DNA of 64,000 nt, from the NCBI GenBank assembly GCA_027306885.1, contig DAHUYV010000135.1, positions 508 to 64,507 of the forward strand, in the 5' to 3' direction. Source of the DNA: Candidatus Dormiibacterota bacterium (GTDB lineage: Bacteria; Chloroflexota; Dormibacteria; Aeolococcales; Bog-877). A program made the position numbers and the translations under genes. The notes beneath the pieces were generated by a model. That model did not search any database. It had not been told where the DNA came from and saw nothing but the letters and a program-made list of their open reading frames with translations. This document shows, one piece after another, positions 1-64,000 of the stretch (the stretch's first letter is position 1; every line of letters begins with the position of its first letter).

Positions 1-1
1 G

Positions 2-460
2 TTCCGGGACATCACCCCACTTCTAGCGTCGGCTGCCGCCTTCCGCACGGCGTGTGACCGCCTCGCCGAGCGCTTTCAGGCGACCTCGGTGGATGTCGTC
101 GCCACCATCGAATCGCGGGGGTTCACCTTCGGCGCGGTGATCGCCTACCAGCTCGGGCTGGGCGTCGTTCCGGTGCGCAAGGCGGGCAAGCTGCCCTGGG
201 CCACCCTCAGCGCCACGTACTCCTTGGAGTACGGGGAGGCGGTGCTGGAGATGCACAAGGACGCCATCTCGCCCGGTCAGCGGGTGCTGGTGGTGGATGA
301 CCTTCTGGCCACCGGGGGGACGGCGGTCGCGACCCGGGAGCTGATCGAAGCCCTGGGGGGTGAGGTGGTGGCCTACGGCTTCCTCATCGAGCTGCTGGAC
401 CTGGGGGGGCGAGGCCGGCTGGGTGAGGGTGCCCGGGTCGAGGCACTGCTCTCCCTGTGA
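2..460 (+). CDS. apt: adenine phosphoribosyltransferase, 5'-truncated at window edge
   Basis: Frame continuous from position 2; PRTase motif [14 protein letters not shown]; the stop overlaps the next start (GTGA). Confidence 0.85.
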
Positions 461-1734
461 GCGGAGGGGAGGGGTTGATCGCCTACGACATCTCGGCGCC
501 CGAGCTTGCGGAGGAGGGGGCCCGGAGGATCGACTGGGCTTCGAGGGAGATGCCGGTGCTCCGCTCGATCCGCAGTCGGTTCGAGGTGACCCGTCCGCTG
601 AAGGGCCTGCGCATCGGCGCCTGCCTGCACGTCACCGCCGAGACCGCCAACCTGATGCTCGCTCTCCGTGCGGGCGGTGCTGAGGTCCACCTCTGCGCCA
701 GCAACCCGCTCTCCACCCAGGACCATGTGGCGGCCGGGCTTGTGGCTGAGGGGATCGCCGTCCACGCCCGCCGTGGCGAGGACAGCGCCACCTACTACCG
801 CCACCTGGAGTCGGTCCTGGCAGCCCGGCCGCACCTGACCATGGACGACGGGGGCGACCTGGTCACCGCTCTCCACTCGCGTCCGTCGGCCGAGATGGGC
901 GATGTGCGGGGGGGAACCGAGGAGACGACCACCGGAGTGGTCCGGCTGCGGGCGATGGCGGCCCAGGGAGTGCTGCGCTACCCGGTGATCTCGGTCAACG
1001 ACGCCCAGACCAAGCATCTCTTCGACAACCGCTACGGGACCGGACAGTCCACCATCGATGGCCTGATTCGGGCCACCAACCTGCTGCTGGCGGGGCGGAC
1101 CATGGTGATCTGCGGCTTCGGATGGTGCGGCAGGGGCCTGGCCGCCCGGGCCAAGGGGATGGGCGCCCAGGTGGTGGTCACCGAGGTGGAGCCGGTCCGG
1201 GCACTGGAGGCGGTGATGGAGGGGTACCGGGTCATGCCCCTGGCGGAGGCCGCTCCCATCGCCGATGTGATCATCACCGTGACCGGCGACTGCAACGTGG
1301 TCGACCGGGAGCACCTCGGGGCGGCCAAGGACGGTTGCGTGATTGCCAACAGCGGGCACTTCAACTCCGAGATCAATCTGGCGGCGCTGGACGAGCTCAC
1401 CGAGGCGGTCCGCGAGGTCCGTCCTGAGGTCGCCGAGCACCGGCTCGCCGACGGCCGCCGGCTGTACCTGCTGGCCGAGGGCCGGCTGCTCAACCTGGCG
1501 GCCGCCGAGGGCCACCCGGCGGCGGTCATGGACATGTCTTTCGCCAACCAGGCGCTCTCGATAGCTCACCTGGCAGCCGCCTCCGGGGAGATGGCTCCCG
1601 GGGTCCACGAGGTGCCCCCCGAGATCGATGCCGAGGTGGCCCGTCTCAAGCTGGAGGCGCTGGGGGTCGCGATCGACACCCTCACCGAGGAGCAGCGGCA
1701 CTACCTGAGCTCCTGGGAGCAGGGCACCGCCTGA
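457..1734 (+). CDS. ahcY: adenosylhomocysteinase (S-adenosyl-L-homocysteine hydrolase)
   Basis: Full-length homology, including the NAD-binding region GFGWCGRG; GTG start. Confidence 0.95.
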
Positions 1735-1839
1735 GACCGGCGCCGGGGTCGCGATCGCCCCTAAGATCAGGGGTGTCCCCGGACAGGAGAAGGCCCGTGG
1801 CCGCAAGCGGGTGGCTTCCGGTGGGGACGGGAGGGCACG

Positions 1840-3033
1840 ATGAACCCAGCGAGAGACCGGCGCCTGTTCACCTCGGAGTCGGTGACCGAGGGCCATCCCG
1901 ACAAGATGGCCGACCAGATCTCGGATGCCGTCCTGGACGCGATCCTGGCGAAGGATCCCCTCGCCCGAGTGGCCTGCGAGACCGCCCTCACCACCGGCAC
2001 CGCCATCCTCCTCGGCGAGATCTCCACCGAGTGCTACGTCGATCTTCCCAAAGTGGTGCGCTCGACCATCCGGTCGATCGGCTACACGAGGGCCAAGTAC
2101 GGCTTCGACTGGGAGACCTGCGGGGTGATGGTCTGCATCGATGAGCAGTCCCCGGACATCGCCCTCGGGGTGGACCACGGTGGTGCGGGGGACCAGGGCA
2201 TGATGTTCGGGTACGCCTGTGACGAGACCCCCGAGCTGATGCCGGCGCCGATCCAGTTCGCCCATCAGCTGGCTCGCCAGCTCGCCGCCGCGCGGCGCTC
2301 CGGTGCCCTGCGCTGGGCCCGGCCGGATGGGAAGTCCCAGGTGACGGTGGAGTACGACGAGAGCGGCATGCCTCGGCGGCTGGACACGGTGCTGGTCAGC
2401 GCCCAGCACTCGGAGGAGGTCTCCGCCGAGGAGGTGCGCCAGGGAGTGATCGCCGAGGTCATCACCAAGGCCGTGCCCGAAGGGTTGCTGGACGACGCCA
2501 CCCGGATCCTGGTCAATCCCACCGGCAGGTTTGTGGTCGGGGGGCCCCAGGCGGACGCCGGGCTCACCGGGCGGAAGATCATCGTGGACACCTACGGCGG
2601 CGCTGGCCGCCACGGGGGCGGAGCGTTCTCCGGCAAGGACCCCACCAAGGTGGACCGGGCCGGAGCGTACGGGGCCCGCTTCGTGGCCAAGAACCTGGTG
2701 GCGGCGGGGCTGGCCCGGCGGCTTGAGGTCCAGCTGGCCTACGCCATCGGGGTGCCCCACCCGGTGTGGGTGGGCGTGGAGACCTTCGGGACCGAACGGG
2801 TGCCGAGGGAGCACATAACCGCCCTGGTGGACGAGTACTTCGACCTGTCTCCGGCGGGGATCATCAAGGAGTTGGAGCTGCGCCGACCGATCTATCGCCA
2901 GGTGGCCGCCTATGGCCACTTCGGCCGCAGCGACCTGGACCTCCCCTGGGAGCGCACCCCCTACCGCGACCAGCTGGCCAACGACGCGGGAGTGGAGCCC
3001 GCTTCGCCGTCCTTGGAGGAGGTGTTCCCCTGA
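1840..3033 (+). CDS. metK: S-adenosylmethionine synthetase
   Basis: [20 protein letters not shown]-terminus and [15 protein letters not shown] motif. Confidence 0.95.
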
Positions 3034-3059
3034 GCGCCTCGCCTTCGGCTCCTCCCGAG

Positions 3060-4139
3060 CTGGTCACGGTCATCCTCGCCGGCGGCGCCGGCACCCGGCT
3101 GTGGCCGCGCTCCCGCCGCCTCCTGCCCAAGCACCTGCTCCCTCTGGCCCCCGACGGACGGACTCTGCTGCGGCACGCCTTCGACCGGGCGGTTCGCCTG
3201 GGTGGCGAGGTGCTGGTGATCTCCGCGGCCGCCCAGCGCCAGCAGATCCTGGCGGAGCTTCCCGAGCTGGCCCCGGAGCGGCTGCTGCTCGAGCCCGAGC
3301 CGCGCGGCACCGGGCCGGCGCTGGCATGGGCGGCGCTGGTGGCCCTGGAGCTGCGCCCGGAGGCGGTGATGGTCTCCCTGCACGCCGATCACCACCTGCC
3401 CCAGGAGGGGGAGACCACCGCCGCCCTGCTGGCGGCCGCCTGGTGGGCCCGGGAGCTACCCGCCCTGGTGGCGGTCGGGGTGCGCCCGACCCGGCCCGCC
3501 ACCGGCTTTGGCTACGTGGAGGAGGGGGAGGAGTTCGCCCGGCCGGCGGGACTGCCGGCCTTCGCCCCCCCGCTTCGGGCGGCCCATGGCTTCCGCGAGA
3601 AGCCGGACTCGGAGACCGCGGCTGCGATGCTCCGACAGGGGCGGCACCTCTGGAACACCGGCCTCTTCGCCTGGCCGGCCCGCCTCCTCCTCTCCGAGAT
3701 GGAAGCCTTCGCCCCCGCGGTCCTGGAGGCGGTTCGAGCCGCCACCGGGGCCGGCCGGGCCGACCCGGCTCGATGGGGGAAGGTCCCATCCGGGGTGGTG
3801 GAGCGGTTGGTGCTCGAGCGGAGCTCGCGCCTGGGAGTCCTGCCCACCAGCCTGGAGTGGTCCGACCTGGGTTCGTTCTGGGATCTCCACCAGGCGGCCA
3901 CCGCGGCTGGTGGCGCCGACTCCGAGGGCAACGTCAGCCGCGGGCCGACCCTGCTGGTGGACTCCTTCGGTTCGCTGGTGGAGTCGGCCGGCGACCGTCT
4001 GATCGTCCTGGTGGGCGCCTCCGGCCTGGCGGTCGTGGACACCCCGGACGCCCTTCTGGTCTGTCCACTGGACCGGGTCCAGGAGCTGGGGGAGGTGGTC
4101 CGGAGGCTGGAGCGAGAGGGAAGGGCAGAGCTGCTCTGA
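3060..4139 (+). CDS. mannose-1-phosphate guanylyltransferase-like nucleotidyltransferase (GDP-mannose pyrophosphorylase); no in-frame ATG/GTG/TTG, so CTG (3060 or 3030) proposed
   Basis: VTVILAGGAGTRLWP nucleotidyltransferase N-terminus. There is no canonical start in frame between the metK stop (3033) and about 3198, so a CTG at 3060 (or 3030) is proposed. Confidence 0.75.
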   Translation: MVTVILAGGAGTRLWPRSRRLLPKHLLPLAPDGRTLLRHAFDRAVRLGGEVLVISAAAQRQQILAELPELAPERLLLEPEPRGTGPALAWAALVALELRPEAVMVSLHADHHLPQEGETTAALLAAAWWARELPALVAVGVRPTRPATGFGYVEEGEEFARPAGLPAFAPPLRAAHGFREKPDSETAAAMLRQGRHLWNTGLFAWPARLLLSEMEAFAPAVLEAVRAATGAGRADPARWGKVPSGVVERLVLERSSRLGVLPTSLEWSDLGSFWDLHQAATAAGGADSEGNVSRGPTLLVDSFGSLVESAGDRLIVLVGASGLAVVDTPDALLVCPLDRVQELGEVVRRLEREGRAELL

Positions 4140-4196
4140 GCCGGCTGGATCGGCGACAAGCCGGGGCGATGCCCATACAATTGCCCCGGCCCACGG

Positions 4197-5669
4197 TTGC
4201 AGGGAGGAAGGCTGTTGGCGGCCCCAGGGATCAGCTTCGGGACTGACGGCTGGCGCGGCATCGTCGCCGACGACTTCACCTACGCCAACGTCCGGGTGGT
4301 GAGCCAGGCGGTGGCCCAGTATCTGGCCGGCCGGCCGCGGGAGGGCCGGGTGGTCGTGGGTCACGACACCCGCTACTGCGGGGAGCTCTTCGCCCGGGAG
4401 GTCGCCCGGGTGCTGGCCGCCAACGCCCGTCCCGTCCTGCTGCTGGACCGGCCCTGCCCCACCCAGGCAGCGGCCTGGATGGTGGTGGCCCGGGGAGCGC
4501 TGGGCGGGGTGGTGGTCACCGCCAGCCACAATCCACCCGAGTTCAACGGCCTCAAGTACAAGCCCGACTACGGGGGCTCGGCCTCACCCGAGATCGTCTC
4601 CGCGCTGGAGGAGGAGGTGGGCCGGGTGCTGGTCTCCGACGCGGTCCGGCAGATGCCGATCGATGAGGCCATCCAACAGGGGCTGGTGGAGCTGGCGGAT
4701 CCCCGTCCGGAGTACGGGGCGCAGATCGGAAGGCTGGTGGACCTCGCGGCGATCCGGCGGGCCGGTCTGCGGATCCTCCACGATGCCATGTACGGCGCGG
4801 GGGCCGGGTACATCGCGGACCTCGCCGGCGGTGGCGCCTCGGAGGTGGCTGAGCTCCATTGCGAGCGCAACCCGGGGTTCGGGGGGCTGCACCCGGAGCC
4901 GATCCCGCCCAACGTTGACGAGGCGATGGCCCGGCTGCGCGGCGGCGGGTTCGACCTGGGGATCGCCAACGACGGGGACGCCGACCGAGTGGGCATCTTC
5001 GACGGGGAGGGTGCCTTCGTCGATCAGCTCGAGGTGGCCACCATGCTGCTCTGGCACCTCTGCGAGAACCGGGGCTGGCGCGGCCCGGTTGTCCGCTCGA
5101 TCACCACCACCGGGCGGCTGGACATCCTGGGCCGGCACTACGGGTGCGAGGTGGAGGAGCTTCCGGTGGGCTTCAAGTACCTGGGTCCGCGGATGCGGGA
5201 GCGTGACGCCATCCTCGGCGCGGAGGAGTCCGGCGGCTTCGCCTTCCGCGGCCACATCCCGGAGCGGGACGGGATCCTCAGCGGGCTGATGTTCGCCGAG
5301 ATGGTGGCGCTGACCGGGCGGCCCCTGGTCCAGCTGCGGCGCGAGGTCGCCGAGCTGGTGGGGCCCCACGCCTACGCCCGCCGGGATCACCACTTCCCCC
5401 GCGAGGACTACCCGCAGGTCCGGGAGCGGATGTCCCACCGGATGAAGTCGCAGCCGCTGGAGCGGGTGGGGGCGCTGAAGGTGGCGAGGGTGCGCTCCGA
5501 CGACGGCTACAAGTACTGGCTGGAGGACGGCTCCTGGGTGCTGGTGCGGATGTCCGGCACCGAGCCGTTGATGCGGGTGTACTGCGAGTCCAGCAGCCGC
5601 GAGCGGGTGCAGGAGCTGCTCGACGCCTTCGAGGGTGAGCTCGGGGTGGTGGGGGACCACGGTGCCTGA
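4197..5669 (+). CDS. phosphomannomutase/phosphoglucomutase (alpha-D-phosphohexomutase family)
   Basis: Active-site TASHNPPEFNG and metal-binding GIANDGDADR motifs. Confidence 0.9.
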   Translation: MQGGRLLAAPGISFGTDGWRGIVADDFTYANVRVVSQAVAQYLAGRPREGRVVVGHDTRYCGELFAREVARVLAANARPVLLLDRPCPTQAAAWMVVARGALGGVVVTASHNPPEFNGLKYKPDYGGSASPEIVSALEEEVGRVLVSDAVRQMPIDEAIQQGLVELADPRPEYGAQIGRLVDLAAIRRAGLRILHDAMYGAGAGYIADLAGGGASEVAELHCERNPGFGGLHPEPIPPNVDEAMARLRGGGFDLGIANDGDADRVGIFDGEGAFVDQLEVATMLLWHLCENRGWRGPVVRSITTTGRLDILGRHYGCEVEELPVGFKYLGPRMRERDAILGAEESGGFAFRGHIPERDGILSGLMFAEMVALTGRPLVQLRREVAELVGPHAYARRDHHFPREDYPQVRERMSHRMKSQPLERVGALKVARVRSDDGYKYWLEDGSWVLVRMSGTEPLMRVYCESSSRERVQELLDAFEGELGVVGDHGA

Positions 5670-6048
5670 CCCCTTCGGCGGGCAGGTGCCCGCGCGCCGG
5701 GTGGAGAAGCCCTGGGGCTCCGAGATCTGGTTCGTGGTCACCGAACGGTACGCTGGCAAGATCCTCCACATCGAGGCCGGGGAGGAACTGAGTCTGCAAT
5801 ACCACGAGCGCAAGGACGAGGCGGTCTGGGTGCTGTCCGGGGAGCTGGAGCTGGAGCTGGAGGCGGGCGACGGGAAGCTGGAGTCCCACCGCCTCGGGCC
5901 GGGTGAGGGCCGCCGAATCCCGCCCGGCCGCCGCCATCGGATGCGCGCTCTCAGCACCGTCGAGATCTGCGAGGTCTCGACGCCGGACCTGGACGACGTG
6001 GTCCGGCTCGAGGACCGGTATGGACGGGCGGGCACCAGCGACGGGTGA
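5662..6048 (+). CDS. cupin-domain protein, type II mannose-6-phosphate isomerase-like (stand-alone ManC C-terminal-type cupin)
   Basis: KPWGSEIWF...LSLQYHERKDEAVWVLSGELE cupin motifs. The GTG start at 5662 overlaps the end of the phosphomannomutase gene by 8 nt. Confidence 0.7.
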   Translation: MPDPFGGQVPARRVEKPWGSEIWFVVTERYAGKILHIEAGEELSLQYHERKDEAVWVLSGELELELEAGDGKLESHRLGPGEGRRIPPGRRHRMRALSTVEICEVSTPDLDDVVRLEDRYGRAGTSDG

Positions 6049-6111
6049 GGCCGGGGCTGGCGCTTCTTCACAGTTTCCACAGGTGATCGTGGATAACCTC
6101 AGGCCGACCTC

Positions 6112-6957
6112 ATGGTGAGCCAGCGGCCCTCGGGCCCGGCAGCTTTCCGACTCCAGGCCGCCATCATTTCGGGTTCGGAGCCCCGGATCCCGGAGCCGCC
6201 GGAGGGGATGCGCCCGGCGCTGCAGGCGCTCTTCGGGGTGGGGACGGCGCTGGTGGTGGCCACCACCGGGATGGGCATCCTGCCGCTCTGGGCCAGCGCC
6301 GCTTTGGACCTGGGCGCCGCCTGCTGCTACCTGATCGGCCTGCGCTCCGCGCTGCCACACCCGCCGGGCGCCCTCGGCGTCCGGCACTGGCTCTCGGCGG
6401 CGCTGCTGGGGGCGGCGGCGGCTCCGCTGACGGCCCTGCTGGCGGTGGCCCTGGCGCTGGTCGTCGATCCAGTCCTCCCCTGGAACTTCCTGCTGCCCTT
6501 CTGGCTGGCCCTGGTTCTGGGGATCTCACCCTGGCTGGATTCCTCTCTTCGCCGGGGCGGCGGCCCGGAGTGGGGCCCGACCGGGCTCTCGCTGCTGCTG
6601 GTCACCATCCCCGCCCCGCTGTTTGTCCTGGCCCTCGCGCCCGCCCACCCTGCCGTCCTGGTCGGGGTCGGAGTGGGAGCCGGGGCGGCGGCTCCGGCCT
6701 GGAGGCTGATGCGGCTGGCCGGAGTCCAGCCCCGGCCGGCCACGCTGAGGGCGCTGGTGGTGACGGCGGCGGTGGCGGCCTCGGGGGCGGTCACCGTCCG
6801 CAGCGGCGCTTCCGGCGCGGTCCTGCCCGCCGCCATGCTGCTGGGCTGGTATGGGCTGACCGGAGTCTGTGCCGAGGCCGGCTCTCGCCCTCGTACGCCG
6901 TCCGCCGGCTTCGTGGTGCTGGCGGCGGCGTTGCTTGCGCTCACGGCGCCGGCCTGA
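6112..6957 (+). CDS. hypothetical polytopic membrane protein
   Basis: 281 aa with at least 5 hydrophobic segments and coding-like GC3; no recognisable family. Confidence 0.45.
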   Translation: MVSQRPSGPAAFRLQAAIISGSEPRIPEPPEGMRPALQALFGVGTALVVATTGMGILPLWASAALDLGAACCYLIGLRSALPHPPGALGVRHWLSAALLGAAAAPLTALLAVALALVVDPVLPWNFLLPFWLALVLGISPWLDSSLRRGGGPEWGPTGLSLLLVTIPAPLFVLALAPAHPAVLVGVGVGAGAAAPAWRLMRLAGVQPRPATLRALVVTAAVAASGAVTVRSGASGAVLPAAMLLGWYGLTGVCAEAGSRPRTPSAGFVVLAAALLALTAPA

Positions 6958-7115
6958 GCGGTTACCTTTCTCTCCGATGGATGCGGTTCGCCTGGGCCGT
7001 TGGTGGGACTCCAACGGGCTTCCCCCTCCCCCTAGCTCCCGACGCTGAAGCCGGGTATTCCCGGGTCCATATGTCGAGTTGATCTGCGGCCCGAGGGGCC
7101 GAGGAGGTTAGGGAG

Positions 7116-8446
<1,331 letters not shown>

Positions 8447-8450
<4 letters not shown>

Positions 8451-9964
8451 TGGAGCACCGGGAGAACGGCGAGCCCCGTACCTACGGCAACCTGATCGCC
8501 GGAGAGTGGCGGGCGGCTCGGGGTGGGGGCACCTTCGACTCGCTCAACCCGGCCCGCCGCAGCGAGGTGCTGGGCCACTTCGCCAGGAGTGGCGAGCTGG
8601 ACGTGGAGGACGCGGTCTCGGCGGCGGTGGCCGCCCAACCGGGATGGCAGCGCACCCCGATGCCGCTGCGCGCCGAGGTGATCGCCAGGGCCGGGCGGCT
8701 GATGGAGGAGCGCAAGGAGGAGCTGGCTCGGCTGATGACCCGGGAGATGGGCAAGGTGCTGACCGAGGCGAGGGGCGATGTCCAAGAGGGCATCGACATG
8801 GCCAAGTACATGGCGGGGCAGGGGCGGATGCCGGTGGGGGAGGTGGTCCCCAGCGAGCTGCGTGACAAGCGCTGCTTCACAGAGCGGGTCCCGATCGGAG
8901 TGGTGGGCTGCATCACCCCCTGGAACTTCCCCATGGCGATCCCCTGCTGGAAGCTGATGCCCGCCCTCCTGGCCGGCAACGCGGTGGTGCTCAAGCCCGC
9001 CGAGGACACCCCCTTGGTGGCCATCCGCCTGGCCGAGATTCTCACCGAGGCCGGACTTCCCGAGGGGGTCCTGAACCTGGTGACCGGGCTGGGTGAGGAG
9101 GCCGGCGCACCACTGGTCGCGCACCCTCGGGTGCGGGCGATCTCCTTCACCGGGTCGATGGAGGTGGGGAACCAGATCGCCGCCACCTGCGGCAAGCTGG
9201 GCAAGCGGGTGTCCCTGGAGCTCGGGGGCAAGAACGCCATCGTGGTCGGCGCGGACGCGGACCTGGAGCTGGCGGTGGACGGCGCCCTCTGGGGGGGCTT
9301 TGGCACCACCGGTCAGCGCTGCACCGCCACCTCGCGGCTGATCGTGGACCAGAGCGTCCTGGGGGACTTCCAGGAGCGGCTGCTGGGGAGGGTTGCCCGG
9401 CTTCGGCTGGGCGACGGCCTCGACCCCGCGACGGACGTGGGGCCGGTGATCAACGCCAAGCAGCTCCGCCGGGTCCACTCCTACACCGAGATCGGCAGGC
9501 AGGCGTCGGCGCGGCTGCTGGTGGGGGGGAAGGTGGCTGACGAGGGGGAGCTGGGGGAGGGCAACTTCTACTGGCCAACGATCTTCACCGACGTCCGCCC
9601 GGAGATGCGGATCGCTCAGGAGGAGATCTTCGGCCCAACCCTCTCGGTCCTCCCCGCCCAGGACCTGGCGGACGCCGTTCGCATCGCCAACGGCACCCGA
9701 TACGGGCTGTCCCTCTCCGTCTACACCAAGGACATCTCCCGGGCGCTGTGGGCGGTTGACCGCCTCGAGGCGGGCATCGTCTACGTCAACGCTCCCACCA
9801 TCGGCGCCGAGATCCAGCTCCCCTTCGGTGGTGTCAAGGGAACGGGCAACGGCCACCGGGAGGCCGGGTCCACCGCCTTCGACGAGTTCACCGAGTGGAA
9901 GACGGTTTACATCGACTACTCCGGCCGACTCCAGCGAGCCCAGATCGACACCGAGCAGGGCTGA
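8447..9964 (+). CDS. NAD(P)-dependent aldehyde dehydrogenase
   Basis: ALDH family motifs (FTGSMEVG, ELGGKNA, catalytic Cys region GQRCTA); ATGA overlap with the aminotransferase. Confidence 0.9.
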
Positions 9965-9967
9965 GCC

Positions 9968-11182
9968 TTGATCGACCTTGACCTGACCGCAGAGCAGCGC
10001 CAGTTCCAGGAGATGCTGCGGGAGTTCGGCGCCCGCGAGCTGGCCCCGGAGGTGGCGCGCCGAGACCGGGACTCCGACCCCGACCCTGAGCTGTTCGCCA
10101 AGCTGGCGCAGCTGGGGCTGCCCGGGGTCTGCGTCCCCCAGCGCTATGGGGGAGCCGGTCTGGACTGGCTCGCCCTGGGGATCGCCTGCGAGGAGCTTGA
10201 GTACGTCGACGCCTCCTGCCGCACCGCCCTCTCCGTCCATGCCGGGCTCTGCCTCACCGGCATCTATCAGTGGGGGACCGAGGATCAGCGTCAGCGACTG
10301 CTGCGTCCTCTGGCGGAGGGAACCCGCCAGGGCTGCTTTGCGCTGACCGAGCCCGACGCCGGCAGCGATGTCCGCGCCCTTCGCACCAGGGCCCACAAGG
10401 AGGGCGACCTGTACCGTCTGCGCGGCCAGAAGGTGTGGATCTCCATGGGGGATCGGGCCGACCTGCTCTTGGTGTTCGCCACCGTCGATCCCGAGCTGGG
10501 GACCCGGGGGATCACCGCCTTTGCCGTGGACCGCGATCTGGCGGGCCCGGGGCTCCGCAGCGAGCCGATCAAGCACAAGTACGGGCTGCGGGCCAGCGAC
10601 ACCGCCGTCGTGTACCTCGATGACGCTATGGTGCCGGCCGCCAACCGGATCGGCGAGGAGGGGGAGGGGTTCAAGGTCGCGATGAGCTGCCTGGACAGCG
10701 GGAGATACTGCGTCGCCAGCGGGGCGGCGGGGACCATCAGGGCCTGCCTCGACATGAGTGTCGCCTACGCGCACCAACGCCAGGTGCAGGGCCAGGAGAT
10801 CGGCCGCTTCCAGCTGGTCCAGCAGATGATCGCTGGAATGGCCCGTGACTACGACATAGCGCGGCTGCTCTGGATGCGGGCCGGCTGGGCCAAGAACCAG
10901 GGTCGGCGCAGCTCAAGGGAGTCCGCGCTGGCCAAGTGGGTGAACTCGGAGCGGGCCAACCGCTGCGCCGACGACGCCCTGCAGGTCCAGGGGGCGACCG
11001 GCTTCAGCGAGGAGAGTCCGGCGGCGCGCTACCTGCGCAACAGCCGCGCCACCCTGATCTACGAGGGGACCCGGGAGGTCCAGACGCAGCTGGCGGCGGA
11101 GTACGCGCTCGGGTACCGGGAGGATCGGCCGGTGCGCTGCCCGCTGCCGGCCTGGCCTGACGAGGGTCCGGCCTCCCCTTGA
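9968..11182 (+). CDS. acyl-CoA dehydrogenase
   Basis: ACAD motifs (CFALTEPDAGSD; YEGTREVQ); TTG start. Confidence 0.9.
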   Translation: MIDLDLTAEQRQFQEMLREFGARELAPEVARRDRDSDPDPELFAKLAQLGLPGVCVPQRYGGAGLDWLALGIACEELEYVDASCRTALSVHAGLCLTGIYQWGTEDQRQRLLRPLAEGTRQGCFALTEPDAGSDVRALRTRAHKEGDLYRLRGQKVWISMGDRADLLLVFATVDPELGTRGITAFAVDRDLAGPGLRSEPIKHKYGLRASDTAVVYLDDAMVPAANRIGEEGEGFKVAMSCLDSGRYCVASGAAGTIRACLDMSVAYAHQRQVQGQEIGRFQLVQQMIAGMARDYDIARLLWMRAGWAKNQGRRSSRESALAKWVNSERANRCADDALQVQGATGFSEESPAARYLRNSRATLIYEGTREVQTQLAAEYALGYREDRPVRCPLPAWPDEGPASP

Positions 11183-12033
11183 GCTTCCCCATGGCGCCCC
11201 ACCCCGAGGCGCTGGCGGCGGGCTGGGAGGAGCGGTCGTGGGAGCGCCCCCAGGGGCCCTTCCGCTATGTGGTGGCCGGGTCGGGGCCCACCCTGGTCCT
11301 CTGCCACGGCTTCATCGGTTCGGCGGAGAACTTTGAGAGCTGGGTGGCCCGGCTCTCCCGGCGGCGCCGGCTGGTGATCCCTGACCTTCCCGGCTTCGGC
11401 GGGTCCGCCCCGCTCCCCGGCCCCCACCGCAGCCGGGACCTCGGGGTGGAGGTGCGGGCACTTCTCGACCACCTGGGGGTCGTGGACTTTGAGGTCGGCG
11501 GGCTGTGCCTGGGGTCCACCGTGGCGCTGGAGGTGGCCGCCGGAGACCCCTCGCGGGTGCGTGGCCTTCTGCTCCACACTCCACTGCTCGCCCCCCAGCT
11601 GGTCACCACGTCGTTCCGCGCCCAGGTGGCGGTGTTCACCGCGCCCGGGGTGTTCGCCGCGGTCAAGGGGATCGGCCGCTGGCGGCGGCTGGCGGACCTC
11701 TACCGGAGGGTCATGGTGGAGGGGACGGGCGAGGTTGACCGGCGCTCGGCGGAGGTCAACTTCGCCAACCAGCTCAGGGCCGACCCGCGGGCGGCGCGCG
11801 AGTGGCTCCGGGACGGGGTGGCGACTGATTTCCGCCGGCTGCTGGCGGGGCTCCGCCCGCCGGCGGCGGTCCTGGCGGCGGCCGACGACCGGCTGCTGCG
11901 GGTGGACCGCCTCTCGGCCTTCTGCGCCGGGCTGGAGCGGGTGAGCCTCAGACTGCTTCCGGCGGCCGGCCACGGTTGGAGCCCGGAGTTCATGCTCCGC
12001 CAGGTCGAGGTGCTGGAGGAGGTGCTGGGCTGA
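11179..12033 (+). CDS. alpha/beta-fold hydrolase
   Basis: LVLCHGFIGS...nucleophile-elbow-like GLCLGS; the stop/start of the ACAD gene overlaps this start (TTGA). Confidence 0.75.
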   Translation: MSFPMAPHPEALAAGWEERSWERPQGPFRYVVAGSGPTLVLCHGFIGSAENFESWVARLSRRRRLVIPDLPGFGGSAPLPGPHRSRDLGVEVRALLDHLGVVDFEVGGLCLGSTVALEVAAGDPSRVRGLLLHTPLLAPQLVTTSFRAQVAVFTAPGVFAAVKGIGRWRRLADLYRRVMVEGTGEVDRRSAEVNFANQLRADPRAAREWLRDGVATDFRRLLAGLRPPAAVLAAADDRLLRVDRLSAFCAGLERVSLRLLPAAGHGWSPEFMLRQVEVLEEVLG

Positions 12034-12041
12034 GCTCGCCG

Positions 12042-12704
12042 GTGTTGTTCCTCGCGGTGCGGGTCCCGAGCACGGCGGCGGCAAGGGCCACGATCGCGGA
12101 GCTGGGGGAGCTCGGCCCCGAGGTGAAGACCGTGAGGCCGGACGGCCTCCACCTCACCCTGCGCTACCTGGGTCCCACGCCGCCGGACGCGGTGGACGGC
12201 TGGAGGGCGAGGGCCGCGGCCGCCGCCCGACTGGTCCCCGCCTTCTCGATCTCCCTGCTCGGGCTCGGGGCCTTCCCGTCGCCCTCTCGGCCCCGGGTGC
12301 TCTGGCTGGGGGCGGAGGGAGGAGCCGCGGAACTCGCCCGGCTCGCCGAGCTCCTCTCCGATCCTTCTCCCGATGGGGGCGCCGGACCGTGGGTTCCCCA
12401 CTGCACCCTGGCCCGGATCCAGGGTCGGCCCCGGGCATCGGTGCAACGCCGGCTCCTCGCTCTGGCCAGGGCGCCGGGGGTGCCTTTGGTGTTCACCGCC
12501 CATCACCTTGAGCTGCTGGAGTCGCTGCAGGTGAGTGGGGGCCCCAACCGATACCGGGCGCTGGGCCGCTTCCCCCTCGGCGGGGGCGGCTCACCACTCG
12601 GAGGGTCGGCCCCAGTACGGGTGGAGGAGGGGGTACCGGCGGCTGCCCAGCAGCTCCCGGGCCCGGCTGAAGAAGGCTCGGACCTCGGAGCGGCTGAGGA
12701 GTGA
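12042..12704 (+). CDS. RNA 2',3'-cyclic phosphodiesterase (ThpR/LigT 2H family) with about 35-aa C-terminal extension
   Basis: Two H-x-T-x motifs (HLTLRYLG, HCTLARI). The ORF runs on without a stop, overlapping the convergent gene. Confidence 0.7.
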   Translation: MLFLAVRVPSTAAARATIAELGELGPEVKTVRPDGLHLTLRYLGPTPPDAVDGWRARAAAAARLVPAFSISLLGLGAFPSPSRPRVLWLGAEGGAAELARLAELLSDPSPDGGAGPWVPHCTLARIQGRPRASVQRRLLALARAPGVPLVFTAHHLELLESLQVSGGPNRYRALGRFPLGGGGSPLGGSAPVRVEEGVPAAAQQLPGPAEEGSDLGAAEE

Positions 12705-13319
12705 TCCCAGCTCGGAGCGCAGGGTGGCGATCCGCTCGCGCTCGGCCAGCAGGGAGCCGAGATCGGTGAGCACCGGTTCCGGAACCGGCTCCCCGCCGAG
12801 CTCGGAGAGGACGGTGCGGAGCTTGAACTCCTCGTTGAAGGTGACACCGTGATCGATCGCCCTCAGCCCCAGGTCGTCGCCCACCAGGAGGTGGGCGGCC
12901 TTCCGGTCGGCGTTGTTGACCAGCACGTCCAGCGCCGCCAGCCGGCGCAGCTCCGCCTCCACCCGGGAGCGGTCCAGCTCCGGGGGCGAGGCCGGCCCGG
13001 CGATCCACTCCTGCATCGAGCCGGGGCCCAGCGGTGCCTCGGGACGAAGGACGGTTTGCGGCACCAGCTGCCAGCGCAGGGCCCGGTCGACCAGGTATGT
13101 GGCCACCTCCCGGCGGTGCAGGGTGCCCGGCGGAAAGTCCCAGAGGGGCCGCTCGCCGCGGGCCGGTTTGTAGATGGCGCCGACCGTCCCGGCGGGGGAC
13201 TCCAACGTCACCTTGAAGACGGCATTGCTGCCGCTGGGGATCCGGGTCATCTCCAGGACCCGGCCCTGGCGCAGGGCCAGCTCGCGCTCCGCCGCCGGCT
13301 TCTGGTGGGGGCCGTCCAT
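12591..13319 (-). CDS. SCO1664-family protein (PI3/PI4-kinase-like fold, TIGR03843-like)
   Basis: Motifs IYKPARGERPLWDFP, LDVLVNNADRKAAH and IDHGVTFNEE. Confidence 0.7.
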   Translation of the reverse strand: MDGPHQKPAAERELALRQGRVLEMTRIPSGSNAVFKVTLESPAGTVGAIYKPARGERPLWDFPPGTLHRREVATYLVDRALRWQLVPQTVLRPEAPLGPGSMQEWIAGPASPPELDRSRVEAELRRLAALDVLVNNADRKAAHLLVGDDLGLRAIDHGVTFNEEFKLRTVLSELGGEPVPEPVLTDLGSLLAERERIATLRSELGSLLSRSEVRAFFSRARELLGSRRYPLLHPYWGRPSEW

Positions 13320-13462
13320 AGGGGGTCAGCGTATACACCTGCCGGGCCGCCGCCACGGCGGCTTCTCGGCAGCGATGGTTAATGCAGGACGCGGCCCCGA
13401 TCCCGCACAATTCCTCCGATGTCGCATCCCCTCAGGCGGCCTGAGGCCGGGGGCGGTAGGCC

Positions 13463-14077
13463 GTGATCCAGGGGTTGGAGCACTTCCTCACCGTCGCCGG
13501 CTATCTCGCCCTCTTCCTGCTCACGGTGGCTCAGTGCTGCGGCTTCCCGGTCTCCAGCGAGGTGGTGCTCCCCTTCGCCGGTGTGCTGGTCGCCTCCGGG
13601 ACCCTGGCCCTGCTGCCCGCGGTGTTGGTGGCGCTGGCCGCGGAGCTGGTCGGCGGCCTCATCGCCTACGGGGTTGCGGCCTGGGTGGGCCGGGCGGCGC
13701 TGGTGGGCTTCGGGCAGCGCTTCAAGCTGAAGGAGAGCCACTTCGAGGCCGCCGAGCGCTTCTACGCGCGGCGGGGGACGGCGGCGGTGGCCGTGGGCCG
13801 GGTGCTGCCCGTGGTGCGCAGCTACACCTCCTTCCCGGCGGGTTTCGCCCGCATGCCGCTGGCCAAGTTCATCCCCGCCACCCTGGTGGGGGCGCTGGTG
13901 TGGGACCTCGGCCTCATCGTCGCCGGGATGGAGCTGGGCAAGCACTTCTCGGTGATCGGCAAGGTGATCAAGCCCCTGGAGTACGTGATCGCGGCGCTGG
14001 TGGTCTTGGGGATCCTCTACGTGGTCTACCGGTACATAAACCGCCCGGTCAGCCGCGCCGACGACCCGGGGGCGTAG
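13463..14077 (+). CDS. DedA/SNARE-associated family membrane protein
   Basis: VLPVVRSYTSFPAGFARMP DedA signature; 4-5 transmembrane segments. Confidence 0.85.
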   Translation: MIQGLEHFLTVAGYLALFLLTVAQCCGFPVSSEVVLPFAGVLVASGTLALLPAVLVALAAELVGGLIAYGVAAWVGRAALVGFGQRFKLKESHFEAAERFYARRGTAAVAVGRVLPVVRSYTSFPAGFARMPLAKFIPATLVGALVWDLGLIVAGMELGKHFSVIGKVIKPLEYVIAALVVLGILYVVYRYINRPVSRADDPGA

Positions 14078-14378
14078 TAAACTCACCTTAACGTGAGCGT
14101 CAAGCCAGCGGCGGCTGGCCTCGCCCGCCGCCCGGACCCCTGCACTTGGATCGGCTCCTTCCCGGTCGTGAGCCCGGTCGGGTCCGGATGCCTGCTGGAG
14201 AGGGATGGCGGCCCCGCCACCCACTTCCAGCCCCACACCGACGGGGCGCGCCGGGCCCATCTGGGCCCGTCCTACGACGCCGATCCCAGCCACCATGGCG
14301 TCGGGATCGACTTCACACGGGTCGGCCCGAAGGCTGCGGCGCAGACGATCGTGGGAGCCGACCGGGCCTTGGTGCGTC

Positions 14379-14852
14379 ATGCGATCGGGGGCTGAACCCG
14401 CTCCCGCCTCAGAACTCAGGATCGGGGAGGTGGCCACCCTCACCGGGGTAACCACCCGCACCCTGCGCTACTACGAGGAGCTGGGGCTGATCGCGCCCTG
14501 CTCGCGCACCAGCAGCGCCCAGGAGCGCCGCTACACCGAGGAGGCGGTGACCCGGGTGCGGCGCATCCGCGAGCTGCAGGAGGTGCTCGGCTCCGGCCTC
14601 TCCGAGATCCGCGAGGCGCTCCTCGCCGAGGACCGCATGGATCACCTGCGCCAGGCCTACCGGCGCAGCACCTCGGTGGCCAAGCAGGCGGAGGTGCTGC
14701 GGGAGGCGGTGGAGGTCGCCGACCGCCAGCTGGCCCAGGTGGGGAGGCGGCAAGAGCGCCTTGGCCAACTGCGCCTGGAGCTGGAGGAGCGCCGCAGCCG
14801 CCATCTGCAGAAGCTGGCGGAGCTGGAGCAAAAGGCTGAAGAAACCCGGTAG
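14379..14852 (+). CDS. MerR-family transcriptional regulator
   Basis: N-terminal HTH IGEVATLTGVTTRTLRYYEELGLI plus a coiled-coil C-terminus. Confidence 0.8.
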   Translation: MRSGAEPAPASELRIGEVATLTGVTTRTLRYYEELGLIAPCSRTSSAQERRYTEEAVTRVRRIRELQEVLGSGLSEIREALLAEDRMDHLRQAYRRSTSVAKQAEVLREAVEVADRQLAQVGRRQERLGQLRLELEERRSRHLQKLAELEQKAEETR

Positions 14853-15037
14853 CCGCAGGGGCCGTGGCATGCTCGCCGTCCCGCGGCGCTGGGCCGGCGG
14901 ACGCGCCGAGGTCTGCAGGGCGGACCCGGCGCTCGAAGCGCGCGGGGCGCTGACCCGGGCGGCAAAGCCGCCTCCCGCCGGGATCACGCGGTGGCCACCG
15001 GCGGGGTGCTCATCCTGCGCTGTCAACGGTGGAGCGG

Positions 15038-15116
15038 TGGTGCGCCCAGAGGGATTTGAACCCCCGCAAACCCAGATCCGTAGTCTGGTGCTCTATCCGG
15101 GCTGAGCTATGGGCGC
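15038..15116 (-). tRNA. tRNA-Arg (anticodon ACG)
   Basis: Cloverleaf on the minus strand: GCGCCCA acceptor, loop CTACGGA, TTCAAAT T-loop, CCA encoded. Confidence 0.8.
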
Positions 15117-15144
15117 GTCCGGTCTCTGAGTGTACCGTTCGCGG

Positions 15145-15372
15145 CTACGCGGTCTCCCGAAGCCGTTGCTCCAGGGCCTTGGTGGCCGCGATCCGGCACT
15201 CCACCTGGTCCAGGACGTCCTCGAGCTCGGTTCGCAACCGATCGTCAAGAGTCACCGGGTGGTTGTCCAACTCCCGGAGCAGGGCAGAGAACTGCAGAGC
15301 CTTCTGTTCGATCTTGGCCACCAGTTCGGGTGCGCTCAGCCGACTCTGCTGCGCTGGTCCTGCCATCTCCAC
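15145..15372 (-). CDS. small hypothetical coiled-coil protein (about 75 aa)
   Basis: ATG-initiated MAGPAQQSRLSAPELVAKIEQKALQFSALLRELDNH... lying between two tRNA genes; non-Arg-rich, coding-like composition. Confidence 0.3.
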   Translation of the reverse strand: MEMAGPAQQSRLSAPELVAKIEQKALQFSALLRELDNHPVTLDDRLRTELEDVLDQVECRIAATKALEQRLRETA

Positions 15373-15592
15373 TTTCGGACCCTCCTGTAAGGAGACCTGC
15401 GGGTTCTCGGGACCGACTGTCGATCCCCTCGTCCCCGCGCCCATGCTAGCTCGGCGGGGCCTGCCGTGGAGCGATCGCCCAGGTCCGAATTGCCGGCCCG
15501 ACGCGGCGCCCGAGGGGGGCACGAGTCGCACGGTGCCGAGGTGGCGAATGGCTATACTCGGCGACGCGCTGCGGTGACCCCGCAACCGGTTG

Positions 15593-15677
15593 GCGCGGAT
15601 GGCGGAATTGGTAGACGCGCGGGGCTTAGAACCCCGTGGGGCGACCCGTCCGAGTTCGAGCCTCGGTCCGCGCACCA
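15593..15677 (+). tRNA. tRNA-Leu (anticodon TAG), type II long variable arm
   Basis: GCGCGGA acceptor, loop CTTAGAA, long variable arm, TTCGAGC T-loop, CCA encoded. Confidence 0.85.
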
Positions 15678-15698
15678 CGGCATTCCAGATAGAGGTAC

Positions 15699-17024
15699 AT
15701 GGCACAGACATCCCAGGACCTTGCCGGACTTGAGGTGGGAGTAGAGCGCCAGCCGAGCTCGGAGGTGCGTCTCAGCGTGGAGGCGCCGGCGGCCGAGGGG
15801 GAGCGGGGGATCCTACGTGCGGTGGCCCAGCTCGGGCAGCAGGTGAGGCTACCCGGCTTCCGGCCGGGCAAGGCGCCCGCCGCCGTTGTCGAGCGCACGG
15901 TGGGCTGGCCCGCGCTCCGGCAGGAGGCGATCGACATCCTGCTGCCTGAGCTCTACGAGCGCGCCCTGCGCCAGGAGGGGCTGGACCCGGTCACCCCGCC
16001 GAACGTAACCGAGGTCACCCTGGAGCGTGGGGAGCCGGTGCGGTTCAGCGCCAGCCTGGTGGTCCGCCCCGAGGTCACGCTGGGCGACTATCGGGCGATC
16101 CGAGTGCCGCTGGAGACGAAGCCGGCTCCCGAGGAGGAGGTGGAGTCGACCCTGGAGGAGCTCCGGCAGCGCTACGCCCAGCTCTCCGACGCCGAGGAGG
16201 GCCGCCCGGTCCAGGCCGGCGACGTGGTGAGCGCCCGCCTCACCATGCGCCACGGGGACCAGATGGTGGGAACCCCGGCGCAGGAGCAGACCCTGGACCT
16301 GCAGCGCGGAGACCTCCTGCCCGGGATGGCCGACCAGCTGATCGGGGCGGCGGTGGGCGCGGACCCCGTGGAGATCACCCTCACCCTGCCAGAGGACTAT
16401 CCCCGGGAGGAGCTGAGGGGGGAGCTGGTGACGATCACCGCCGAGCTGACCCGCATCCAGGCCAAGGAGCTGCCCGCCCTGGACGACAACCTGGCCGCCA
16501 TCGTGGGCCGGGGCGAGACCCTGGAGGAGCTGCGTCGGTTCGTCCGCGAGCAGCTGGCAGCTGAGCTGGCCGCCCAGGCCGAGCGCGATCGCGCCCAAAA
16601 GGCGCTCGAGCAGCTGCTGGCGGTGACCAAGGTCGACGTCCCCGAGGCGATGATCCAGACGGAGATCGACCGCGAGGTGGACGAGATGGACCGCAGCCTG
16701 AAGGAGGCGGGGCTGGGCCTGGAGGCGCTGCTTTCCGCCCAGGGCAAGTCGCTGGAGCAGCTGCGCGGGGAGCAGCGTCAGGGAGCGCTGGAGCGGGTGC
16801 GTCTCGACCTGGCGCTGGGCCAGGTGGCCGTGGCCGAGGGCCTCCAGGTCTCCGACCAGGAGCTGGACCAGGCGATCTCCAGCATCCTCGCCAAGGGCTC
16901 GACTCGCGAGGCCCGGCGGCGGGCCCGGGATCCGCTGCGTCGTGAGCTTCTGCGGGGACGGGCCCGGGATCTGGTTCTGGCGTTGGCGCGGGGCGAAGGG
17001 CCGGGAGCGCCCGCGGAGGGCTGA
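15699..17024 (+). CDS. tig: trigger factor
   Basis: Full-length homology (GFRPGKAP signature). Confidence 0.9.
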   Translation: MAQTSQDLAGLEVGVERQPSSEVRLSVEAPAAEGERGILRAVAQLGQQVRLPGFRPGKAPAAVVERTVGWPALRQEAIDILLPELYERALRQEGLDPVTPPNVTEVTLERGEPVRFSASLVVRPEVTLGDYRAIRVPLETKPAPEEEVESTLEELRQRYAQLSDAEEGRPVQAGDVVSARLTMRHGDQMVGTPAQEQTLDLQRGDLLPGMADQLIGAAVGADPVEITLTLPEDYPREELRGELVTITAELTRIQAKELPALDDNLAAIVGRGETLEELRRFVREQLAAELAAQAERDRAQKALEQLLAVTKVDVPEAMIQTEIDREVDEMDRSLKEAGLGLEALLSAQGKSLEQLRGEQRQGALERVRLDLALGQVAVAEGLQVSDQELDQAISSILAKGSTREARRRARDPLRRELLRGRARDLVLALARGEGPGAPAEG

Positions 17025-17096
17025 ATCTCGGCGCCTGGGTATACTCGGCGGGGACGGGGCGTGCCCCGAGCTGAACCCGCTACCCAGGAGAACGGT

Positions 17097-17765
17097 ATGG
17101 CCCTCATTCCGATGGTCGTTCAGACCACCAGCCGGGGCGAGCGCGCCTTTGACATCTACTCGAGGCTGCTTCAGGACCGGATCATCTTCATCGGCACGCC
17201 CATCGACGACCAGATCGCCAACCTGGTGATGGCCCAGATGCTGTACCTGGAGAGCGAGGATCCCGAGCGAGACATCAACGTGTACATCAACAGCCCGGGT
17301 GGGTCGGTCTCGGCGGGGCTGGCGATCTACGACACGATGCAGTACATCAAGCCCAAGGTCAGCACCTTCTGCATGGGGCTCGCGGCTTCGTTCGGATGCA
17401 TCCTGCTGGCGGGTGGCGCCAAGGGCCAACGCTTCAGCCTCCCCAACACCCGGATCATGATGCACCAGCCCAGCGGGGGCTTCCAGGGCCAGGCGGCCGA
17501 CATTCAGATCCAAGCCCAGGAGATCCTGCGGCTGCGCCGCACCATCGATCAGATCCTGGCCTTCCACACCGGCAAGCCCGTCGAGCAGATCACCAGGGAC
17601 TCGGATCGCGACTTCTACATGTCCCCCCAGGAGGCCCTGGAGTACGGTCTCATCGACCACATCCTCAGCCCCCAGAGGGGTGCGGACGGCCCCGCCCCGA
17701 GCAACGGCAAGGCTCAGCCGGAAGTCGTGGAGGCCGAGTCGGAGCCGGCTCCGGCGGGTCGCTGA
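17097..17765 (+). CDS. clpP: ATP-dependent Clp protease proteolytic subunit
   Basis: Catalytic-triad context ([16 protein letters not shown]); an alternative start lies at 17061. Confidence 0.95.
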
Positions 17766-17776
17766 GGGCCTGGGTG

Positions 17777-17995
17777 ATGACCGGCGGGCAGAAGGGCAGG
17801 GCGTCCGAGGGCGGCAGGTCCTTTCTCCGGCTGGTGCGGGGTCGGGGAGCCAGTTGCGGCTTCTGCGGCCGTCCCGCCACCGCGGTGGCGCTGGTCGCTG
17901 GTCAGGGCTCAGGGCAGGCGGCGATCTGCCCGAGCTGCGTGAGCCGCCTGTCGGCCAGTCTGCACGGCCCCGGTGATGGGGGGAGCGCGGCATGA
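17777..17995 (+). CDS. small ClpX-type C4 zinc-ribbon protein (about 72 aa)
   Basis: C-GF-C-x20-C-PS-C aligns to the ClpX zinc-binding domain C-SF-C-x18-C-DQ-C (shared -AG- in the spacer). Starts 12 nt after the clpP stop; its stop overlaps the clpX ATG (ATGA); GC3-rich. Confidence 0.55.
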
Positions 17996-19245
17996 ACGAG
18001 CGGGAGGATCGCCGCCGCCACACCCGCTGCTCCTTCTGCAACAAGGGCCAGGACCAGGTGCGCAAGTTGATCGCCGGCCCGGGGGTCTACATCTGCGACC
18101 AGTGCATCGAGCTCTGTCAGGAGGTGCTGGAGGAGGAGAGCAAGGGGGCGGCGGCCCACCGGCCCCGCACCAACGTCGTCCCCAGCCCCCAGGCGATCTG
18201 GAACTCACTGAACCAGTACGTGGTGGGGCAGGATCAGGCCAAGCGGGTCCTGTCGGTGGCCGTATACAACCACTACAAGCGCGTCAATCACGCGCGGGAG
18301 GTGGGGGACGTCGAGCTCCAGAAGTCCAACGTCCTCTTGGTGGGCCCCACCGGCTGTGGTAAGACCCTGCTGGCCCAGACCCTCGCCAAGGTGCTGGACG
18401 TGCCCTTCTCGATCGCGGACGCCACCTCGCTCACTGAGGCGGGGTACGTCGGTGAGGATGTGGAGAACATCCTGCTGCGTCTCATCCAGGCCGCCGACTT
18501 CGACGTGGCCCGGGCCGAGCGGGGGATCATCTACATCGACGAGATCGACAAGATCTCGCGCAAGTCCGACAATCCCTCGATCACCCGAGACGTCTCCGGC
18601 GAGGGGGTGCAGCAGGCGCTTCTGAAGATCCTCGAGGGCACGGTCGCCAACGTCCCGCCCCAGGGTGGCCGCAAGCACCCGCACCAGGACTTCATCCAGA
18701 TCAACACCGCCAACATCCTCTTCATCTGCGGCGGGGCCTTCGAGGGGCTGGAGAAGCTCATCGAGCAGAGGGTCGGCCACCGCACCATCGGTTTCAGCAG
18801 CGAACCCGGGGGTCCCCGGACCAAGGAGAGCACCCAGATCCTCCACGAGCTCCAATCTCAGGACCTCCTGCGCTATGGACTGATCCCGGAGTTCGTGGGG
18901 CGGCTCCCGGTGGTGGTGTCGCTGGAGAGCCTCGACGAGGACGACATCCTGCACATCCTCACCGAGCCCAAGAACGCCTTCGTCAAGCAGTACGAGAAGT
19001 TCTTCGCCCTTGACGACGTCGAGCTGGTCTTCGAAGAGGGGGCGCTCCGGGCGATCGCCCACCGGGCGCTGGCCCTCGGCACCGGGGCGCGGGGGCTGAA
19101 GAGCATCCTGGAGTCGGTGCTGCTCGGCAGCATGTTCGCGGTGCCCTCGCGACCGGAGGTCAAGCGCTGCCTCATCACCGAGCGAGCCATCCTGGAGTCC
19201 ACCGAGCCCGAGCTGGTGGTGGAGGAGGAGGCCGCCTCGGCCTGA
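17992..19245 (+). CDS. clpX: ATP-dependent Clp protease ATP-binding subunit ClpX
   Basis: N-terminal zinc-binding domain CSFCNK...ICDQC; Walker A GPTGCGKT; IGF-like loop. Confidence 0.95.
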
Positions 19246-19412
19246 TCCCGCCGTCGGCGCGATCGGTCCGGGTACACTGGGTCGAGAGGGGCCCGGTGGC
19301 GGCAGGCCCGCATCTTGCTTCTGCTCGTCCTTTTTCGACGGGACGAGCCCGGCCCAAGGCAGTGACGGTGGAGTGGCGCTGGTGCCACCCGCCCGGACAG
19401 GAGTCATCGAGG
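19246..19412 (+). promoter_or_regulatory. structured 5' leader of metE, candidate riboswitch (cobalamin-like or SAM-binding)
   Basis: 167-nt GC-rich leader with GGTG...GGCCCGC...CACTGG/GCCACC elements that partly resemble B12-box features, followed by RBS GGAG 11 nt before the ATG. Confidence 0.3.
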
Positions 19413-21743
19413 ATGTCTGACAGCGCAGCCGGACGACTTACCACCACCACCCTGGGGTTCCCGCGGATCGGTCCAGGCCGCGAGCTCAAGCGGGCCCTGG
19501 AGTCGTATTGGGCCGATCGAATCGACGCCAGCGAATTGAAGAGCCGGGCGGCGGAGATCCGAGCTCAGCGCTGGAGGAGCCAGCGGGATGCCGGGATCGA
19601 CCAGATCCCCAGCGGCGACTTCTCCCTCTACGACCACGTTCTGGACACGGCGATCATGGTCGGGGCGGTCCCGGCGCGTTTCCAGCGATTGGGCCTCGCC
19701 GACGAGCTGGCCCTGACCTTCGCCATGGCCCGGGGAGCCGAGGGTCCGGTGGGCGAGGTTGCTCCCCTGGACATGACCAAGTGGTTTGACACCAACTACC
19801 ACTACCTGGTCCCGGAGTTGGAGACGGGCCAGCGCTTCAAGCTCAGCTCCACCCGACCGGTCGACGAGTTCCAGGAGGCGCTCGCCCTCGGGATCGAGAC
19901 CCGGCCGGTGCTGCTCGGTCCCCTCACCTTCCTCTCTCTCAGCAAGATCCCCGACAGCACCAAGTCGCCGCTGACACTGCTGGACGCCCTCCTACCGGTG
20001 TACGGGCAGCTCTTGGCCAAGCTTCGGGCCGCGGGTGCCAGCTGGGTCCAGCTGGACGAGCCCTGCCTGGCCCAGGATGCCCCGGTCGCCCTCCTGGAGG
20101 GCATGGAGCGTGCCTACTTTCAGCTGCGGCAGGCTGCCCCGGACCTGCGAATCCTCCTCGCCTCTTACTTCGGGGGGCTGGGACCAAACCTTGAGACGGC
20201 TCTCCAGCTACCGGTGGACGCGGTTCATCTGGACCTGGCCCGTGGCCCGGAGGACCTGGAGCCGGCCCTGGAGCTGGTGCCTGAGTCGCTGATCCTCTGC
20301 CTCGGGGTGGTGGACGGTCGCAATGTGTGGCGGTTGGACCCCGACCGGGCGCTCGCCGCCATCGGGAGGGCGGCGTCGAAGGTCGGCCCGCAGCGGCTGA
20401 TGGTCGCCCCGTCCTGCTCGCTCATGCACCTGCCGGTGACCGTGCGCGGTGAGGAGGGGGGCCTGGACGAGGAGCTCACCTCGTGGCTGGCCTTCGCCGA
20501 GGAGAAACTCGAGGAGGTCGTCCTCCTGGCCACCGGGCTGGAGCCGGGCGGCGCCCGTTCCGAGGGGATGGAGCGCTTGCGGGATTCGGTTCGGGAGCGC
20601 CGCGATTCCCCCCGCCGGCACCGGCCCGAGGTGCAGGCTCGGGCCCGAGCCGTCACCCCCGCCGACTTTCGGTCGGGGCAGAGCCCGAGCGAGCGACAGG
20701 CGTTCGCGGCGCGGCTTCGGCTCCCGCTCCTGCCCACCACCACCATCGGCTCCTTCCCGCAGGGCACCGAGCTCCGACAGGCGCGTGCCCGGCTGCGCCG
20801 CGGGGAGCTGGACCAGGCCGGCTACGAGGCGGTGATCGAAGAGGAGGTCCGCAGGGTGGTCCGCTTCCAGGAGGAGGCTGGGCTGGACCTCCTGGTGCAC
20901 GGCGAGCCCGAGCGCAACGACATGGTCGAGTACTTCGCCGAGCTCCTGGATGGGATCGCGACCACCCGGCAGGGCTGGGTCCAGTCCTACGGGTCGCGCT
21001 GCGCCAAGCCCCCGATCGTCATCGGCGACGTGCACCGGCCGGCGCCGATGACGGTGCGCTGGACCCGGTTCGCCCAGAGCCTCACCACTCGGCCGGTCAA
21101 GGGCATCATCACCGGGCCGGTCACCATCCTGCAGTGGTCGTTCCCGCGCGAGGACGTGACCCGTGAGGAGAGCTGCCGGCAGATCGCGCTGGCGTTGCGG
21201 GACGAGGTCTCCGACCTGGAGGCGGCGGGCATCACCGTGATCCAGATCGACGAGCCGGCGCTGAGGGAGGGGCTGCCCCTGCGCCGGGCCGCCCAGGCCG
21301 ACTATCTGAGGTGGGCGGTGGACGGCTACCGGCTCACCGCGGGGGGCGCCAGCCCGCCGGTGCAGGTGCACACTCACATGTGCTACTCGGAGTTCTCCGA
21401 CATCATGGACGCCATCCGTGAGCTGGACGCCGACGCCCTCTACATCGAGGCGGCCCGGTCGGGAATGGCGCTGCTGCACTCCCTGGCGGACTCCGGATAC
21501 TCCGGCCCGGTGGGTCCAGGCCTTTACGACATCCACTCGCCGGTGGTCCCCACCGTGGAGGAGATGGCGTCGCGACTCAGGGCGGCGGCCTCCGTCATCG
21601 CCCCGGACCGCCTGTGGGCGAACCCCGACTGCGGGCTGAAGACCAGGACCTGGGCCGAGGTGGACCCCTCTCTGCGACGCCTGGTGGGGGCCGCCCGACT
21701 GGTGGCCGCGGAGTTGGCGCCGGCTTCGGCCGGCGCGCGCTGA
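19413..21743 (+). CDS. metE: cobalamin-independent methionine synthase
   Basis: Full-length homology, including both UroD-like barrels. Confidence 0.95.
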   Translation: MSDSAAGRLTTTTLGFPRIGPGRELKRALESYWADRIDASELKSRAAEIRAQRWRSQRDAGIDQIPSGDFSLYDHVLDTAIMVGAVPARFQRLGLADELALTFAMARGAEGPVGEVAPLDMTKWFDTNYHYLVPELETGQRFKLSSTRPVDEFQEALALGIETRPVLLGPLTFLSLSKIPDSTKSPLTLLDALLPVYGQLLAKLRAAGASWVQLDEPCLAQDAPVALLEGMERAYFQLRQAAPDLRILLASYFGGLGPNLETALQLPVDAVHLDLARGPEDLEPALELVPESLILCLGVVDGRNVWRLDPDRALAAIGRAASKVGPQRLMVAPSCSLMHLPVTVRGEEGGLDEELTSWLAFAEEKLEEVVLLATGLEPGGARSEGMERLRDSVRERRDSPRRHRPEVQARARAVTPADFRSGQSPSERQAFAARLRLPLLPTTTIGSFPQGTELRQARARLRRGELDQAGYEAVIEEEVRRVVRFQEEAGLDLLVHGEPERNDMVEYFAELLDGIATTRQGWVQSYGSRCAKPPIVIGDVHRPAPMTVRWTRFAQSLTTRPVKGIITGPVTILQWSFPREDVTREESCRQIALALRDEVSDLEAAGITVIQIDEPALREGLPLRRAAQADYLRWAVDGYRLTAGGASPPVQVHTHMCYSEFSDIMDAIRELDADALYIEAARSGMALLHSLADSGYSGPVGPGLYDIHSPVVPTVEEMASRLRAAASVIAPDRLWANPDCGLKTRTWAEVDPSLRRLVGAARLVAAELAPASAGAR

Positions 21744-21752
21744 GGCCTTTGC

Positions 21753-24362
21753 TTGGAGCCCGCCTACCGGCCGGAGGAGGCAGAGCGTCGCTGGGGGAGA
21801 CGGTGGGCGGAGCTGGGCGTGGGCGTGGCGGACCCGGCCAGCCGCCTGCCAACCTTCTCGATCGCCCTGCCGCCTCCCAACATCACGGGGGCGTTGCACA
21901 TGGGGCACGCCCTCAACGCCGTGATCCAGGACAGCCTCTGCCGCTATCACCGCATGCGGGGCTACGAGGTGCTCTGGGTCCCGGGGACCGACCACGCCGC
22001 CATCGCCACTCAGAACGTCATCGAGCGCCAGCTGGCCGCCGAGGGCACCAGCAAGGAGGAGATCGGCCGGGCTGAATTCGACGCGCGGGTCGCCGAGTGG
22101 TACCGCAACTACCAGGGCCGGATCGTGGAGCAGCTCCGCGGCATGGGGGCGAGCTGCGACTGGACCCGGGAGCGCTTCACCCTGGATCCCGCCTATGTGC
22201 GGGTGATCCGGATCGTGTTCAAGGCCCTGTTCGACCAGGGGTTGATCTACCGCGGACCGCGGATCGTCAACTGGTGCCCGCGCTGCGAGAGTGCCATCTC
22301 CGACGAGGAGGTGGAGTACCGCGAGCACGACGACCTCTTCTACCAGGTGCGGTATCCGTTGGTGGACGGCGAGGGCGGGGTGGAGGTGGCCACCACCCGC
22401 CCCGAGACCATCGTCGCCGACGTGGCGGTGGCGGTTTCCCCCGGGGACCAGCGGTTCACCCATCTGGTGGGGCGGATGGTGCGGGAGCCGATCTCCGGGC
22501 GCACCATCCCGGTGATCGAGGACGCGGCGGTGGATCCCCATCTCGGTACCGGTGCCCTCAAGATCACGCCCGGGCACGCTCCCGAGGACTTCGAGATCGG
22601 TCTGCGCCACGGGCTTCCGGTCCTCACCGTGATCAGCCTCAAGGGGACCATGCAGGTCAAGGAGGTTCCCGAGCTGGACGGGCTGCCCGTGGCCGAGGCC
22701 CGGGAGCGGGCCGCCGAGCTGCTGCGCCGCTCCGGGGCGCTGGTGCGGGCCGACCCCATCACCCACCAGGTGGGCCACTGCGACCGCTGCGGCGCGGTGA
22801 TCGAGCCCCTGGTCACCCCGCAGTGGTGGCTTCGGATGGAGAGCCTGGCGGCGCCGGCGGCGGCGGCGGCGGAGCACGGCGAGTTGCGCTTTCACCCGCC
22901 CCACTTCCGCACCCAGTACCTGGGGTGGCTTCACGGCCTGCGCGACTGGTGTGTCAGCCGACAGCTCTGGCTGGGTCACCGCATCCCGGTCGCGACCTGT
23001 GCCAACGGCCATGTGTTTGCCTTCGTCGAGGAGCCCGAGCGCTGCCCACAGTGTGGGGATCGCCAGCTCTCCGCCGATCCCGACGTGCTGGACACCTGGT
23101 TCTCCAGCTCCCTCTGGCCGTTCGCGATCCTCGGCTGGCCGGAGTCGACGGTGGAGCTGGAGCGCTTCTACCCCACCTCGGTGCTGAGCACCGGGCGCGA
23201 CATCATCTACCTCTGGGTGGCTCGAATGGTGATCATGGGGCTCCGCTTCACCGGTGATCTGCCCTTCCGGGACGTGATCTTCCACGCCACCATCCTCGGC
23301 GCGGACGGGGCCCGGCAGTCCAAGTCCCGGGGCAACGTGGTGGATCCGCTGGAGATGGTGGGGCGGCACGGGGCCGACGCCCTGCGGGGTTGGGGCGCCT
23401 CGGTGGCGATGGGCACCCAGGACTCGCGTTTTGACGAGACACGGCTCGACGGCTTCTCCCGCTTCGCCAACAAGCTGTGGAACATGGTCCGGCTGCTCCA
23501 CCTGGTCCACTTCCCGGAGGGGGAGGGCCGAATCCCCCCCGCCCTGGAGTCGGGGAGGGGCGAGCTGGCCGACCGTTGGGTCATCTCCCGCCTCTCCCTC
23601 CTGACCGCCGAGGTCACCGAGGCGATGGATCGCTTCGACCTCGGGGCCGCCGTCGAGTCGATCCGGCGCTTCAGCTGGGACGAGGTGGCCGACTGGTACC
23701 TGGAGCTGGTCAAGCCCCGCTTGGATCGCGGCGACGCCGCAGCGCTCTGGACCACCCGGAAGGTGCTCCTCACCACCGTCGCGCTGCTGCACCCGATCAT
23801 GCCGTTCGTCACCGAGGAGCTGGCCCAGCAGTTCGAGGGCACCCCGGATACCCTTGATGAGATGCCCTGGCCGGAGGTGGCCCCTGACCTCCGCGACCTG
23901 GAGGCGGAGGCCACGATGTCCGCGTTCCAAGAGCTGGCGGGGCATCTCCGGAGCTGGCTCCAGGAGCTGGGCGTCAGCCGGCGTCGCGGCGGACCGCGGG
24001 TGCCCCTTCGGCTTGCGGAGCTGGCCGCCGAGCTCCGCCAGCCAGAGGTGAAGCGCTATCTGGCCCAGCTCACCCCGGTGGAGTGGGAAGAGAGCGAGAA
24101 TGGGGCGGCGGAGGGGTTCGCGACCCTGGCGGTCGGCGGCAGCGTCATCCACCTGGGAGCGGGGGCCGCTCGCCACCAGGAGGTGAGGGCGAGGCTGGAG
24201 CGCGAGGTGCGGGAGCTGGAGTCGGTGAGGGCGAGCCTGGAGCGCAAGTTGGCCTCCGAGTTCGCGGTCAAGGCGCCGGCCGAGGTGGTGGCGAGGGAGC
24301 GCGCTCGGATGGAGGCAGCGGTGCGGCGCGAGGATCTGCTCCGTCGCTCGCTCAAGGGCTGA
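21753..24362 (+). CDS. valS: valyl-tRNA synthetase
   Basis: HMGH and KMSKS(-like) class I motifs; C-terminal coiled coil. Confidence 0.95.
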   Translation: MEPAYRPEEAERRWGRRWAELGVGVADPASRLPTFSIALPPPNITGALHMGHALNAVIQDSLCRYHRMRGYEVLWVPGTDHAAIATQNVIERQLAAEGTSKEEIGRAEFDARVAEWYRNYQGRIVEQLRGMGASCDWTRERFTLDPAYVRVIRIVFKALFDQGLIYRGPRIVNWCPRCESAISDEEVEYREHDDLFYQVRYPLVDGEGGVEVATTRPETIVADVAVAVSPGDQRFTHLVGRMVREPISGRTIPVIEDAAVDPHLGTGALKITPGHAPEDFEIGLRHGLPVLTVISLKGTMQVKEVPELDGLPVAEARERAAELLRRSGALVRADPITHQVGHCDRCGAVIEPLVTPQWWLRMESLAAPAAAAAEHGELRFHPPHFRTQYLGWLHGLRDWCVSRQLWLGHRIPVATCANGHVFAFVEEPERCPQCGDRQLSADPDVLDTWFSSSLWPFAILGWPESTVELERFYPTSVLSTGRDIIYLWVARMVIMGLRFTGDLPFRDVIFHATILGADGARQSKSRGNVVDPLEMVGRHGADALRGWGASVAMGTQDSRFDETRLDGFSRFANKLWNMVRLLHLVHFPEGEGRIPPALESGRGELADRWVISRLSLLTAEVTEAMDRFDLGAAVESIRRFSWDEVADWYLELVKPRLDRGDAAALWTTRKVLLTTVALLHPIMPFVTEELAQQFEGTPDTLDEMPWPEVAPDLRDLEAEATMSAFQELAGHLRSWLQELGVSRRRGGPRVPLRLAELAAELRQPEVKRYLAQLTPVEWEESENGAAEGFATLAVGGSVIHLGAGAARHQEVRARLEREVRELESVRASLERKLASEFAVKAPAEVVARERARMEAAVRREDLLRRSLKG

Positions 24363-24379
24363 GCCCGGGGCGGGGCTGA

Positions 24380-26086
24380 GTGCTCTCCCTGGAACATCTC
24401 CCCGCCCTGGCGCTGCTGGCCCTGGCCGCTGCCGCGCTGGCCGCCGGAGTCCTGGGCGGCCTGCTCCCGCAGCGCGCGGCCATCGCGGGCCGGGTCCTGG
24501 TCCGCCTTGGCCTGCTCGCGACCCTGGGGATCCTGGTGGACTTGGTGGCCGTCCTGCAGCCGGCAGGTTCGGTCGCGGTGGTGCTCTGGCGCATCGCCCC
24601 CACTCTCCCGGTCGAGCTCCAGGTTGACGTCGCGGGAGCGGCGGTGGCGATCGCCGCGACCACGGCCGCTCTGCTGGTCAGCCTCTCTGGACGCGATGGC
24701 GCTCTGGCATCGGCCGCCATCGGGGTCGCGGCGTTGGGCGCAATCCTGGCCAGCCTCTCCGGCGGTCTGCTCAGCCTGTACATCGGCCTGCAGCTCTCGG
24801 CGGTGGGCGGCATCGGGCTCAGCTACGCCCGCTCGCCCCGGGCGCCCAGCGGGCGGATGGTGGTCGCGGCCGTGGCCGACCAGGCGGTCACCCTGTTGTG
24901 GCTGGGGGCGGTGGTCGGGCTGAACCGGCAGACCGGCACGATGCTGTTCTCCGGGATCCCCACCGCCGCCGTCACCCTGCCCCTGGCCGGAATCCTCCTG
25001 ATCCCCGGGGTGGTGCGCCTGGTGGGTGCGGGGCTGGTGCCGGACGCGGCCAGCTCGGCCGGAACCGCCCATGCCCTGGACCTCGCCGACTGGCTGGCGG
25101 TGGTCGCCGTCCCCACCGGGCTCACCGTCCTGCTGCGGGTCCAGCAGCTGTCGGGGGGCACATGGCCCAATCCCGCCCTCGGGACGGGGCTCGACGGCCT
25201 CGCCGTCATCCTCGGCCTGGGGGCTGCGCTGCTGGTGGTGCGCGGCGGCACGGGCGCTGGCCTCCGCCCCCTGCTCCTGGTGTCCGGAGCCATGGTGTTG
25301 CTCGGCTTCGGCGCCAACTCCGCCCCCGGCACCGGCCTGGCGGTGGCGGCCGCCCTCTTCCTCGAGCTTGGCGTGCTGGTGGCCCCGCGGCTCCTGATCG
25401 CCGCCCCGTCCACCTCAGCCGAACGCCCTCTGCCCGCCTGGGGGGGCCAGGCGGCGCTGGTCGCCGCCACCGCACCGCTGTCGCTGGGGGTGACGGTGGC
25501 GGTGGTCGGCATCGCCCTCGCCCTGGCGGCCGGCCCCGGGGCCGGCCTGTTGCCCGGGCTGGGCTACGGCGTGTCTCTGGCGGTCCTGGCCCTGGCGTGG
25601 GCCCGGCTGCGTCGGGTACGGGTCCAGCCGCTGCCCTGGCCCCTCGCCCTGCCGGCGCTCGGGCTGGCGCTGGCCGCGGCTCTGCCCGGCGGCGTGCTCG
25701 CTTGGGTCGCGGCCCCGATCGCCAACCCCGGCGGGGCCGGGCTGCTCCCACTCACCACCCCCGATCCGCTCTCCGTCCAACTTCCCGGTCTGCTCTGGCC
25801 AGCTGGCTACCTGGCCGTCATCGTTGTGCTCCTCGGGAGTGGGCTGTGGGCGTTCAACGTGATCTTCGACCGGCCCCCACCCGAATTCGAGGCGGTGGTG
25901 CCGGCCTCCCCCCCGGCCGCGGCGATCGGCTGGGTTCGAGGGGCCAGGGCATTCAGGGTGACCCTCAGGACTGCCCGCGCCGTCCGGCTGGGCCTGGGGA
26001 TCTCCAGCCGGGAGCTCGCCGAGCGCCCGGTCTGGATGTGGCTGGCGGCGACCCTGACGGTCGCCTGGCTGCTGGTCCAGCGGTGA
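24380..26086 (+). CDS. large polytopic membrane protein (568 aa), weak NuoN/antiporter-like N-terminal resemblance
   Basis: At least 12 hydrophobic helices; LSLYIGLQLSAVGGIGL resembles NuoN LYVGLELLSL; strong GC3 bias. Confidence 0.55.
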   Translation: MLSLEHLPALALLALAAAALAAGVLGGLLPQRAAIAGRVLVRLGLLATLGILVDLVAVLQPAGSVAVVLWRIAPTLPVELQVDVAGAAVAIAATTAALLVSLSGRDGALASAAIGVAALGAILASLSGGLLSLYIGLQLSAVGGIGLSYARSPRAPSGRMVVAAVADQAVTLLWLGAVVGLNRQTGTMLFSGIPTAAVTLPLAGILLIPGVVRLVGAGLVPDAASSAGTAHALDLADWLAVVAVPTGLTVLLRVQQLSGGTWPNPALGTGLDGLAVILGLGAALLVVRGGTGAGLRPLLLVSGAMVLLGFGANSAPGTGLAVAAALFLELGVLVAPRLLIAAPSTSAERPLPAWGGQAALVAATAPLSLGVTVAVVGIALALAAGPGAGLLPGLGYGVSLAVLALAWARLRRVRVQPLPWPLALPALGLALAAALPGGVLAWVAAPIANPGGAGLLPLTTPDPLSVQLPGLLWPAGYLAVIVVLLGSGLWAFNVIFDRPPPEFEAVVPASPPAAAIGWVRGARAFRVTLRTARAVRLGLGISSRELAERPVWMWLAATLTVAWLLVQR

Positions 26087-26691
26087 TCGGGGCTTCGCTG
26101 CTGGCGGCGGGCGGCTTCGTGGCGGCCGCGGTGGCCCTCCTGGCCAGCGGGCCGCGGGGGTTCTGGCTGAGTGCTGTGGCGCTGGGCCTGGGCTTCGGCG
26201 GCGTCGCATTCCTCGCTGGGGGCCTGGCATCCCTGGCGGTCCCAGCCCTGGTCGGCCTGGTTTGCGCGCTGATGATCGGGTTGGGGGGGCGGGCCGAGCG
26301 GCTGACTTCACTGCGCTGGCTGCTGGGCAGCGCGCCCACCGTCGGCCGACCGCGCCTGTTCGGGCAGCTCAGCCTGCGTCTCCTGTTGGGGCTGGGCGGC
26401 CTTCTGGCTGCCCGCCTGCTCTCCGGCCACCTCGGCGCTGGGACGGTGAGCACCCAGGGCCCGGCCTTCGCCTGCCTCTTCGCCTGGGAGGTTGGCGTGA
26501 TCCGGTTGGGGACCGGGCGCGGCCCCGGCGACCTCGCCCTGGGGTCCCTGGCGATCGGCATGGGAGCCGGCGCCTTCATCCTCCTCGACTCGGGCGGGAC
26601 GGCGTGGCCGGCGGCGGCGCTGGCCGCCGGTGTCCCCGCCCTCGCCCTGGGGCTGCTCGCCCACACCGTGCCGTGGGAGGTCGGCGGTTGA
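26083..26691 (+). CDS. membrane protein (about 202 aa), operon member
   Basis: GTG start overlaps the previous stop (GTGA); hydrophobic throughout. Confidence 0.5.
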   Translation: MIGASLLAAGGFVAAAVALLASGPRGFWLSAVALGLGFGGVAFLAGGLASLAVPALVGLVCALMIGLGGRAERLTSLRWLLGSAPTVGRPRLFGQLSLRLLLGLGGLLAARLLSGHLGAGTVSTQGPAFACLFAWEVGVIRLGTGRGPGDLALGSLAIGMGAGAFILLDSGGTAWPAAALAAGVPALALGLLAHTVPWEVGG

Positions 26692-27932
26692 ATCCCGCGC
26701 TGATCGCCTCCTGCCTGGTCCCGATCCCGCTGGCGGTGGCGATCTGGCGCTTGGCGGCGGGCCCGGGCCCGAGGCTCTGGGCCGGCCTCGCCATCGCGGC
26801 GGCGGCGATCGCGGTGCTGGTGGTGAGCAGTCCGCTGCCGGCCGGGCACTTCCGGACCCTGGTGGACCTGGACGTGGGCTCGTTGGCCGCCACCCGGCTG
26901 GTGGTGGGAGTGGTCCTGGGAGGGCTGGCGGCTCACCTTGTGGAGACCGTGGTGGGCCGCCCATCGGGCTCGGGGCTCGCCGCCACCACGGTGCTGCTGG
27001 CCGCCCCGGCGCTCCTGGTGGCGACCAGCACGGGGTTGGTCACGATCGCCATCGGCTGCGGGCTGCTCCTGGGGATCGTCTGGGCGCGCTGGACCCGGGT
27101 GGCCGGGCCCCAGCTTCCGGTGCGCAGCCTGGCCCGCGAGACGGTCCTGGCCGTCGGGGCGGTTCTGGCCGCAGCGGCCCTGACCCCATCTGTGGAGTCG
27201 GGTTCGGCGCCGGGGGTGATGGTCGCGATCCTCCTCGCCGCGGCCGTCGCCAGCCTCATGGGGGTGGTCCCCTTCTCGATCCTGCCGGAGGCGGCGCGGC
27301 GGGTGGGTCCCGCCGAAGCCGCTCTCTGGCGGGTCTGGGTGCTGCCGGTGGGAGCGCTGCTCGGGCTCCGACTCGTTGCCGCCACGCCCCGGCCGGTCGG
27401 GGTGCCGCTGCAGGAGCTCCTCATCGCCCTCGGGGTGGCATCGGCCATCATCTGGGGGGCTCACTCCATAATCGCCGACCCCGAGGCCCGGTACTGGAGT
27501 TCCCTGGCCGCCGACTGCGGGCTGATGGCGGTGGCGGTGGGCCTGGGAAGCCCGACCGCGGTGGCGGCGCTCCTCCTTCTCCTCATCACCCATTGGCTCG
27601 CCGGTTCCGTCCTCGGCGAGAACACCGGGCGGCGTTCGCAGCTCCTCGCCTGGGTCGGAGTGTCCGGGACCCCGCCGTTCGGTGGCTTCACCGGCCGGTT
27701 GCTGCTGGTGCTCGCCGCCGCCCCGATCAGTGGGGCGCTGGTCGGGCTGCTCCTGCTGGCGAGCGGGCTCCAGCTGGCGGGGGCAGCGGTGGGCATGCGC
27801 GCCGCAGCCGGGACCGCGGCGCCCGGGGCTCTGCGTCGAGAGCTGCCGGCTCTGGCGGTGGCGATCGCGGCTCTGGCCCTGGGGGTGCTCCCCCAGCAGG
27901 CGCTGAGCTGGGTCTTTGGGGTGCACCTGTGA
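26688..27932 (+). CDS. polytopic membrane protein (about 414 aa), operon member
   Basis: TTG start overlaps the previous stop (TTGA); multiple transmembrane segments. Confidence 0.5.
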   Translation: MNPALIASCLVPIPLAVAIWRLAAGPGPRLWAGLAIAAAAIAVLVVSSPLPAGHFRTLVDLDVGSLAATRLVVGVVLGGLAAHLVETVVGRPSGSGLAATTVLLAAPALLVATSTGLVTIAIGCGLLLGIVWARWTRVAGPQLPVRSLARETVLAVGAVLAAAALTPSVESGSAPGVMVAILLAAAVASLMGVVPFSILPEAARRVGPAEAALWRVWVLPVGALLGLRLVAATPRPVGVPLQELLIALGVASAIIWGAHSIIADPEARYWSSLAADCGLMAVAVGLGSPTAVAALLLLLITHWLAGSVLGENTGRRSQLLAWVGVSGTPPFGGFTGRLLLVLAAAPISGALVGLLLLASGLQLAGAAVGMRAAAGTAAPGALRRELPALAVAIAALALGVLPQQALSWVFGVHL

Positions 27933-28657
27933 ACCACCTGCTGATCGCCCTCAGCCTCCTGGCCGCTATCTGCCTCTACCCCGGAGGGTTGACGCTGGTG
28001 GCCGCGGCGGCGGGGGCCGGGCTGGGATTCCTGCCCTTTGGCGGGGGGCAGGAGGGTGGGCGGCTCCGCGGACTGGCCGGCCCCCACCCACCGGTCACCC
28101 TGGCGGCCGCCGTCCTGGTGGTGCTCACCCTGCCCTGGCCCGGCAACCCCCTGGCTCAGCTCCTCCCTCTGGGGCTGGCCAGCTCCCCGGTTGGAGGGGT
28201 GCCGGTCACGATCGCCGGGCTGCTGTGGCTGCGGCCGCTGGCCGGGGGAGAAGGGGGCACCCGTCCAGCCATCCTCTACCCGGGGTTCCTTGGCATCCTG
28301 CTTCTGACCCTGGCCCTCACCCTGCACAGCCCAGGGTGGGAGGGGGTGGTCGGGGCGAGGGGCGCGGGTGCGGAGGTCGGGCGGGTGATCGTCGGGGTGA
28401 TCGGGCTGGCCTCGCTGCCGCTGTGGGGCGGGAGCCCCGCCCGGCCTCGGGGCGGGCTCACCTGGGCGCCGGTGATCGCCCTCTGCCTGTTTCTGATCAT
28501 TCCGGGGGTTGCAGGCTGGCCCGTGCCGGTTGCCCTGGGGCTCTGGGTGGTCGCCTCAGCGCTGGCGGGGGTGCTGGCCGGTCTCGGTGGCCGGGCCCTG
28601 GGCTCAGCTCAAATGGCCGGCTTGGCGGCCAGCGCTGGTAGAATATGGATCCCGTGA
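27929..28657 (+). CDS. membrane protein (about 242 aa), operon member
   Basis: GTG start overlaps the previous stop (GTGA); hydrophobic. Confidence 0.5.
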   Translation: MNHLLIALSLLAAICLYPGGLTLVAAAAGAGLGFLPFGGGQEGGRLRGLAGPHPPVTLAAAVLVVLTLPWPGNPLAQLLPLGLASSPVGGVPVTIAGLLWLRPLAGGEGGTRPAILYPGFLGILLLTLALTLHSPGWEGVVGARGAGAEVGRVIVGVIGLASLPLWGGSPARPRGGLTWAPVIALCLFLIIPGVAGWPVPVALGLWVVASALAGVLAGLGGRALGSAQMAGLAASAGRIWIP

Positions 28658-28733
28658 AGCTGACCCCGGTGACTTGCTCCACGGTGGCCGGTGCATCAAC
28701 GCTGGAGTCGGCGTTTGGGCAGGGCGGACGGCA

Positions 28734-29408
28734 GTGACCGAGCTGGTTTTGGCGTCCGGATCGGACCGCCGCCGGGAGCTGCTGCAGAGGCTGGGCCTGC
28801 GGGTGACGGTGGTCCGTCCCGACATCGATGAGACCATGCCGCCCGGGGTCTGCACCGACCTCGCGGTCCAACTCCTGGCCCGGGCCAAGGCTCACGCGGT
28901 GGTGCCATCGATGGGCGCCGGCGCTGCCTGCATTCTCGCCGCCGACACCGTCGTGGTCGGCCCCAGCGGTCCCCTCGGCAAGCCGTTGACCGTCGCCCGA
29001 GCGCGGGAGATGCTGCTCGAGTTGCGCGGGCAGCGCCACGTCGTCCTCTCGGGCATCTGCGCTCTCTGTCCCTCCACCGGGGAGGAGCGGATCGGGGTCT
29101 CTCGCTCGGCCGTGCGGATGCGGGACTTCGGCACCGATGAGCTGGAGCAGTACCTGGCCGGCGGTGAGCCCCTCGACAAGGCCGGGGCGTACGCCGTCCA
29201 GGGGCTGGGGGGAGCCCTGGTCGAGGCCATCGGCGGCCGCACCGACACCGTCATCGGCCTGGACTGCCAACTGGCCATGCGACTGCTTGGCGAGGTGGGG
29301 TACCCGGATCCACTTCCCACCGCCCCCGACCGCCAGGTGGTGCTGGGCAAGCACGCCAACACCAGGCGCCCTCTGGCCAGCTCCAACCACGGCGGGGGCC
29401 CGCGCTGA
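28734..29408 (+). CDS. maf: Maf-like nucleoside triphosphate pyrophosphatase
   Basis: LVLASGSDRRRELL N-terminus and AGAYAVQGLGG motif. Confidence 0.85.
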   Translation: MTELVLASGSDRRRELLQRLGLRVTVVRPDIDETMPPGVCTDLAVQLLARAKAHAVVPSMGAGAACILAADTVVVGPSGPLGKPLTVARAREMLLELRGQRHVVLSGICALCPSTGEERIGVSRSAVRMRDFGTDELEQYLAGGEPLDKAGAYAVQGLGGALVEAIGGRTDTVIGLDCQLAMRLLGEVGYPDPLPTAPDRQVVLGKHANTRRPLASSNHGGGPR

Positions 29409-30355
29409 AGCGTTCGCTGAGAGGGCTGGCAGCCGCGCTCCCGCTGCTTGCCATAGGGGGCGGCGCAGTCGCCGGCTGCGGCTCCAGCCCGACGCTGTCC
29501 GCGCTGAAGGTCTCGACCCAGGTGGTCTCGCTGGGTGGATATGCCACCTCCAACCAGGTGGCGCAGGGGACTGCCACCGACGTCCAGATGACGATCACCA
29601 ACGTGGGCACCGGGGCCGTGGAGGGGGTGACCCTCAGGGTGCAGGTTCCCTCCGGCCTCACCTACACCAACACCGTGTCGGTGGCGGAGAACGGCGACGC
29701 GGTCCGATCGGCCGACATCTCGCCGGTCTCCCGCGACGCTACCGTGACCTGGGGGTCCTGGACGATCGGCCCGGGCTCGCCGGGGCTGCTCAGCCAGGTC
29801 GTGGTCACGGCCCAGTTCTCGGCCACCGGGGCCAGTGGGGCGGCGGCCATCGTGCCCCAGGTGTTTGCGACCGGCTATTCCAGCGCCCTCACCGGCGCCG
29901 CGCTGACCCTCCAGGTCACCCCGGCACCCTCCCTGGATTTGACCCTGAGGGCGAGCCCGAGCTCGGTGAAGGCCGGTGGAACCATCAGCTACGTGGCCAC
30001 CATCACCAACACCGGCAGCGGCTCCGCGCCGGGCACGGTGCTGAGCGTGACCCTGCCCTCCGACTTCGACTACCAGTCCACCAACTCCACTTCGGGCAAC
30101 GCCAGCACCGGGGGAGCGACCTACCCCGTGGTTGGGTCGGTGATCCCCAACTGGATCGGCTTCGACATCCCCGGCGAGGGGTCGGGGGGGCCGGGGGTCC
30201 TCAGCCTCACCTTTCAGGTCAAGGTGCTGCCCGATGTCGGGGCCGGGGTGTACCAAGCCTCGGCCACGGTGGTGGCCGGCACCGGGTCCTCGTCGGAGAA
30301 CCAGCTGCAGCTGAACTTCACCGGACTGGCGCCGGTCCAGGTGACCGGGCCCTGA
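29405..30355 (+). CDS. secreted lipoprotein with two DUF11 (conserved repeat) domains; probable CTG start
   Basis: Signal peptide plus lipobox LKRSLRGLAAALPLLAIGGGAVAGC. Repeated ...TITNTGSG...VTLPSD... DUF11-like units. No ATG/GTG/TTG upstream of the signal peptide. Confidence 0.65.
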   Translation: MKRSLRGLAAALPLLAIGGGAVAGCGSSPTLSALKVSTQVVSLGGYATSNQVAQGTATDVQMTITNVGTGAVEGVTLRVQVPSGLTYTNTVSVAENGDAVRSADISPVSRDATVTWGSWTIGPGSPGLLSQVVVTAQFSATGASGAAAIVPQVFATGYSSALTGAALTLQVTPAPSLDLTLRASPSSVKAGGTISYVATITNTGSGSAPGTVLSVTLPSDFDYQSTNSTSGNASTGGATYPVVGSVIPNWIGFDIPGEGSGGPGVLSLTFQVKVLPDVGAGVYQASATVVAGTGSSSENQLQLNFTGLAPVQVTGP

Positions 30356-30470
30356 CCGAGCCCGGTCGGCGGTCTGATAAACTGCGCTCGACGTAGGCCC
30401 CAAGGGGCTTTCTCGCCTGCGCCTGGGAACCACGGCGCCCAGGCCCCACAGCCGCTGGTCGGGAGTTCGC

Positions 30471-31073
30471 ATGTACGCCATAGTCCAGGTCGGTGGCCGC
30501 CAGTACCGGGCGGCGGCCGGCAGCCGTGTCCTGGTCGACCGCCTGCAAGTTGAGGCGGGGGCGCCGATCGTGCTGGACGACGTGCGCATGCTGGTGGCCG
30601 AGGACGGCGACGGCAGTGCCACCGAGGTCGGCACTCCCAAGGTGGACGGGGCGCGGGTGAGCGCCACCGCTGTGTCCCACCTGCGGGGCCCCAAGGTCGT
30701 GGTCTTCAAGTACAAGCCCAAGAAGCGCTACCGGCGCACCCGCGGTTTCCGCGCCGAGCTGACCGAGCTGCGCATCGAGCGGGTCCTGCGCAAGGGCGAG
30801 GTGGAGGAGCCGGTCGAGACTCCGAGCGCGGCTGTCGCGCCGGCCTCGAAGACCCCCCGCCGGCGCACCCCAGCCGCCGCCAAGGTGGCGGACGAAGCGC
30901 CGGTGGTGGCGGCGAAGGAGGCGGCGGAGCTGGAGGTGCCGGTGGCAGCGGCCCCCGAGGTGGCCGCGGTCCTGCCCGAGGAGAAGCCGGTCGCCAAGCC
31001 CGCTCGCAAGCCGCGCCGGCCCGCCGCCGGCGCGACCGAGCCGGACCAGACAGGAGACCAGGATGGCTCATAA
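30471..31073 (+). CDS. rplU: ribosomal protein L21 with about 95-aa A/P/E/K-rich C-terminal extension
   Basis: [12 protein letters not shown]... L21 core (about 103 aa) followed by a low-complexity tail. Confidence 0.9.
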
Positions 31074-31332
31074 GAAGGGTGGCGGCAGCAGCCGCAACGG
31101 CCGCGACAGCCAGTCCCAGCGGCTGGGCGTCAAGGTCTACGGGGGCCAGGAGGTGAGCGCGGGGGCCATCCTGGTGCGGCAGCGGGGGACCAGGATCCTG
31201 GCCGGCCCGGGAGTCGGAGTGGGCCGCGACCACACCCTGTTCGCGCTGACCCCGGGGCAGGTCACCTACCAGCCCTATCGCACCAGCCGCACCAGGGTCA
31301 CCGTCCACTCCACCGCCGGCACCGCTGGCTGA
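31063..31332 (+). CDS. rpmA: ribosomal protein L27
   Basis: [17 protein letters not shown]-terminus. Confidence 0.95.
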
Positions 31333-31362
31333 CCAGGCGGTCGGGCCGGGCCCGAACCCCTC

Positions 31363-32661
31363 ATGTTCCTGGACGAGGTTGAGCTGCAGCTCCAAGGGGG
31401 CCGTGGAGGCGCGGGGTCGAACAGTCTGCGCCGCGAGAAGTTCGTCCCGCGGGGCGGCCCGGACGGCGGGGACGGAGGCCGAGGCGGGGACGTGATCCTG
31501 GTGGCTGACGCCGCCATCTCATCTCTCCAGCGATACCAGCTCGAGCGGCGCTTCACAGGTCACCCGGGCGGGCCCGGGGAGGCGGCCCGTCGCCACGGCG
31601 CGGACGGGGAGGAGGTGGTGCTGGCCGTTCCCTGCGGCACCCTGGTCTTCGATCTGAGCTCCGGTAGGCTGCTGGCGGATCTCGACCGCCCAGGCGTGCG
31701 GCTGGTGGCGGCGCCGGGGGGACGTGGGGGGCGGGGCAATACCCACTTCACCTCCGCCACGCTGCAGACCCCGCGGCGGCGCGAGTTGGGTGAGCCCGGT
31801 GTCGCCGCGGGGGTGCGCTTGGAGCTCCGCCTCATCGCCGACCTCGGTCTGGTGGGCCTTCCCAACGCCGGCAAGTCGAGTCTCCTCGCGTGCCTCACCG
31901 GGGCCCACCCCCGGGTCGCGGAGTACCCGTTCACCACGCTCAGCCCCAACCTCGGGGTGGCCGAGGGCGATCGCGGCCGTTCGGTGACGATCGCCGACGT
32001 CCCCGGGCTCATCGCTGGTGCACACCTCGGCGCCGGACTGGGAATCGGGTTCCTCCGCCATCTGGAGCGCACCAGGGGGCTGATCCAGGTGGTGGAGGTC
32101 AGCGCGGGGCCGGAGGCGGCGGTCGGGGCGCTTCTCGAGGTCCAGGAGGAGCTCCTTTCCAGAGGGCCGGAGCTGGCGGCGAAGCCGCGCCTCGTGGCGG
32201 CCAACAAGGTTGACCTCCTGACCGCAGACGAGCTCCCCGGAGTCCTTGGCGCGCTGCGCGCCGCCGGGACCCCGGCGGTGGAGGTGGTCCCGGTATCCGC
32301 CCTGACGGCGGAGGGGACGCAGGAGCTGCTCAAGCGGGCGGTGGGTCTGATGGGGGCACCCCCGTCTCCAGCGGGGGACCAGGGATCGTACCGGCTGTAC
32401 CGCGGACCGCACCGCCGGGAGCGGGGCTTCACGGTGGAGCGCCTGGAGGGCCGCTACCGGGTGGAGGGTGACGTGCTCACCCGGCTGGTCGCGACGGCCG
32501 ACCTGGACGATCCGGACGCGGTGGCCCGGCTGCAGCGGAAGTTGCGCCAGCTCGGGGTCGAGACTGCACTGGCGGAGGCGGGGGCGGTCGGCGGGGAGGA
32601 TGTCGAGATCGGGGGGGAGGAGTTCACCTTCGTCCCGGACGCCGCCGAGTTCCAGCCTTGA
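31363..32661 (+). CDS. obg: GTPase Obg
   Basis: Obg fold glycine-rich N-domain; G1 GLPNAGKSS. Confidence 0.95.
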   Translation: MFLDEVELQLQGGRGGAGSNSLRREKFVPRGGPDGGDGGRGGDVILVADAAISSLQRYQLERRFTGHPGGPGEAARRHGADGEEVVLAVPCGTLVFDLSSGRLLADLDRPGVRLVAAPGGRGGRGNTHFTSATLQTPRRRELGEPGVAAGVRLELRLIADLGLVGLPNAGKSSLLACLTGAHPRVAEYPFTTLSPNLGVAEGDRGRSVTIADVPGLIAGAHLGAGLGIGFLRHLERTRGLIQVVEVSAGPEAAVGALLEVQEELLSRGPELAAKPRLVAANKVDLLTADELPGVLGALRAAGTPAVEVVPVSALTAEGTQELLKRAVGLMGAPPSPAGDQGSYRLYRGPHRRERGFTVERLEGRYRVEGDVLTRLVATADLDDPDAVARLQRKLRQLGVETALAEAGAVGGEDVEIGGEEFTFVPDAAEFQP

Positions 32662-33317
32662 CGTCGCCGGCGCTCGTGGTGTTCGGGGGAACGTTCGACC
32701 CCCCCCACCTCGGCCATCTGGCCGTGATCCGGGGGCTGAGGGCGGGGCTGGGGCGGCCGGTGCTGGTGGTTCCCAACGGGCGGCCCGCCCACCGCAGGGC
32801 TCCGACGGCCAGCCCCGCCGACCGCCTGCGCATGGCGACGATCCTGGTGGAGGGACTGGGCGACCCAGCGGTCTCGGTCTCCGACCTGGAGGTGTCGCGC
32901 TCGGGACCCTCCTACACCGCCGATACGCTGGAGCAGTTGCGGGCGGCGGATCCCAGCCGACCACTCATCCTGGCCCTGGGGGCCGACGCGGCCCGGGGCC
33001 TGCCCCGCTGGCATCGCCCCGAGCGGGTCCTCGAGCTGGCCCAGCTCCTGGTATTCGACCGTCCCGGCGCCCGGATCGGTGCCGGGGAGGTGGTGGCGGG
33101 GCTGTTGCCCTCGGGTCCGACCGGAAAGGGCCCGCTCGTCCTGGCGCTCTCGGCCCCCCGGATCGAGGCCCGGCACATCCGGGCCGAGCTGCGCCGGGGC
33201 GCCGACTGTGAGGGGTTGCTCCCCGGTCCGGTCCTCACCTATATCCGGCAGCGGCACCTGTACCAAAGCCCCGACGGGGAGACGGCGGTCGCCGATGGGA
33301 TAATCAGTTCCCAATGA
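32658..33317 (+). CDS. nadD: nicotinate-nucleotide adenylyltransferase
   Basis: VVFGGTFDPPHLGH motif. Confidence 0.9.
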   Translation: MTSPALVVFGGTFDPPHLGHLAVIRGLRAGLGRPVLVVPNGRPAHRRAPTASPADRLRMATILVEGLGDPAVSVSDLEVSRSGPSYTADTLEQLRAADPSRPLILALGADAARGLPRWHRPERVLELAQLLVFDRPGARIGAGEVVAGLLPSGPTGKGPLVLALSAPRIEARHIRAELRRGADCEGLLPGPVLTYIRQRHLYQSPDGETAVADGIISSQ

Positions 33318-33685
33318 CGCCTTTGCAGTTGAGCCGGCTGATCGCTGATGCCGCGCTCTCCCGCAAGGCTCGCAATGTGGTCCGCATCGATCTCCGCGGC
33401 AAGACCACCATGGCCGACTACTTCGTCATCTGCGAGGGTGACACCGACCGCCAGGTGCGGGCCGTGGCCGAGGCCATCGACGAAGCGGGGTCCCAGGCCG
33501 GCCACCACCCCCTGAGCCGGGCCGGGCTGGACGAGGGGTCGTGGGTGTGCCTGGACTTCGACTCGGTCATAGTTCACATCCTTCTTCCCGGCGAGCGGGC
33601 CTACTACGACCTGGAGGGCCTCTGGGGTCCGGCCCACCGGGTGCGCCCCCGCCCCCTCGCCCGGGCGGTGGCTGCGGCCCCTTGA
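33314..33685 (+). CDS. rsfS: ribosomal silencing factor RsfS (iojap)
   Basis: TMADYFVICEG...VIVHILLPGERAYYDLE motif. Confidence 0.9.
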   Translation: MTPLQLSRLIADAALSRKARNVVRIDLRGKTTMADYFVICEGDTDRQVRAVAEAIDEAGSQAGHHPLSRAGLDEGSWVCLDFDSVIVHILLPGERAYYDLEGLWGPAHRVRPRPLARAVAAAP

Positions 33686-34659
33686 GAGCGCCCCGGCTCC
33701 GCCTGGGTTGCTTTCTTCCCCAGGGCTGGCGCCGCGACCTCCCGGGGGGGACAGAGGCAGGACCGTTCGAGGCGATGGTGGGGATGGCCGTCCGGGCCGA
33801 GCAGGCGGGGTTCGGGGCGGTCTGGGTGTACGACCATCTCCAGGCCGCCCTCCCCGGAGACGACTCCCCGGTCCTGGACCCGATGCTGGCTCTGGCGACG
33901 GTCGCCTGGGCCACCTCGCGGGTCCGGTTGGGCGCGATGTGCCTGGCCCTACCCCGGCATCACCCGGTCCCGCTCGCCCACCAGCTGGCCAACCTCGACG
34001 TGCTCAGCGGGGGGCGGCTGGAGGTGGCTCTCGGCGCCGGCTCCGACCCCGAGGAGCTGCGGGCGTTCGGGCTGCCCGTGGCCAGCCTGCGGGAGCGGAT
34101 CCTGGCCGTCGGGGAGGCGGCCGAGCTGCTGCGGACCTGCTGGGGCCCGGACCCGATCCACTTCGAGGGACGGTACACCGTGGTCGACGGGGCGCGGGTG
34201 CTGCCCAAGCCGCTGCAGGTGCCCGCACCTCCCATATGGATAGCGGGCGGGGGCGAGCGGCTCACCCTCTGGCAGGTGGCCCGCCACGCCGACGGCTGCA
34301 GCCTGTTCGGTCCGCCGGAACGGGTTGCCCGCAAGCTGGACATCCTCGCCGAGCACTGTCGCCAAGTGGGCCGGCCGCTCCACAGCGTCCGGGTCGCGGT
34401 GGTGCTGGACTGTCTGGTCGGGGCCACCGAGGCGGAGGCGGACCGGATGGTCGACCGCTTCAACCGCCACGGGGAGGATCGTGCCCGGTACCGGGCGCGG
34501 CGGCTGGTGGGCACCGCGGAGGGGTGCGCTCAGCAGCTCCAGAGGTACCTGGACCTCGGCGTGAGTGAGGTCTGCTGCCACTTCCCCAACGCCCTGCAGT
34601 CCGACGCCCCGGAGCGTCTGGCGGCGGCGGTCCAGGTGGAGGAGCCTACCCCCGGATGA
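33682..34659 (+). CDS. luciferase-like monooxygenase (LLM) family, F420-dependent oxidoreductase-like
   Basis: LLM TIM-barrel motifs (GFGAVWVYDHL; GGRLEVALGAG); TTG start overlaps the rsfS stop. Confidence 0.8.
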   Translation: MRAPRLRLGCFLPQGWRRDLPGGTEAGPFEAMVGMAVRAEQAGFGAVWVYDHLQAALPGDDSPVLDPMLALATVAWATSRVRLGAMCLALPRHHPVPLAHQLANLDVLSGGRLEVALGAGSDPEELRAFGLPVASLRERILAVGEAAELLRTCWGPDPIHFEGRYTVVDGARVLPKPLQVPAPPIWIAGGGERLTLWQVARHADGCSLFGPPERVARKLDILAEHCRQVGRPLHSVRVAVVLDCLVGATEAEADRMVDRFNRHGEDRARYRARRLVGTAEGCAQQLQRYLDLGVSEVCCHFPNALQSDAPERLAAAVQVEEPTPG

Positions 34660-34662
34660 CCG

Positions 34663-36813
34663 CTAGCAGGTCCCGTTCCACCCCGAGCGGTAGGCGGGCG
34701 GGCAGTTGACGTTCTGGTTGGCGTAGCTGACGGTGTTGGGGAGGTAGTAGTAGGGGTAGGCACCGCCGCCCACCTGGACCACGTTGGCGGGCTTGTTGTA
34801 CCAGAGGACGGGCTGTCCCGCCAGCACCTTCTCCATGTAGGTCTGCCACAGGGGGGCGGCACCCGAGATTCCCGAGGTGACGTTGCTCAGCGTCTTGCCG
34901 TCCGGGTTGCCCACCCAGACCCCGGTCACCACCTGGGGGGTCCAGCCGAAGGTCCAGTTGTCCTCGATGGTGTTGTAGTAGGCTCCGGCGGAGTTCTGAG
35001 CGTCCGATGTCCCGGTCTTGGCCGAGACCGGCCGGCCCGGCAGGGTGAGGTGGGCGTAGGGGCCGAAGTCGCGCAGTCGGTTGTTGTTGTTGGAGAGCAT
35101 GGCGTTCATGATGTAGGCGACGTCGGGGGGGACCACCTGGACGGAGTTGTTGGCGACGTTGTACTGGTAGATGGTCTGGCCGTCGTCGATCACCTTGAGG
35201 ATCGAGGTGGGCTGGTGCAGCACCCCGCCGTTGGCCAGAACCGAAGCGCCGGTGGTCAGCTGGAGCTCGGTGAGCCCGATCGAGAGCCCACCCAGGGTGA
35301 GGGCGTCGCCGTAGGTGTTCTGGGGGTTGAGGAGGAGGGACGCCCCCATGCGCTCCGCCATGGTGACAACGTTCTGGAGCCCTGTGATCATCTCGACCTT
35401 GACCGCCGGGATGTTGATCGAGTTGCCCAGACAGACCTGCACCGGGCAGATGCCGCTGAAGTTGTGCTCGTAGTTCTGGGGCTGATAGCCGTTGATGTTG
35501 ATGGGGGCGTCCAGGACCGGGGTGGTCATGGTGAATTTGCCCGAGGCTATGGCGGCGGTGTAGGTGAACATCTTGAAGCTGGACCCCGGCCGCCTGGGCT
35601 CGACGGTCATGTTGATCTGCCCTACCGGGCCGTTGTAGTTGCTGGTGCCCACCATCGAGAGGATCTCGCCGTCCCGGGGATCCATCGACACCAGGGCGGA
35701 GTCCCCGATGTTGTAGTCGTGGAGCAGGCGGGCGTTGTTGGCCGGGTCCTGGATCACCGCCTCCGCGGCCTGCTGGTTGGCCATGTTGAGGGTGGTGTAG
35801 ATGGTCCAACCGCCGGGGTTCAGATAGGCGTCCCCGAAGCGCTGCTGGAGCGCGCTCTCAACATAGGTCACGAAGTTGGGGGCGAGCGAGGGGCTGCTGT
35901 CCTCCCAGGGGTAGTAGGTGAGCTGCTCCTTGTAGGCGGCGTCGGCCTGGGCCTGGGTGATGTAGTGGTTGGTCACCATCGCCTGAAGGACCACCTGCTG
36001 GCGGAGCTTGGCGTAGTTGGGGCCCTTCACCCCGACGTAGGCCAGGGGGTTGAAGGCGGAGGGGGCGTCGGGGATTCCCGCCAGCATGCTGGCCTGAGCC
36101 AGGTCCAGCTTGCTGGCCGGGATGTGGAAGTAGAGCTCGGCGGCGGTCCCGACCCCGATCGCCTGGTTCCCGTAGGGAATGCGGTTCACGTACATCTGCA
36201 GGATCTGGTTGGGCTTGAAGGTTTTGGCGATCTCAAAACCGAGCAGAAGCTCGCGGATCTTCCGGGTGATGGTCTGGTCCGGGGTGAGGAAGGAGATCTT
36301 GGCCAGCTGCTCGGTGATGGTGCTGGCTCCCTGCAGGGAGCTGTGGTGGAGCGCGTCGTGGAGAGCTGAGGCGATGATCCGGGGCAGGTCCACGGAGGTG
36401 GAATCCTGATAGAAGTGGCGGTCCTCCACGGCGATGGTGGCCTTGACCAGCCAGGGGCTCACCTGCGAGAGGTTGACGTGGATGTGCTGCTCCCCGGGCT
36501 CGTGCAGGACCGTGAGCAGGGTGCCATCGCTGGCCAGCAGGTAGCTGTTCTCGGGCGGACCGAGATTGGGGAGGTCGGTCACCGCCGGGAGGCCCACCTG
36601 GAAGGCGGCGAGGACGATGAAGCCCGACCCCGCCCCGGCGCAGCCGATCAGCACCATGACGGCAAGGGCGAGCGCGCTCCGGCGCATGATCCCGTGCCGT
36701 CGCCAGAAGCCGGGCTTCCGCCCACCGTGGCCGCCTCGGCGACGGCCCGCAGCGGTGCGGGTCCGCCCCTGGCGGTCAGGCGGGAGGTTCACCTCCTGCA
36801 TGGGTGGGGCCAA
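34663..36813 (-). CDS. class A penicillin-binding protein (transglycosylase + transpeptidase, PBP1A-like)
   Basis: GT51 motifs (AIEDRHFY; ITEQLAK) and transpeptidase motifs (SSFK; KTGT). Noticeably lower GC than its surroundings. The true start may be the internal ATG (MRRSALALAV). Confidence 0.9.
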   Translation of the reverse strand: MAPPMQEVNLPPDRQGRTRTAAGRRRGGHGGRKPGFWRRHGIMRRSALALAVMVLIGCAGAGSGFIVLAAFQVGLPAVTDLPNLGPPENSYLLASDGTLLTVLHEPGEQHIHVNLSQVSPWLVKATIAVEDRHFYQDSTSVDLPRIIASALHDALHHSSLQGASTITEQLAKISFLTPDQTITRKIRELLLGFEIAKTFKPNQILQMYVNRIPYGNQAIGVGTAAELYFHIPASKLDLAQASMLAGIPDAPSAFNPLAYVGVKGPNYAKLRQQVVLQAMVTNHYITQAQADAAYKEQLTYYPWEDSSPSLAPNFVTYVESALQQRFGDAYLNPGGWTIYTTLNMANQQAAEAVIQDPANNARLLHDYNIGDSALVSMDPRDGEILSMVGTSNYNGPVGQINMTVEPRRPGSSFKMFTYTAAIASGKFTMTTPVLDAPININGYQPQNYEHNFSGICPVQVCLGNSINIPAVKVEMITGLQNVVTMAERMGASLLLNPQNTYGDALTLGGLSIGLTELQLTTGASVLANGGVLHQPTSILKVIDDGQTIYQYNVANNSVQVVPPDVAYIMNAMLSNNNNRLRDFGPYAHLTLPGRPVSAKTGTSDAQNSAGAYYNTIEDNWTFGWTPQVVTGVWVGNPDGKTLSNVTSGISGAAPLWQTYMEKVLAGQPVLWYNKPANVVQVGGGAYPYYYLPNTVSYANQNVNCPPAYRSGWNGTC

Positions 36814-37030
36814 GGTGTGAGGGCTGCCATCCGTCCGGCGATTATGGCAGGCCCGCCTGAGAGCCCCCGTCCCGCCGGCACCGCGGCGGCGGTCACGGGA
36901 GCGTGGCGATCAGTTCACGACGGTGAAAAGCGCTGGTGATCAGGGATGAATTCCGGGGTGCCGGTGGGAGACTTGGCGCCGGCCCACCCGGGTGGACCCC
37001 CACCTCCACCAGGAGTTTGAAACCCAGAGT

Positions 37031-38353
37031 ATGTCCGCAGCCACAATCAGCGCTCCGCCCAGCTCTCGCAATCAGATCGGCTTCCCCCCGGTGCCCCAGA
37101 GCCCCAAGGAGGCCGGCCTGCCGTTCTCCTTCATCTGCGACCTGGTGCTCAAGGTCATGTACTTCAACGGGGGCATGCTGGGCCGGGACCTGGCCCGTCA
37201 TGTCTGCCTGCCCTGGAACATGGTGTCCGACGCGATCAAGTTCCTCTCCGACGAGGGGTACTGCGGGACCACCGGGATCCGCGGGACCGTGGGAAGTGAC
37301 TCCGGGTTCGCCGAGGGGCTGCAGTACGCCATCAGCCGCACCGGTCGCGAGCGGGCGCGAGAGCTGATCGAGGTCAGCCAGTACGCCGGGCCGGCCCCGG
37401 TGCCGCTGGAGGTGTATGTGGCGGTGGCGCGCTACCAGGGCCGAACCGGCCCCATGGTGACCCACCAGCTCCTCCGCTCCGCCCTGGACCGCCTGGTCCT
37501 GCCACCAAGCGTTCTGAACCGCCTGGGCCCGGCTCTAAGCTCGCGTCAGTCGATCTTCCTGTACGGCCCGCCCGGCAACGGGAAGAGCACGATCGCGTCA
37601 GCCTGTGCCACCCTGCTCGGAGACCCGCTCTTCATCCCCCATGCCCTCTATGTCAAGGGCGAGGTGATCCGGATCTTCGACCCGGTGCACCACAAGCCGG
37701 TCCCGGCCGAGCTGCCCCCCCACGACACCCGCTGGGCCTTCTGCACCCGGCCGGTGGTGATGGCCGGGGGCGAGCTCACCGGCCGCGAGTTGGAGCTCAG
37801 CTTCGACCCGCGGATGGGGTTCTTCGAGGCCTCCCTCCAGCTCAAGGCCAATGGGGGGCTCTTCGTGGTGGACGACTTCGGCCGGCAGCAGCTCTCCCCG
37901 CAGGACCTGCTCAACCGGCTCATCGTGCCCCTCGAGGCCGGCTTCGACTACCTCAACATCTCCCGGGCGGGGACCACCGTCCAGGTCCCGTTCACCGAGA
38001 TCCTCATCCTTTCCACCAACCTCAAGCCCCGGGACCTGGTCGACGAGGCCTTCCTGCGCCGGATCCGCTACAAGGTCGAGGTGCCCAACCCCTCGGTGAT
38101 CGAGTACGGCCGGATCTTCCGGCGGGCTTGCGAGAGCATGGGGCTCACCTACGACCCCGACGCGGTGAACTACCTGCTGGACGAGCACTACCACAAGGCG
38201 GGGCGGCCCCTGCACGGCTGCGAGCCCCGGGACATCCTGGACCACCTGGTCCATGCCGCCGCCTACTTCGGGGTCGAGCCCCGGCTCACCCCAGAGCTCC
38301 TGGACCACGCGGTCTCGGCGTACTTCGCGAACCTGCAGGGCGAGGACGACTGA
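37031..38353 (+). CDS. orphan AAA+ ATPase with N-terminal winged-helix-like domain
   Basis: Walker A GPPGNGKST, Walker B LFVVDDFG, sensor-1 LILSTN, Arg finger RRIRY; MarR-like wHTH at N-terminus. Confidence 0.75.
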   Translation: MSAATISAPPSSRNQIGFPPVPQSPKEAGLPFSFICDLVLKVMYFNGGMLGRDLARHVCLPWNMVSDAIKFLSDEGYCGTTGIRGTVGSDSGFAEGLQYAISRTGRERARELIEVSQYAGPAPVPLEVYVAVARYQGRTGPMVTHQLLRSALDRLVLPPSVLNRLGPALSSRQSIFLYGPPGNGKSTIASACATLLGDPLFIPHALYVKGEVIRIFDPVHHKPVPAELPPHDTRWAFCTRPVVMAGGELTGRELELSFDPRMGFFEASLQLKANGGLFVVDDFGRQQLSPQDLLNRLIVPLEAGFDYLNISRAGTTVQVPFTEILILSTNLKPRDLVDEAFLRRIRYKVEVPNPSVIEYGRIFRRACESMGLTYDPDAVNYLLDEHYHKAGRPLHGCEPRDILDHLVHAAAYFGVEPRLTPELLDHAVSAYFANLQGEDD

Positions 38354-38689
38354 CCGGTCCTCGAGAGCGGGCCGGGATCCGGTTCTCGCCCGTCGTCCGG
38401 GCGCCGGCGCAGCCCCCCGGGAAGCGCCGGCCCCGGGTGTGAGCGGGGCTGCGGGCCCGCTGGGTGCGCACTCGCGGCGCCAATGTCCTCGTGCCGCCCG
38501 GAACCGCCGGCCGTGAGGCTGGAGAGGGGAGTCCAGCCGTCGTGCTGCCGCGGTCCACAGCTGGCCGGGCGCTCCGATTGGGCCCGCGGTGCCCCGCATG
38601 GGGTCGAGCCCCTCTGCCCGGGCCCAGCCGGGGAAGGGGGCCCGGCTGCGACCAGCCGCCGCCAGACGCGGTCGACCGGTTGGGCTTGG

Positions 38690-38765
38690 TGGTGGAGCGA
38701 AGGGGACTTGAACCCCTGACCTCTGCCGTGCGAAAGCAGCGCTCTGCCAGCTGAGCTATCGCCCC
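38690..38765 (-). tRNA. tRNA-Ala (anticodon CGC)
   Basis: GGGGCGA acceptor with a G3:U70 pair; anticodon loop TTCGCAC; CCA encoded. Confidence 0.85.
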
Positions 38766-38820
38766 CGGGGCCAGTATAGCCCCGGTCTAGATCACCCTGA
38801 ACCCGAGCCGGAGAGACTTG

Positions 38821-38916
38821 TCAGGAGCTCCGTCGCTGCCAACGGGTCTTCTTCAGCATCTTCTTGTGCTTGTGCTTGCGCATCTTCTTGCGCCGCTTCT
38901 TGATGACCGAACCCAC
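38821..38916 (-). CDS. ribosomal protein bS22-like mini-protein (31 aa)
   Basis: VGSVIKKRRKKMRKHKHKKMLKKTRWQRRSS matches the mycobacterial bS22 (MGSVIKKRRKRM..KKHRKLL..TR.QRR). GTG start; lies in a low-GC pocket. Confidence 0.65.
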   Translation of the reverse strand: MGSVIKKRRKKMRKHKHKKMLKKTRWQRRSS

Positions 38917-39044
38917 GAAGAAGAGAACCTCGGAGATGCCCGCAGGCGAATGGAGGGCGGCCGCGAATTCGGACACCCTGGACCACGGTAGTCTAAGGGG
39001 GCGCCGGCGAGCGCGTCAACTGCGATCGAATTCGGGAGGGCGCG

Positions 39045-39545
39045 ATGGAGACCCTGTGGGCACCGTGGCGGATGACCTACATCGAGCGGGTTACCACGGC
39101 GGCGCCAGGTGCCGATTGCATCTTCTGCAAGGCCGGGGAGCGGGGGGATCGGACCGCCTTGGTGGTCCACCGCACGGCGCATGCCATCACCATGCTGAAC
39201 CGATTCCCCTACAACCCTGGCCACCTCATGGTGGCCCCCCAGAGCCATGGCGGCGACCTCGCGGCGCTGGACCCGGGCGAGCTCCAGGAGGTGGTGCTCG
39301 AGCTGCAGCGAGCCACCCGGGTGCTCCGGGACGAGCTGGGCTGCGATGGGTTCAACGGGGGCTGGAACCAGGGCCGGGTTTCCGGGGCCGGCATCGACAC
39401 CCACCTGCACTTCCATCTGGTGCCGCGCTGGTCCGGGGACACCAATTTCATGCCGGTCCTGGCCGACGTCAAGGTCCTGCCCGAGCACCTCGACGCCACC
39501 TGGGAGAAGCTGGCCCCCGCCTTCGCCGCCAACTCTCCGGGATAG
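39045..39545 (+). CDS. HIT-family (histidine triad) nucleotide hydrolase/transferase
   Basis: HxHxH-type motif THLHFHLVPR. Confidence 0.85.
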   Translation: METLWAPWRMTYIERVTTAAPGADCIFCKAGERGDRTALVVHRTAHAITMLNRFPYNPGHLMVAPQSHGGDLAALDPGELQEVVLELQRATRVLRDELGCDGFNGGWNQGRVSGAGIDTHLHFHLVPRWSGDTNFMPVLADVKVLPEHLDATWEKLAPAFAANSPG

Positions 39546-39578
39546 GGCGGGCGGACCGCCCGCACCTCGTCCCCAGCT

Positions 39579-40073
39579 CTAGGGCGCGGGCGCAGCATCC
39601 TCCCGGAGCACGGCCCAACTGGAGCGCAGCAGATCGCGGGTGAGTTCCATCTGCCCGAAGTGGCGCGACAGCTCGTCGAGGATGTGGAGCAGGACTCCCT
39701 CCTGGGTTGACCCGATCGCGGCGGCCGCATCCCTGCCCGGCGGGGGCACGCGCGGTGCTGCCAGAGCGTCCAGCTCCGTCAGGTCGGCGACCAGCTGCGC
39801 CCGGGCCCGCTCGACCAGGCGAGTGATCTCGGCCACCGTCCCGCTAGCCCGGAATTCGGCAGCGCGGTCGCGCTGGATGGTCCGCCCGGACACCACCCGC
39901 CCGGCCCAGTACTCCATCACCCCAAGGCAGTGGAAGAGGATGGCGTAGGGGGAGTTGGCGCCTGCCAATCTCGGAGCCTTGTTGGCGAGGTCGTCACCGA
40001 GCTCGCCAACGATCCGCAGCATGCCGTCGAGGGACTCATCCACGAAGGAGAGGTATCCGTCGGGTGGCAGCAC
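39579..40073 (-). CDS. DinB/YfiT-like (DinB_2) family protein
   Basis: Four-helix-bundle family pattern with a conserved His (AILFHCLGVMEYW); size about 164 aa. Confidence 0.6.
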   Translation of the reverse strand: MLPPDGYLSFVDESLDGMLRIVGELGDDLANKAPRLAGANSPYAILFHCLGVMEYWAGRVVSGRTIQRDRAAEFRASGTVAEITRLVERARAQLVADLTELDALAAPRVPPPGRDAAAAIGSTQEGVLLHILDELSRHFGQMELTRDLLRSSWAVLREDAAPAP

Positions 40074-40179
40074 GACGGAAGCTTACTGCAGCCGGGAGCG
40101 CGCCCCGTCGTGCCCGACAGCAACCGTCCGGCACTTCGCCAGGGGCCATCTCCCCGAGCGAGCGCCGAAAACCTGGCTC

Positions 40180-41631
40180 CTACTCCGTGCCGCTGCTCGC
40201 GGCGAGCGCAGCGGCCAGCGCGGTGGTGGCGCGGGAGAAGGTTGCCTCCAGGGTGGCTCCGTATCCGACCAGCAGCCCGGCCGGCCCCCCCCGTTCGTAG
40301 TAGGAGCCGGCGGCCAGGCCATCGAGGCCGATGCCAGCGGCGCGCGCCGCAGCCAGGGCGGCGGCCTCCAGGCCGGGGCTGGGAAGAGGGATCAGCAGGT
40401 CCAGGCCGGCATCGGCGCCGGTCACCGCGAGGTCCGGGCGCGCCGCCGCGAGGGCCTGGATCAGGAGGTCCCGCCGACGGCGGTAGGAAAGGCGCATGCG
40501 GCGGACGTGGCGATCGTAGGCGCCGCTGCGCAGCAGTTCGGTGAACGCGAGCTGGTCCAAGGCGCCGCTCTGCCAGTCGGCGTGGGCCTTCTGGGCGAGG
40601 ACGGCGGCCAGCAGACCCTCTGGCACGACCAGCCAGCCCAGGCGGACTCCGGGAGCGAGGGTCTTGGACACGGTGCCGGCGTAGATCACCACTCCCGGGT
40701 CAAGGGTCTGCAGGGCCCCCAGGGGGTGGCGGTCGTAGCGGAACTCCCCGTCGTAGTCGTCCTCGAGGACCAACGCCCCGCTGCCCCGGGCCCACTGCAC
40801 CAGCTCGGCCCGGCGGTGGGGACTCAGGACCGTCCCGGTCGGATGCTGGCGGTTGGGGGTGAGGACCACCAGGCCGATGTCGTCCCGTCCCCGGAGCTGC
40901 GATACCCGCATGCCGTCGCCGTCCACGGCGACCGGCACCACCTCGTGACCGGTGGCCCGCACCACGGCGCGGTGCAGTGGCAGGCAGGGCTCTTCCATGG
41001 CGACTGTGCCCCGGGCCGTCGGCAGACAGCGGGCGACCAGGCCGAGACCCTGGATGAATCCCGAGGTCACCACCAGCCGGTCGGGTGCGGAGGCCAGCCC
41101 GCGGGCTCGGCTGAGGTACCCGCTCAGTTCGACGCGAAGGGCCAACTGCCCCTGGGGATCGCCGATGGAGAAGGCGTCGTTGGGGGCGGCCGCGATCGCC
41201 CGGCGCGCCGCCCGGAGCCAGGCGCGGCGCGGAAAGGAGCTGGCATCCGGTCGGCCCGGCCGAAAGTCGAAGCGCCAGCGCAACGGCGGGGGCTCGCGCA
41301 TCGGGTGACGGGGGGGGTGGCCGGCGGAGTCAAAGCACACCAGCGTCGCGGACCCCGGCCGCCCCTCAAGCCAGCCCTCGGCGATCAGTTGATCGTAGGC
41401 CTGCAGGACGGTGCCCCGGGACACCCCGAGATCGCGAGCCAGCGCGCGGGATGCGGGAAGGCGGTCCCCCAGCCCCAGCCGGCCGGAGCGAATCGCCTCC
41501 CGAAGCGCCTCCTCGATTCGAGTTCGGAGTCCCCCTCCTGCGGGGCCAGCCCGGGTCAGTTCCAGGTACAGGTCGAGGCCGGAAGCCGGGGAATTGGCCC
41601 AGGATTTGGCCACACGATTGGTCCTTGGCAT
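40180..41631 (-). CDS. MocR/GntR-family PLP-dependent transcriptional regulator
   Basis: N-terminal GntR HTH (LPASRALARDLGVSRGTV) plus a fold-type I aminotransferase domain (TVSKTLAPGVRLGW). Confidence 0.85.
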   Translation of the reverse strand: MPRTNRVAKSWANSPASGLDLYLELTRAGPAGGGLRTRIEEALREAIRSGRLGLGDRLPASRALARDLGVSRGTVLQAYDQLIAEGWLEGRPGSATLVCFDSAGHPPRHPMREPPPLRWRFDFRPGRPDASSFPRRAWLRAARRAIAAAPNDAFSIGDPQGQLALRVELSGYLSRARGLASAPDRLVVTSGFIQGLGLVARCLPTARGTVAMEEPCLPLHRAVVRATGHEVVPVAVDGDGMRVSQLRGRDDIGLVVLTPNRQHPTGTVLSPHRRAELVQWARGSGALVLEDDYDGEFRYDRHPLGALQTLDPGVVIYAGTVSKTLAPGVRLGWLVVPEGLLAAVLAQKAHADWQSGALDQLAFTELLRSGAYDRHVRRMRLSYRRRRDLLIQALAAARPDLAVTGADAGLDLLIPLPSPGLEAAALAAARAAGIGLDGLAAGSYYERGGPAGLLVGYGATLEATFSRATTALAAALAASSGTE

Positions 41632-41693
41632 TGGGCCATCCTGAAGCTAGCCTGGTGTTCTGTCAAGTCGATGCAAGTGAGGAGGAAGCCGAC

Positions 41694-42173
41694 ATGCAGG
41701 TGAAGACCGAGGCCTCCGCGACGGGATTCGAGGAGCCCCGCCTGGGGCTGGCTGATCGCGCTCCCGCCCTGTACCGGGCCATGGTCGCCCTGGACGGCGC
41801 GGTGGAGCTGGACTCATCGCTGCGCGACTTGGTGTGCCTCCGGGCGTCGATCTTGAACGGGTGCGCGTATTGCGTCGACATGCACACCCTGGATGCCGCC
41901 GCCCGCGGCGAGACCGAGCAGCGCCTTCACGCCGTAGCTGCCTGGCATGAGGCCCCCTTCTTCACGGAGCGGGAGAGGGCGGCGCTCCTGCTCACCGACG
42001 CGATGACCGGGCTCCCCCAGTCTCACGTCCCCGCGGAGACGTACCAGTTGGCCAAAGACCACTTCCCCGAGGACGAGCTGGCCCAATTGATCTGGGCGAT
42101 CGTGGTCATCAACGCCTGGAATCGGGTGGCGGTGACCACTCGCATGCTCCCTGGCGAGTACCGACCCGGGTAG
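41694..42173 (+). CDS. carboxymuconolactone decarboxylase (AhpD-like) family protein
   Basis: CMD motif NGCAYCVDMHT; RBS GAGGAGGAAG. Divergent from the MocR regulator. Confidence 0.8.
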   Translation: MQVKTEASATGFEEPRLGLADRAPALYRAMVALDGAVELDSSLRDLVCLRASILNGCAYCVDMHTLDAAARGETEQRLHAVAAWHEAPFFTERERAALLLTDAMTGLPQSHVPAETYQLAKDHFPEDELAQLIWAIVVINAWNRVAVTTRMLPGEYRPG

Positions 42174-42236
42174 CCCCGCGGTCCGGACCGACCGCGTTAG
42201 AAGTTGCGGTCCCCACGACTCAAAGGAGGACGCCCG

Positions 42237-42632
42237 ATGAATGACCCGATCAACCGCGCCGATCGACCAGACGACCTGCGGTCCCTGTTCGTCGAGCTCG
42301 CTGCGGCGGGCGATGCGGACGCCCTGGCGGGGCTGTACGAGCCCGGAGCGATCATGGCCTTCCCGCCGGGGCGCCTGACCGAGGGCCGGGAGGCCATTCG
42401 CGCGATCTGGGGGGCCGTCATCGAGGGGGGAGTGCCGATAACGCTCGAGCCCGCCATGCCCACGGTGGTCTGCGGATCGATCGCCCTCACCGGAACCGTG
42501 AGAGCGGACGGGATCGGTGTCCGGGTGCAGGTGGTGCGCCGCCAGCCCGATGGCAGCTGGCTGCGCGTGATCGACGTTCCCGAGATGGCGCCGCGGCTGC
42601 CAACTCCCACCGGTGAGGGCAGCCGGAGCTGA
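42237..42632 (+). CDS. SnoaL-like/NTF2-fold (DUF4440-like) protein
   Basis: 131 aa with an alpha+beta cone-like pattern; RBS AAGGAGGA 6 nt upstream. Confidence 0.55.
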   Translation: MNDPINRADRPDDLRSLFVELAAAGDADALAGLYEPGAIMAFPPGRLTEGREAIRAIWGAVIEGGVPITLEPAMPTVVCGSIALTGTVRADGIGVRVQVVRRQPDGSWLRVIDVPEMAPRLPTPTGEGSRS

Positions 42633-42784
42633 GCTCAGGACCGCCAGCGGCGGCGCCGCGACTCCTTGGCAGTCGACACGAAGCTGGAGGGGTCGCGCGC
42701 CGGTGCCCCTGGCCGAAGTGGGCAGGGCCGACGGCCACAGGCAGCGGTTGGACACCGGCACCGCCTCTGGCGCTCGAAAATCTG

Positions 42785-42859
42785 TGGTGGAGCCGGCGGG
42801 AATTGAACCCGCGACCTCTTCCATGCCAAGGAAGCGCGCTGCCGCTGCGCCACGGCCCC
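42785..42859 (-). tRNA. tRNA-Ala (anticodon GGC)
   Basis: GGGGCCG acceptor with G3:U70; anticodon loop TTGGCAT; CCA encoded. Confidence 0.85.
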
Positions 42860-43426
42860 TGAGATCAGTCTGAGATCAGATGCGGCCCCGCGGGAAGGCG
42901 TGTCCACCAACCGCGCACGCTTGCCTGCCGATCCCGCCCTTCGCTGGACCCGCACTGACCACGAGATCAAGCCTATCAGGTGCCTCACCGGCACATTTGG
43001 ATGGGCCCTCGACACCCCGCGCCACTCTGGATGCCGACGCCGACCACGCCCGGGAGATGGCCGCTCTGGCCGCGGCCGTCGGCACCGATCGCCGTCGGAG
43101 AGCGGGAATCACCGGCCGGGAAACGCCCCGGGAAGCTCAGCCGGCCCGACTTCGAGCTGGAGGCCGCCGAGCAGTCGGATGACCCCATCACCCGCCCTCC
43201 GAAACAGCTCGTGGCCGCCTGCGATCGCTGGGATGTGGAGCCTACGGAAGAGGATTCAGCGGCACTCTGAGAAGGTTCCAACCAGTTGCGGGGCGAGGAT
43301 GGCTGAGCCAGGCACGATCCGGCCCCCGGCGAGCGGCCGGGGCACACTGGTCAGCGCGGAGACCTGGGGCCGCCCCGCCGGACCGAGCGCCGATGACCGG
43401 CGCCTCAGCCTGAGACACTGGTCCCC

Positions 43427-44263
43427 GTGACCGATACCCGGGAGTTCGCCGAGGCGCTCGCCGCCGCACACGGGTCCCGACCTCGGCCGCTGCCCTTGAA
43501 GCGCGAGGTCGAGGTCCTGGTGGACAGCCTGCTGGGGCTGCTCTTCCCGCAGCTGTCCGAGGAGGTGGTCACCGAGGCCGAAGCGATCGCAGAGCGCTTC
43601 GAGCTGGCCCGGCGCGACCTCTGCCGCCTGGTTCACCCACTGGCGCCCCCCGACCAGGCGGAGGAGATCTCCCACGATTTGATGCGGGCTCTGCCCGACC
43701 TGTACCACCAGATTGAGATGGACGCGGAGGCGATCGTCGCGGGCGACCCGGCCGCCGAGAGCCTGGACGAGGTCGTCGCCGCCTATCCCGGCTTCCTAGC
43801 CATCGCGACCTACCGGATTGCCCACCAGCTCCACCATCGAGGACTGCCGGTTCTGCCGCGGTTGTTCTCCGAGGTGGCGCATACCCGGACCGGGATCGAC
43901 ATCCATCCCGGGGCCTCCATCGGCCGCGCCTTCTGCATCGACCACGGCACCGGCATCGTGATCGGAGAGACGGCGGTCATCGGCGCCGACGTGAAGATCT
44001 ACCAGGGAGTGACCTTGGGGGCGCTCAGCGTCGCCAAGGCGGCGGCTGGAACCAAGCGCCACCCGACGCTCGAGGACCGGGTGGTGATCTACGCCAACGC
44101 CACGGTGCTGGGGGGTGACACCGTGGTGGGGCACGACAGCGTGGTGGGCGGGAACGTGTGGCTCACCAGCAGCGTCGCCCCCTACTCGCTCGTCTACCAT
44201 GCCAGTCAGGTGCGGGTCAGGAGTGTGGTCGATGCCATCGAGCCTCCGGACTTCGTGATCTGA
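43427..44263 (+). CDS. cysE: serine O-acetyltransferase
   Basis: SATase N-domain plus hexapeptide repeats ([25 protein letters not shown]). Confidence 0.9.
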
Positions 44264-44297
44264 GATAGTCGGGCGGGTTCGCACCCGGGGAGGCAAC

Positions 44298-45212
44298 GTG
44301 AGAGCCGAGAGCATCCTTGAGACCATTGGCGGGACCCCCGTGGTCCGAATCAACCACCTGTTCGACCCCCGCCTGGAGGTCTGGTTCAAGCAGGAGCGCG
44401 TCAACCCCGGGGGCAGCATCAAGGACCGGATCGCCCTCGCAATGGTCGAGGACGCCGAGCGACGAGGGGTCCTGCAGCCGACCTCGGTGATCGTCGAGCC
44501 CACCTCGGGCAACACCGGCATCGGCCTCGCAATGGTGGCCGCGGTGCGGGGATACCGCCTCATCCTGGTGATGCCGGAGTCGTTCTCCATCGAGCGGCGC
44601 AAGCTGATGGCCGCGTACGGCGCGGAGATCGAGCTGACCCCAAGGGAGCTGGGGATGCGAGGGGCCATCGCCCGTGCTGCGGAGCTGGCGGCCGAGACCG
44701 AGGGCGCCTGGATGCCGATGCAGTTCGACAATCCCGCCAACGTCGAGGTGCACCGCCGCACGACCGCGGCGGAGGTGGCCGCAGACTTCCCCGATGGACT
44801 CGACTACCTGGTCACGGGCGTGGGCACCGGCGGGCACATCACGGGCTGCGCCGAGGTGCTCAAGGAGATGTGGCCCAACCTCAAGGTGTACGCCGTCGAG
44901 CCCACGCTGTCACCGGTGCTCTCCGGGGGGAGCCCGGGGCCGCACCCGATCCAGGGCATCGGCGCGGGGTTTGTCCCGGGGGTGATGCGCACCGACCTGC
45001 TCGACGGGATCATTCAGGTGGCCCCTGACGACGCCTTCGCATACGCGCGGCGCTCGGCTCGGGAGGAGGGGGTTCTGGTGGGGGTGTCCTCGGGTGCCTC
45101 CCTTGCAGCGGTGGCGTCACTCGAGCCCAAGCTGCCGGATGGGGCGCGAGTCCTCACCTTCACCTACGACAGCGGCGAGCGGTACCTCTCCGTGGACGCC
45201 CTGTTCGCCTGA
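44298..45212 (+). CDS. cysK: cysteine synthase A (O-acetylserine sulfhydrylase)
   Basis: PLP-Lys motif NPGGSIKDR and TSGNTGIG. Confidence 0.95.
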
Positions 45213-45220
45213 GGGCGGCC

Positions 45221-45251
45221 GGGGGGCGTGACTCGCCCGCGATGCGCCCCC
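45221..45251 (+). terminator. GC-rich hairpin downstream of cysK (putative intrinsic terminator, no U-tract)
   Basis: GGGGGGCG...CGCCCCCC 8-bp inverted repeat 9 nt after the cysK stop. Confidence 0.3.
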
Positions 45252-45484
45252 CATAAATACAGCGACCCGGCGATTGCCGGGCCGCTGCGGGGAGGGAGGA
45301 ATAGGGCCGTCGTTCCGGCGGTCGAATCGCCGGTGCCGGGGGCCTCCCGGCCGACAACTGAGACTCTGACAGCCGCGACTGGGGGCCCACTGTGTCCGAC
45401 CTTAGAGTTTGCTTGGAGCTCGGCGGCCGTGGAGGCTCAGTCGAAGCTCAGGAAACTCCCAGTTTGGGGGTGCAGACTCCGGCC

Positions 45485-46177
45485 ATGGAGCCGCGCACGA
45501 AGGTGCTGGTGGTTGACGACGAGCTGAACCTGGTGGAGTTGGTGTCAACCGCCCTGCGGTATGCCGACTTCGAGACCGAGACCGCTCGGAGCGGACGGGA
45601 GGCGCTCGAGAAGGTCAAGCAGTTCCAACCCCATCTGGTGATCCTAGATGTGATGCTCCCGGACCAGGACGGCTTCGAGGTCGCCCGGACGATGGCGGCC
45701 TCCGGGCTCACCGTGCCGATCCTCTTCCTCACCGCCCGCGACGCGACCGAGGACAAGGTCCGGGGCCTCACGGTGGGAGGGGACGACTACGTCACCAAGC
45801 CCTTCAGCCTGGACGAGCTGATCGCCCGGGTGCGGGTCATCCTGCGTCGCAGCGGCCATCGCCAGGAGAGCCACAATGTTCTGACGTTCGCTGACCTGGA
45901 GATGGACGAGGACCTGCGGGAGGTCCGCCGCGCGGAGCAGGTGATCGAGCTCACGGCCACCGAGTACCGCCTCCTGCGCTACCTGCTGATCAATGCCCGG
46001 CGGGTCCTGACCCGCGCGCAGATCCTGGACCACGTCTGGAGCTACGACTTTGGTGGCGACGCCGGCATCCTGGAGACCTACATCAGCTATCTGCGCAAGA
46101 AGGTGGACGCCGTCGACCCGCCCCTGATCCACACGGTGCGGGGAATGGGTTACGTGCTGCGGCTGCCTCGGGGCTGA
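45485..46177 (+). CDS. OmpR-family response regulator
   Basis: Receiver domain (VLVVDDE...DVMLPDQDG) plus winged-helix domain (TEYRLLRYL). Confidence 0.9.
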   Translation: MEPRTKVLVVDDELNLVELVSTALRYADFETETARSGREALEKVKQFQPHLVILDVMLPDQDGFEVARTMAASGLTVPILFLTARDATEDKVRGLTVGGDDYVTKPFSLDELIARVRVILRRSGHRQESHNVLTFADLEMDEDLREVRRAEQVIELTATEYRLLRYLLINARRVLTRAQILDHVWSYDFGGDAGILETYISYLRKKVDAVDPPLIHTVRGMGYVLRLPRG

Positions 46178-46179
46178 TC

Positions 46180-47658
46180 GTGTCTCTGCGGTTGCGGCTG
46201 GTCCTGGCCCTCCTCGCTCTGGTGGTGGCGGGGCTGGTGGCCACCGACACGGTCACCTACGTCGCCCTGCAGTCCTCGCTGTGGACTCGACTCGATGAGG
46301 ACCTGCTGCAGTCGGTGGACGCGGCGCGGACCTGTGTCCTCGATGAGCTGATCAACAGCAACTGCCCCACCAGCACCGCCCTGCCCAACGGCAGCTACGC
46401 TGCCTTCCTTGGCCCCGGGGGCGCGCGTGAGCCGGTGGTCTGGGGGGTAAGCCAATCGACCCCCCAGCCGGTCCTCCCCGACTCTGTCACCTCCGGCACC
46501 GCGACCGGCACCCCCGTCTTCTTCACCGCCACCGCCAACCATGGGGGAGGGGACTTTCGCGGCCTGGTGGTCCTGGTGTCCGTGCCCGGCGGCGTACAGC
46601 CCTTCGTGGTGGCGATGCCACTGTCGTCGGTGGAGAGCACCCTCCAGCAGCTGAGGTTGCTGGAGATGCTGGTGGGGGGCGTGGTGCTGGTGGCGCTGGG
46701 ACTGGGGGCGTGGTGGCTGGTTGACCTCGGACTGCGTCCCCTCCGCCGGATCCGGGACACCGCCCAGAAGATCGCCGCTGGAGACCTCAGCCAACGGGTG
46801 AAGGGGGTGGACGAGCGCACCGAGGTCGGCCAGCTGGCGATCAGCCTCAACGAGATGCTCGCCCAGATCGAGCAGGCATTCGCCGAGCGCAGCGCATCCG
46901 AGGCCAGGCTGAGACGGTTCGCCGCCGACGCGTCCCACGAGCTGCGCACCCCGCTCAGCTCGATCCGGGGCTACGCGGAGCTCTTTCGCCGGGGGGCGCG
47001 CTCCAACCCGGAGGACCTGGAGAAGGCCATGAGCCGGATCGAGAGCGAGGCCATCCGCATGGGGGTCCTGGTCGAGGACCTGCTGCTGCTGGCCCGGCTG
47101 GACCAGGGCCGCCCCCTTGAGCTTCACTCCGTGGACCTCTCCCAGCTGGCGGTCGACGCCGCCGCTGACCAATCCGCGGCCGACCGCCGCCACGCGATCT
47201 CAGTAGCGGCGCCCGATCCGGTGCTGGTCGACGGGGACGAGGCACGCCTTCGGCAGGTGATCGGCAACCTGGTGCGCAACGCCGTGGTCCACACCCCACA
47301 GGGGACCGGGCTCGAGATCATCACTCGGCTCGAGGGGGACGCGGGGGTCGTCGAGGTGGTGGACCATGGTCCGGGGATCCCGGACGAGGTCGCGGCCCGG
47401 GTCTTCGAGCGCTTCTACCGCGTCGACCGGGCCCGCGGGCGGGCCACGGGCGGCGCCGGCCTTGGCCTGTCGATCGTGAGCGCCATCGTGGCGGCCCACC
47501 AGGGCCGGGTCTCCCTGCGGCCGACCCCCGGCGGGGGGGCGACCTTCATCGTCGAGATCCCGGTGAAGGGGCGGGAGCGAAACCCCTTGGCGGTGCTGGA
47601 TGAGGAGCCAGAGCTGGCCGCCGCCGAGGCGCCCTCAGACCCCAGCGCCGCCCGCTGA
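46180..47658 (+). CDS. sensor histidine kinase (HAMP-HisKA-HATPase)
   Basis: H-box ASHELRTPLSSIRGYAEL; G-boxes GGAGLGLSIV; two transmembrane segments. Confidence 0.9.
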   Translation: MSLRLRLVLALLALVVAGLVATDTVTYVALQSSLWTRLDEDLLQSVDAARTCVLDELINSNCPTSTALPNGSYAAFLGPGGAREPVVWGVSQSTPQPVLPDSVTSGTATGTPVFFTATANHGGGDFRGLVVLVSVPGGVQPFVVAMPLSSVESTLQQLRLLEMLVGGVVLVALGLGAWWLVDLGLRPLRRIRDTAQKIAAGDLSQRVKGVDERTEVGQLAISLNEMLAQIEQAFAERSASEARLRRFAADASHELRTPLSSIRGYAELFRRGARSNPEDLEKAMSRIESEAIRMGVLVEDLLLLARLDQGRPLELHSVDLSQLAVDAAADQSAADRRHAISVAAPDPVLVDGDEARLRQVIGNLVRNAVVHTPQGTGLEIITRLEGDAGVVEVVDHGPGIPDEVAARVFERFYRVDRARGRATGGAGLGLSIVSAIVAAHQGRVSLRPTPGGGATFIVEIPVKGRERNPLAVLDEEPELAAAEAPSDPSAAR

Positions 47659-48621
47659 TCCTCCGGCGGGGCTGCTTTGGACGCCCTGGCCGATGTCAGC
47701 CGCGGCGGCGCCCTTGGTGCCGACGGCCCGGCTCCAGGCGCGCGTCTCACGGATGAGGGAGGTGAGCCCTATGCCCATCACCGCGAACACTACGAGGAAG
47801 AGGGGCAGGCCGATCTGGTCCAGGTTGTGGACCTGGATGCCGGTGGCGAAGCTGAGATTGGCGATCTGGGGGAAGGCCAGCCCGAAGAGTCCGCCGACCA
47901 CGAAGGCGAGACCACCCCAGGTCAGGGTGCGCCCCGCGACGGTCAGCGCCACGTGGCGGACCGCCTCGGGAGGCAGCCCGCGCCGGGAGGCGTACCGGCC
48001 GAAGGCACCCCCCGCCAGCACCTGAACGATGGTGGTGCCGACTCCGAAGAGTGCGCCCGGGACCCAGGCCAGCAGCGGCGAGGGCATCGCCGGGGCCAGG
48101 ACCGTGTAGATGATGATGGCGAATGCCCCGAAGCCCCAGCCGGCGACGAAGCCGTGGACTGCCGGCATCCAGGGCCGGGGGTCCTGGACCCAGTTGGGGG
48201 TGGGAAAGTCCTGCCCCGAGTGGACCAGCTCGGCGTCCTTCTGGAGCCAGGGGATATGGAGGTGGAAATGGAATGGAAGACGGCCCCGGCGCACGATCAT
48301 GAAGCCGGCCCAGGCCATCAGGATGCCCACCACCACGTAGATGGCGTAGTCGGCGCTGCCCAGCGTCAGCACCTTGGTGAACCCGAAGTAGGCAAGTTCA
48401 CTCGCGATCGCCCTCTGGATGGTGAAGGCCAGCGAGAAGGTGAGGCCGGCTCGCAGCCCCTTCTTGGTCGAGTAGCTGCCGATGGCGTAGCTGAAGGTGA
48501 TGGGCCAGGTGTGCTCGTCCGGGGTGATCCCGTGCACCATCCCCAGCAGCAACGCGGTGACGAAGATCGCCAGCCCGGTGACGTGGACCGGGTCCCAGAG
48601 GTTGATGACAGCGCCGATCAC
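47635..48621 (-). CDS. putative metal-cation transporter (NicO/NiCoT- or HupE/UreJ-like)
   Basis: Polytopic membrane protein with a TM2-proximal HGITPDEH (H-x4-D-E-H) motif. Its GTG start overlaps the Fur-family stop (GTGA), giving a co-directional regulator-transporter pair. Confidence 0.5.
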   Translation of the reverse strand: MIGAVINLWDPVHVTGLAIFVTALLLGMVHGITPDEHTWPITFSYAIGSYSTKKGLRAGLTFSLAFTIQRAIASELAYFGFTKVLTLGSADYAIYVVVGILMAWAGFMIVRRGRLPFHFHLHIPWLQKDAELVHSGQDFPTPNWVQDPRPWMPAVHGFVAGWGFGAFAIIIYTVLAPAMPSPLLAWVPGALFGVGTTIVQVLAGGAFGRYASRRGLPPEAVRHVALTVAGRTLTWGGLAFVVGGLFGLAFPQIANLSFATGIQVHNLDQIGLPLFLVVFAVMGIGLTSLIRETRAWSRAVGTKGAAAADIGQGVQSSPAGGSAGGAGV

Positions 48622-49046
48622 GAGGGCACCGCCGCCGGCGAGGCCGGTTTGGCCGGCAGCGCGGCGCGCTCCTGGCACGAAGGACAGGTGCCGCTCAGCA
48701 CCAGGCGGTGATCTGTGATCAGAAAGCCGGTGGTGCTCTCCAGGCCTGCCAGAGCGGCGCTGAGCGACCCGCAGGGCACCGGAGTCACCTCACCGCAGAT
48801 CCGGCAGCGCAGGTGATCGTGGTGCTCGTCGCGCATCTCCACGTGGGTGCGTCCGTCGTCGAGCTCCACCCGGCGCACCACCCCGTCGGTCTCCAGCTTG
48901 GCGGTCGCCCGGAAGACACTCGAGAAGTTGGCCTGCAACCCTCTGACGGCAAGCGCCTGGCGCAACTCCTCCAGGGTCCAGGCGTGGTGGCCCCGGGCGA
49001 CCATCAACTCGCGGAGCGCTCCGGCGATCTTCGGCTTTCTGCCCAT
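48618..49046 (-). CDS. Fur-family metalloregulator (Nur/Zur-like)
   Basis: HHDHLRCRICG...CGS...CPSC metal sites; wHTH N-terminus. Confidence 0.85.
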   Translation of the reverse strand: MGRKPKIAGALRELMVARGHHAWTLEELRQALAVRGLQANFSSVFRATAKLETDGVVRRVELDDGRTHVEMRDEHHDHLRCRICGEVTPVPCGSLSAALAGLESTTGFLITDHRLVLSGTCPSCQERAALPAKPASPAAVPS

Positions 49047-49070
49047 GCCCCCATGATACATAAAGCAAGC

Positions 49071-49095
49071 CGTTTGCGCAACAGGTTTGCGTAAA
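49071..49095 (+). promoter_or_regulatory. candidate Fur-family (Nur-like) operator: TTGCGCAA-N5-TTGCGTAA
   Basis: Lies in the AT-richer 114-nt divergent intergenic region between the Fur-family gene and the ApbE cluster. It resembles the Nur box tTGCaa-N5-tTGCAA. Confidence 0.35.
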
Positions 49096-49160
49096 CATCT
49101 CCAAGGAAGCTCCCAGGAGGATTTAGGGACGATTCCAGTTTCCTGTGGCAACATGGCGGG

Positions 49161-49448
49161 GTGAGGGACAGTTCCGACTTCACCAGCCGCCACCGCACCG
49201 AGGGCGAGTCGCTCCTTAGGAGGCTCACGGTCTGGGTCAGCCTCGGAGCGATGGTGGCCACCGCGGCCGTGGCGGCTGCGGTAGCCCACGCTCTGCCCGG
49301 CCGGTCGACCTCCTCCAGCTCCGCTGCTGCCTCCAGCGCTCCGACCACCGCCTCCGGGTCGACCTCCGCCCCGTCGTCGGGAGCGTCCCAGGGGACCGCG
49401 CCGGCTCCCGCCACGCCGGCCCCGGTGGTGACCTCCGGCGGCTCCTGA
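49161..49448 (+). CDS. small single-pass membrane protein with S/T/A/P-rich extracytoplasmic tail
   Basis: GTG start; one transmembrane helix (LTVWVSLGAMVATAAVAAAVAHAL); the tail contains SSGAS. Confidence 0.4.
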   Translation: MRDSSDFTSRHRTEGESLLRRLTVWVSLGAMVATAAVAAAVAHALPGRSTSSSSAAASSAPTTASGSTSAPSSGASQGTAPAPATPAPVVTSGGS

Positions 49449-49449
49449 G

Positions 49450-50433
49450 GTGGAGTCGGAATGGCGGATGGCGACCCTGCCCGGCGGGTTCGAGGTCGCC
49501 TCCCGTCCGGCGCTGGGAACCACAGCCCAGGTGGTGCTGCACGGGAGACCCGTTGGGCCCGCGGCGCTCCGGGCGATGGACCGCCTGCTCGACGATCTTG
49601 ACCTGGAGGCCAGCCGCTTCCGGCAGGACTCGGAGCTGGCCCGGGTGAACGCCTCGTCCAGCCCCGAACTCGAGGTCAGCCCCGGGTTCGCAGCTCTTCT
49701 GGAGCCGGCCCTCGAGTGGGCCAGGCGCACCCACGGGCTGCTCGATCCCACGGTGGGGCGGGCGGTGGTGAATGCCGGCTACACAGGCGACTTCGCCGGG
49801 CTGGAGCGGGACCAGTCGGGGCCGGCACCGGCCAAATCTCCCGCGCCTGGGTGGTGGCAGGTGGAGCTCTCCGGCACCCACCTGCGCCGGCCGCCCGGAG
49901 TGGTCCTGGACCTGGGCTCGACCAGCAAGGCCCAGGTGGCGGACCTGGCCGCCGCAGAGCTTCTCGCCCTCACCGGTGGAGCGGTCCTGGTCAGCCTCGG
50001 GGGCGACATCGCGACCGCCGGTGCGGTTCCGCCCGGAGGGTGGGTGGTGCGAGTCGGCGATGACCACCAGGGGCGGATGGGAGATGAGGGTCAGACCGTG
50101 GTCCTCACCGCGCGGGCGCTGGCGACATCGTCGCGGGCCGTGCGCCAATGGCGGCGCGGTGGCGAGCCGATGCACCACCTCATCGACCCGCGTCGTGGAC
50201 TGCCGGCGGATGGCCCGTGGCGCACCGTGAGTGTCGCGGCTGCAAGCTGCCTTGAGGCCAACGCGCTCGCCACCGCGGCCCTGGCCGGCGGAGAGGCCGG
50301 CAGGGCGCTCCTTGAGGGGTCGGGCGCCGCCGCCCGGCTGGTGACCACCGACGGCCGGGCGGTCCACCTCGGAGGCTGGACCCCAGCGGGAGAGGAGCTC
50401 CCTCTCAGGGTCGTGCCCGGGGCGGCTGCCTGA
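49450..50433 (+). CDS. FAD:protein FMN transferase (ApbE family)
   Basis: ApbE motifs (SRFRQDSELARVN; GSTSKAQVADLAA). Confidence 0.85.
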   Translation: MESEWRMATLPGGFEVASRPALGTTAQVVLHGRPVGPAALRAMDRLLDDLDLEASRFRQDSELARVNASSSPELEVSPGFAALLEPALEWARRTHGLLDPTVGRAVVNAGYTGDFAGLERDQSGPAPAKSPAPGWWQVELSGTHLRRPPGVVLDLGSTSKAQVADLAAAELLALTGGAVLVSLGGDIATAGAVPPGGWVVRVGDDHQGRMGDEGQTVVLTARALATSSRAVRQWRRGGEPMHHLIDPRRGLPADGPWRTVSVAAASCLEANALATAALAGGEAGRALLEGSGAAARLVTTDGRAVHLGGWTPAGEELPLRVVPGAAA

Positions 50434-51560
50434 TGCCGACCGTCGGCGCCGTCGACCCGATGACCCTCTGGTATCTGGCGCGCGCCAGCGGCCTTGTCCT
50501 ACTCGGCCTCCTCACCCTCAACCTGGCTCTCGGCATCGCCATTCAGGGGGGCTGGCATCCCCGCGGGTGGCCCCGGTTCGTGGTGCAGGGATTGCACCGC
50601 AACCTCGCCCTCACGGCTGTGGTCCTGCTGGTCATCCATGTGGTGACGATCGAGCTTGACCCCTTCGTCCCGGTGGGCTGGTGGGCGGTCCTCGTGCCCT
50701 TTGTGAGTCCGTACCGGCCGCTGTGGCTCGGCCTCGGGACCCTGAGCCTTGACCTTCTCGCTGCGGTGATCGTCACCAGCCTCCTGCGGGCCCACCTTCG
50801 CCCCCGCCTTTGGCGGGCGGTGCACTGGCTGGCCTACCTCTCGTGGCCGGTGGCGCTCCTGCACTCGGTGGGCACCGGCACCGACACCCGGCTGGGGGCG
50901 ATCTTCGTCTACGAGATGGCCTGCGTTGGGCTTCTGGCGGCGACGGTGATCTTCCGCCTGGCCCGCGCCGCGCATCCCGCGCCGGTGGCCCGCGGCCTGC
51001 TCATGGTGGCCGCGGCTGCCGCGCCGCTCGCCGCCCTCGCGTGGTCGTCGTCGGGCCCACTGCAGGCGGGCTGGGCCAAGAAGGCCGGCACCCCGACCGC
51101 TGTTCTGGCCTCCGGCGGCACGGGAACCGGGGCTCCGAGCGGAGCCCCGAGCGGGGGTGCGGGTCCGGCTGAGACTGCGTTCACCGCCTCCTTCAGCGGC
51201 AGCGCCATCTCCGGGGGCGGGGGACAGACCCTGACCATCACCGGGCGGGTGCAGGGCGGCGCCGGCGGCTCCCTGCAGGTGGTGCTGCAGACCCAGCCCC
51301 TTTCGGCGGGTGGCCTCGCGGTGTCGTCCGGAGCCGCCACCTACAAGCCGGGCAATCGCGCCCTCGCCTACTCCGGGACCCTGGTGGGGATGCGTGGCGC
51401 CGGCCTGGAGTTCAGCCTGCAGGCTGCCGGCGTACCCGGCGTGGCCGCTGAGCTGGTCCTGTCGGGACCGGTTCCCTCGTCCACGGTGGCCGGGCAGCTG
51501 TACTTCGGGACCGCGCCGCCGACCTTCTCCGGTGGCGATGACGGGGGCGGGGGCAATTGA
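50433..51560 (+). CDS. ferric-reductase-like (bis-heme b) transmembrane protein with Gly/Ser-rich C-terminal domain
   Basis: Two His pairs in transmembrane helices (LHRNL...VIHVV; VHWLAYL...LLHSV) typical of FRD/MsrQ-type heme-binding domains; start overlaps the ApbE stop. Confidence 0.7.
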   Translation: MPTVGAVDPMTLWYLARASGLVLLGLLTLNLALGIAIQGGWHPRGWPRFVVQGLHRNLALTAVVLLVIHVVTIELDPFVPVGWWAVLVPFVSPYRPLWLGLGTLSLDLLAAVIVTSLLRAHLRPRLWRAVHWLAYLSWPVALLHSVGTGTDTRLGAIFVYEMACVGLLAATVIFRLARAAHPAPVARGLLMVAAAAAPLAALAWSSSGPLQAGWAKKAGTPTAVLASGGTGTGAPSGAPSGGAGPAETAFTASFSGSAISGGGGQTLTITGRVQGGAGGSLQVVLQTQPLSAGGLAVSSGAATYKPGNRALAYSGTLVGMRGAGLEFSLQAAGVPGVAAELVLSGPVPSSTVAGQLYFGTAPPTFSGGDDGGGGN

Positions 51561-52864
51561 GCATCGCCACCCGTGATTTGACCAGGGCCTTCGCGCGGCC
51601 GCGCTCCGGACTCGGGCCGCAGCGCCTTCTGGCCGGCCCCAAGCTGGGCTCCGGAGAGAGCTGGGACGAGCACTGCGCGCGGCTTGATGGCCCGATCTCC
51701 GACCGCCTGAGACGGGTGCCCCCGGACCGGCTAATCGAGGCGGTCCGTCGCTCCGGGCTGCGAGGCCGAGGCGGGGGAGGCTTCCCCGCCGGCGACAAGC
51801 TGCTGGCGGCTCGCCGCCACGGCTCCGGCGCGGTGGTCGTCGGCAACGGCAGCGAGACCGAGCCGGCCGCCGCCAAGGACGAGGTCCTGCTCCGACTGCG
51901 GCCGCACCTGGTGCTGGATGGGCTGGAGGTGGCCGCCCGCGCCCTGGGAGCTCGCGGGGCTTTCCTCGTGGCCCCGTCCCCGGCCGCCTGGGACAGCGTC
52001 ACGGAAGCGCTCGCCGAGCGCGCCGATCGGCACGTGCCGGTGCAGCTCATCGAGGGGCCCCGGAACTTCGTGGGCGGTGAGGAGACGGCGGTCATCCGCT
52101 GGATCGAAGGAGGGCCGGCGCTGCCGCGCTTCCAGCCGCCTCGGGTGGTCGACCGCGGGTGGCGGGGCCTGCCCACCGTGGTTCAGAACGTCGAGACCCT
52201 GGCCCACCTGGGGCTGATCGCCCGCCTCGGGCCGGAATGGTTTGCGGCGGTGGGCACCGAGGCCGAGCCCGGGACCATGCTGATCACCCTCAGCGGCGCT
52301 GTCGAGCGCCCCGGCGTGTATGAGGTCGCCATCGGGCTGGAACTCACCAAGCTCCTCGGCGCGGCCGGTCCCGACCCCAAGGCGGTGGCGCTGCTGGTGG
52401 GAGGCTACTTTGGGTCGTGGCTGCGGGCGCCGCAGATCCCCGGTGCCCGCCTCTCCCGGGCGGGGCTCGCGCCGTTGGCGGCGTCGCCGGGGGCGGGGGT
52501 CATGCACCTGCTCCCACCGGGCAGCTGCGGGCTGCGCGAGTCCCATCGGGTCGTGGACTGGCTGGCCCAGCAGGGGGCCCGCCAGTGTGGTCCCTGCGCG
52601 CACGGGCTGCCCGCCCTGGCGGAGGCGATGGGCCGGCTGGCCGGCCACCGGGGGCAGGCTTCGGAGGCGGGAGCCCAATTGCGGCGCTGGAGTGACCAGA
52701 TCGAGGGCCGGGGGGCCTGCCGCCACCCTGACGGCGCGGTCAACCTGGTGCGCTCGACACTGGCCGCCTTTGGAGACGAGATCGAGCTCCATGAGCGGGG
52801 CGGCTGCAGCGGCACTCGGCTCTCCAACCTCCCACTGCCGCCGTGGGAGCTTCGCCCGGCTTGA
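51557..52864 (+). CDS. NuoF-like NAD(P)H-binding FMN/Fe-S flavoprotein (complex I 51-kDa subunit family)
   Basis: GRGGGGFPAGDK NADH/FMN motif; SLBB region; C-terminal CGPCAHG...C Fe-S motif; TTGA overlap with the upstream gene. Confidence 0.8.
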   Translation: MSIATRDLTRAFARPRSGLGPQRLLAGPKLGSGESWDEHCARLDGPISDRLRRVPPDRLIEAVRRSGLRGRGGGGFPAGDKLLAARRHGSGAVVVGNGSETEPAAAKDEVLLRLRPHLVLDGLEVAARALGARGAFLVAPSPAAWDSVTEALAERADRHVPVQLIEGPRNFVGGEETAVIRWIEGGPALPRFQPPRVVDRGWRGLPTVVQNVETLAHLGLIARLGPEWFAAVGTEAEPGTMLITLSGAVERPGVYEVAIGLELTKLLGAAGPDPKAVALLVGGYFGSWLRAPQIPGARLSRAGLAPLAASPGAGVMHLLPPGSCGLRESHRVVDWLAQQGARQCGPCAHGLPALAEAMGRLAGHRGQASEAGAQLRRWSDQIEGRGACRHPDGAVNLVRSTLAAFGDEIELHERGGCSGTRLSNLPLPPWELRPA

Positions 52865-53106
52865 GCGAGCAGTATCTTCACGTCGATCCCACGCTCTGTG
52901 TGGGCCACCGGATCTGCGCCGAGCTGCTCCCCGAGCTGATCGGACTCGACGACTGGGGCTACCCGATCATCTCGCCGGACCCGATCCCCCGCGTCCTGCG
53001 CCGCCGAGCTCGCGGCACCAGGACGGCGTGCCCGGCCCTCGCCCTCGCCCTCGACCACAGCCCGGGCCGCAAGGCGCGCCGCGACACCGCGGTAGCGGCC
53101 CCCTGA
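52861..53106 (+). CDS. small [3Fe-4S]-type ferredoxin
   Basis: CVGHRIC (CxxHxxC)...CP motif; TTG start overlaps the NuoF-like stop. Confidence 0.7.
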   Translation: MSEQYLHVDPTLCVGHRICAELLPELIGLDDWGYPIISPDPIPRVLRRRARGTRTACPALALALDHSPGRKARRDTAVAAP

Positions 53107-53146
53107 CCGTCGGGCGCACCGACCCGGCGCCTGCGAGAATCGCCAG

Positions 53147-55756
53147 GTGCCTTCAAGCTCCGCTCTCGACCAGCCGGGGGAGGGATCGGAGTCGTGGCGG
53201 CTCTGGGGCCCCTACCTGGCGCTGCGGCAGTGGGGGACGGTCCGGGAGGACTACAGCGCCTCCGGAGACGCCTGGGGTTACTTCCCCTTCGACCACGCCC
53301 GCCTGCGCGCCTACCGCTGGGGCGAGGACGGCCTCCTCGGTGTCAGCGACCAGCGCCAGCTGATCGGCCTCGGCCTCGGGCTCTGGAACGGGCAGGACGA
53401 GATCCTGAAGGAGCGGTTCTTCGGACTCACCAACGCCGAGGGCAATCACGGGGAGGACGTCAAGGAGTACTGGCACTACCTGGACGCACTTCCGGACTCA
53501 CGGTACCTGCGGGCGGTCTACCGCTATCCCATGGCCGCCTTCCCATACCGAGAGCTGCGCGAGCGCAACGCGGTGTCCGGACCCGAGCTCAAGCTCTTGG
53601 ATCTCGGTTACTTCCAGGACGACCGCTACTTCGATGTCCAGGTGGAGTACGCCAAGGCGGCGCCGACCTTCATCGCCTGCCGGATCACGGTGACCAACCG
53701 GAGCTCAGAGCCCGCCGAGCTCCACCTCCTGGCTCAGGCCTGGCTCCGCAACACCTGGGCCTGGAATGGCACCGCGCCGCCGGGGCTGGCGTTGCGGGAG
53801 GGCCGGCTCTGGCTGGCCCATCCTGACCTTCCGGGCTACCGGTTGGCGGCCGATCCCGGCGCGACCTGGCTCTTCTGCGACAACGAGACCGACACCGCCC
53901 GGCTGTACGGCATCGCTCCTCGCAGCCGATACCCGAAGGGGGCGATCGGCGACGCGGTCGTGAGTGGTGACCTCACCCTCTGCAACCCGGCCCAGACCGG
54001 GACCAAGGCGGCCGCCCGGTACCGGCTCTCACTTGACCCAGGGGAGTCCAAGGTGGTGCGCTGGGTCTGGTCCGACCACGACGGCCCCGAGCCGGCGGAC
54101 GCCGACCGGGTCTGCGACGCCGGTCGGGCCGCGGCCGACTCCTATCACCAGCGGCTGGCTCCGGCCGCCAGCGACCCCGACGAGAGGTTGATCCTCCGGC
54201 AGGGGATGGCGGGCCTGATCTGGAGCCAGCAGTACTACGAGTACGACGTGGATCGCTGGTTGGACGGCGACCCCGCCTCCCCGCCGCCGCCCGCGCAGCG
54301 CCAGTCCGGGCGCAACGCCGGGTGGCGCGGCCTGCACGCCGCCGACGTCATCGTGATGCCGGACAGCTGGGAGTACCCCTGGTTCGCCTCTTGGGACCTG
54401 GCCTTCCACGCCCTGGCGCTGCAGCCTTTCGACCCCGGGCTGGCCAAGGAGCAGGTGATGCTCCTGCTTGAGCCGCGGTACCTACGTGAGGATGGGCAGC
54501 TGCCCGCCTACGAGTGGAGCTTTGGGGACTCGAACCCGCCGGTCCACGCCGCCGCGGTGTGGCAGCTGTACGTCCGGGAGCGGAACCGCACCGGTCGCCC
54601 CGACCGGGCCTTCCTGGAGCGCGCCTTCCTCGCTCTGCTATTCAACTACGGCTGGTGGGTGAACCGGCGCGATGTGACCGCCCATGACATCTTCTCCGGG
54701 GGGTTCCTCGGGCTGGACAACATCTCGGCGGTGGACCGGAGCCACCTACCCCTGGGGGCGGAGATCTGGGAGGTCGACGCCACCGCCTGGGTCGGGATGT
54801 TCGCGGTGAAGATGTTCCGGATCGCCGCCGAGCTGGCGATCGAGGAGCCCCAGTACGAGGACATGGCGGTGCGCTTCTTCACCCACTTCGCCCACATCGC
54901 CGCGGCGTTGAACGGGGAGGCGGGTCAGCTCGGGCTCTGGGACGCGAAGGAGGGCTTCTACTACGACCGCCTGCGGCTGGCCGACGGGCGCAGCGAGGTC
55001 CTGCGGGTTCGTAGCCTGGTGGGCCTGCTGCCGCTGGCGGCGACCGAGCTGGTGCACCAGCACACGCTGGAGCGGCTTCCCCGCCTGGCCGAGCACCTGC
55101 AGGCAGCCGAGCAGGCGCGCTCCTTCCACGTCCAGGGGGCCGGGTCCGATCCATACGCGGTGCTCTCCCTTCTGGCTCCGGACCGCCTCCATCAGCTGCT
55201 GGACCGGCTGCTGGACCCCCAGGAGTTCCTCTCCGACTACGGGCTGCGCTCGGTCTCCCGGGCCCATCTGGAGGACCCGTTCCAGTCCCAGCTGGTGCCC
55301 GGCATGCCCCCGGTCCGCTACGAGCCCGGCGCCGCAGATGAGCGGATCATGGGCGGCAACTCCAACTGGCGGGGGCCGGTGTGGCTGCCCACCGGCTACC
55401 TACTGATCCAGGCCCTTCGGCTGCTCGGGGTGGGACTGGGTGACAGCTTCACCCACGAGTTCCCGGCTCCGGGGGGTGACGCCCTGACCCTGACGCAGGT
55501 GGCCGACCGGCTGGCGGAGAGAACGGTCGCCATCTTCCGGCGCGGCCCCGACGGGCGCCGCCCGGTCTTCGGTGACAACCACAAGTTCCAGACCGACCCG
55601 AGGTGGCGTGACCTCCTGCTCTTCCATGAGTACTTTCACGGCGACGACGGAAGCGGCCTGGGAGCGTCCCACCAGACCGGGTGGACGGCGTTGGTGGCAC
55701 TGCTGGTGGAGGAGTTGGGCCGCCCCTGGTCCCCTCCCAGGCCTCCCTCGGGGTGA
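53147..55756 (+). CDS. GH63-family glycoside hydrolase (mannosylglycerate/glucosylglycerate hydrolase-like)
   Basis: 869 aa with an (alpha/alpha)6-barrel GH63 pattern (EYPWFASWDLAF; GDDGSGLGASHQTGW). Confidence 0.8.
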   Translation: MPSSSALDQPGEGSESWRLWGPYLALRQWGTVREDYSASGDAWGYFPFDHARLRAYRWGEDGLLGVSDQRQLIGLGLGLWNGQDEILKERFFGLTNAEGNHGEDVKEYWHYLDALPDSRYLRAVYRYPMAAFPYRELRERNAVSGPELKLLDLGYFQDDRYFDVQVEYAKAAPTFIACRITVTNRSSEPAELHLLAQAWLRNTWAWNGTAPPGLALREGRLWLAHPDLPGYRLAADPGATWLFCDNETDTARLYGIAPRSRYPKGAIGDAVVSGDLTLCNPAQTGTKAAARYRLSLDPGESKVVRWVWSDHDGPEPADADRVCDAGRAAADSYHQRLAPAASDPDERLILRQGMAGLIWSQQYYEYDVDRWLDGDPASPPPPAQRQSGRNAGWRGLHAADVIVMPDSWEYPWFASWDLAFHALALQPFDPGLAKEQVMLLLEPRYLREDGQLPAYEWSFGDSNPPVHAAAVWQLYVRERNRTGRPDRAFLERAFLALLFNYGWWVNRRDVTAHDIFSGGFLGLDNISAVDRSHLPLGAEIWEVDATAWVGMFAVKMFRIAAELAIEEPQYEDMAVRFFTHFAHIAAALNGEAGQLGLWDAKEGFYYDRLRLADGRSEVLRVRSLVGLLPLAATELVHQHTLERLPRLAEHLQAAEQARSFHVQGAGSDPYAVLSLLAPDRLHQLLDRLLDPQEFLSDYGLRSVSRAHLEDPFQSQLVPGMPPVRYEPGAADERIMGGNSNWRGPVWLPTGYLLIQALRLLGVGLGDSFTHEFPAPGGDALTLTQVADRLAERTVAIFRRGPDGRRPVFGDNHKFQTDPRWRDLLLFHEYFHGDDGSGLGASHQTGWTALVALLVEELGRPWSPPRPPSG

Positions 55757-55951
55757 GTGCCCCGGGGCGCCGGGCTGGTGTCCCCGGAGCTCCAGGCGGG
55801 CCACCGGTTCCAGGCGCTCAGGGCGAGGCGGGGATGACTGGGCCCCGGTGGTTGGCAGCGCCGGAGCCAAGCCCCAGGGGCGGGCAGCAGAAGGGCCAGC
55901 TCTGGGGCGGAGCATCCAGAGCGGGGGCCGGCCCCAGAGCTGTCGCCGACC

Positions 55952-56983
55952 CTACGGGTACCAGACCGGCGCCGAGGTGGCGGTGAGGGCGAGGCTCTGC
56001 GTCACCTGCTGGGCGGCCCCCGGCTTGCTGCTGGCCGCCTTGGGGATCCAGTAGAGCTGGAAGGGCAGGCTGCGCTGGGGCACGTTCATGAACACCAGGC
56101 TCTGGCCGTTCGGGGACCAGGTGGGCATGGCCGCCATCGGCCCGGGTGAGAGCTCGGTGAGCGGCCCCAGCGTGCTGCCGTTCCAGCTGGCCACCTCCAG
56201 CGTGCTGGTCTGGAGCTGATTGTTGGTGCAGATCATGGCCATCTCGGTTCCCTGGGGGTTGAGCGAGGGCTCACTGCAGTTCTGCGCCGGGGTGGTGAGG
56301 TATTGGGGCTCAGCGCCGGGGCTCGTCACGTACGCCAGTTCCGAGTACTCGGCGCCGTTGCCCGAGGTGGAGTTGAAGTACTTGGCGTAGATCAGACCGC
56401 CGTTGGCCAGCGGCAGCGGCTCGACGTCGCCCCCTTGGTAGTAGAGGTTGGAGAGGCTCCAGACCGTGGCCCGAGCGCCCGGGTTGGCGAAGGGCACCGA
56501 GAGGACCTCGAAGTCCACGTTGTAGTTGGCGTAGGGATCGATCCAGTTCCAGGCGTAGAAGAGGGTCTGGCCGTTGGCGCTCACCCGCGGGTAGTAGGCG
56601 AAGTGGTTGGCGAAATAGCTGGGAGAGCTCTCCTGGAGGAGGGTGCGGATCACCTGGCCGGTGGGACCGAGGAGGTAGACATCGCTGTAGCCGTTCCCCT
56701 TGCTGACGGCCAGAAGGTCGCCGCCGGGGGCGGGGGCGACCTGGACCCAGTCCCCGGGTGGGGTGTTGAGCTTGCTGAAATGCAGCCCCTGCAGGCTGTA
56801 GAGGGACCCGTCCTGAGCGACGTAGAGGGTGCCGGGGAGGGCCAGCAGCGCCTGCGCCTGCACCGGGTCCACCACATGGTTGGCCTTGCTCTGCAGGGTG
56901 CCGAGGACGGCCCACACCCCGTACCCGAAGAGCGCCATCAGCCCCACGGTGGCGAGGCTGGCGAGGAGCTGGCGGGGACTCAT
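55952..56983 (-). CDS. membrane-anchored WD40-like beta-propeller (TolB-like) protein
   Basis: N-terminal transmembrane anchor followed by repeated beta-strand-rich units; lower GC; start overlaps the LCP stop. Confidence 0.6.
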   Translation of the reverse strand: MSPRQLLASLATVGLMALFGYGVWAVLGTLQSKANHVVDPVQAQALLALPGTLYVAQDGSLYSLQGLHFSKLNTPPGDWVQVAPAPGGDLLAVSKGNGYSDVYLLGPTGQVIRTLLQESSPSYFANHFAYYPRVSANGQTLFYAWNWIDPYANYNVDFEVLSVPFANPGARATVWSLSNLYYQGGDVEPLPLANGGLIYAKYFNSTSGNGAEYSELAYVTSPGAEPQYLTTPAQNCSEPSLNPQGTEMAMICTNNQLQTSTLEVASWNGSTLGPLTELSPGPMAAMPTWSPNGQSLVFMNVPQRSLPFQLYWIPKAASSKPGAAQQVTQSLALTATSAPVWYP

Positions 56984-58089
56984 CCGGCGGGGAAGTTCTG
57001 GGCGATCAGGGAGTTGATCGCGGGCCAGGTGGGGATCAGCACCGACTGGCCCCCGATGGTCCCCCCGGTGTAGTCGTTGCCAAGCATGACGATCTGGGTC
57101 ACATCGCCGTTGCTGAAGTCCCTGGCCAGGGCGGCGACCGAGCTGATCTGGCTGAGGCTGAGACTGGTGCGCACCTCACCGCCCAGCGCGCTGGCGATCC
57201 GCGGGATGTCGGCCAGGTTCATCTGCTTGGCGGAGTCCTTGATGTCCACCAGGAGCTCCTGCTGCTTCTGGCCGCGGGCGATGTCCTCAAGGATGTCGCC
57301 GTGGCGGGAGCGGACGTAGGTGAGGGCGTTGACCCCGTTGAGACGCTGCGGCCCGGGCAGGATCGCGATCCGCTGATTGGCATACGGGTTGCCCCCGGTG
57401 AGGTCGTAGGGGTACTGGACGTCGAGGATCGGCATCTGGGAGATGAGGTCCACCCCGCCCAGCTGGTCGACCAGCCCCACCAGCCCTCCCAGCCCGATCC
57501 AGGCCCAGTAGTTGACGGTGACGTTGAAGTTGTTCTCCACGGTCTGGATCGCCGCCGCCGCGCCGCCGTACGAATAGGCCGCGTCGATCTTGGCGCTTCC
57601 CCCGGTGGAGAGGGGGACCCACAGGTCTCTCGGGATCGAGAGCATCACCGCGTGGTGGGTGGCGGGGTCGACCCGGACCAGGATCATCGTCTGGGTCAGG
57701 ACGTGGTTGGGAGAGAACTTGGTGTCGTTGTCCGAACCCAGGAGCAGCACGGTGAACGGCTGGCCGGGCGGCGGCGGGGTGCCGGTCCCCTGGGCGCCGG
57801 GATGGGTGGCCTTGCCGCCGTTGCCGGTGGTCTTCTGGCCGGTGACGTGGAGCGCCGTGGTCACCGCGGGGAGGAAGTAGGCGACGGCCCCGCTGACCCC
57901 GGACACGGCAAAGCCCACCAGGACGAGGAACGCCAGCAGAGCTGGGTGCCGGCCCCAAGCGAAGGAGGAGTGGTGGGTCGAAAGCCCGGCGCGGCGGCGC
58001 CGTGGCCTGGTCCCGGCGGCCATGTGGGTGGATTGTAGCCCACCTTCCTCAGCGACTCCTGAGCCCACCTCAGCCCGCGGGGGAGGCAA
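56980..58089 (-). CDS. LytR-CpsA-Psr (LCP) family cell-wall polymer transferase
   Basis: LCP motifs (LLLGSDND...TQTMILVRVDP...SIPRDLWV); transmembrane anchor; lower GC. Confidence 0.85.
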   Translation of the reverse strand: MPPPRAEVGSGVAEEGGLQSTHMAAGTRPRRRRAGLSTHHSSFAWGRHPALLAFLVLVGFAVSGVSGAVAYFLPAVTTALHVTGQKTTGNGGKATHPGAQGTGTPPPPGQPFTVLLLGSDNDTKFSPNHVLTQTMILVRVDPATHHAVMLSIPRDLWVPLSTGGSAKIDAAYSYGGAAAAIQTVENNFNVTVNYWAWIGLGGLVGLVDQLGGVDLISQMPILDVQYPYDLTGGNPYANQRIAILPGPQRLNGVNALTYVRSRHGDILEDIARGQKQQELLVDIKDSAKQMNLADIPRIASALGGEVRTSLSLSQISSVAALARDFSNGDVTQIVMLGNDYTGGTIGGQSVLIPTWPAINSLIAQNFPAG

Positions 58090-58109
58090 AGCCGGTAACC
58101 TTGCCCCCC

Positions 58110-58901
58110 GTGCTCCTCTCCGGCAAGCGTCTGCTGATCACTGGGGTCCTCACCCCAGCCTCTCTGCCGTTCGCCGTGGCGAAGCAGGCCCAGGCGGACG
58201 GCGCCGAGGTGATCCTCACCTCGTTCGGTCGGGCCAAGCGGCTGACCGAGCGCAGCGCCGCCCGATTGAACCCGGTGCCGCCGGTGCTGGAGTTGGACGT
58301 GTCCTCCGACGCCGACTTCGAGGCCCTCCTGGGGGAGCTGCGGTCCCGCCAGGTCGTGCTCGACGGGCTGGTGCACGGGGTGGCCTTCGCCCCCCCCGAC
58401 GCCCTCGGTGGGGCCTTCCTCGACACCCCCTGGGAGTCGGCCGCCACCGCGCTGCGGGTGAGCGCCTACTCCCTGCGCCAGCTGGTGGTCTCGCTGCTCC
58501 CCGTCCTCAACCCGAAGGGGGCCTCGGTGGTGACCCTGGACTTCGATGCCACCCAGGCCTGGCCGGGATACGACTGGATGGGGGTGTCCAAGGCCGCCCT
58601 GGAGGCCGTGGTCCGGTACCTGGCCCAGTACCTGGGCCCCCGGCGGATCCGCGTCAACGCGGTGTCGGCGGGGCCCTCGTTCACGGTCGCCGCCAAGGGC
58701 ATTCCCGGCTTCTCCCAGTTTCCCGAGGTGTTCGAGCGCCAGGCCCCCTTGGGGTGGGATGCTCGCGACCCGGAGCCGGTGGGTCGGGCCGTGGCGGCCA
58801 TGCTGTCAGACTACTTCCCGGCCACCACCGGCGAGATCGTCCACGTGGACGGCGGCTATCACGCCGTGGGAGCGTCCATCAGACTTCCCGACGAGGCGTA
58901 G
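58110..58901 (+). CDS. fabI: enoyl-ACP reductase (NADH), InhA/FabI type
   Basis: LLSGKRLLITG and catalytic YDWMGVSKAALE motifs. Confidence 0.9.
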   Translation: MLLSGKRLLITGVLTPASLPFAVAKQAQADGAEVILTSFGRAKRLTERSAARLNPVPPVLELDVSSDADFEALLGELRSRQVVLDGLVHGVAFAPPDALGGAFLDTPWESAATALRVSAYSLRQLVVSLLPVLNPKGASVVTLDFDATQAWPGYDWMGVSKAALEAVVRYLAQYLGPRRIRVNAVSAGPSFTVAAKGIPGFSQFPEVFERQAPLGWDARDPEPVGRAVAAMLSDYFPATTGEIVHVDGGYHAVGASIRLPDEA

Positions 58902-60139
58902 TCCCCTCTCGGCCGGTGGCGAAGCCAGTAGACGGCTCCCAGCCCCGCCGTCAGCATCGCCACCAGGCCGCCGATCCCCATCGCCGCGTGGCTCCCCAGG
59001 GACTGCTCCACCAGCCCGGTCAAGGGGCTGCCAATTGGGGTCGTCCCGAGGAACACCCAAAGGTACAGGGCCATGACCCGTCCCCGGAGCCGGCTGGGAG
59101 TGTGCATCTGGATGATGCTGTTGGAGGTCGCGGAGAAGATGATCATGCCGACCCCTGCCATCGCCAGCAGGATCATCGCCGGGACGAGCCCGGGAGCCTG
59201 GCCGGCGGCGGCGAGGAAGGCTCCGAAGATGGCGCACCCCGCCAGGAGCGCGGGCACCGCCGCCCGGCCGGTGTAAGCGACCCCCAGCGCTCCGATCAGG
59301 GCGCCAGCCCCGAGGGCGCCGGACAGGAACCCGAACCCGGTCGCCCCCACGTGAAGGCCGTTTCGCGCGAGAGCTGGGATGAACACCGAGAAGTTGTAGG
59401 AGAAGGTGCCCACCACCAGCATCAGGAGGATCACCAGCGTCACCTCGGGAGTGTGCCGGGCGTAGGCGGCGCCCTCGCGGATCTGGGCGAAGGTGCCACC
59501 GGCGGCCGGGCGGGGCCGCTTGGGCAGGTGGAGCTCCCGGGGTTGCATCCAGAGCAGGGCAGCGATCACCGCCAGGTAGGAGATGGCGTTGAGGTCGAAG
59601 CAGAGCGCGGTGCCGACGGTGGCGATGAGGATCCCGCCCACCGCCGGCCCCACCACCCGGGCACCGTTGAAGACCGTGGAGTTGAGGGCGACGGCGTTGG
59701 GCAGCTGGTCGGCGCCCACCATCTCGGGGACGAACGCCTGCCGGGTCGGCCCGTCGACCACGTTGATCAAGCCGAAGGCCAGGACCACCACGAAGACCTC
59801 CCAGGTCTGGACCAGGTGGAGCCCGACCGTCACCCCGAGGATGGCGGCCACCAACGCGAACGAGGTCTGGGTGAAGACCAGCATCCGACGCTTGGGGAAC
59901 CGGTCGGCGATCACCCCGCCCAGCGGTTGGAAGAGGAGGTTGGGCAGGAACTGGGCCGTCACCAGGAGCCCGAGCATGAAGGCCGAGTGGGTGAGGTCCA
60001 GGATCAGCCAGGCCTGGGCGGTGCTCTGCAGCCAGCTCCCGGTGACCGAGATCAGCTGGCCCCCAAAGAAGAGGCGGTAGTTGCGGGTGGAGAGCGCCTG
60101 GAAGGTCCGCTGGGTGACGCCCCTGAACGTCCCGGTCAC
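58859..60139 (-). CDS. MFS transporter (DHA3/EntS-like)
   Basis: 12 transmembrane segments; MFS motif GGVIADRFPKRRM; its GTG start overlaps the MarR stop (GTGA). Confidence 0.85.
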   Translation of the reverse strand: MTGTFRGVTQRTFQALSTRNYRLFFGGQLISVTGSWLQSTAQAWLILDLTHSAFMLGLLVTAQFLPNLLFQPLGGVIADRFPKRRMLVFTQTSFALVAAILGVTVGLHLVQTWEVFVVVLAFGLINVVDGPTRQAFVPEMVGADQLPNAVALNSTVFNGARVVGPAVGGILIATVGTALCFDLNAISYLAVIAALLWMQPRELHLPKRPRPAAGGTFAQIREGAAYARHTPEVTLVILLMLVVGTFSYNFSVFIPALARNGLHVGATGFGFLSGALGAGALIGALGVAYTGRAAVPALLAGCAIFGAFLAAAGQAPGLVPAMILLAMAGVGMIIFSATSNSIIQMHTPSRLRGRVMALYLWVFLGTTPIGSPLTGLVEQSLGSHAAMGIGGLVAMLTAGLGAVYWLRHRPRGDYASSGSLMDAPTA

Positions 60140-60600
60140 AGCTCGACTCCGGCCAGGTGCTCCAGCGCCGCCACCGCCTTGGCGATTGCGGCCACCTCGG
60201 CCCGGCTGAGGTGGGAGAGGCGGGCGGCGAACCATTCCGCCCGGGCGGCCACCGCCGTCCGCGCCATCGCCTCGCCCTGGGGAGTGAGGGAGACCCGCAC
60301 GCAGCGCCGGTCCGCCTCGTCGACCTCCTTGGACACCAGCCCGTCCGCCTCCATCTGGGCGACGATTGCGGTCATCGAGGGCAGGCGGACCCGCTCGCGG
60401 CCGGCCAGCTCCGAGACCGTCACCTGCGGGGTGCTGAGGAGGAAGGAGAGGACCGGAAAGTGGCCCGGGCTCGGGCCCAGCGGACCATAAGCACGGCGCA
60501 ATCCGCGACCCAAGCGACTCATGACCGCCGGGAGCCGCTCGCCGAGCTCGGCCCCGACCTCCTCCGCCTCCGCGCGGGAATGGGAGGGTTCAGCGGACAT
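60136..60600 (-). CDS. MarR-family transcriptional regulator
   Basis: wHTH pattern (VTVSELAGRERVRLPSMTAIVAQMEADGLV). Confidence 0.85.
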   Translation of the reverse strand: MSAEPSHSRAEAEEVGAELGERLPAVMSRLGRGLRRAYGPLGPSPGHFPVLSFLLSTPQVTVSELAGRERVRLPSMTAIVAQMEADGLVSKEVDEADRRCVRVSLTPQGEAMARTAVAARAEWFAARLSHLSRAEVAAIAKAVAALEHLAGVEL

Positions 60601-60647
60601 CTTATGGTTAGTCTACCTAATTAGGCAGACTAAGTACAGCCCGGTCC

Positions 60648-61910
60648 CTAGGGGGCGACGCAGGCCTGCGTGGAGACGGTCGCCGTGTCGGTCAGGTTGG
60701 CCCGGATGTCGGGAAGGACCTCGGCGGTGGTGAGGGCGTAGCCCTCGTCGGCGGTGACCAGCGACTTGGCAAACACGACGCCGAGGACCTGGCCGCTGAG
60801 GTTGACGAAGGGCCCGCCGGAGTTGCCCGGGATCACCGCGGCCTGCAGCACCAGAATCTGGCGAGAGACCAGCTGCTGGGAGTAGATGTCCCGGCCGACC
60901 GCCTCCAGGGTGCCCCGCACCGCGGCGCTGACCGCCTGCTCGTTGCCCCCGCCCGGGTACCCGATGACCGCCCCCTGGGTGCCTCGGGACGAGTCCTCGC
61001 TGAAGGAGAGGGGCGAGAGCCCAAGGCCGGGAACCCGCAGGAGCGCCAGGTCAACCTCCGGGTTGAAGTAGATGACCTGGGCGCGAAGCGGGGTGCTGCG
61101 ACCGGGAACCTCCACTTGCTCGCTCTGGCTCCCGGCGACCACATGGGCGTTGGTGGCGACCACATCCGGGCCGACGGGGAACCCGCTCCCCTCGATCAGG
61201 CCACCGCAACCGGTGCTCACCACCTTCACAGTCTCCCGGGCGACCTGGGCGATCGCTGGGTGGGAGCTGAGCTCGGCGGGCAGTGTGACCGGGCCCGGCA
61301 GGGGTGGGACCAGGGTGGCGAAGACCTCAGGGAAGGGGACCGCGCTCAGCAGGTGTTGCAGGTCGCCCATCCAAGCGGGACCGGCCGGGAGGGCCCGGTT
61401 CAGGGCCCGCAGGATGGAGGAGTTCTGGATCTCCGCCGCCAGGGCGGGGACCGGCCCGGCGGCGAAGACCAGGCCCAGGTACCAGCTGACGGCAAGGGTA
61501 ACCAGCAGGCCCCACGCGACGCCGGCGGCGGAGTCGGGCGCGCCCCCGAGCCGGCTGCGCAGCGCGGTGCGGCGCAGGCGGAGGCCGATGAGGCTGCCCA
61601 CGGAGTGGCCGAGAAAGGCCACCGCCACCACCAGCGCCACGACGATGAAGGTGCGCTCGGTGGCGGCGAGCCCCTGGAGGCGGGCCCCGACAGCGGTCGC
61701 CAGCCAGGAGCCGAGGAGCAGGCCGGCCACCAGACCGAGGAGCGAGAGGACGGAGTAGACAAAGCCGTGGCGGTGCCCCTGAACGGCCGCCAACACCAGT
61801 GCCGCCACGATCACCAGGTCGATTAGATTCAACTCACTCCTGCCACTGTGCCCGCGCGACCGGACCTTCCGAAGGGTCGCACAATGGTGGCGTATCAGCG
61901 GAGGGTGCAA
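60648..61910 (-). CDS. MarP-like membrane serine protease (CvpA N-domain + trypsin-like protease)
   Basis: 4-transmembrane CvpA-like N-terminus; GDSGGP-like GNSGGP and TNAHVV His motifs. Confidence 0.8.
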   Translation of the reverse strand: MHPPLIRHHCATLRKVRSRGHSGRSELNLIDLVIVAALVLAAVQGHRHGFVYSVLSLLGLVAGLLLGSWLATAVGARLQGLAATERTFIVVALVVAVAFLGHSVGSLIGLRLRRTALRSRLGGAPDSAAGVAWGLLVTLAVSWYLGLVFAAGPVPALAAEIQNSSILRALNRALPAGPAWMGDLQHLLSAVPFPEVFATLVPPLPGPVTLPAELSSHPAIAQVARETVKVVSTGCGGLIEGSGFPVGPDVVATNAHVVAGSQSEQVEVPGRSTPLRAQVIYFNPEVDLALLRVPGLGLSPLSFSEDSSRGTQGAVIGYPGGGNEQAVSAAVRGTLEAVGRDIYSQQLVSRQILVLQAAVIPGNSGGPFVNLSGQVLGVVFAKSLVTADEGYALTTAEVLPDIRANLTDTATVSTQACVAP

Positions 61911-61918
61911 CTACCCAG

Positions 61919-62419
61919 GTGAACGGACCAGCAGCCGACGGGGAGTCTTCCGACCGTCCACGACACGGGAGAGGGACCTCTCAGAACGGGGTGTTCATCC
62001 CCCTGCCCCAGAATTGGCGCACCTGCGTCCTGCCCTTGGTGGGACTGGCCACGCCGGTCGGCTTGCTGGTGGTCAACTTCTCGGCGTGGGTGATCTCGCA
62101 GCTGGGGGCGTTCCGCTGGGGGGTGGCGGTGAGTGCCCTGGTGAGCGCTTTGATCCTCAATAGCCTCACCGGCCTCAGCGTCTATCGATACGTGCGCAAT
62201 CGCTGGCCGGACTTCGTGGTCAGCCGCCAGGAGAACGAGTCCTGGGTTCTGGCCGGCGCCATCGTGGTGATCCTTGCCGTGGCGATCCTCTCAGCCCTCT
62301 TCTCCTACGTCGGGATGGCCAACCCCAAGCAGCTCCCCAACGGGATCGCGGTTCTCACCGGCTTCGTGGGGGTGGTGGTGCCTCTGGCGCTGATCCTGGG
62401 CCTCAACCGCCGCCGCTGA
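61919..62419 (+). CDS. hypothetical small membrane protein
   Basis: Three hydrophobic helices; the start is uncertain because the upstream part of the ORF overlaps the MarP-like gene. Confidence 0.35.
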   Translation: MNGPAADGESSDRPRHGRGTSQNGVFIPLPQNWRTCVLPLVGLATPVGLLVVNFSAWVISQLGAFRWGVAVSALVSALILNSLTGLSVYRYVRNRWPDFVVSRQENESWVLAGAIVVILAVAILSALFSYVGMANPKQLPNGIAVLTGFVGVVVPLALILGLNRRR

Positions 62420-62421
62420 CC

Positions 62422-63162
62422 TCAGCCGCTGCGCCGCTCGCGGTCCGGGTCGCCAAGGACGGTGATCGCGGCGCCATCGGAGATGAGGGCGGCGGTCGCA
62501 GTTCCAAGGAAGAACCCGTGACCGACGACCCCCGGGATCCCCTCCAGCCGCCCGGCCAGCTCCCGAGGTGACCACGGGGAGCGGCTCACGTCCAGGTCGA
62601 GCACCAGGTTGCCGTTGTCCGATACGAAGGGTTGGTCGCCGCCGCGCAGCGCCGCCGCGGCTCCGGCGCCGCCTTCAATCAACCGTCGGGTCGCCTCCCA
62701 GTCGAACGGAAGCACCTCGATGGGCAGGTCCCCTCGCTCGCCGAGATGGCCCACCAGCTTGGAGGAGTCGGCCACCACCCAGAAGCGGCGGCTGCGCTCG
62801 GCGACCATCTTCTCCCGGACCATCGCCCCACCGGCCCCCTTTATCAGGTCGAGGCCGGGAGCCACCTCGTCGGCCCCGTCCACATCGAGGTCGAGCCCGC
62901 TGCCGGTCCCCCGAAGGATCTCTATCCCCATCGCCCGGGCGCGGCGCTCGGTGGCTTCCGAGGTGCATACCGCCGCCACCCTCAGCCCTGCGTGGACCAT
63001 GGGCTCCAAAGCGTCCAGGAAGGCCGAGGCGGTGCGGCCGGTGCCGAGACCGAGGCGCATGCCCGGCTTGACCCGCTGCGCCGCGAAGGCGCCCACCTGG
63101 GCGAGGGCCGCCTGGAGGCGGTCGGCGGGCAGCGCGCTCAGCCGGAGCGCTCCGGGCCCCAC
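62422..63162 (-). CDS. rpiA: ribose-5-phosphate isomerase A
   Basis: Motifs GLGTGRTA, LDLDVDGADEV and KGAGGAMVREK; GTG start proposed. Confidence 0.85.
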   Translation of the reverse strand: MGPGALRLSALPADRLQAALAQVGAFAAQRVKPGMRLGLGTGRTASAFLDALEPMVHAGLRVAAVCTSEATERRARAMGIEILRGTGSGLDLDVDGADEVAPGLDLIKGAGGAMVREKMVAERSRRFWVVADSSKLVGHLGERGDLPIEVLPFDWEATRRLIEGGAGAAAALRGGDQPFVSDNGNLVLDLDVSRSPWSPRELAGRLEGIPGVVGHGFFLGTATAALISDGAAITVLGDPDRERRSG

Positions 63163-63548
63163 CGCTGGACCGTGATGCGGAGAAGCACTCGGCGCTCCTG
63201 CCTCATCGCCTTCCGGTACGCGTCCCAGTCCGGGTGCTCCCCAGCCACCCGCCGGTAGTAGTCCTCCAAGAGGGGGAGCGCCGGCGGCAGGCTGATCACG
63301 TCGGCCTGCCCCCACGCCGCCACCCATGGGCCGAAGAAGCCGTCCGTGAAGGCCACCAGCGCCACCCTCGGATCCCGCCTCAGGTTGGCGGTCTTGCTGG
63401 CCCCCTCCCGGGTGCTGACCAACAGGCGACCCTCTTGGTCCGCCGCCGCGACCACCGGGGACATCTGGGCGGTGCCGTCCCGTCGGTAGGTGGCGAGCAC
63501 CGCCCGGTGGTGGGTGTTGATGAACTCCAGCGCCTGCCGCTCCTCCAT
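63138..63548 (-). CDS. pyridoxamine 5'-phosphate oxidase-family (F420-dependent PPOX class) protein
   Basis: Split-barrel pattern (HRAVLATYRRDGTAQMSPV...). Confidence 0.7.
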   Translation of the reverse strand: MEERQALEFINTHHRAVLATYRRDGTAQMSPVVAAADQEGRLLVSTREGASKTANLRRDPRVALVAFTDGFFGPWVAAWGQADVISLPPALPLLEDYYRRVAGEHPDWDAYRKAMRQERRVLLRITVQRWGPERSG

Positions 63549-63550
63549 GC

Positions 63551-64000
63551 TCACCCTCCGCCTCCCGCGCCTGCCCACCTTGGGGCCCGGGCCCGGGCGC
63601 GGTCGATCAGCAGGTCCTGGATGCCGGCATCCGCGCTAGTGGGGTCAAGGCGCCGCCAGGCCGCCGACGACTCCAGCTTCCAGGTCTGGCGGCGGTCTCT
63701 CCAGGTCAGCTCCAGCACCTCCTGCGCCTCCCGGCGGCAGGCCGGGTCGAGGAGGGGAACCATGCACTCCACCCGTCGGTACAGGTTGCGGCCCATGAGG
63801 TCGGAGGACCCCATGAAGACCTCGGGAGATCCCCCGTTCTCGAACACGAAGGCGCGCCCGTGCTCCAGGAAGCGGCCGATCACGCTGTGCACCTCCACCG
63901 TCTCGCTGAGGCCGGCGAGCCCGGGCCGCAACGCGCAGATCCCCCGCACCAGCAGCCGGATGGGAAGGCCGCTGGCGCCCGCCTGGTAGATGGCCGAGAT
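63551..64000 (-). CDS. ppk: polyphosphate kinase 1, C-terminal part (continues past window end)
   Basis: PLD-like C2 motifs HSVIGRFLEHGRAFVFENGG...MGSSDLMGRNLYRRVE. Confidence 0.85.
   Translation of the reverse strand: MSAIYQAGASGLPIRLLVRGICALRPGLAGLSETVEVHSVIGRFLEHGRAFVFENGGSPEVFMGSSDLMGRNLYRRVECMVPLLDPACRREAQEVLELTWRDRRQTWKLESSAAWRRLDPTSADAGIQDLLIDRARARAPRWAGAGGGG

Follow-up and report, generated by a model that had tools for sequence, protein, structure and literature searches.

Four coupled membrane-protein genes between valS and maf in Dormibacterota look like a minimal, divergent version of the Mrp and complex I ion-pumping machinery

We found that four genes located immediately downstream of valS in a Dormibacterota genome, here called g1 to g4, encode membrane proteins that together look like an undescribed minimal version of the Mrp/complex I ion-pumping machinery. 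In Mrp antiporters and in respiratory complex I, it is the antiporter-like subunits that move the ions. g1 and g3 are related to these ion-pumping subunits, though extremely divergent, and their predicted structures make it highly probable that they are antiporter-like subunits by fold. The other two proteins, g2 and g4, appear from their sequences to be lineage-restricted orphans that make up two new small families.

Results

Four coupled genes conserved between valS and maf

The analysed window is a stretch of 64,000 nucleotides. The first-pass annotation described four overlapping membrane-protein genes that begin 17 nt downstream of valS, and it gave their positions, lengths and overlaps correctly (Table 1); the g1/g2, g2/g3 and g3/g4 junctions are 4-nt overlaps that read GTGA, TTGA and GTGA, respectively. 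A crude hydropathy scan gave about 14–16, 6–7, 12–14 and 7 membrane spans for g1, g2, g3 and g4. As the first-pass annotation had also observed, the mechanical ORF list runs g2 to g4 into neighbouring genes, with frames extended far upstream (24898–26691, 26262–27932 and 26630–28657). Its suspicion that automated callers had missed or merged the operon was unfounded, since the exact proteins of 568, 202, 414 and 242 aa are already in NCBI, labelled as hypothetical proteins, and the relatives were called as four genes. Orthologous valS genes encode the tRNA-synt_1 and Anticodon_1 domains. No terminator-like site was found in the 17-nt gap between valS and g1, and the four genes are probably co-transcribed with valS.

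Table 1. Positions of genes and notable segments around the g1–g4 operon (numbering of the window)
Feature	Position	Strand	Description or basis
valS (valyl-tRNA synthetase), upstream neighbour	21753..24362	+	Translation; stop 17 nt before g1
g1, 568 aa, GTG start	24380..26086	+	Putative MrpA-N/NuoL-like antiporter-like subunit, ~16 TM helices
g1 beta-hairpin between TM2 and TM3, residues 65–82	24572..24625	+	DSSP on AF2 model: strands 65–73 and 76–82
g1 TM5 motif LYIGLQLSAVGG, residues 133–144	24776..24811	+	hhalign alignments
g1 Arg-rich amphipathic helix 522–548, then C-terminal TM helix 550–567	25943..26080	+	AF2 helices after a low-confidence loop
g2, 202 aa, GTG start	26083..26691	+	Orphan polytopic subunit, ~7 TM helices
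g2 polar core RLLSGHLxAGTVxTQGPxFACLFxxEVGxIRxGTGRGPxD, residues 111–150	26413..26532	+	Invariant or near-invariant columns
g3, 414 aa, TTG start	26688..27932	+	Putative MrpD/NuoN-like antiporter-like subunit, 14 TM helices
g3 TM7 break GVVPFSIL (consensus GLLPFSxW), residues 192–199	27261..27284	+	DSSP break 192–198; aligns to NuoM PLHGWLPDA
g3 D276 (TM10, NuoM H322 position) and H302 (TM11, NuoM H348 position)	27513..27593	+	hhalign; each 26/26
g3 TM12 break GVSGTPPFGGFTGRLL, residues 324–339	27657..27704	+	hhalign; model break 327–331
g4, 242 aa, GTG start	27929..28657	+	Orphan polytopic subunit, ~7 TM helices
maf, downstream neighbour	28743..29408	+	Pfam Maf, E 7.5e-49; ~85 nt intergenic gap after g4

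Several lines of evidence show that g1–g4, four translationally coupled genes for membrane proteins, are real and under purifying selection, in agreement with the first-pass view that they are not artefacts of GC-rich frames. In the codon-position GC plot the frame changes exactly at the junctions, with a plus-strand coding pattern of about 0.8/0.55/0.9 across the four genes. Between 24400 and 28600 the AT skew is strongly negative, which corresponds to T-rich second codon positions, as expected of hydrophobic proteins. In five closely related pairs dN/dS ranges from 0.03 to 0.29 (0.03–0.09 for g2 and 0.12–0.29 for g4), and base composition is like that of the flanking DNA. Orthologues share 27–77% identity with conserved boundaries, and the lengths and 4-nt overlaps are kept in 37 genome loci from Dormibacterota, as well as in the one locus of a second lineage that was checked (L055). 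The recurrence of the four genes with constant lengths and overlaps is far beyond chance.

The order metE-valS-g1-g2-g3-g4-maf was found in 37/37 Dormibacterota genome loci. It was also found in the second lineage, a deeper one from soil and peat, in each of the 38 loci (of 79 in total) that reach 9 kb or more. In the loci of both lineages g1–g4 always occur together, and maf follows g4 wherever the locus extends that far; the flanks are constant, with valS upstream, joined in one lineage by a gene for a zinc-ribbon membrane protein, and maf downstream. The comparison of synteny 3′ of valS, which the first-pass annotation had proposed, finds the four frames conserved as proteins in two lineages. 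Because the gene order is fixed in both, the operon is not the local insertion after valS that had been suggested. No linked soluble partner gene was found in more than 100 loci across the two lineages. The neighbours valS and maf give no hint to the function of g1–g4. No cultured representatives of Dormibacterota have been reported (PMC10608941).

g3 is the clearest antiporter-like subunit

The four window proteins have no match in Pfam or NCBIfam even at E ≤ 10. When g1 and g3 were compared with curated superfamily models (Pfam PF00361, NCBIfam NuoN/MrpD), no match reached threshold, and profile–profile comparison does reveal their homology. Sensitive profile and structure searches, as proposed in the first-pass annotation, led for both g1 and g3 to proton-pumping antiporter-like subunits. 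For each of the two models, the best 50 listed Foldseek matches are all antiporter-like subunits. MrpD, MrpA, NuoN, NuoM, NuoL, HycC and MbhH are matched at E 1e-8 to 1e-10, and NdhD/F are also among the matches.

Among the four proteins g3 is the clearest case. Its AF2 model (pLDDT 79.6, pTM 0.85) matches MrpD, MrpA, Nqo14 and NuoN in the PDB with Foldseek probability 1.00, E ~1e-8 (9e-9) and TM-score (query) of 0.71–0.80. Profile alignment by hhalign gave 95.2% against the E. coli paralogues (E 2.8e-8 over 379 columns) and 88% against MrpD. NCBIfam 'Na+/H+ antiporter subunit D' is matched by 18/23 g3 members, all below threshold (best 1.9e-6), and in a profile search of PDB sequences the TM10–12 motifs of g3 match ND2 (7tgh_2B) and NdhD (7eu3_D). 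These results overturn the earlier statement that only the first gene shows similarity to antiporter-like proteins.

The model of g3 has breaks in both TM7 and TM12, and the residues around them differ from the canonical ones. The TM7 lysine position (NuoM K234) is occupied by V, L, A or I, and the TM8 lysine position (NuoM K265) by P220 in 26/26 sequences. At the TM12 lysine/glutamate position (NuoM E407) g3 has the invariant R337, which is found, like P329, P330 and F334, in 26/26 sequences of both lineages. D276 and H302 are invariant polar residues in the C-terminal half-channel. Position 136 in TM5 is more variable, being Q in 16/26, E in 3/26 and another residue in 7/26 sequences.

g1 resembles MrpA and NuoL

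The AF2 model of g1 (pLDDT 76.9, pTM 0.79) matches MrpD in the PDB (9a6h_B, E 3.6e-10 by Foldseek), and NuoN, MrpA (7d3u_A), HycC and NuoL are also matched. Foldseek probability is 1.00, with TM-score (target) of 0.63–0.68 against MrpD and NuoN. The hhalign signal reached 50% against E. coli NuoL/M/N, Hyf and Hyc (E 1.7e-4 over 423 columns) and 46% against MrpD, and includes an alignment with the TM5–TM6 region of NuoL that covers E144. Orthologues of g1 fall into 44 clusters and share 41–59% identity.

By hhalign and by fold, the g1 segment LYIGLQLSAV is the TM5 motif of NuoL/M/N and Mrp, and in this respect the antiporter-like helix seen in the first-pass annotation stands. Q138 aligns with E144 of NuoM and, in a separate alignment, with E144 of NuoL, which is the conserved TM5 glutamate. 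This position is Q in 25/33 and E in 8/33 sequences, and the corresponding TM5 segment of the second lineage reads GVEIAGVG. No lysine is found at TM7 of g1. The model also places a beta-hairpin between TM2 and TM3, which is a hallmark of antiporter-like subunits; in the Mrp structure, beta-hairpin elements link antiporter-like subunits (PMC7419157).

At the C-terminus, after 15 TM helices, the predicted Arg-rich amphipathic helix and the terminal TM helix may be the counterpart of the lateral helix HL and TM16 of MrpA/NuoL. This region has a pLDDT of only 50–64, and the hydrophobic moment of the candidate lateral helix is 0.36 as compared to 0.21 for shuffles, a median 9% of which reach 0.36. 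The C-terminal motif is conserved (R544, E548, R549 and P550), and the Foldseek alignments to NuoL, NdhF and MrpA are 640–680 columns long. Within the core, the TM7 region of the model is broken (186–199), helix 353–383 runs without interruption and the GxPxxxGFxxK segment is deleted in the hhalign alignment, so that g1 appears to be without the TM12 break. Conservation is poor in the C-terminal half-channel of g1; D234 and D237 are conserved in the Dormibacterota set and not in the second lineage.

g2 and g4 are orphan subunits

The most conserved of the four proteins is g2 (52–77% identity). Its polar core includes R141, found in 45/45 sequences, and R146, found in 44/45, across both lineages. 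Among 1.84 billion proteins, only 12 representatives were related to g2 at E ≤ 1e-3; its members have no recurrent Pfam or NCBIfam family (scattered weak matches in single members) and no PDB sequence match. The least conserved protein is g4 (27–52% identity), with an N-terminal MNHLL...YPGG, PWPxNP and W137...GAE149xGR152 as conserved features. The window protein has no Pfam, NCBIfam or PDB sequence match, and member-wise scans gave isolated weak matches in one or two members, of which CrcB (2/22) is the only one found in more than one. The profiles of g2 and g4 stayed below 1% in hhalign against NuoA/H/J/K and, throughout, against MrpA-C/B, C, E, F and G alignments from five operons. All four proteins average fewer than one lysine per protein across their families.

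Discussion

A putative four-subunit membrane complex

Whether g1–g4 form one minimal, atypical complex of the Mrp type or complex I membrane-arm type, with ion transport, is in our estimate about evenly balanced. We infer that a complex forms, how g1 and g3 are arranged and that ions are transported, the first two from operon structure and analogy. The four genes are translated as a coupled unit via the conserved 4-nt overlaps. The MrpA-N/NuoL-like subunit would be g1, with an antiporter-like core, an amphipathic lateral helix on the cytoplasmic side and a terminal anchor helix, and g3, with its 14 TM helices and broken TM7 and TM12, would be the counterpart of MrpD/NuoN. By position, g2 and g4 might replace the small-subunit module (MrpA-C/B/C/E/F/G or NuoH/J/K/A).

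The residues that are invariant in both deep lineages are concentrated in the N-terminal half of g1 and in the C-terminal half of g3. In Mrp, the N-terminal half of MrpA and the C-terminal half of MrpD meet at the coupling point formed by GluTM5 of MrpA and LysTM12 of MrpD (PMC7419157). By analogy, the N-terminal half of g1 (TM5 Gln/Glu138, Arg213, Arg253) could face the C-terminal half of g3 (Asp276, His302, Arg337) in a single coupling point, and the lateral helix of g1 could clamp g3. The activity would most likely be ion translocation tied to the proton-motive force, through cation/proton exchange or related electrostatically coupled transport, and an Arg/His/Asp/Gln network would be used instead of the canonical Lys/Glu chain. 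Counting against this reading are the missing canonical Lys/Glu residues, arginine being a poor carrier of protons, and the fact that g2 and g4 resemble none of the small subunits of Mrp or Nuo. The apparent absence of the TM12 break in g1, the low pLDDT and modest amphipathicity of its C-terminal part and the uninformative neighbours valS and maf also weigh against it.

A more tentative possibility, which seems to us somewhat doubtful, is that g1–g4 represent an unrecognised class of machine that is based on antiporter-like subunits and found specifically in Dormibacterota and their relatives. This minimal four-subunit complex would combine the Arg/His/Asp/Gln network, in place of the universally conserved Lys/Glu proton relay, with g2 and g4 as a new partner module, in a housekeeping role other than classical Na+/H+ antiport, for example with a different substrate or purely electrostatic or conformational coupling. 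Antiporter-like subunits are often recruited as the membrane anchor and energy-coupling module of a peripheral partner, as in DabB with DabA, NdhD3/F3 with CupA or MbhH with hydrogenase. The matches to HycC, MbhH and NdhD/F would fit a partner encoded elsewhere, on which the transport chemistry would depend, and the degenerate Lys/Glu chain suggests a role other than standard proton pumping. We consider this unlikely: besides the lack of a linked soluble partner in the two lineages, Pfam and NCBIfam searches at E ≤ 10 reveal no similarity of g1–g4 to the NuoH, NuoB/D or DabA families. Equally unlikely, in our view, is a pseudo-antiporter that has kept the fold, lost ion translocation and serves as a membrane scaffold, e.g., in envelope biogenesis or division. 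Loss of the TM7, TM8 and TM12 lysines, the change of the TM5 glutamate to glutamine, and the weakly conserved C-terminal half-channel of g1, where the TM12 break is seemingly missing, would be explained by it. So would the fixed place of the operon in the ancestral valS...maf...rplU-rpmA-obg neighbourhood, a constant housekeeping context beside maf, but gene neighbourhood is weak evidence for function. In contrast, the buried polar and charged half-channel residues are strict across lineages (D276, H302 and R337 in g3, Q or E at position 138 in g1) and g2 has a strongly conserved polar core at low dN/dS, which argues for a polar pathway in use and not simply for a scaffold.

The remaining readings have little in their favour. 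GT-C glycosyltransferases, an option raised in the first-pass annotation, O-antigen or peptidoglycan polymerases and other polytopic envelope enzymes would agree with large polytopic proteins and with the conserved aspartates of g1. However, D234 and D237 are lost in the second lineage, Pfam and NCBIfam gave no matches, and no GT-C protein is among the best 50 listed Foldseek matches of g1 or of g3; the antiporter-like matches of both models contradict this reading for g1 and g3 and leave it very improbable. Although long spurious ORFs arise in every frame at 75% GC, the idea that g1–g4 are frame artefacts, mis-called genes or a recent insertion has a negligible probability. It is refuted by frame-specific codon bias, purifying selection, flank-like composition, orthologues with conserved boundaries in 37 genomes and the same gene order in the second lineage.

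On the preferred reading of one Mrp-type or membrane-arm-type complex, g1–g4 would be a natural variant, under strong purifying selection, that keeps the fold, both broken helices of g3 and probably the lateral helix. Key residues have been swapped or lost, and the complex would be reduced to four subunits, two of them without detectable relatives. If g1–g4 transport ions, they show what the canonical relay can do without; if they do not, they are a new use of the antiporter-like fold. Our results also provide a fold-level annotation for two 'hypothetical proteins' (g1 and g3) and two new small families, all four being conserved in every Dormibacterota locus examined.

Comparison with known systems

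One close likeness is to Mrp (Mnh/Pha, CPA3). Both have two adjacent antiporter-like subunits, g1 resembling MrpA-N and g3 being a plain 14-TM protein like MrpD; both models have MrpD and MrpA at or near the top of their fold matches, and the best sequence signal of g3 is to MrpD. Both are all-membrane operons of tightly coupled genes, and the large-small-large-small order of g1–g4 is collinear with mrpA-(B,C)-D-(E,F,G). However, Mrp has six or seven subunits, whereas this operon encodes four; the Mrp small subunits MrpA-C/B, C, E, F and G have no counterpart detectable by hhalign in g2 or g4, and g1 seemingly has no TM12 break in its model.

The canonical residues of Mrp and Nuo differ from those of g1 and g3: the lysines of TM7 and TM8 are absent, TM12 of g3 has arginine in place of lysine and the TM5 glutamate is mostly glutamine. 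The Glu-TM5/Lys-TM7 pair of the antiporter-like superfamily is not found in the g1 and g3 columns, nor is its pattern of Lys or His on TM8 and Lys or Glu on TM12 found in those of g3. The key residues of the superfamily have been called absolutely conserved and essential (PMC7419157; PMC4938563), and the coupling mechanism of its subunits, centred on a few lysines and glutamates held to be invariant, is still debated (PMC7419157).

With the complex I membrane arm (NuoL/M/N with NuoH/J/K/A) and its relatives NDH-1, Mbh and Hyf/Hyc, g1 and g3 have the antiporter-like fold in common. g3 aligns to NuoM over 379 columns with the TM10–12 motifs of the two in register, AYxSxSH, HGL and GxPxxxxFxGE in NuoM corresponding to RYxxxxxD, HWLAG and GxPPFGGFxGR in g3. 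The operon has only two antiporter-like subunits, and no gene for a Q-module, NuoH-like or redox subunit was found in it or among the called genes of the examined flanks.

The CO2-uptake modules DAB/MpsAB and NDH-1MS (DabB, NdhD3/F3) are small complexes with one or two antiporter-like subunits at their centre, and they need a DabA or CupA partner encoded beside the membrane subunit. DabA (PF10070) is absent from the Pfam-scanned window genes that flank the operon and from the called genes of related loci. These systems nevertheless provide a precedent for the use of antiporter-like subunits beyond classical antiport and respiration.

Gene layout and coding status of g1-g4

The window has a GC content of about 72-76%, and the names carried by its homologues assign it to Candidatus Dormibacterota. 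The four overlapping membrane-protein genes between valS and maf, here g1-g4, join at the sequences GTGA, TTGA and GTGA, with 17 nt separating the valS stop (24362) from the g1 start. The codon-position GC profile indicates forward-strand coding with frame shifts exactly at 26083-26086, 26688-26691 and 27929-27932, a strongly negative AT skew is confined to this stretch, and hydropathy prediction gives four polytopic membrane proteins. Together with translation, these analyses confirm the coordinates, lengths, overlaps and 17-nt gap of the first-pass annotation, and the mechanical ORF list does stretch genes 2-4 far upstream, as it had stated.

A distribution scan with one genome per GTDB species yielded 37 Dormibacterota loci, in which 4-nt overlaps are retained at almost every junction and gene lengths are near-constant; the g1 orthologues form 44 clusters at 41-59% identity, every one 543-591 aa long. 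For five close pairs, dN/dS (Nei-Gojobori) was 0.12-0.18 for g1, 0.03-0.09 for g2, 0.06-0.11 for g3 and 0.12-0.29 for g4. The earlier view that these are real coding sequences is thus upheld by frame-specific codon-position GC, by dN/dS of 0.03-0.29 and by conserved lengths and overlaps, and GC-rich artefacts are excluded by the first two. Its suggestion that automated callers may have missed or merged the genes did not hold: callers annotated four separate genes in public assemblies of relatives, and a cluster look-up showed that the exact window proteins (568, 202, 414 and 242 aa) already have NCBI entries, annotated as hypothetical and assigned to a Ca. Dormiibacterota MAG; therefore, none was missed or merged. 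Exact matching of g1 and g4 against a contig index gave no result.

Some MAG loci show defects. The g4 gene carries an in-frame stop in L015 (13541-14284) and is extended to 489 aa in L033 (13547-15016), and g1 is shortened to 514 aa in L025 (9932-11637), where 160 nt separate it from g2. Errors of assembly or sequencing are the probable cause; alternatively, the defects may reflect pseudogenisation.

Coordinates of g1-g4 and other features in the window
Feature	Position	Strand	Remarks
g1	24380-26086	+	GTG start, 568 aa
g2	26083-26691	+	GTG start, 202 aa
g3	26688-27932	+	TTG start, 414 aa
g4	27929-28657	+	GTG start, 242 aa
ahcY	427-1734		methyl cycle
metK	1765-3033		methyl cycle
metE	19296-21743		methyl cycle, cobalamin-independent
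Terminator-like hairpin	21722-21747		metE stop/valS start junction
valS start	21753		TTG
DUF11/CLIPPER-repeat protein	29522-30355		directly after maf
ApbE flavin transferase	49432-50433
ORF, about 414 aa	50316-51560		no Pfam match, after ApbE
NuoF/RnfC-like protein	51542-52864		Complex1_51K, SLBB, NADH_4Fe-4S domains
ORF	6097-6957		coding-like GC3, no Pfam match at E<=1e-5
ORF	12594-13325		coding-like GC3, no Pfam match at E<=1e-5
ORF	36950-38353		coding-like GC3, no Pfam match at E<=1e-5
ORF	47638-48789		coding-like GC3, no Pfam match at E<=1e-5
tRNA-Arg(acg)	15038-15116
tRNA-Leu(tag)	15593-15677
tRNA-Ala(cgc)	38690-38765
tRNA-Ala(ggc)	42785-42859

Conservation and distribution of the locus

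The order metE-valS-g1-g2-g3-g4-maf-DUF11/CLIPPER-rplU was found in all 37 loci, as far as contigs reach. Through weak g1 matches (31-34% identity) a second lineage came to light, a deeper soil and peat group (orthologues g1'-g4'), whose g3 was then used to seed a metagenome scan that gave 79 loci from peat and soil. All second-lineage loci of at least 9 kb (38/38) keep the same flanking order: valS, a DZR membrane protein, g2', g3' or both with the spacing expected, maf and CLIPPER; where the contig is long enough, clpX precedes this block and rplU-obg follows it. The query g1' and g4' were too divergent for tblastn detection in most of them. ORF ends in L055 give the same overlapping four-gene layout, all four are among the called genes of L041, and g1'-g3' are called in L042 up to the contig end. 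Housekeeping identity to the window is 49-78% in the second lineage, as compared to 60-95% within Dormibacterota. A search of 1.84 billion proteins with the g2 profile yielded just 12 representatives, and homologue searches with g2 and g3 returned nothing outside the two lineages. The operon is ancient within the clade and fixed in position, and apparently absent outside it. A local insertion, which the first-pass annotation had considered possible, is therefore ruled out by the same position across the 37 Dormibacterota and the second-lineage loci.

The second-lineage protein between valS and g1' (about 150 aa; L041 7529-7984, L042 7529-7993, same place in L047-L119) combines TM helices at its N-terminus with a double zinc ribbon (Pfam DZR) at its C-terminus; it is missing from Dormibacterota proper and might serve the proposed complex as an accessory or regulatory subunit. 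The CLIPPER-repeat protein always directly follows maf in both lineages, so the conserved block is valS-g1-g4-maf-CLIPPER-rplU-rpmA-obg-nadD-rsfS; B. subtilis presumably has a similar valS...maf...rplU-rpmA-obg order, with mreBCD and minCD interposed. In every Dormibacterota locus metE is flanked by clpX and valS, which is not the case in the second lineage. Several MAGs of the SMAG catalogue with a Dormibacterota-type locus have NCBI titles that label them Nanopelagicaceae, Acidiferrales or Micrarchaeaceae/Micrarchaeia archaeon (L012, L016, L022; record P0120), which are probably taxonomic mislabels.

Antiporter-like folds of g1 and g3

None of the four window proteins matched Pfam or NCBIfam (E<=10) or PADLOC (E<=1), and profile searches of PDB sequences with g1, g2 and g4 gave no match. 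The AlphaFold2 model of g3 (pLDDT 79.6, pTM 0.85) contains 14 TM helices, with helix breaks over residues 192-198 and 327-331, and the 50 Foldseek matches listed against PDB are antiporter-like subunits only (MrpD, MrpA, Nqo13/14, NuoN/M, NdhB/D; E 1e-8 to 1e-6, TM-score 0.71-0.80). Its profile weakly matched the PDB sequences of ND2 and NdhD over TM10-12 motifs, hhalign gave 95.2% (E 2.8e-8, 379 columns) against a MAFFT alignment of E. coli NuoL/M/N, HyfB/D/F and HycC and 88% against five plasmid-borne MrpD sequences, and 18 of 23 g3 orthologues had sub-threshold matches to NCBIfam 'Na+/H+ antiporter subunit D'.

In the g1 model (pLDDT 76.9, pTM 0.79), a beta-hairpin separates TM2 from TM3, and the roughly 15 TM helices are followed at the C-terminus by a low-confidence loop, beyond which lie an extended helix rich in Arg (522-548) and a last TM helix (550-567); the Arg-rich C-terminal helix shows modest amphipathicity (hydrophobic moment 0.36 vs 0.21 in shuffles). 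Foldseek matched g1 to MrpD (E 3.6e-10), NuoN, MrpA and HycC, with long alignments to NuoL and NdhF, and hhalign gave 46-50% against the E. coli paralogue and MrpD alignments. The helix LYIGLQLSAV, singled out earlier as antiporter-like, indeed aligns locally with the GWEGVG TM5 motif of NuoL. We read g1 as MrpA-N/NuoL-like and g3 as MrpD/NuoN-like; that both have the antiporter-like fold is highly probable. A recent paralogy of g1 and g3 is unsupported (hhalign 0.6-6%); their tblastn cross-matches at 26-28% identity may be compositional, because no low-complexity filter or composition correction was used.

Canonical residues

In Mrp, LysTM7 and LysTM12 are absolutely conserved and essential, GluTM5 partners LysTM7, and LysTM8 connects the half-channels (PMC7419157); NuoL E144 and K229 are termed universally conserved (PMC4938563). 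We mapped these positions by profile alignment to NuoM and counted residues in both lineages.

Residues of g1 and g3 at canonical NuoM positions
NuoM position	Site in g1 or g3	Residues
E144, TM5	g1 138	Q 25/33, E 8/33 (E in 4/4 second-lineage sequences)
E144, TM5	g3 136	Q 16/26, E 3/26, other 7/26
K234, TM7	g3 190	V, L, A or I
K265, TM8	g3 P220	P 26/26
H322, TM10	g3 D276	D 26/26
H348, TM11	g3 H302	H 26/26
E407/LysTM12	g3 R337	R 26/26

The GxPxxxGFxxK segment is missing from g1 in the alignment, and TM12 is continuous in its model. Lysine averages less than one per protein in all four families, which is not diagnostic because the whole genome is lysine-poor; the argument therefore rests on specific positions rather than on composition. 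Residues invariant across the lineages cluster in the N-terminal half of g1 (R154, P194, R213, P245, R253) and the C-terminal half of g3 (R268, Y269, D276, H302, P329, P330, F334, R337). In Mrp and complex I, the equivalent N- and C-terminal halves meet between neighbouring antiporter-like subunits, and MrpA GluTM5 is 7 A from MrpD LysTM12 (PMC7419157).

The orphan proteins g2 and g4

Both g2 and g4 are orphans, and member-wise Pfam and NCBIfam scans of their families found no recurring family. Identities as NuoA/H/J/K or as MrpA-C/B, C, E, F or G were rejected (hhalign <1% for all). The most conserved of the four proteins is g2, with the polar core RLLSGHLxAGTVxTQGPxFACLFxxEVGxIRxGTGRGPxD and with F93, R96, R141 and R146 essentially invariant in both lineages.

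Expression signals and other window features

The operon itself showed neither promoter nor terminator signals, and its region no Rfam family or tRNA. The valS-g1 gap is 14-25 nt in relatives; this spacing and the lack of a detected terminator suggest that g1-g4 are probably co-transcribed with valS. The sole terminator-like hairpin found in 19000-31500 lies within a few bases of the valS start. Apart from the tRNAs, no Rfam family reached the gathering score in the window. The stretch from ApbE to the NuoF/RnfC-like protein may be a flavin-based redox module, and is unlinked to g1-g4.

A putative Mrp-like complex and its alternatives

We propose that g1-g4 are probably transcribed with valS, that translational coupling would fix the stoichiometry of their products, and that the four proteins may assemble as an Mrp-like membrane complex. 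In such a complex, g1 would be distal, with a lateral helix that spans g3 and a terminal TM helix anchored on the far side of g3, and g2 and g4 would lie on the side corresponding to the Mrp cation module. The large-small-large-small arrangement of g1-g4 is collinear with mrpA-(B,C)-D-(E,F,G). The single g1/g3 coupling point would be kept, and ions would be moved by an Arg/His/Asp/Gln network. Taken as a whole, with transport included, we give this Mrp-like four-subunit complex about an even chance.

In one of the main rival readings, the cluster may serve to anchor or couple a peripheral partner encoded elsewhere; however, a partner gene was never linked in the examined loci of both lineages. 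In another, it may be a pseudo-antiporter with a structural role, but its buried polar residues are strictly conserved, which speaks against this reading. For g1 and g3, GT-C-type enzymes are excluded by their listed Foldseek matches.

Comparison with known systems

Literature searches found no published description of the operon. What is new is a minimal, clade-specific operon that joins a pair of hyper-divergent antiporter-like subunits to two novel small families; it is informative for the debate on complex I/Mrp mechanism and fills an annotation gap for an uncultured group. In its working, the putative complex would come closest to Mrp. Lacking B, C, E, F and G subunits, it fails Mrp membership, and it also fails the residue and model-threshold tests of the canonical antiporter-like family.

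Follow-up and report, generated by a model that had tools for sequence, protein, structure and literature searches.

The five plus-strand genes found between positions 49161 and 53106 of the window (the whole 64,000-nucleotide stretch of DNA analysed) form a conserved module for flavinylation-associated trans-membrane electron transfer, an assignment supported by synteny. Their order is small protein, ApbE, MsrQ-like di-heme protein, NuoF-like flavoprotein and 3Fe-4S-type ferredoxin. We consider it fairly probable that this operon is a self-contained electron-export module and that the neighbouring Fur unit (47635-49094) is a separate, mobile metal-homeostasis unit. The seven ORFs of a first-pass annotation lie at the positions it gave, and Pfam profile searches back five of its assignments (Fur, ApbE, Ferric_reduct, NuoF-like and ferredoxin). 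Taken as a whole, its observations were confirmed in part and its interpretation is partly supported. The features discussed are:

45392..46177, plus strand: OmpR-family response regulator (Pfam Response_reg and Trans_reg_C)
46180..47658, plus strand: sensor histidine kinase (Pfam; two TM helices, extracytoplasmic sensor, HAMP, HisKA, HATPase)
47635..48621, minus strand: polytopic membrane protein of the DsbD_2/UreH-like (LysE-fold) family, putative divalent-metal permease, part of the Fur unit
48618..49046, minus strand: Fur-family metalloregulator (PF01475, E=7e-14)
49074..49094, no strand assigned: operator-like 8-5-8 box TTGCGCAA-caggt-TTGCGTAA, read directly
49161..49448, plus strand: small protein of 95 aa (equivalent ORFs in related loci, GC3)
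49434..49445, plus strand: C-terminal SGGS of the small protein (TSGGS context), candidate ApbE flavinylation site at the last Ser (conservation)
49450..50433, plus strand: ApbE-family FAD:protein FMN transferase (PF02424, E=5e-46)
50433..51560, plus strand: MsrQ-like (ferric-reductase-domain) di-heme membrane protein (PF01794)
51180..51506, plus strand: eight-stranded up-down beta-barrel, residues ~250-358 of the MsrQ-like protein (structure prediction), predicted extracytoplasmic
51557..52864, plus strand: stand-alone NuoF-like NAD(P)H/FMN/Fe-S flavoprotein (PF01512, SLBB and PF10589)
52843..53106, plus strand: small single-cluster ferredoxin of the 3Fe-4S type (Fer4_15, E=3.5e-7)

Operon Organization and Conservation

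The genes of the operon are tightly packed. The small protein and ApbE genes are separated by 1 nt, the ApbE/MsrQ-like and MsrQ-like/NuoF-like junctions read TGATG and TTGA, and the NuoF-like/ferredoxin junction measures 22 nt if the ferredoxin starts at GTG and 4 nt if it starts at an alternative TTG. A synteny count showed the MsrQ-like, NuoF-like and ferredoxin genes at constant relative positions in 74-75 of 83 related loci, the ferredoxin being directly 3' of the NuoF-like gene in 74. ApbE directly precedes this set in 60 of the 83 loci; in ~19 loci with full flanks the small ORF is present and ApbE is absent within 7 kb. Homologs of the five genes are clustered elsewhere too, and the composition, earlier described as not that of a textbook operon, has a precedent in 31 MsrQ-like clusters with a NuoF-like gene that had already been noted (PMC8238504).

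Meheust et al. 2021 (eLife) noted an "MsrQ-like flavinylation system" and described both the class and its NuoF-like variant (PMC8238504); the operon is of this NuoF-like subtype. As in the published MsrQ-like systems (PMC8238504; Huang et al. 2024, PMC11334425), apbE lies beside the gene of a PF01794 di-heme membrane protein, and the published NuoF-like subtype has in common with the operon the NuoF-like (PF10589) cytoplasmic donor and a mainly Actinomycetota distribution. The published definition needs a signal peptide on ApbE or an FMN_bind domain, but the operon has neither: FMN_bind is absent by Pfam from the cluster, as well as from 40 MsrQ-like homologs. Typical published members have an FMN-binding domain (PF04205), which in some cases is fused to MsrQ, whereas the MsrQ-like protein of the operon ends in a beta-barrel and the sole candidate substrate is the small protein with its C-terminal SGGS. 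The available text of PMC8238504 and PMC11334425 makes no mention of the small protein, the barrel or a two-component link.

The Di-Heme Membrane Protein and Its Proposed Cytoplasmic Donor

The PF01794 Ferric_reduct match of the MsrQ-like protein (E=9e-6, 26.1 bits) is slightly below the cut-off of 28, and 36 of 40 homologs match the same model. Six TM helices make up its membrane part, and it further has a conserved juxtamembrane segment (GPLQxGWAxRAGTP), a Gly/Ser linker and the C-terminal beta-barrel. H55, H69, H131 and H144 are invariant in 82/82 sequences. As in NOX/FRE/STEAP proteins, two hemes are held by two His pairs located on alternate helices with a spacing of 13-14 residues, and NAD(P)H-derived electrons would likewise cross the membrane. 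The MsrQ-like protein lacks the first NOX helix and has its C-terminus predicted on the outside, and the fused FAD/NADPH domain of NOX/FRE/STEAP is replaced by a dehydrogenase split into separate NuoF-like and ferredoxin proteins. The Arg-rich loops 1-2, 3-4 and 5-6, together with the register with TM2-6 of E. coli MsrQ, suggest that both termini lie outside.

What had been described as a Gly/Ser-rich tail does contain a Gly/Ser linker, but also the eight-stranded barrel, predicted with pLDDT > 90 and of a ligand-binding type. Almost no side chains except glycines are conserved in its alignment, so that a cofactor-binding role is not indicated. The SSGAAT sequence earlier regarded as a possible flavinylation site is not conserved and lies within a barrel strand (residue 298).

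The NuoF-like protein scores 197.6 bits against TIGR01959 (cut-off 558.65) and about 1e-45 against NuoF chains in the PDB. Its conserved cysteines are C324, C344, C347 and C388, with Ala replacing the first Cys of the canonical CxxCxxC. In the ferredoxin (pattern CxxHxxC...CP), the cysteines C19, C25 and C63 are invariant, with H22 found in 64/73 sequences. A cytoplasmic NAD(P)H-type donor made of these two proteins and feeding the MsrQ-like protein matches published models (PMC8238504).

A Small Protein with a Conserved C-Terminal Motif

The small ORF is either uncalled or "hypothetical" in public annotation. Its GC3 of 0.88 equals that of the neighbouring genes and is of coding type, and an equivalent ORF is found directly 5' of ApbE, or of the MsrQ-like gene if ApbE is absent, in ~77/84 loci. 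An Arg-rich N-terminus, a single hydrophobic helix and an AxA-LPGR motif characterize the protein, together with a disordered linker rich in Ala, Pro, Ser and Thr; its last residues are PVVTSGGS. Linkers of this composition are typical of extracytoplasmic tethers. Across loci the linker spans 37-127 residues, while the N-terminal segment is 20-45 aa long and strongly basic. The charge bias toward an N-in orientation is moderate (+3.4 versus +1.7; N > C in 55/69).

The SSGAS sequence pointed out in the first-pass annotation is not conserved; the conserved element is the terminal SGGS. Over 69 non-redundant loci the last four residues are S64/T5, G69, G62/A5/S2 and S65/T4, an exact SGAS being present in 5 of them. 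The ending [ST]-G-[GA]-[ST]-COOH occurs in 90 of 16332 stop-to-stop segments, ~77 of which are the small ORF; it closes the small ORF in ~77/84 loci versus a background of ~0.08%. Judged from conservation, this terminus is a candidate flavinylation site. ApbE canonically recognizes D-x-x-[ST]-G-A-[ST], and a tag performs best when placed at the end of a protein (PMC12052999); in one flavinylated FMN reductase the site is located on a C-terminal extension (PMC11334425). The small-protein motif lacks the usual Asp and mostly has Gly where Ala is usual, but Asp to Ala changes had only minor effects in mutational work cited in PMC12052999. That review also presents the engineered "Flavin-tag" of Tong et al. 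2021: for FMN attachment by ApbE, a short peptide at the terminus that closes with [ST]-G-A-[ST] is enough. The terminal position, the best placement for the tag, is common to both. The tag, however, is artificial and retains the Asp (DxxSGAT), while the small-protein motif is natural, without Asp, mostly SGGS, and sits on a membrane-tethered disordered linker.

ApbE looks active from its sequence, the catalytic His-His (H242/H243) being invariant among homologs. No signal peptide was found on this ApbE in any locus; in most of them the ORF has room for no more than 3-22 residues ahead of the first conserved xLGT motif. Since the small-protein tail and the barrel are predicted outside, either flavinylation would precede export or the topology assignment is wrong.

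Regulatory Neighbours

A CusRS/HprRS-like two-component system is a conserved regulatory neighbour of the operon. The regulator/kinase pair lies within 7 kb in 54/83 loci, mostly directly 5' and on the same strand, and in many loci a full-length kinase ortholog immediately precedes the small ORF. No further recurrent neighbour family was seen around the operon in related loci. The top NCBIfam model of the kinase, TIGR01386 cztS_silS_copS, matches over its full length (216.9 bits, cut-off 292.6); the response regulator matches PhoB, MtrA, cztR/silR/copR and HprR, all under cut-off, and both proteins stay below the HprR/CusS family thresholds. In E. coli the CusRS-like HprSR (YedVW) adjoins and controls msrPQ (PMC9302797; 10.1101/2021.09.09.459708). 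There, an MsrQ-type di-heme membrane protein is fed by a cytoplasmic flavin/NAD(P)H enzyme, as is proposed for the operon, and has a CusRS-like system adjacent, as the operon does. The operon nevertheless lacks the molybdoenzyme partner MsrP, uses NuoF-like protein and ferredoxin instead of Fre, has an additional TM helix and the barrel in its MsrQ-like protein, and adds ApbE and the small protein.

In the Fur unit, the Fur stop codon overlaps the start of the membrane-protein gene (GTGA, 48618-48621), in agreement with the proposed translational coupling. The Fur protein contains an HHDH motif as well as two pairs of CxxC. Its closest solved structures are Fur and Zur, with Nur lower in the ranking, and its gene is orthologous (41-43% identity) to alphaproteobacterial Fur genes 5' of the same membrane protein. 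The H-x4-D-E-H motif behind the label "metal transporter" is present (HGITPDEH) and invariant in 55 homologs, as is HGFVAGWGFG, and these His/Asp-rich motifs within the membrane are similar to the ones found in Ni/Co permeases. The window protein matched no Pfam or NCBIfam model, however, and 32 of the 55 homologs weakly match PF13386 (DsbD_2, UreH-like TM family). This family belongs to the LysE-fold membrane proteins, among which are RnfA/E and NqrD/E; because the fold serves electron transfer too, "transporter" is suggested mainly by the coupled Fur gene.

The palindrome proposed to resemble a Nur box is present: TTGCGCAA (49074-49081), N5 and TTGCGTAA (49087-49094), 28 nt 5' of the Fur start. 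The S. coelicolor Nur box tTGCaa-N5-ttGCAA (PMC2691836) likewise has a palindromic TTGC..AA half-site, a 5-bp spacer and a Fur-family protein, but is 6-5-6 with half-sites of 6 rather than 8 nt, and the Nur Ni-site His70/His72 is absent from the window Fur, where the aligned positions read R-R-V-E. A degenerate box pattern has 5 matches in 1.5 Mb of loci, each just 5' of this Fur gene and alphaproteobacterial loci included; L004 has a variant, and overall the box is found in 6/6 Fur/membrane-protein loci. Alphaproteobacterial pairs carry the same TTnCGCAA-N5-TTGCnTAA box, in Acidiphilium-like members without any ApbE cluster, and L084 and L085 have Fur, membrane protein and box without ApbE. 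Fur, membrane protein and box are an independent two-gene unit, located beside the operon only in its closest relatives.

Alternative Readings and Proposed Mechanism

The region 47635-53106 could instead be one metal-controlled system, with both divergent units under repression by a Nur/Zur-like Fur and with extracellular Fe(III), or a different metal, reduced by the module for uptake through the adjacent permease. The two units have a 114-nt intergenic region in common, with the box 67 nt 5' of the small-protein start; ferric-reductase-domain proteins are metalloreductases, as established for FRE/STEAP; and some MsrQ-like clusters are linked to VIT1 iron transporters (Meheust et al., PMC8238504). 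We regard this as unlikely. The Fur unit flanks the operon in only 3/83 loci (L001, L002 and L004), all near relatives, and is missing from other Dormibacterota loci (L005-L007, L058), so that metal control does not extend to the operon in general. In other phyla the unit stands alone, and the kinase that accompanies the operon looks like a sensor of Cu/Ag or oxidants rather than of iron. Reductive Fe or Ni acquisition, as suggested earlier, is without specific support, because no recurring metal transporter or reductase partner was found in the neighbourhoods of related loci.

The location of ApbE, cytoplasmic by sequence in every locus, would fit a cytoplasmic tail: ApbE would modify the small protein inside, the tethered FMN would join NuoF-like protein and ferredoxin to the inner heme in place of the NOX FAD domain, and barrel and outer loops alone would handle an external substrate. 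Klebsiella has a cytoplasmic ApbE with a cytoplasmic target (PMC12052999), and the small protein shows only a moderate charge bias. This arrangement seems about as improbable as the previous one, as the strongly basic N-terminal segment disfavours membrane crossing, the long linkers are of the extracytoplasmic kind and the ferredoxin already serves as cytoplasmic carrier. Still less probable is that the terminal SGGS is not flavinylated and might be a docking or processing signal, ApbE serving a substrate encoded elsewhere or only hydrolysing or delivering flavin for the NuoF-like protein. The deviations from the canonical motif, the loci without nearby ApbE and the disagreeing predicted locations of enzyme and target speak for it; yet the [ST]-G-[AG]-[ST] match is invariant and directly adjoins ApbE in 60/83 loci, some lineages have exact SGAS, the cluster holds no other substrate domain, and Asp replacement had the minor effects mentioned above.

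In the favoured electron-export module, the NuoF-like flavoprotein would oxidize NAD(P)H in the cytoplasm and pass electrons through its Fe-S cluster to the ferredoxin, which may dock on the MsrQ-like protein at its Arg-rich cytoplasmic loops. By way of the two b-type hemes the electrons would cross the membrane to an outer face bearing the conserved juxtamembrane segment and the barrel, where they would reach FMN esterified by ApbE to the C-terminal serine of the small protein. Membrane-anchored (or possibly secreted), this protein would hold the flavin on its disordered linker as a tethered shuttle to an acceptor, which might be a metal ion, a quinone-like molecule, O2 or an envelope protein; the operon has no acceptor gene linked to it. 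Expression would normally be tied to the CusRS/HprRS-like system, as hprRS controls msrPQ in E. coli. The Fur unit, with its putative repressor, DsbD_2/UreH-like permease and autoregulatory 8-5-8 box, would have been inserted in this Dormibacterota lineage between the two-component system and the operon, and may secondarily put the divergent promoter under metal control. The operon represents a widely conserved bacterial gene set that probably moves NAD(P)H electrons through the membrane and onto a flavin carried by the tail of the small protein.

Composition and Conservation of the ApbE-Linked Operon

The G+C content of the window is ~71%, and its closest protein relatives carry the label Candidatus Dormibacterota. 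Five closely packed genes on its plus strand form an operon, preceded by a minus-strand gene for a Fur-family regulator and a short palindromic box.

Features of the window (coordinates, strand, description)
15041–15116, 38693–38765 and 42788–42859, minus: three tRNA genes, the only Rfam matches
48618–49046, minus: Fur-family regulator (Pfam PF01475, E = 7e-14)
49074–49094, no strand assigned: box TTGCGCAA-caggt-TTGCGTAA, read directly
49161–49448, plus: small protein of 95 aa, ORF directly 5′ of ApbE, with a terminal motif
49450–50433, plus: ApbE (Pfam PF02424, E = 5e-46)
50433–51560, plus: MsrQ-like protein, ferric-reductase-type transmembrane domain (PF01794, E = 9e-6)
51557–52864, plus: NuoF-like protein (Pfam Complex1_51K (PF01512), SLBB and NADH_4Fe-4S (PF10589))
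52843–53106, plus: ferredoxin (Pfam Fer4_15)

All ORFs named in the first-pass annotation were found where it had placed them, and the plus-strand genes are tightly joined (in order, 1 nt between genes, TGATG, TTGA, and an overlap of 22 nt or 4 nt); the ApbE stop codon overlaps the start of the MsrQ-like gene. Its ApbE, ferric-reductase-type, NuoF-like and ferredoxin assignments are backed by Pfam. The MsrQ-like protein scores 26.1 bits, below the cut-off of 28, yet 36 of 40 homologs match the model. No riboswitch was found near the operon in the Rfam scan of the window, and scans for sigma-70 promoters and intrinsic terminators gave no sites. In the segment 24000–28000, G+C reaches 75% and the AT skew is strongly negative (−0.30 to −0.42), probably owing to the genes for long Ala/Leu/Gly-rich polytopic membrane proteins found there (e.g., 24380–26086 and 26262–27932).

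A search with the MsrQ-like protein returned 662 relatives, most of them equal in length, C-terminal region included. At least 577 relatives were confirmed among the matches listed by a pattern scan with one genome per species. The listed matches come chiefly from Actinomycetota (Thermoleophilia/Solirubrobacterales, Gaiellales, Acidimicrobiia, Streptosporangiaceae, two Streptomyces and Actinocrinis) and also include several Dormibacterota, one Limnocylindria and one Acidobacteria; Streptomyces gibsoniae DSM 41699 (L069) and Actinocrinis puniceicyclus DSM 45618 (L032) are culturable carriers. Synteny was counted by tblastn of the window proteins against 83 public loci fetched for comparison (designated by L numbers). 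The first-pass annotation had staked its proposal on homologs of the operon being co-localized elsewhere, and this is what the comparison found. The MsrQ-like, NuoF-like and ferredoxin genes keep fixed offsets in 74–75 of the 83 loci, the NuoF-like donor gene being present in 75, and ApbE lies directly upstream in 60. An OmpR-type response regulator and a histidine kinase are encoded within 7 kb in 54 loci. All-versus-all clustering of the neighboring ORFs in the fetched loci identified no further recurrent family, including any terminal reductase or transporter. Synteny and the lack of an additional recurrent family thus define the conserved unit as the two-component system, the small ORF, ApbE, the MsrQ-like protein, the NuoF-like protein and the ferredoxin. 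A GH63/MGH1-like glycoside hydrolase (869 aa, 53147–55756) is encoded 41 nt downstream of the ferredoxin gene; it is probably unrelated to the operon because its position is kept only in the closest loci (L001, L002 and L004). Individual loci carry duplicated components near the operon: L017 and L020 have a second MsrQ-like paralog, L056 has a second ApbE ~3.7 kb downstream, and L013 has a second NuoF-like gene that lies upstream on the opposite strand.

The first-pass annotation considered this composition not to be a textbook one. The operon exists and occurs more widely than the published count would suggest, although the class to which it belongs is already known: the survey of Meheust et al. 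2021 (PMC8238504) describes 1797 apbE-linked clusters, mostly actinobacterial, as “MsrQ-like systems”, 31 of them with a NuoF-like gene presumed to be the NAD(P)H donor. As in that class, the PF01794 gene lies within five genes of ApbE, and a cytosolic NAD(P)H donor (a fused PF00175 domain or a NuoF-like protein with PF10589) is encoded, here of the NuoF-like type. A PF04205 FMN-binding substrate is typical of MsrQ-like systems, though not obligatory, whereas the window operon is devoid of it: PF04205 matched none of the cluster proteins in Pfam searches and, with E values as high as 0.1 allowed, none of 40 MsrQ-like homologs. A model of MsrQ fused to an FMN-bind domain is presented in Huang et al. 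2024 (PMC11334425). Our literature search found no experimental work on the NuoF-like subtype. What the operon adds to the class is a conserved, mostly unannotated small protein, whose terminal flavinylation-like tetrapeptide is the sole conserved feature of its predicted extracytoplasmic part; an ApbE without signal peptide; a barrel where other members have the FMN_bind domain; and the link with a two-component system.

Regulatory Genes Adjoining the Operon

The Fur-family gene forms a unit (47635–49094) with the gene of a DsbD_2/UreH-like membrane protein (a putative permease, hereafter permease), whose start overlaps the Fur stop codon (GTGA), and with the box, in keeping with the first-pass description of the coupling and of an intergenic palindrome. 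In the regulator, C81, C84, C121 and C124, the CxxC pairs expected of the Fur family, and the His-rich HHDH motif are conserved. It had been described as Nur/Zur-like. Family membership holds, but orthology with Nur does not: the Nur structure 3eyy matches with E = 5.7e-6, ranked behind Fur and Zur structures, of the Nur nickel-site residues His70, His72 and His126, the positions of the first two read R-R-V-E (manual alignment versus PMC2691836) and the box is of 8-5-8 rather than 6-5-6 type. Its resemblance to the Nur box (tTGCaa-N5-ttGCAA; PMC2691836) is correspondingly partial, comprising the half-site core and the spacing but not the half-site length. The permease was likewise only in part what had been proposed, a metal transporter with an H-x4-D-E-H motif. 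The motif is present, but neither PF03824 nor any other transporter model matches. Assignment as a NiCoT/NicO permease was rejected on the same PF03824 result, the motif being similar, not identical, to HX4DH.

A search of 1.5 Mb of loci for the degenerate sequence TTnCnCAA-N5-TTGCnT(T)AA gave five occurrences. All of them lie just upstream of this Fur gene, including those of both alphaproteobacterial loci, with a variant in L004; the box would therefore be the operator of the Fur/permease unit. In those two Acidiphilium-like loci (L084 and L085) the same membrane protein directly follows a Fur gene 41–43% identical to that of the window, and no ApbE cluster was found nearby. The permease of a third locus (L086) is not accompanied by a Fur gene. 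Among the 83 loci, the unit adjoins the operon only in L001, L002 and L004, the nearest relatives. Its place there is precisely the junction of kinase gene and small ORF, two neighbors with nothing between them in other lineages. Its insertion beside the operon is the simplest reading of this arrangement, and the metal-regulator link that had been seen as part of the system is a local feature. As the shared intergenic region is only 114 nt long, the repressor may also affect the divergent operon promoter in the window. The occurrence of Fur gene, box and membrane protein in Dormibacterota and Acidiphilium-like Alphaproteobacteria suggests a horizontally mobile unit. Separated from the operon, it would make a clean regulator–operator–transporter triple, a putative portable regulatory unit. 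The unit spans 3533–4876 in L084 and 3548–4855 in L085 (permease ~60% and regulator ~42% identical) and seems frequent among genomes of acidic or metal-rich environments, with matches including Sulfobacillus, Acidiphilium and Vulcanimicrobiaceae. The 3′ ends of the kinase gene (plus strand) and of the permease gene (minus strand) overlap convergently by 24 nt in the window (47635–47658); the same genes are 24 nt apart in L001, where the membrane protein is 17 residues shorter.

The two-component pair is usually found immediately upstream of the operon on the same strand, and sometimes in divergent orientation or downstream. The kinase aligns over its full length with TIGR01386 (“heavy metal sensor kinase”) and the regulator matches the PhoB, MtrA, CopR/CusR and HprR models, all below cut-off. 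No conserved Cys, His or Met hinting at a ligand was found in the kinase sensor domain. In E. coli, reactive chlorine species and copper induce msrPQ through the adjoining CusRS-like HprSR system (PMC9302797; 10.1101/2021.09.09.459708), a parallel that suggests envelope redox or metal stress as the signal.

The MsrQ-Like Protein and its Presumed Cytoplasmic Donors

All 82 MsrQ-like relatives compared share the four histidines H55, H69, H131 and H144, which fits the binding of two hemes. Six hydrophobic helices were counted. We take helix 4 (WRAVHW...LLHS) to correspond to helix 5 of E. coli MsrQ, and helix 1 to its helix 2. This register, together with the Arg-rich loops 1–2, 3–4 and 5–6, would place the N-terminus outside, the end of the five core helices inside and, across the sixth helix, the C-terminal region outside. 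Described previously as a Gly/Ser-rich extracytoplasmic tail, this region is likewise predicted to be outside but is folded in the structural model, as an all-beta, eight-stranded barrel whose fold type may be likened to allene-oxide-cyclase-like and dirigent barrels. It is not a divergent FMN_bind domain, which has an alpha/beta fold with a conserved SGAT loop and would be expected to match PF04205. The SSGAAT sequence noted in the first-pass annotation (residue 298) is part of a barrel strand and varies freely in the alignment of 40 homologs. Only glycines and one Phe are conserved among the barrel side chains. Comparison of the barrel with PDB sequences gave nothing meaningful, and 1.84 billion representatives yielded 15 weak matches without new architectures. 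The barrel might dock a flavin-carrying tail, bind a small redox molecule or serve as a spacer.

The NuoF-like protein aligns with solved NuoF/Nqo1/HydB chains over ~360 residues (E ~1e-45). It is not a true NuoF (complex I 51-kDa subunit): it scores 197.6 bits against TIGR01959 (cut-off 558.65), the first Cys of the canonical CxxCxxC (N3) is replaced by Ala, and neither NuoE nor NuoG lies next to it. The shared domains make it NuoF-like. Of 70 sequences, 69 conserve C324, C344, C347 and C388, which makes a cluster of four Cys with one ligand shifted plausible and suggests a re-wired Fe-S ligand set. C324 lies 20 residues farther upstream; C417 is also conserved (51 of 54). The assignment of the last gene product to 3Fe-4S ferredoxins stands, as it matches Fer4_15 and retains C19, H22, C25 and C63-P, that is, the CxxHxxC...CP pattern usual for this type.

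A Small Protein with a Conserved Terminal Motif

The small-protein ORF has the GC3 value of a real gene (0.88, versus 0.84–0.90 in the neighboring genes). It was not called in the public annotation of L001 (6691–6993) and L003 (6734–7072), and the window copy is missing from a collection of ~15 billion public protein sequences; five “hypothetical” entries were the only relatives there. Since the gene is usually uncalled, the protein is invisible to annotation and would be missed by surveys of called genes. An ORF ending in [ST]-G-[GA]-[ST]-stop is nevertheless found directly upstream of ApbE in ~77 of 84 loci; in loci without ApbE the small ORF sits directly upstream of the MsrQ-like gene instead. 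The terminal motif is present in 90 of 16332 stop-to-stop segments read in all frames of these loci, and ~77 of the 90 are the small ORF.

The architecture of the protein is constant across copies. The N-terminus is rich in Arg and carries RD-x-[GA]-L-x-R-[LIV]-x-R-x-T-(R)-(W). A single hydrophobic helix rich in Ala and Gly comes next, then in many copies A-x-A and LPG[RH], and finally a disordered tail of 37–127 residues (median 67; 73% Ala/Pro/Ser/Gly/Thr) that leads to the terminal motif. The last four residues of 69 non-redundant copies are S64/T5, G69, G62/A5/S2 and S65/T4 (counts per position), usually preceded by P-V-V-[VTS]. The SGAS variant is found in Streptomyces and a few others. 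The SSGAS sequence noted in the first-pass annotation turned out, when small proteins were compared, to be a non-conserved piece of the linker. The charge bias (+3.4 versus +1.7; N greater than C in 55 of 69) only moderately favors an orientation with the N-terminus in and the C-terminus out. Export by the Tat pathway is a minority idea: Arg-Arg is present in ~70% of the N-terminal regions, but is missing in ~30%, and the residues that follow are unlike S-R-R-x-F-L-K. Modification of the C-terminal Ser as in siderophore microcins was set aside because no identified cluster gene encodes such an enzyme.

ApbE and the Fate of the Small-Protein Tail

In ApbE, the His-His pair H242/H243, which includes the catalytic base, does not vary among relatives and corresponds to the conserved His in solved ApbE structures, so that fold and catalytic His of the family are both present; Phe occupies the position of Tyr60(Ec)/Asn55(Tp). 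Manual inspection showed only 3–22 residues before the first domain motif in the window (~20) and most loci, which leaves no room for the signal peptide or lipobox that characterizes the published class and that the window enzyme lacks. The Meheust et al. 2021 pipeline, as outlined in that report, retained only clusters with a predicted signal peptide on ApbE or on an FMN-binding protein (PMC8238504).

Flavin transfer studies (PMC12052999) indicate that ApbE attaches FMN to the final residue of D-x-x-[ST]-G-A-[ST], that seven residues are enough, that terminal tags are most effective and that replacing the Asp has a minor effect. Relative to this motif, the small protein ends in x-V-V-[VTS]-[ST]-G-[GA]-[ST], with an invariant [ST]G.[ST] core, no Asp and Gly for Ala in 62 of 69 copies. 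The canonical motif, the preference for terminal tags and the minor effect of the Asp make the terminal SGGS/SGAS the best candidate for the ApbE substrate. It is possible that the tail is not a substrate at all, given these departures from the motif; in ~19 loci with full flanks the small ORF is kept while ApbE is absent within 7 kb, and flavinylation there would need an ApbE encoded elsewhere in the genome.

If the tail is a substrate, the side of the membrane on which it is modified has to be considered. We rank first its flavinylation before export, which accords with the predicted outside location of the barrel and with a linker of extracytoplasmic appearance; this order of events is the weakest link of the scheme. 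Cytoplasmic ApbEs are known, e.g., in Klebsiella, and have cytoplasmic targets (PMC12052999). A tail that stays inside the cell is thus also possible, against the moderate charge bias for an outer C-terminus. The idea that the small protein, through a programmed fusion, supplies ApbE with a membrane anchor was discarded because the frame relation varies (1-nt spacer in the window, ATGA overlap in L003) and the small ORF persists without ApbE. Two database proteins from long-read MAGs (P0100 and P0104) are ApbE–MsrQ-like fusions, both with truncated ApbE N-termini and P0100 with a frameshift-like stretch; they may be assembly or gene-calling artefacts. Were they real, ApbE would be on the same membrane side as the MsrQ-like N-terminus.

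Proposed Electron Path and Significance

With flavinylation before export as the preferred order of events, electrons would pass from NAD(P)H to the FMN and Fe-S centers of the NuoF-like protein and to the ferredoxin, which would reduce the inner and then the outer heme of the MsrQ-like protein. Close to the conserved outer segment and the barrel, the outer heme would in turn reduce the FMN carried by the small protein's terminal Ser, and this flavin would deliver to the final acceptor. We therein propose, tentatively and with more doubt than confidence, that the small protein acts as a naturally occurring flavin tag: the signal-less ApbE would esterify FMN to the terminal Ser in the cytoplasm, the unstructured tail would then be exported, and on its leash of 37–127 residues the flavin would swing between the outer heme and barrel of the MsrQ-like protein and acceptors farther away, within the cell wall or outside it. 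Hundreds of species of soil Actinomycetota and Dormibacterota would share this arrangement.

If true, ApbE substrates would gain a new class, one entirely devoid of a domain for flavin binding, and electrons would be delivered outside the cytoplasm in a new way. The definition of the ApbE target would widen to include a terminal tetrapeptide borne by a disordered tether. Extracytoplasmic electron transfer based on flavinylation is a young field in which the actinobacterial MsrQ-like branch is large, and surveys filtering on signal peptides and called genes would hide this subtype together with its signal-less ApbE and likely substrate. The operon is a candidate for extracellular reduction (of metals, oxygen or humics) in soil lineages that are abundant and uncultured, the Dormibacterota among them.
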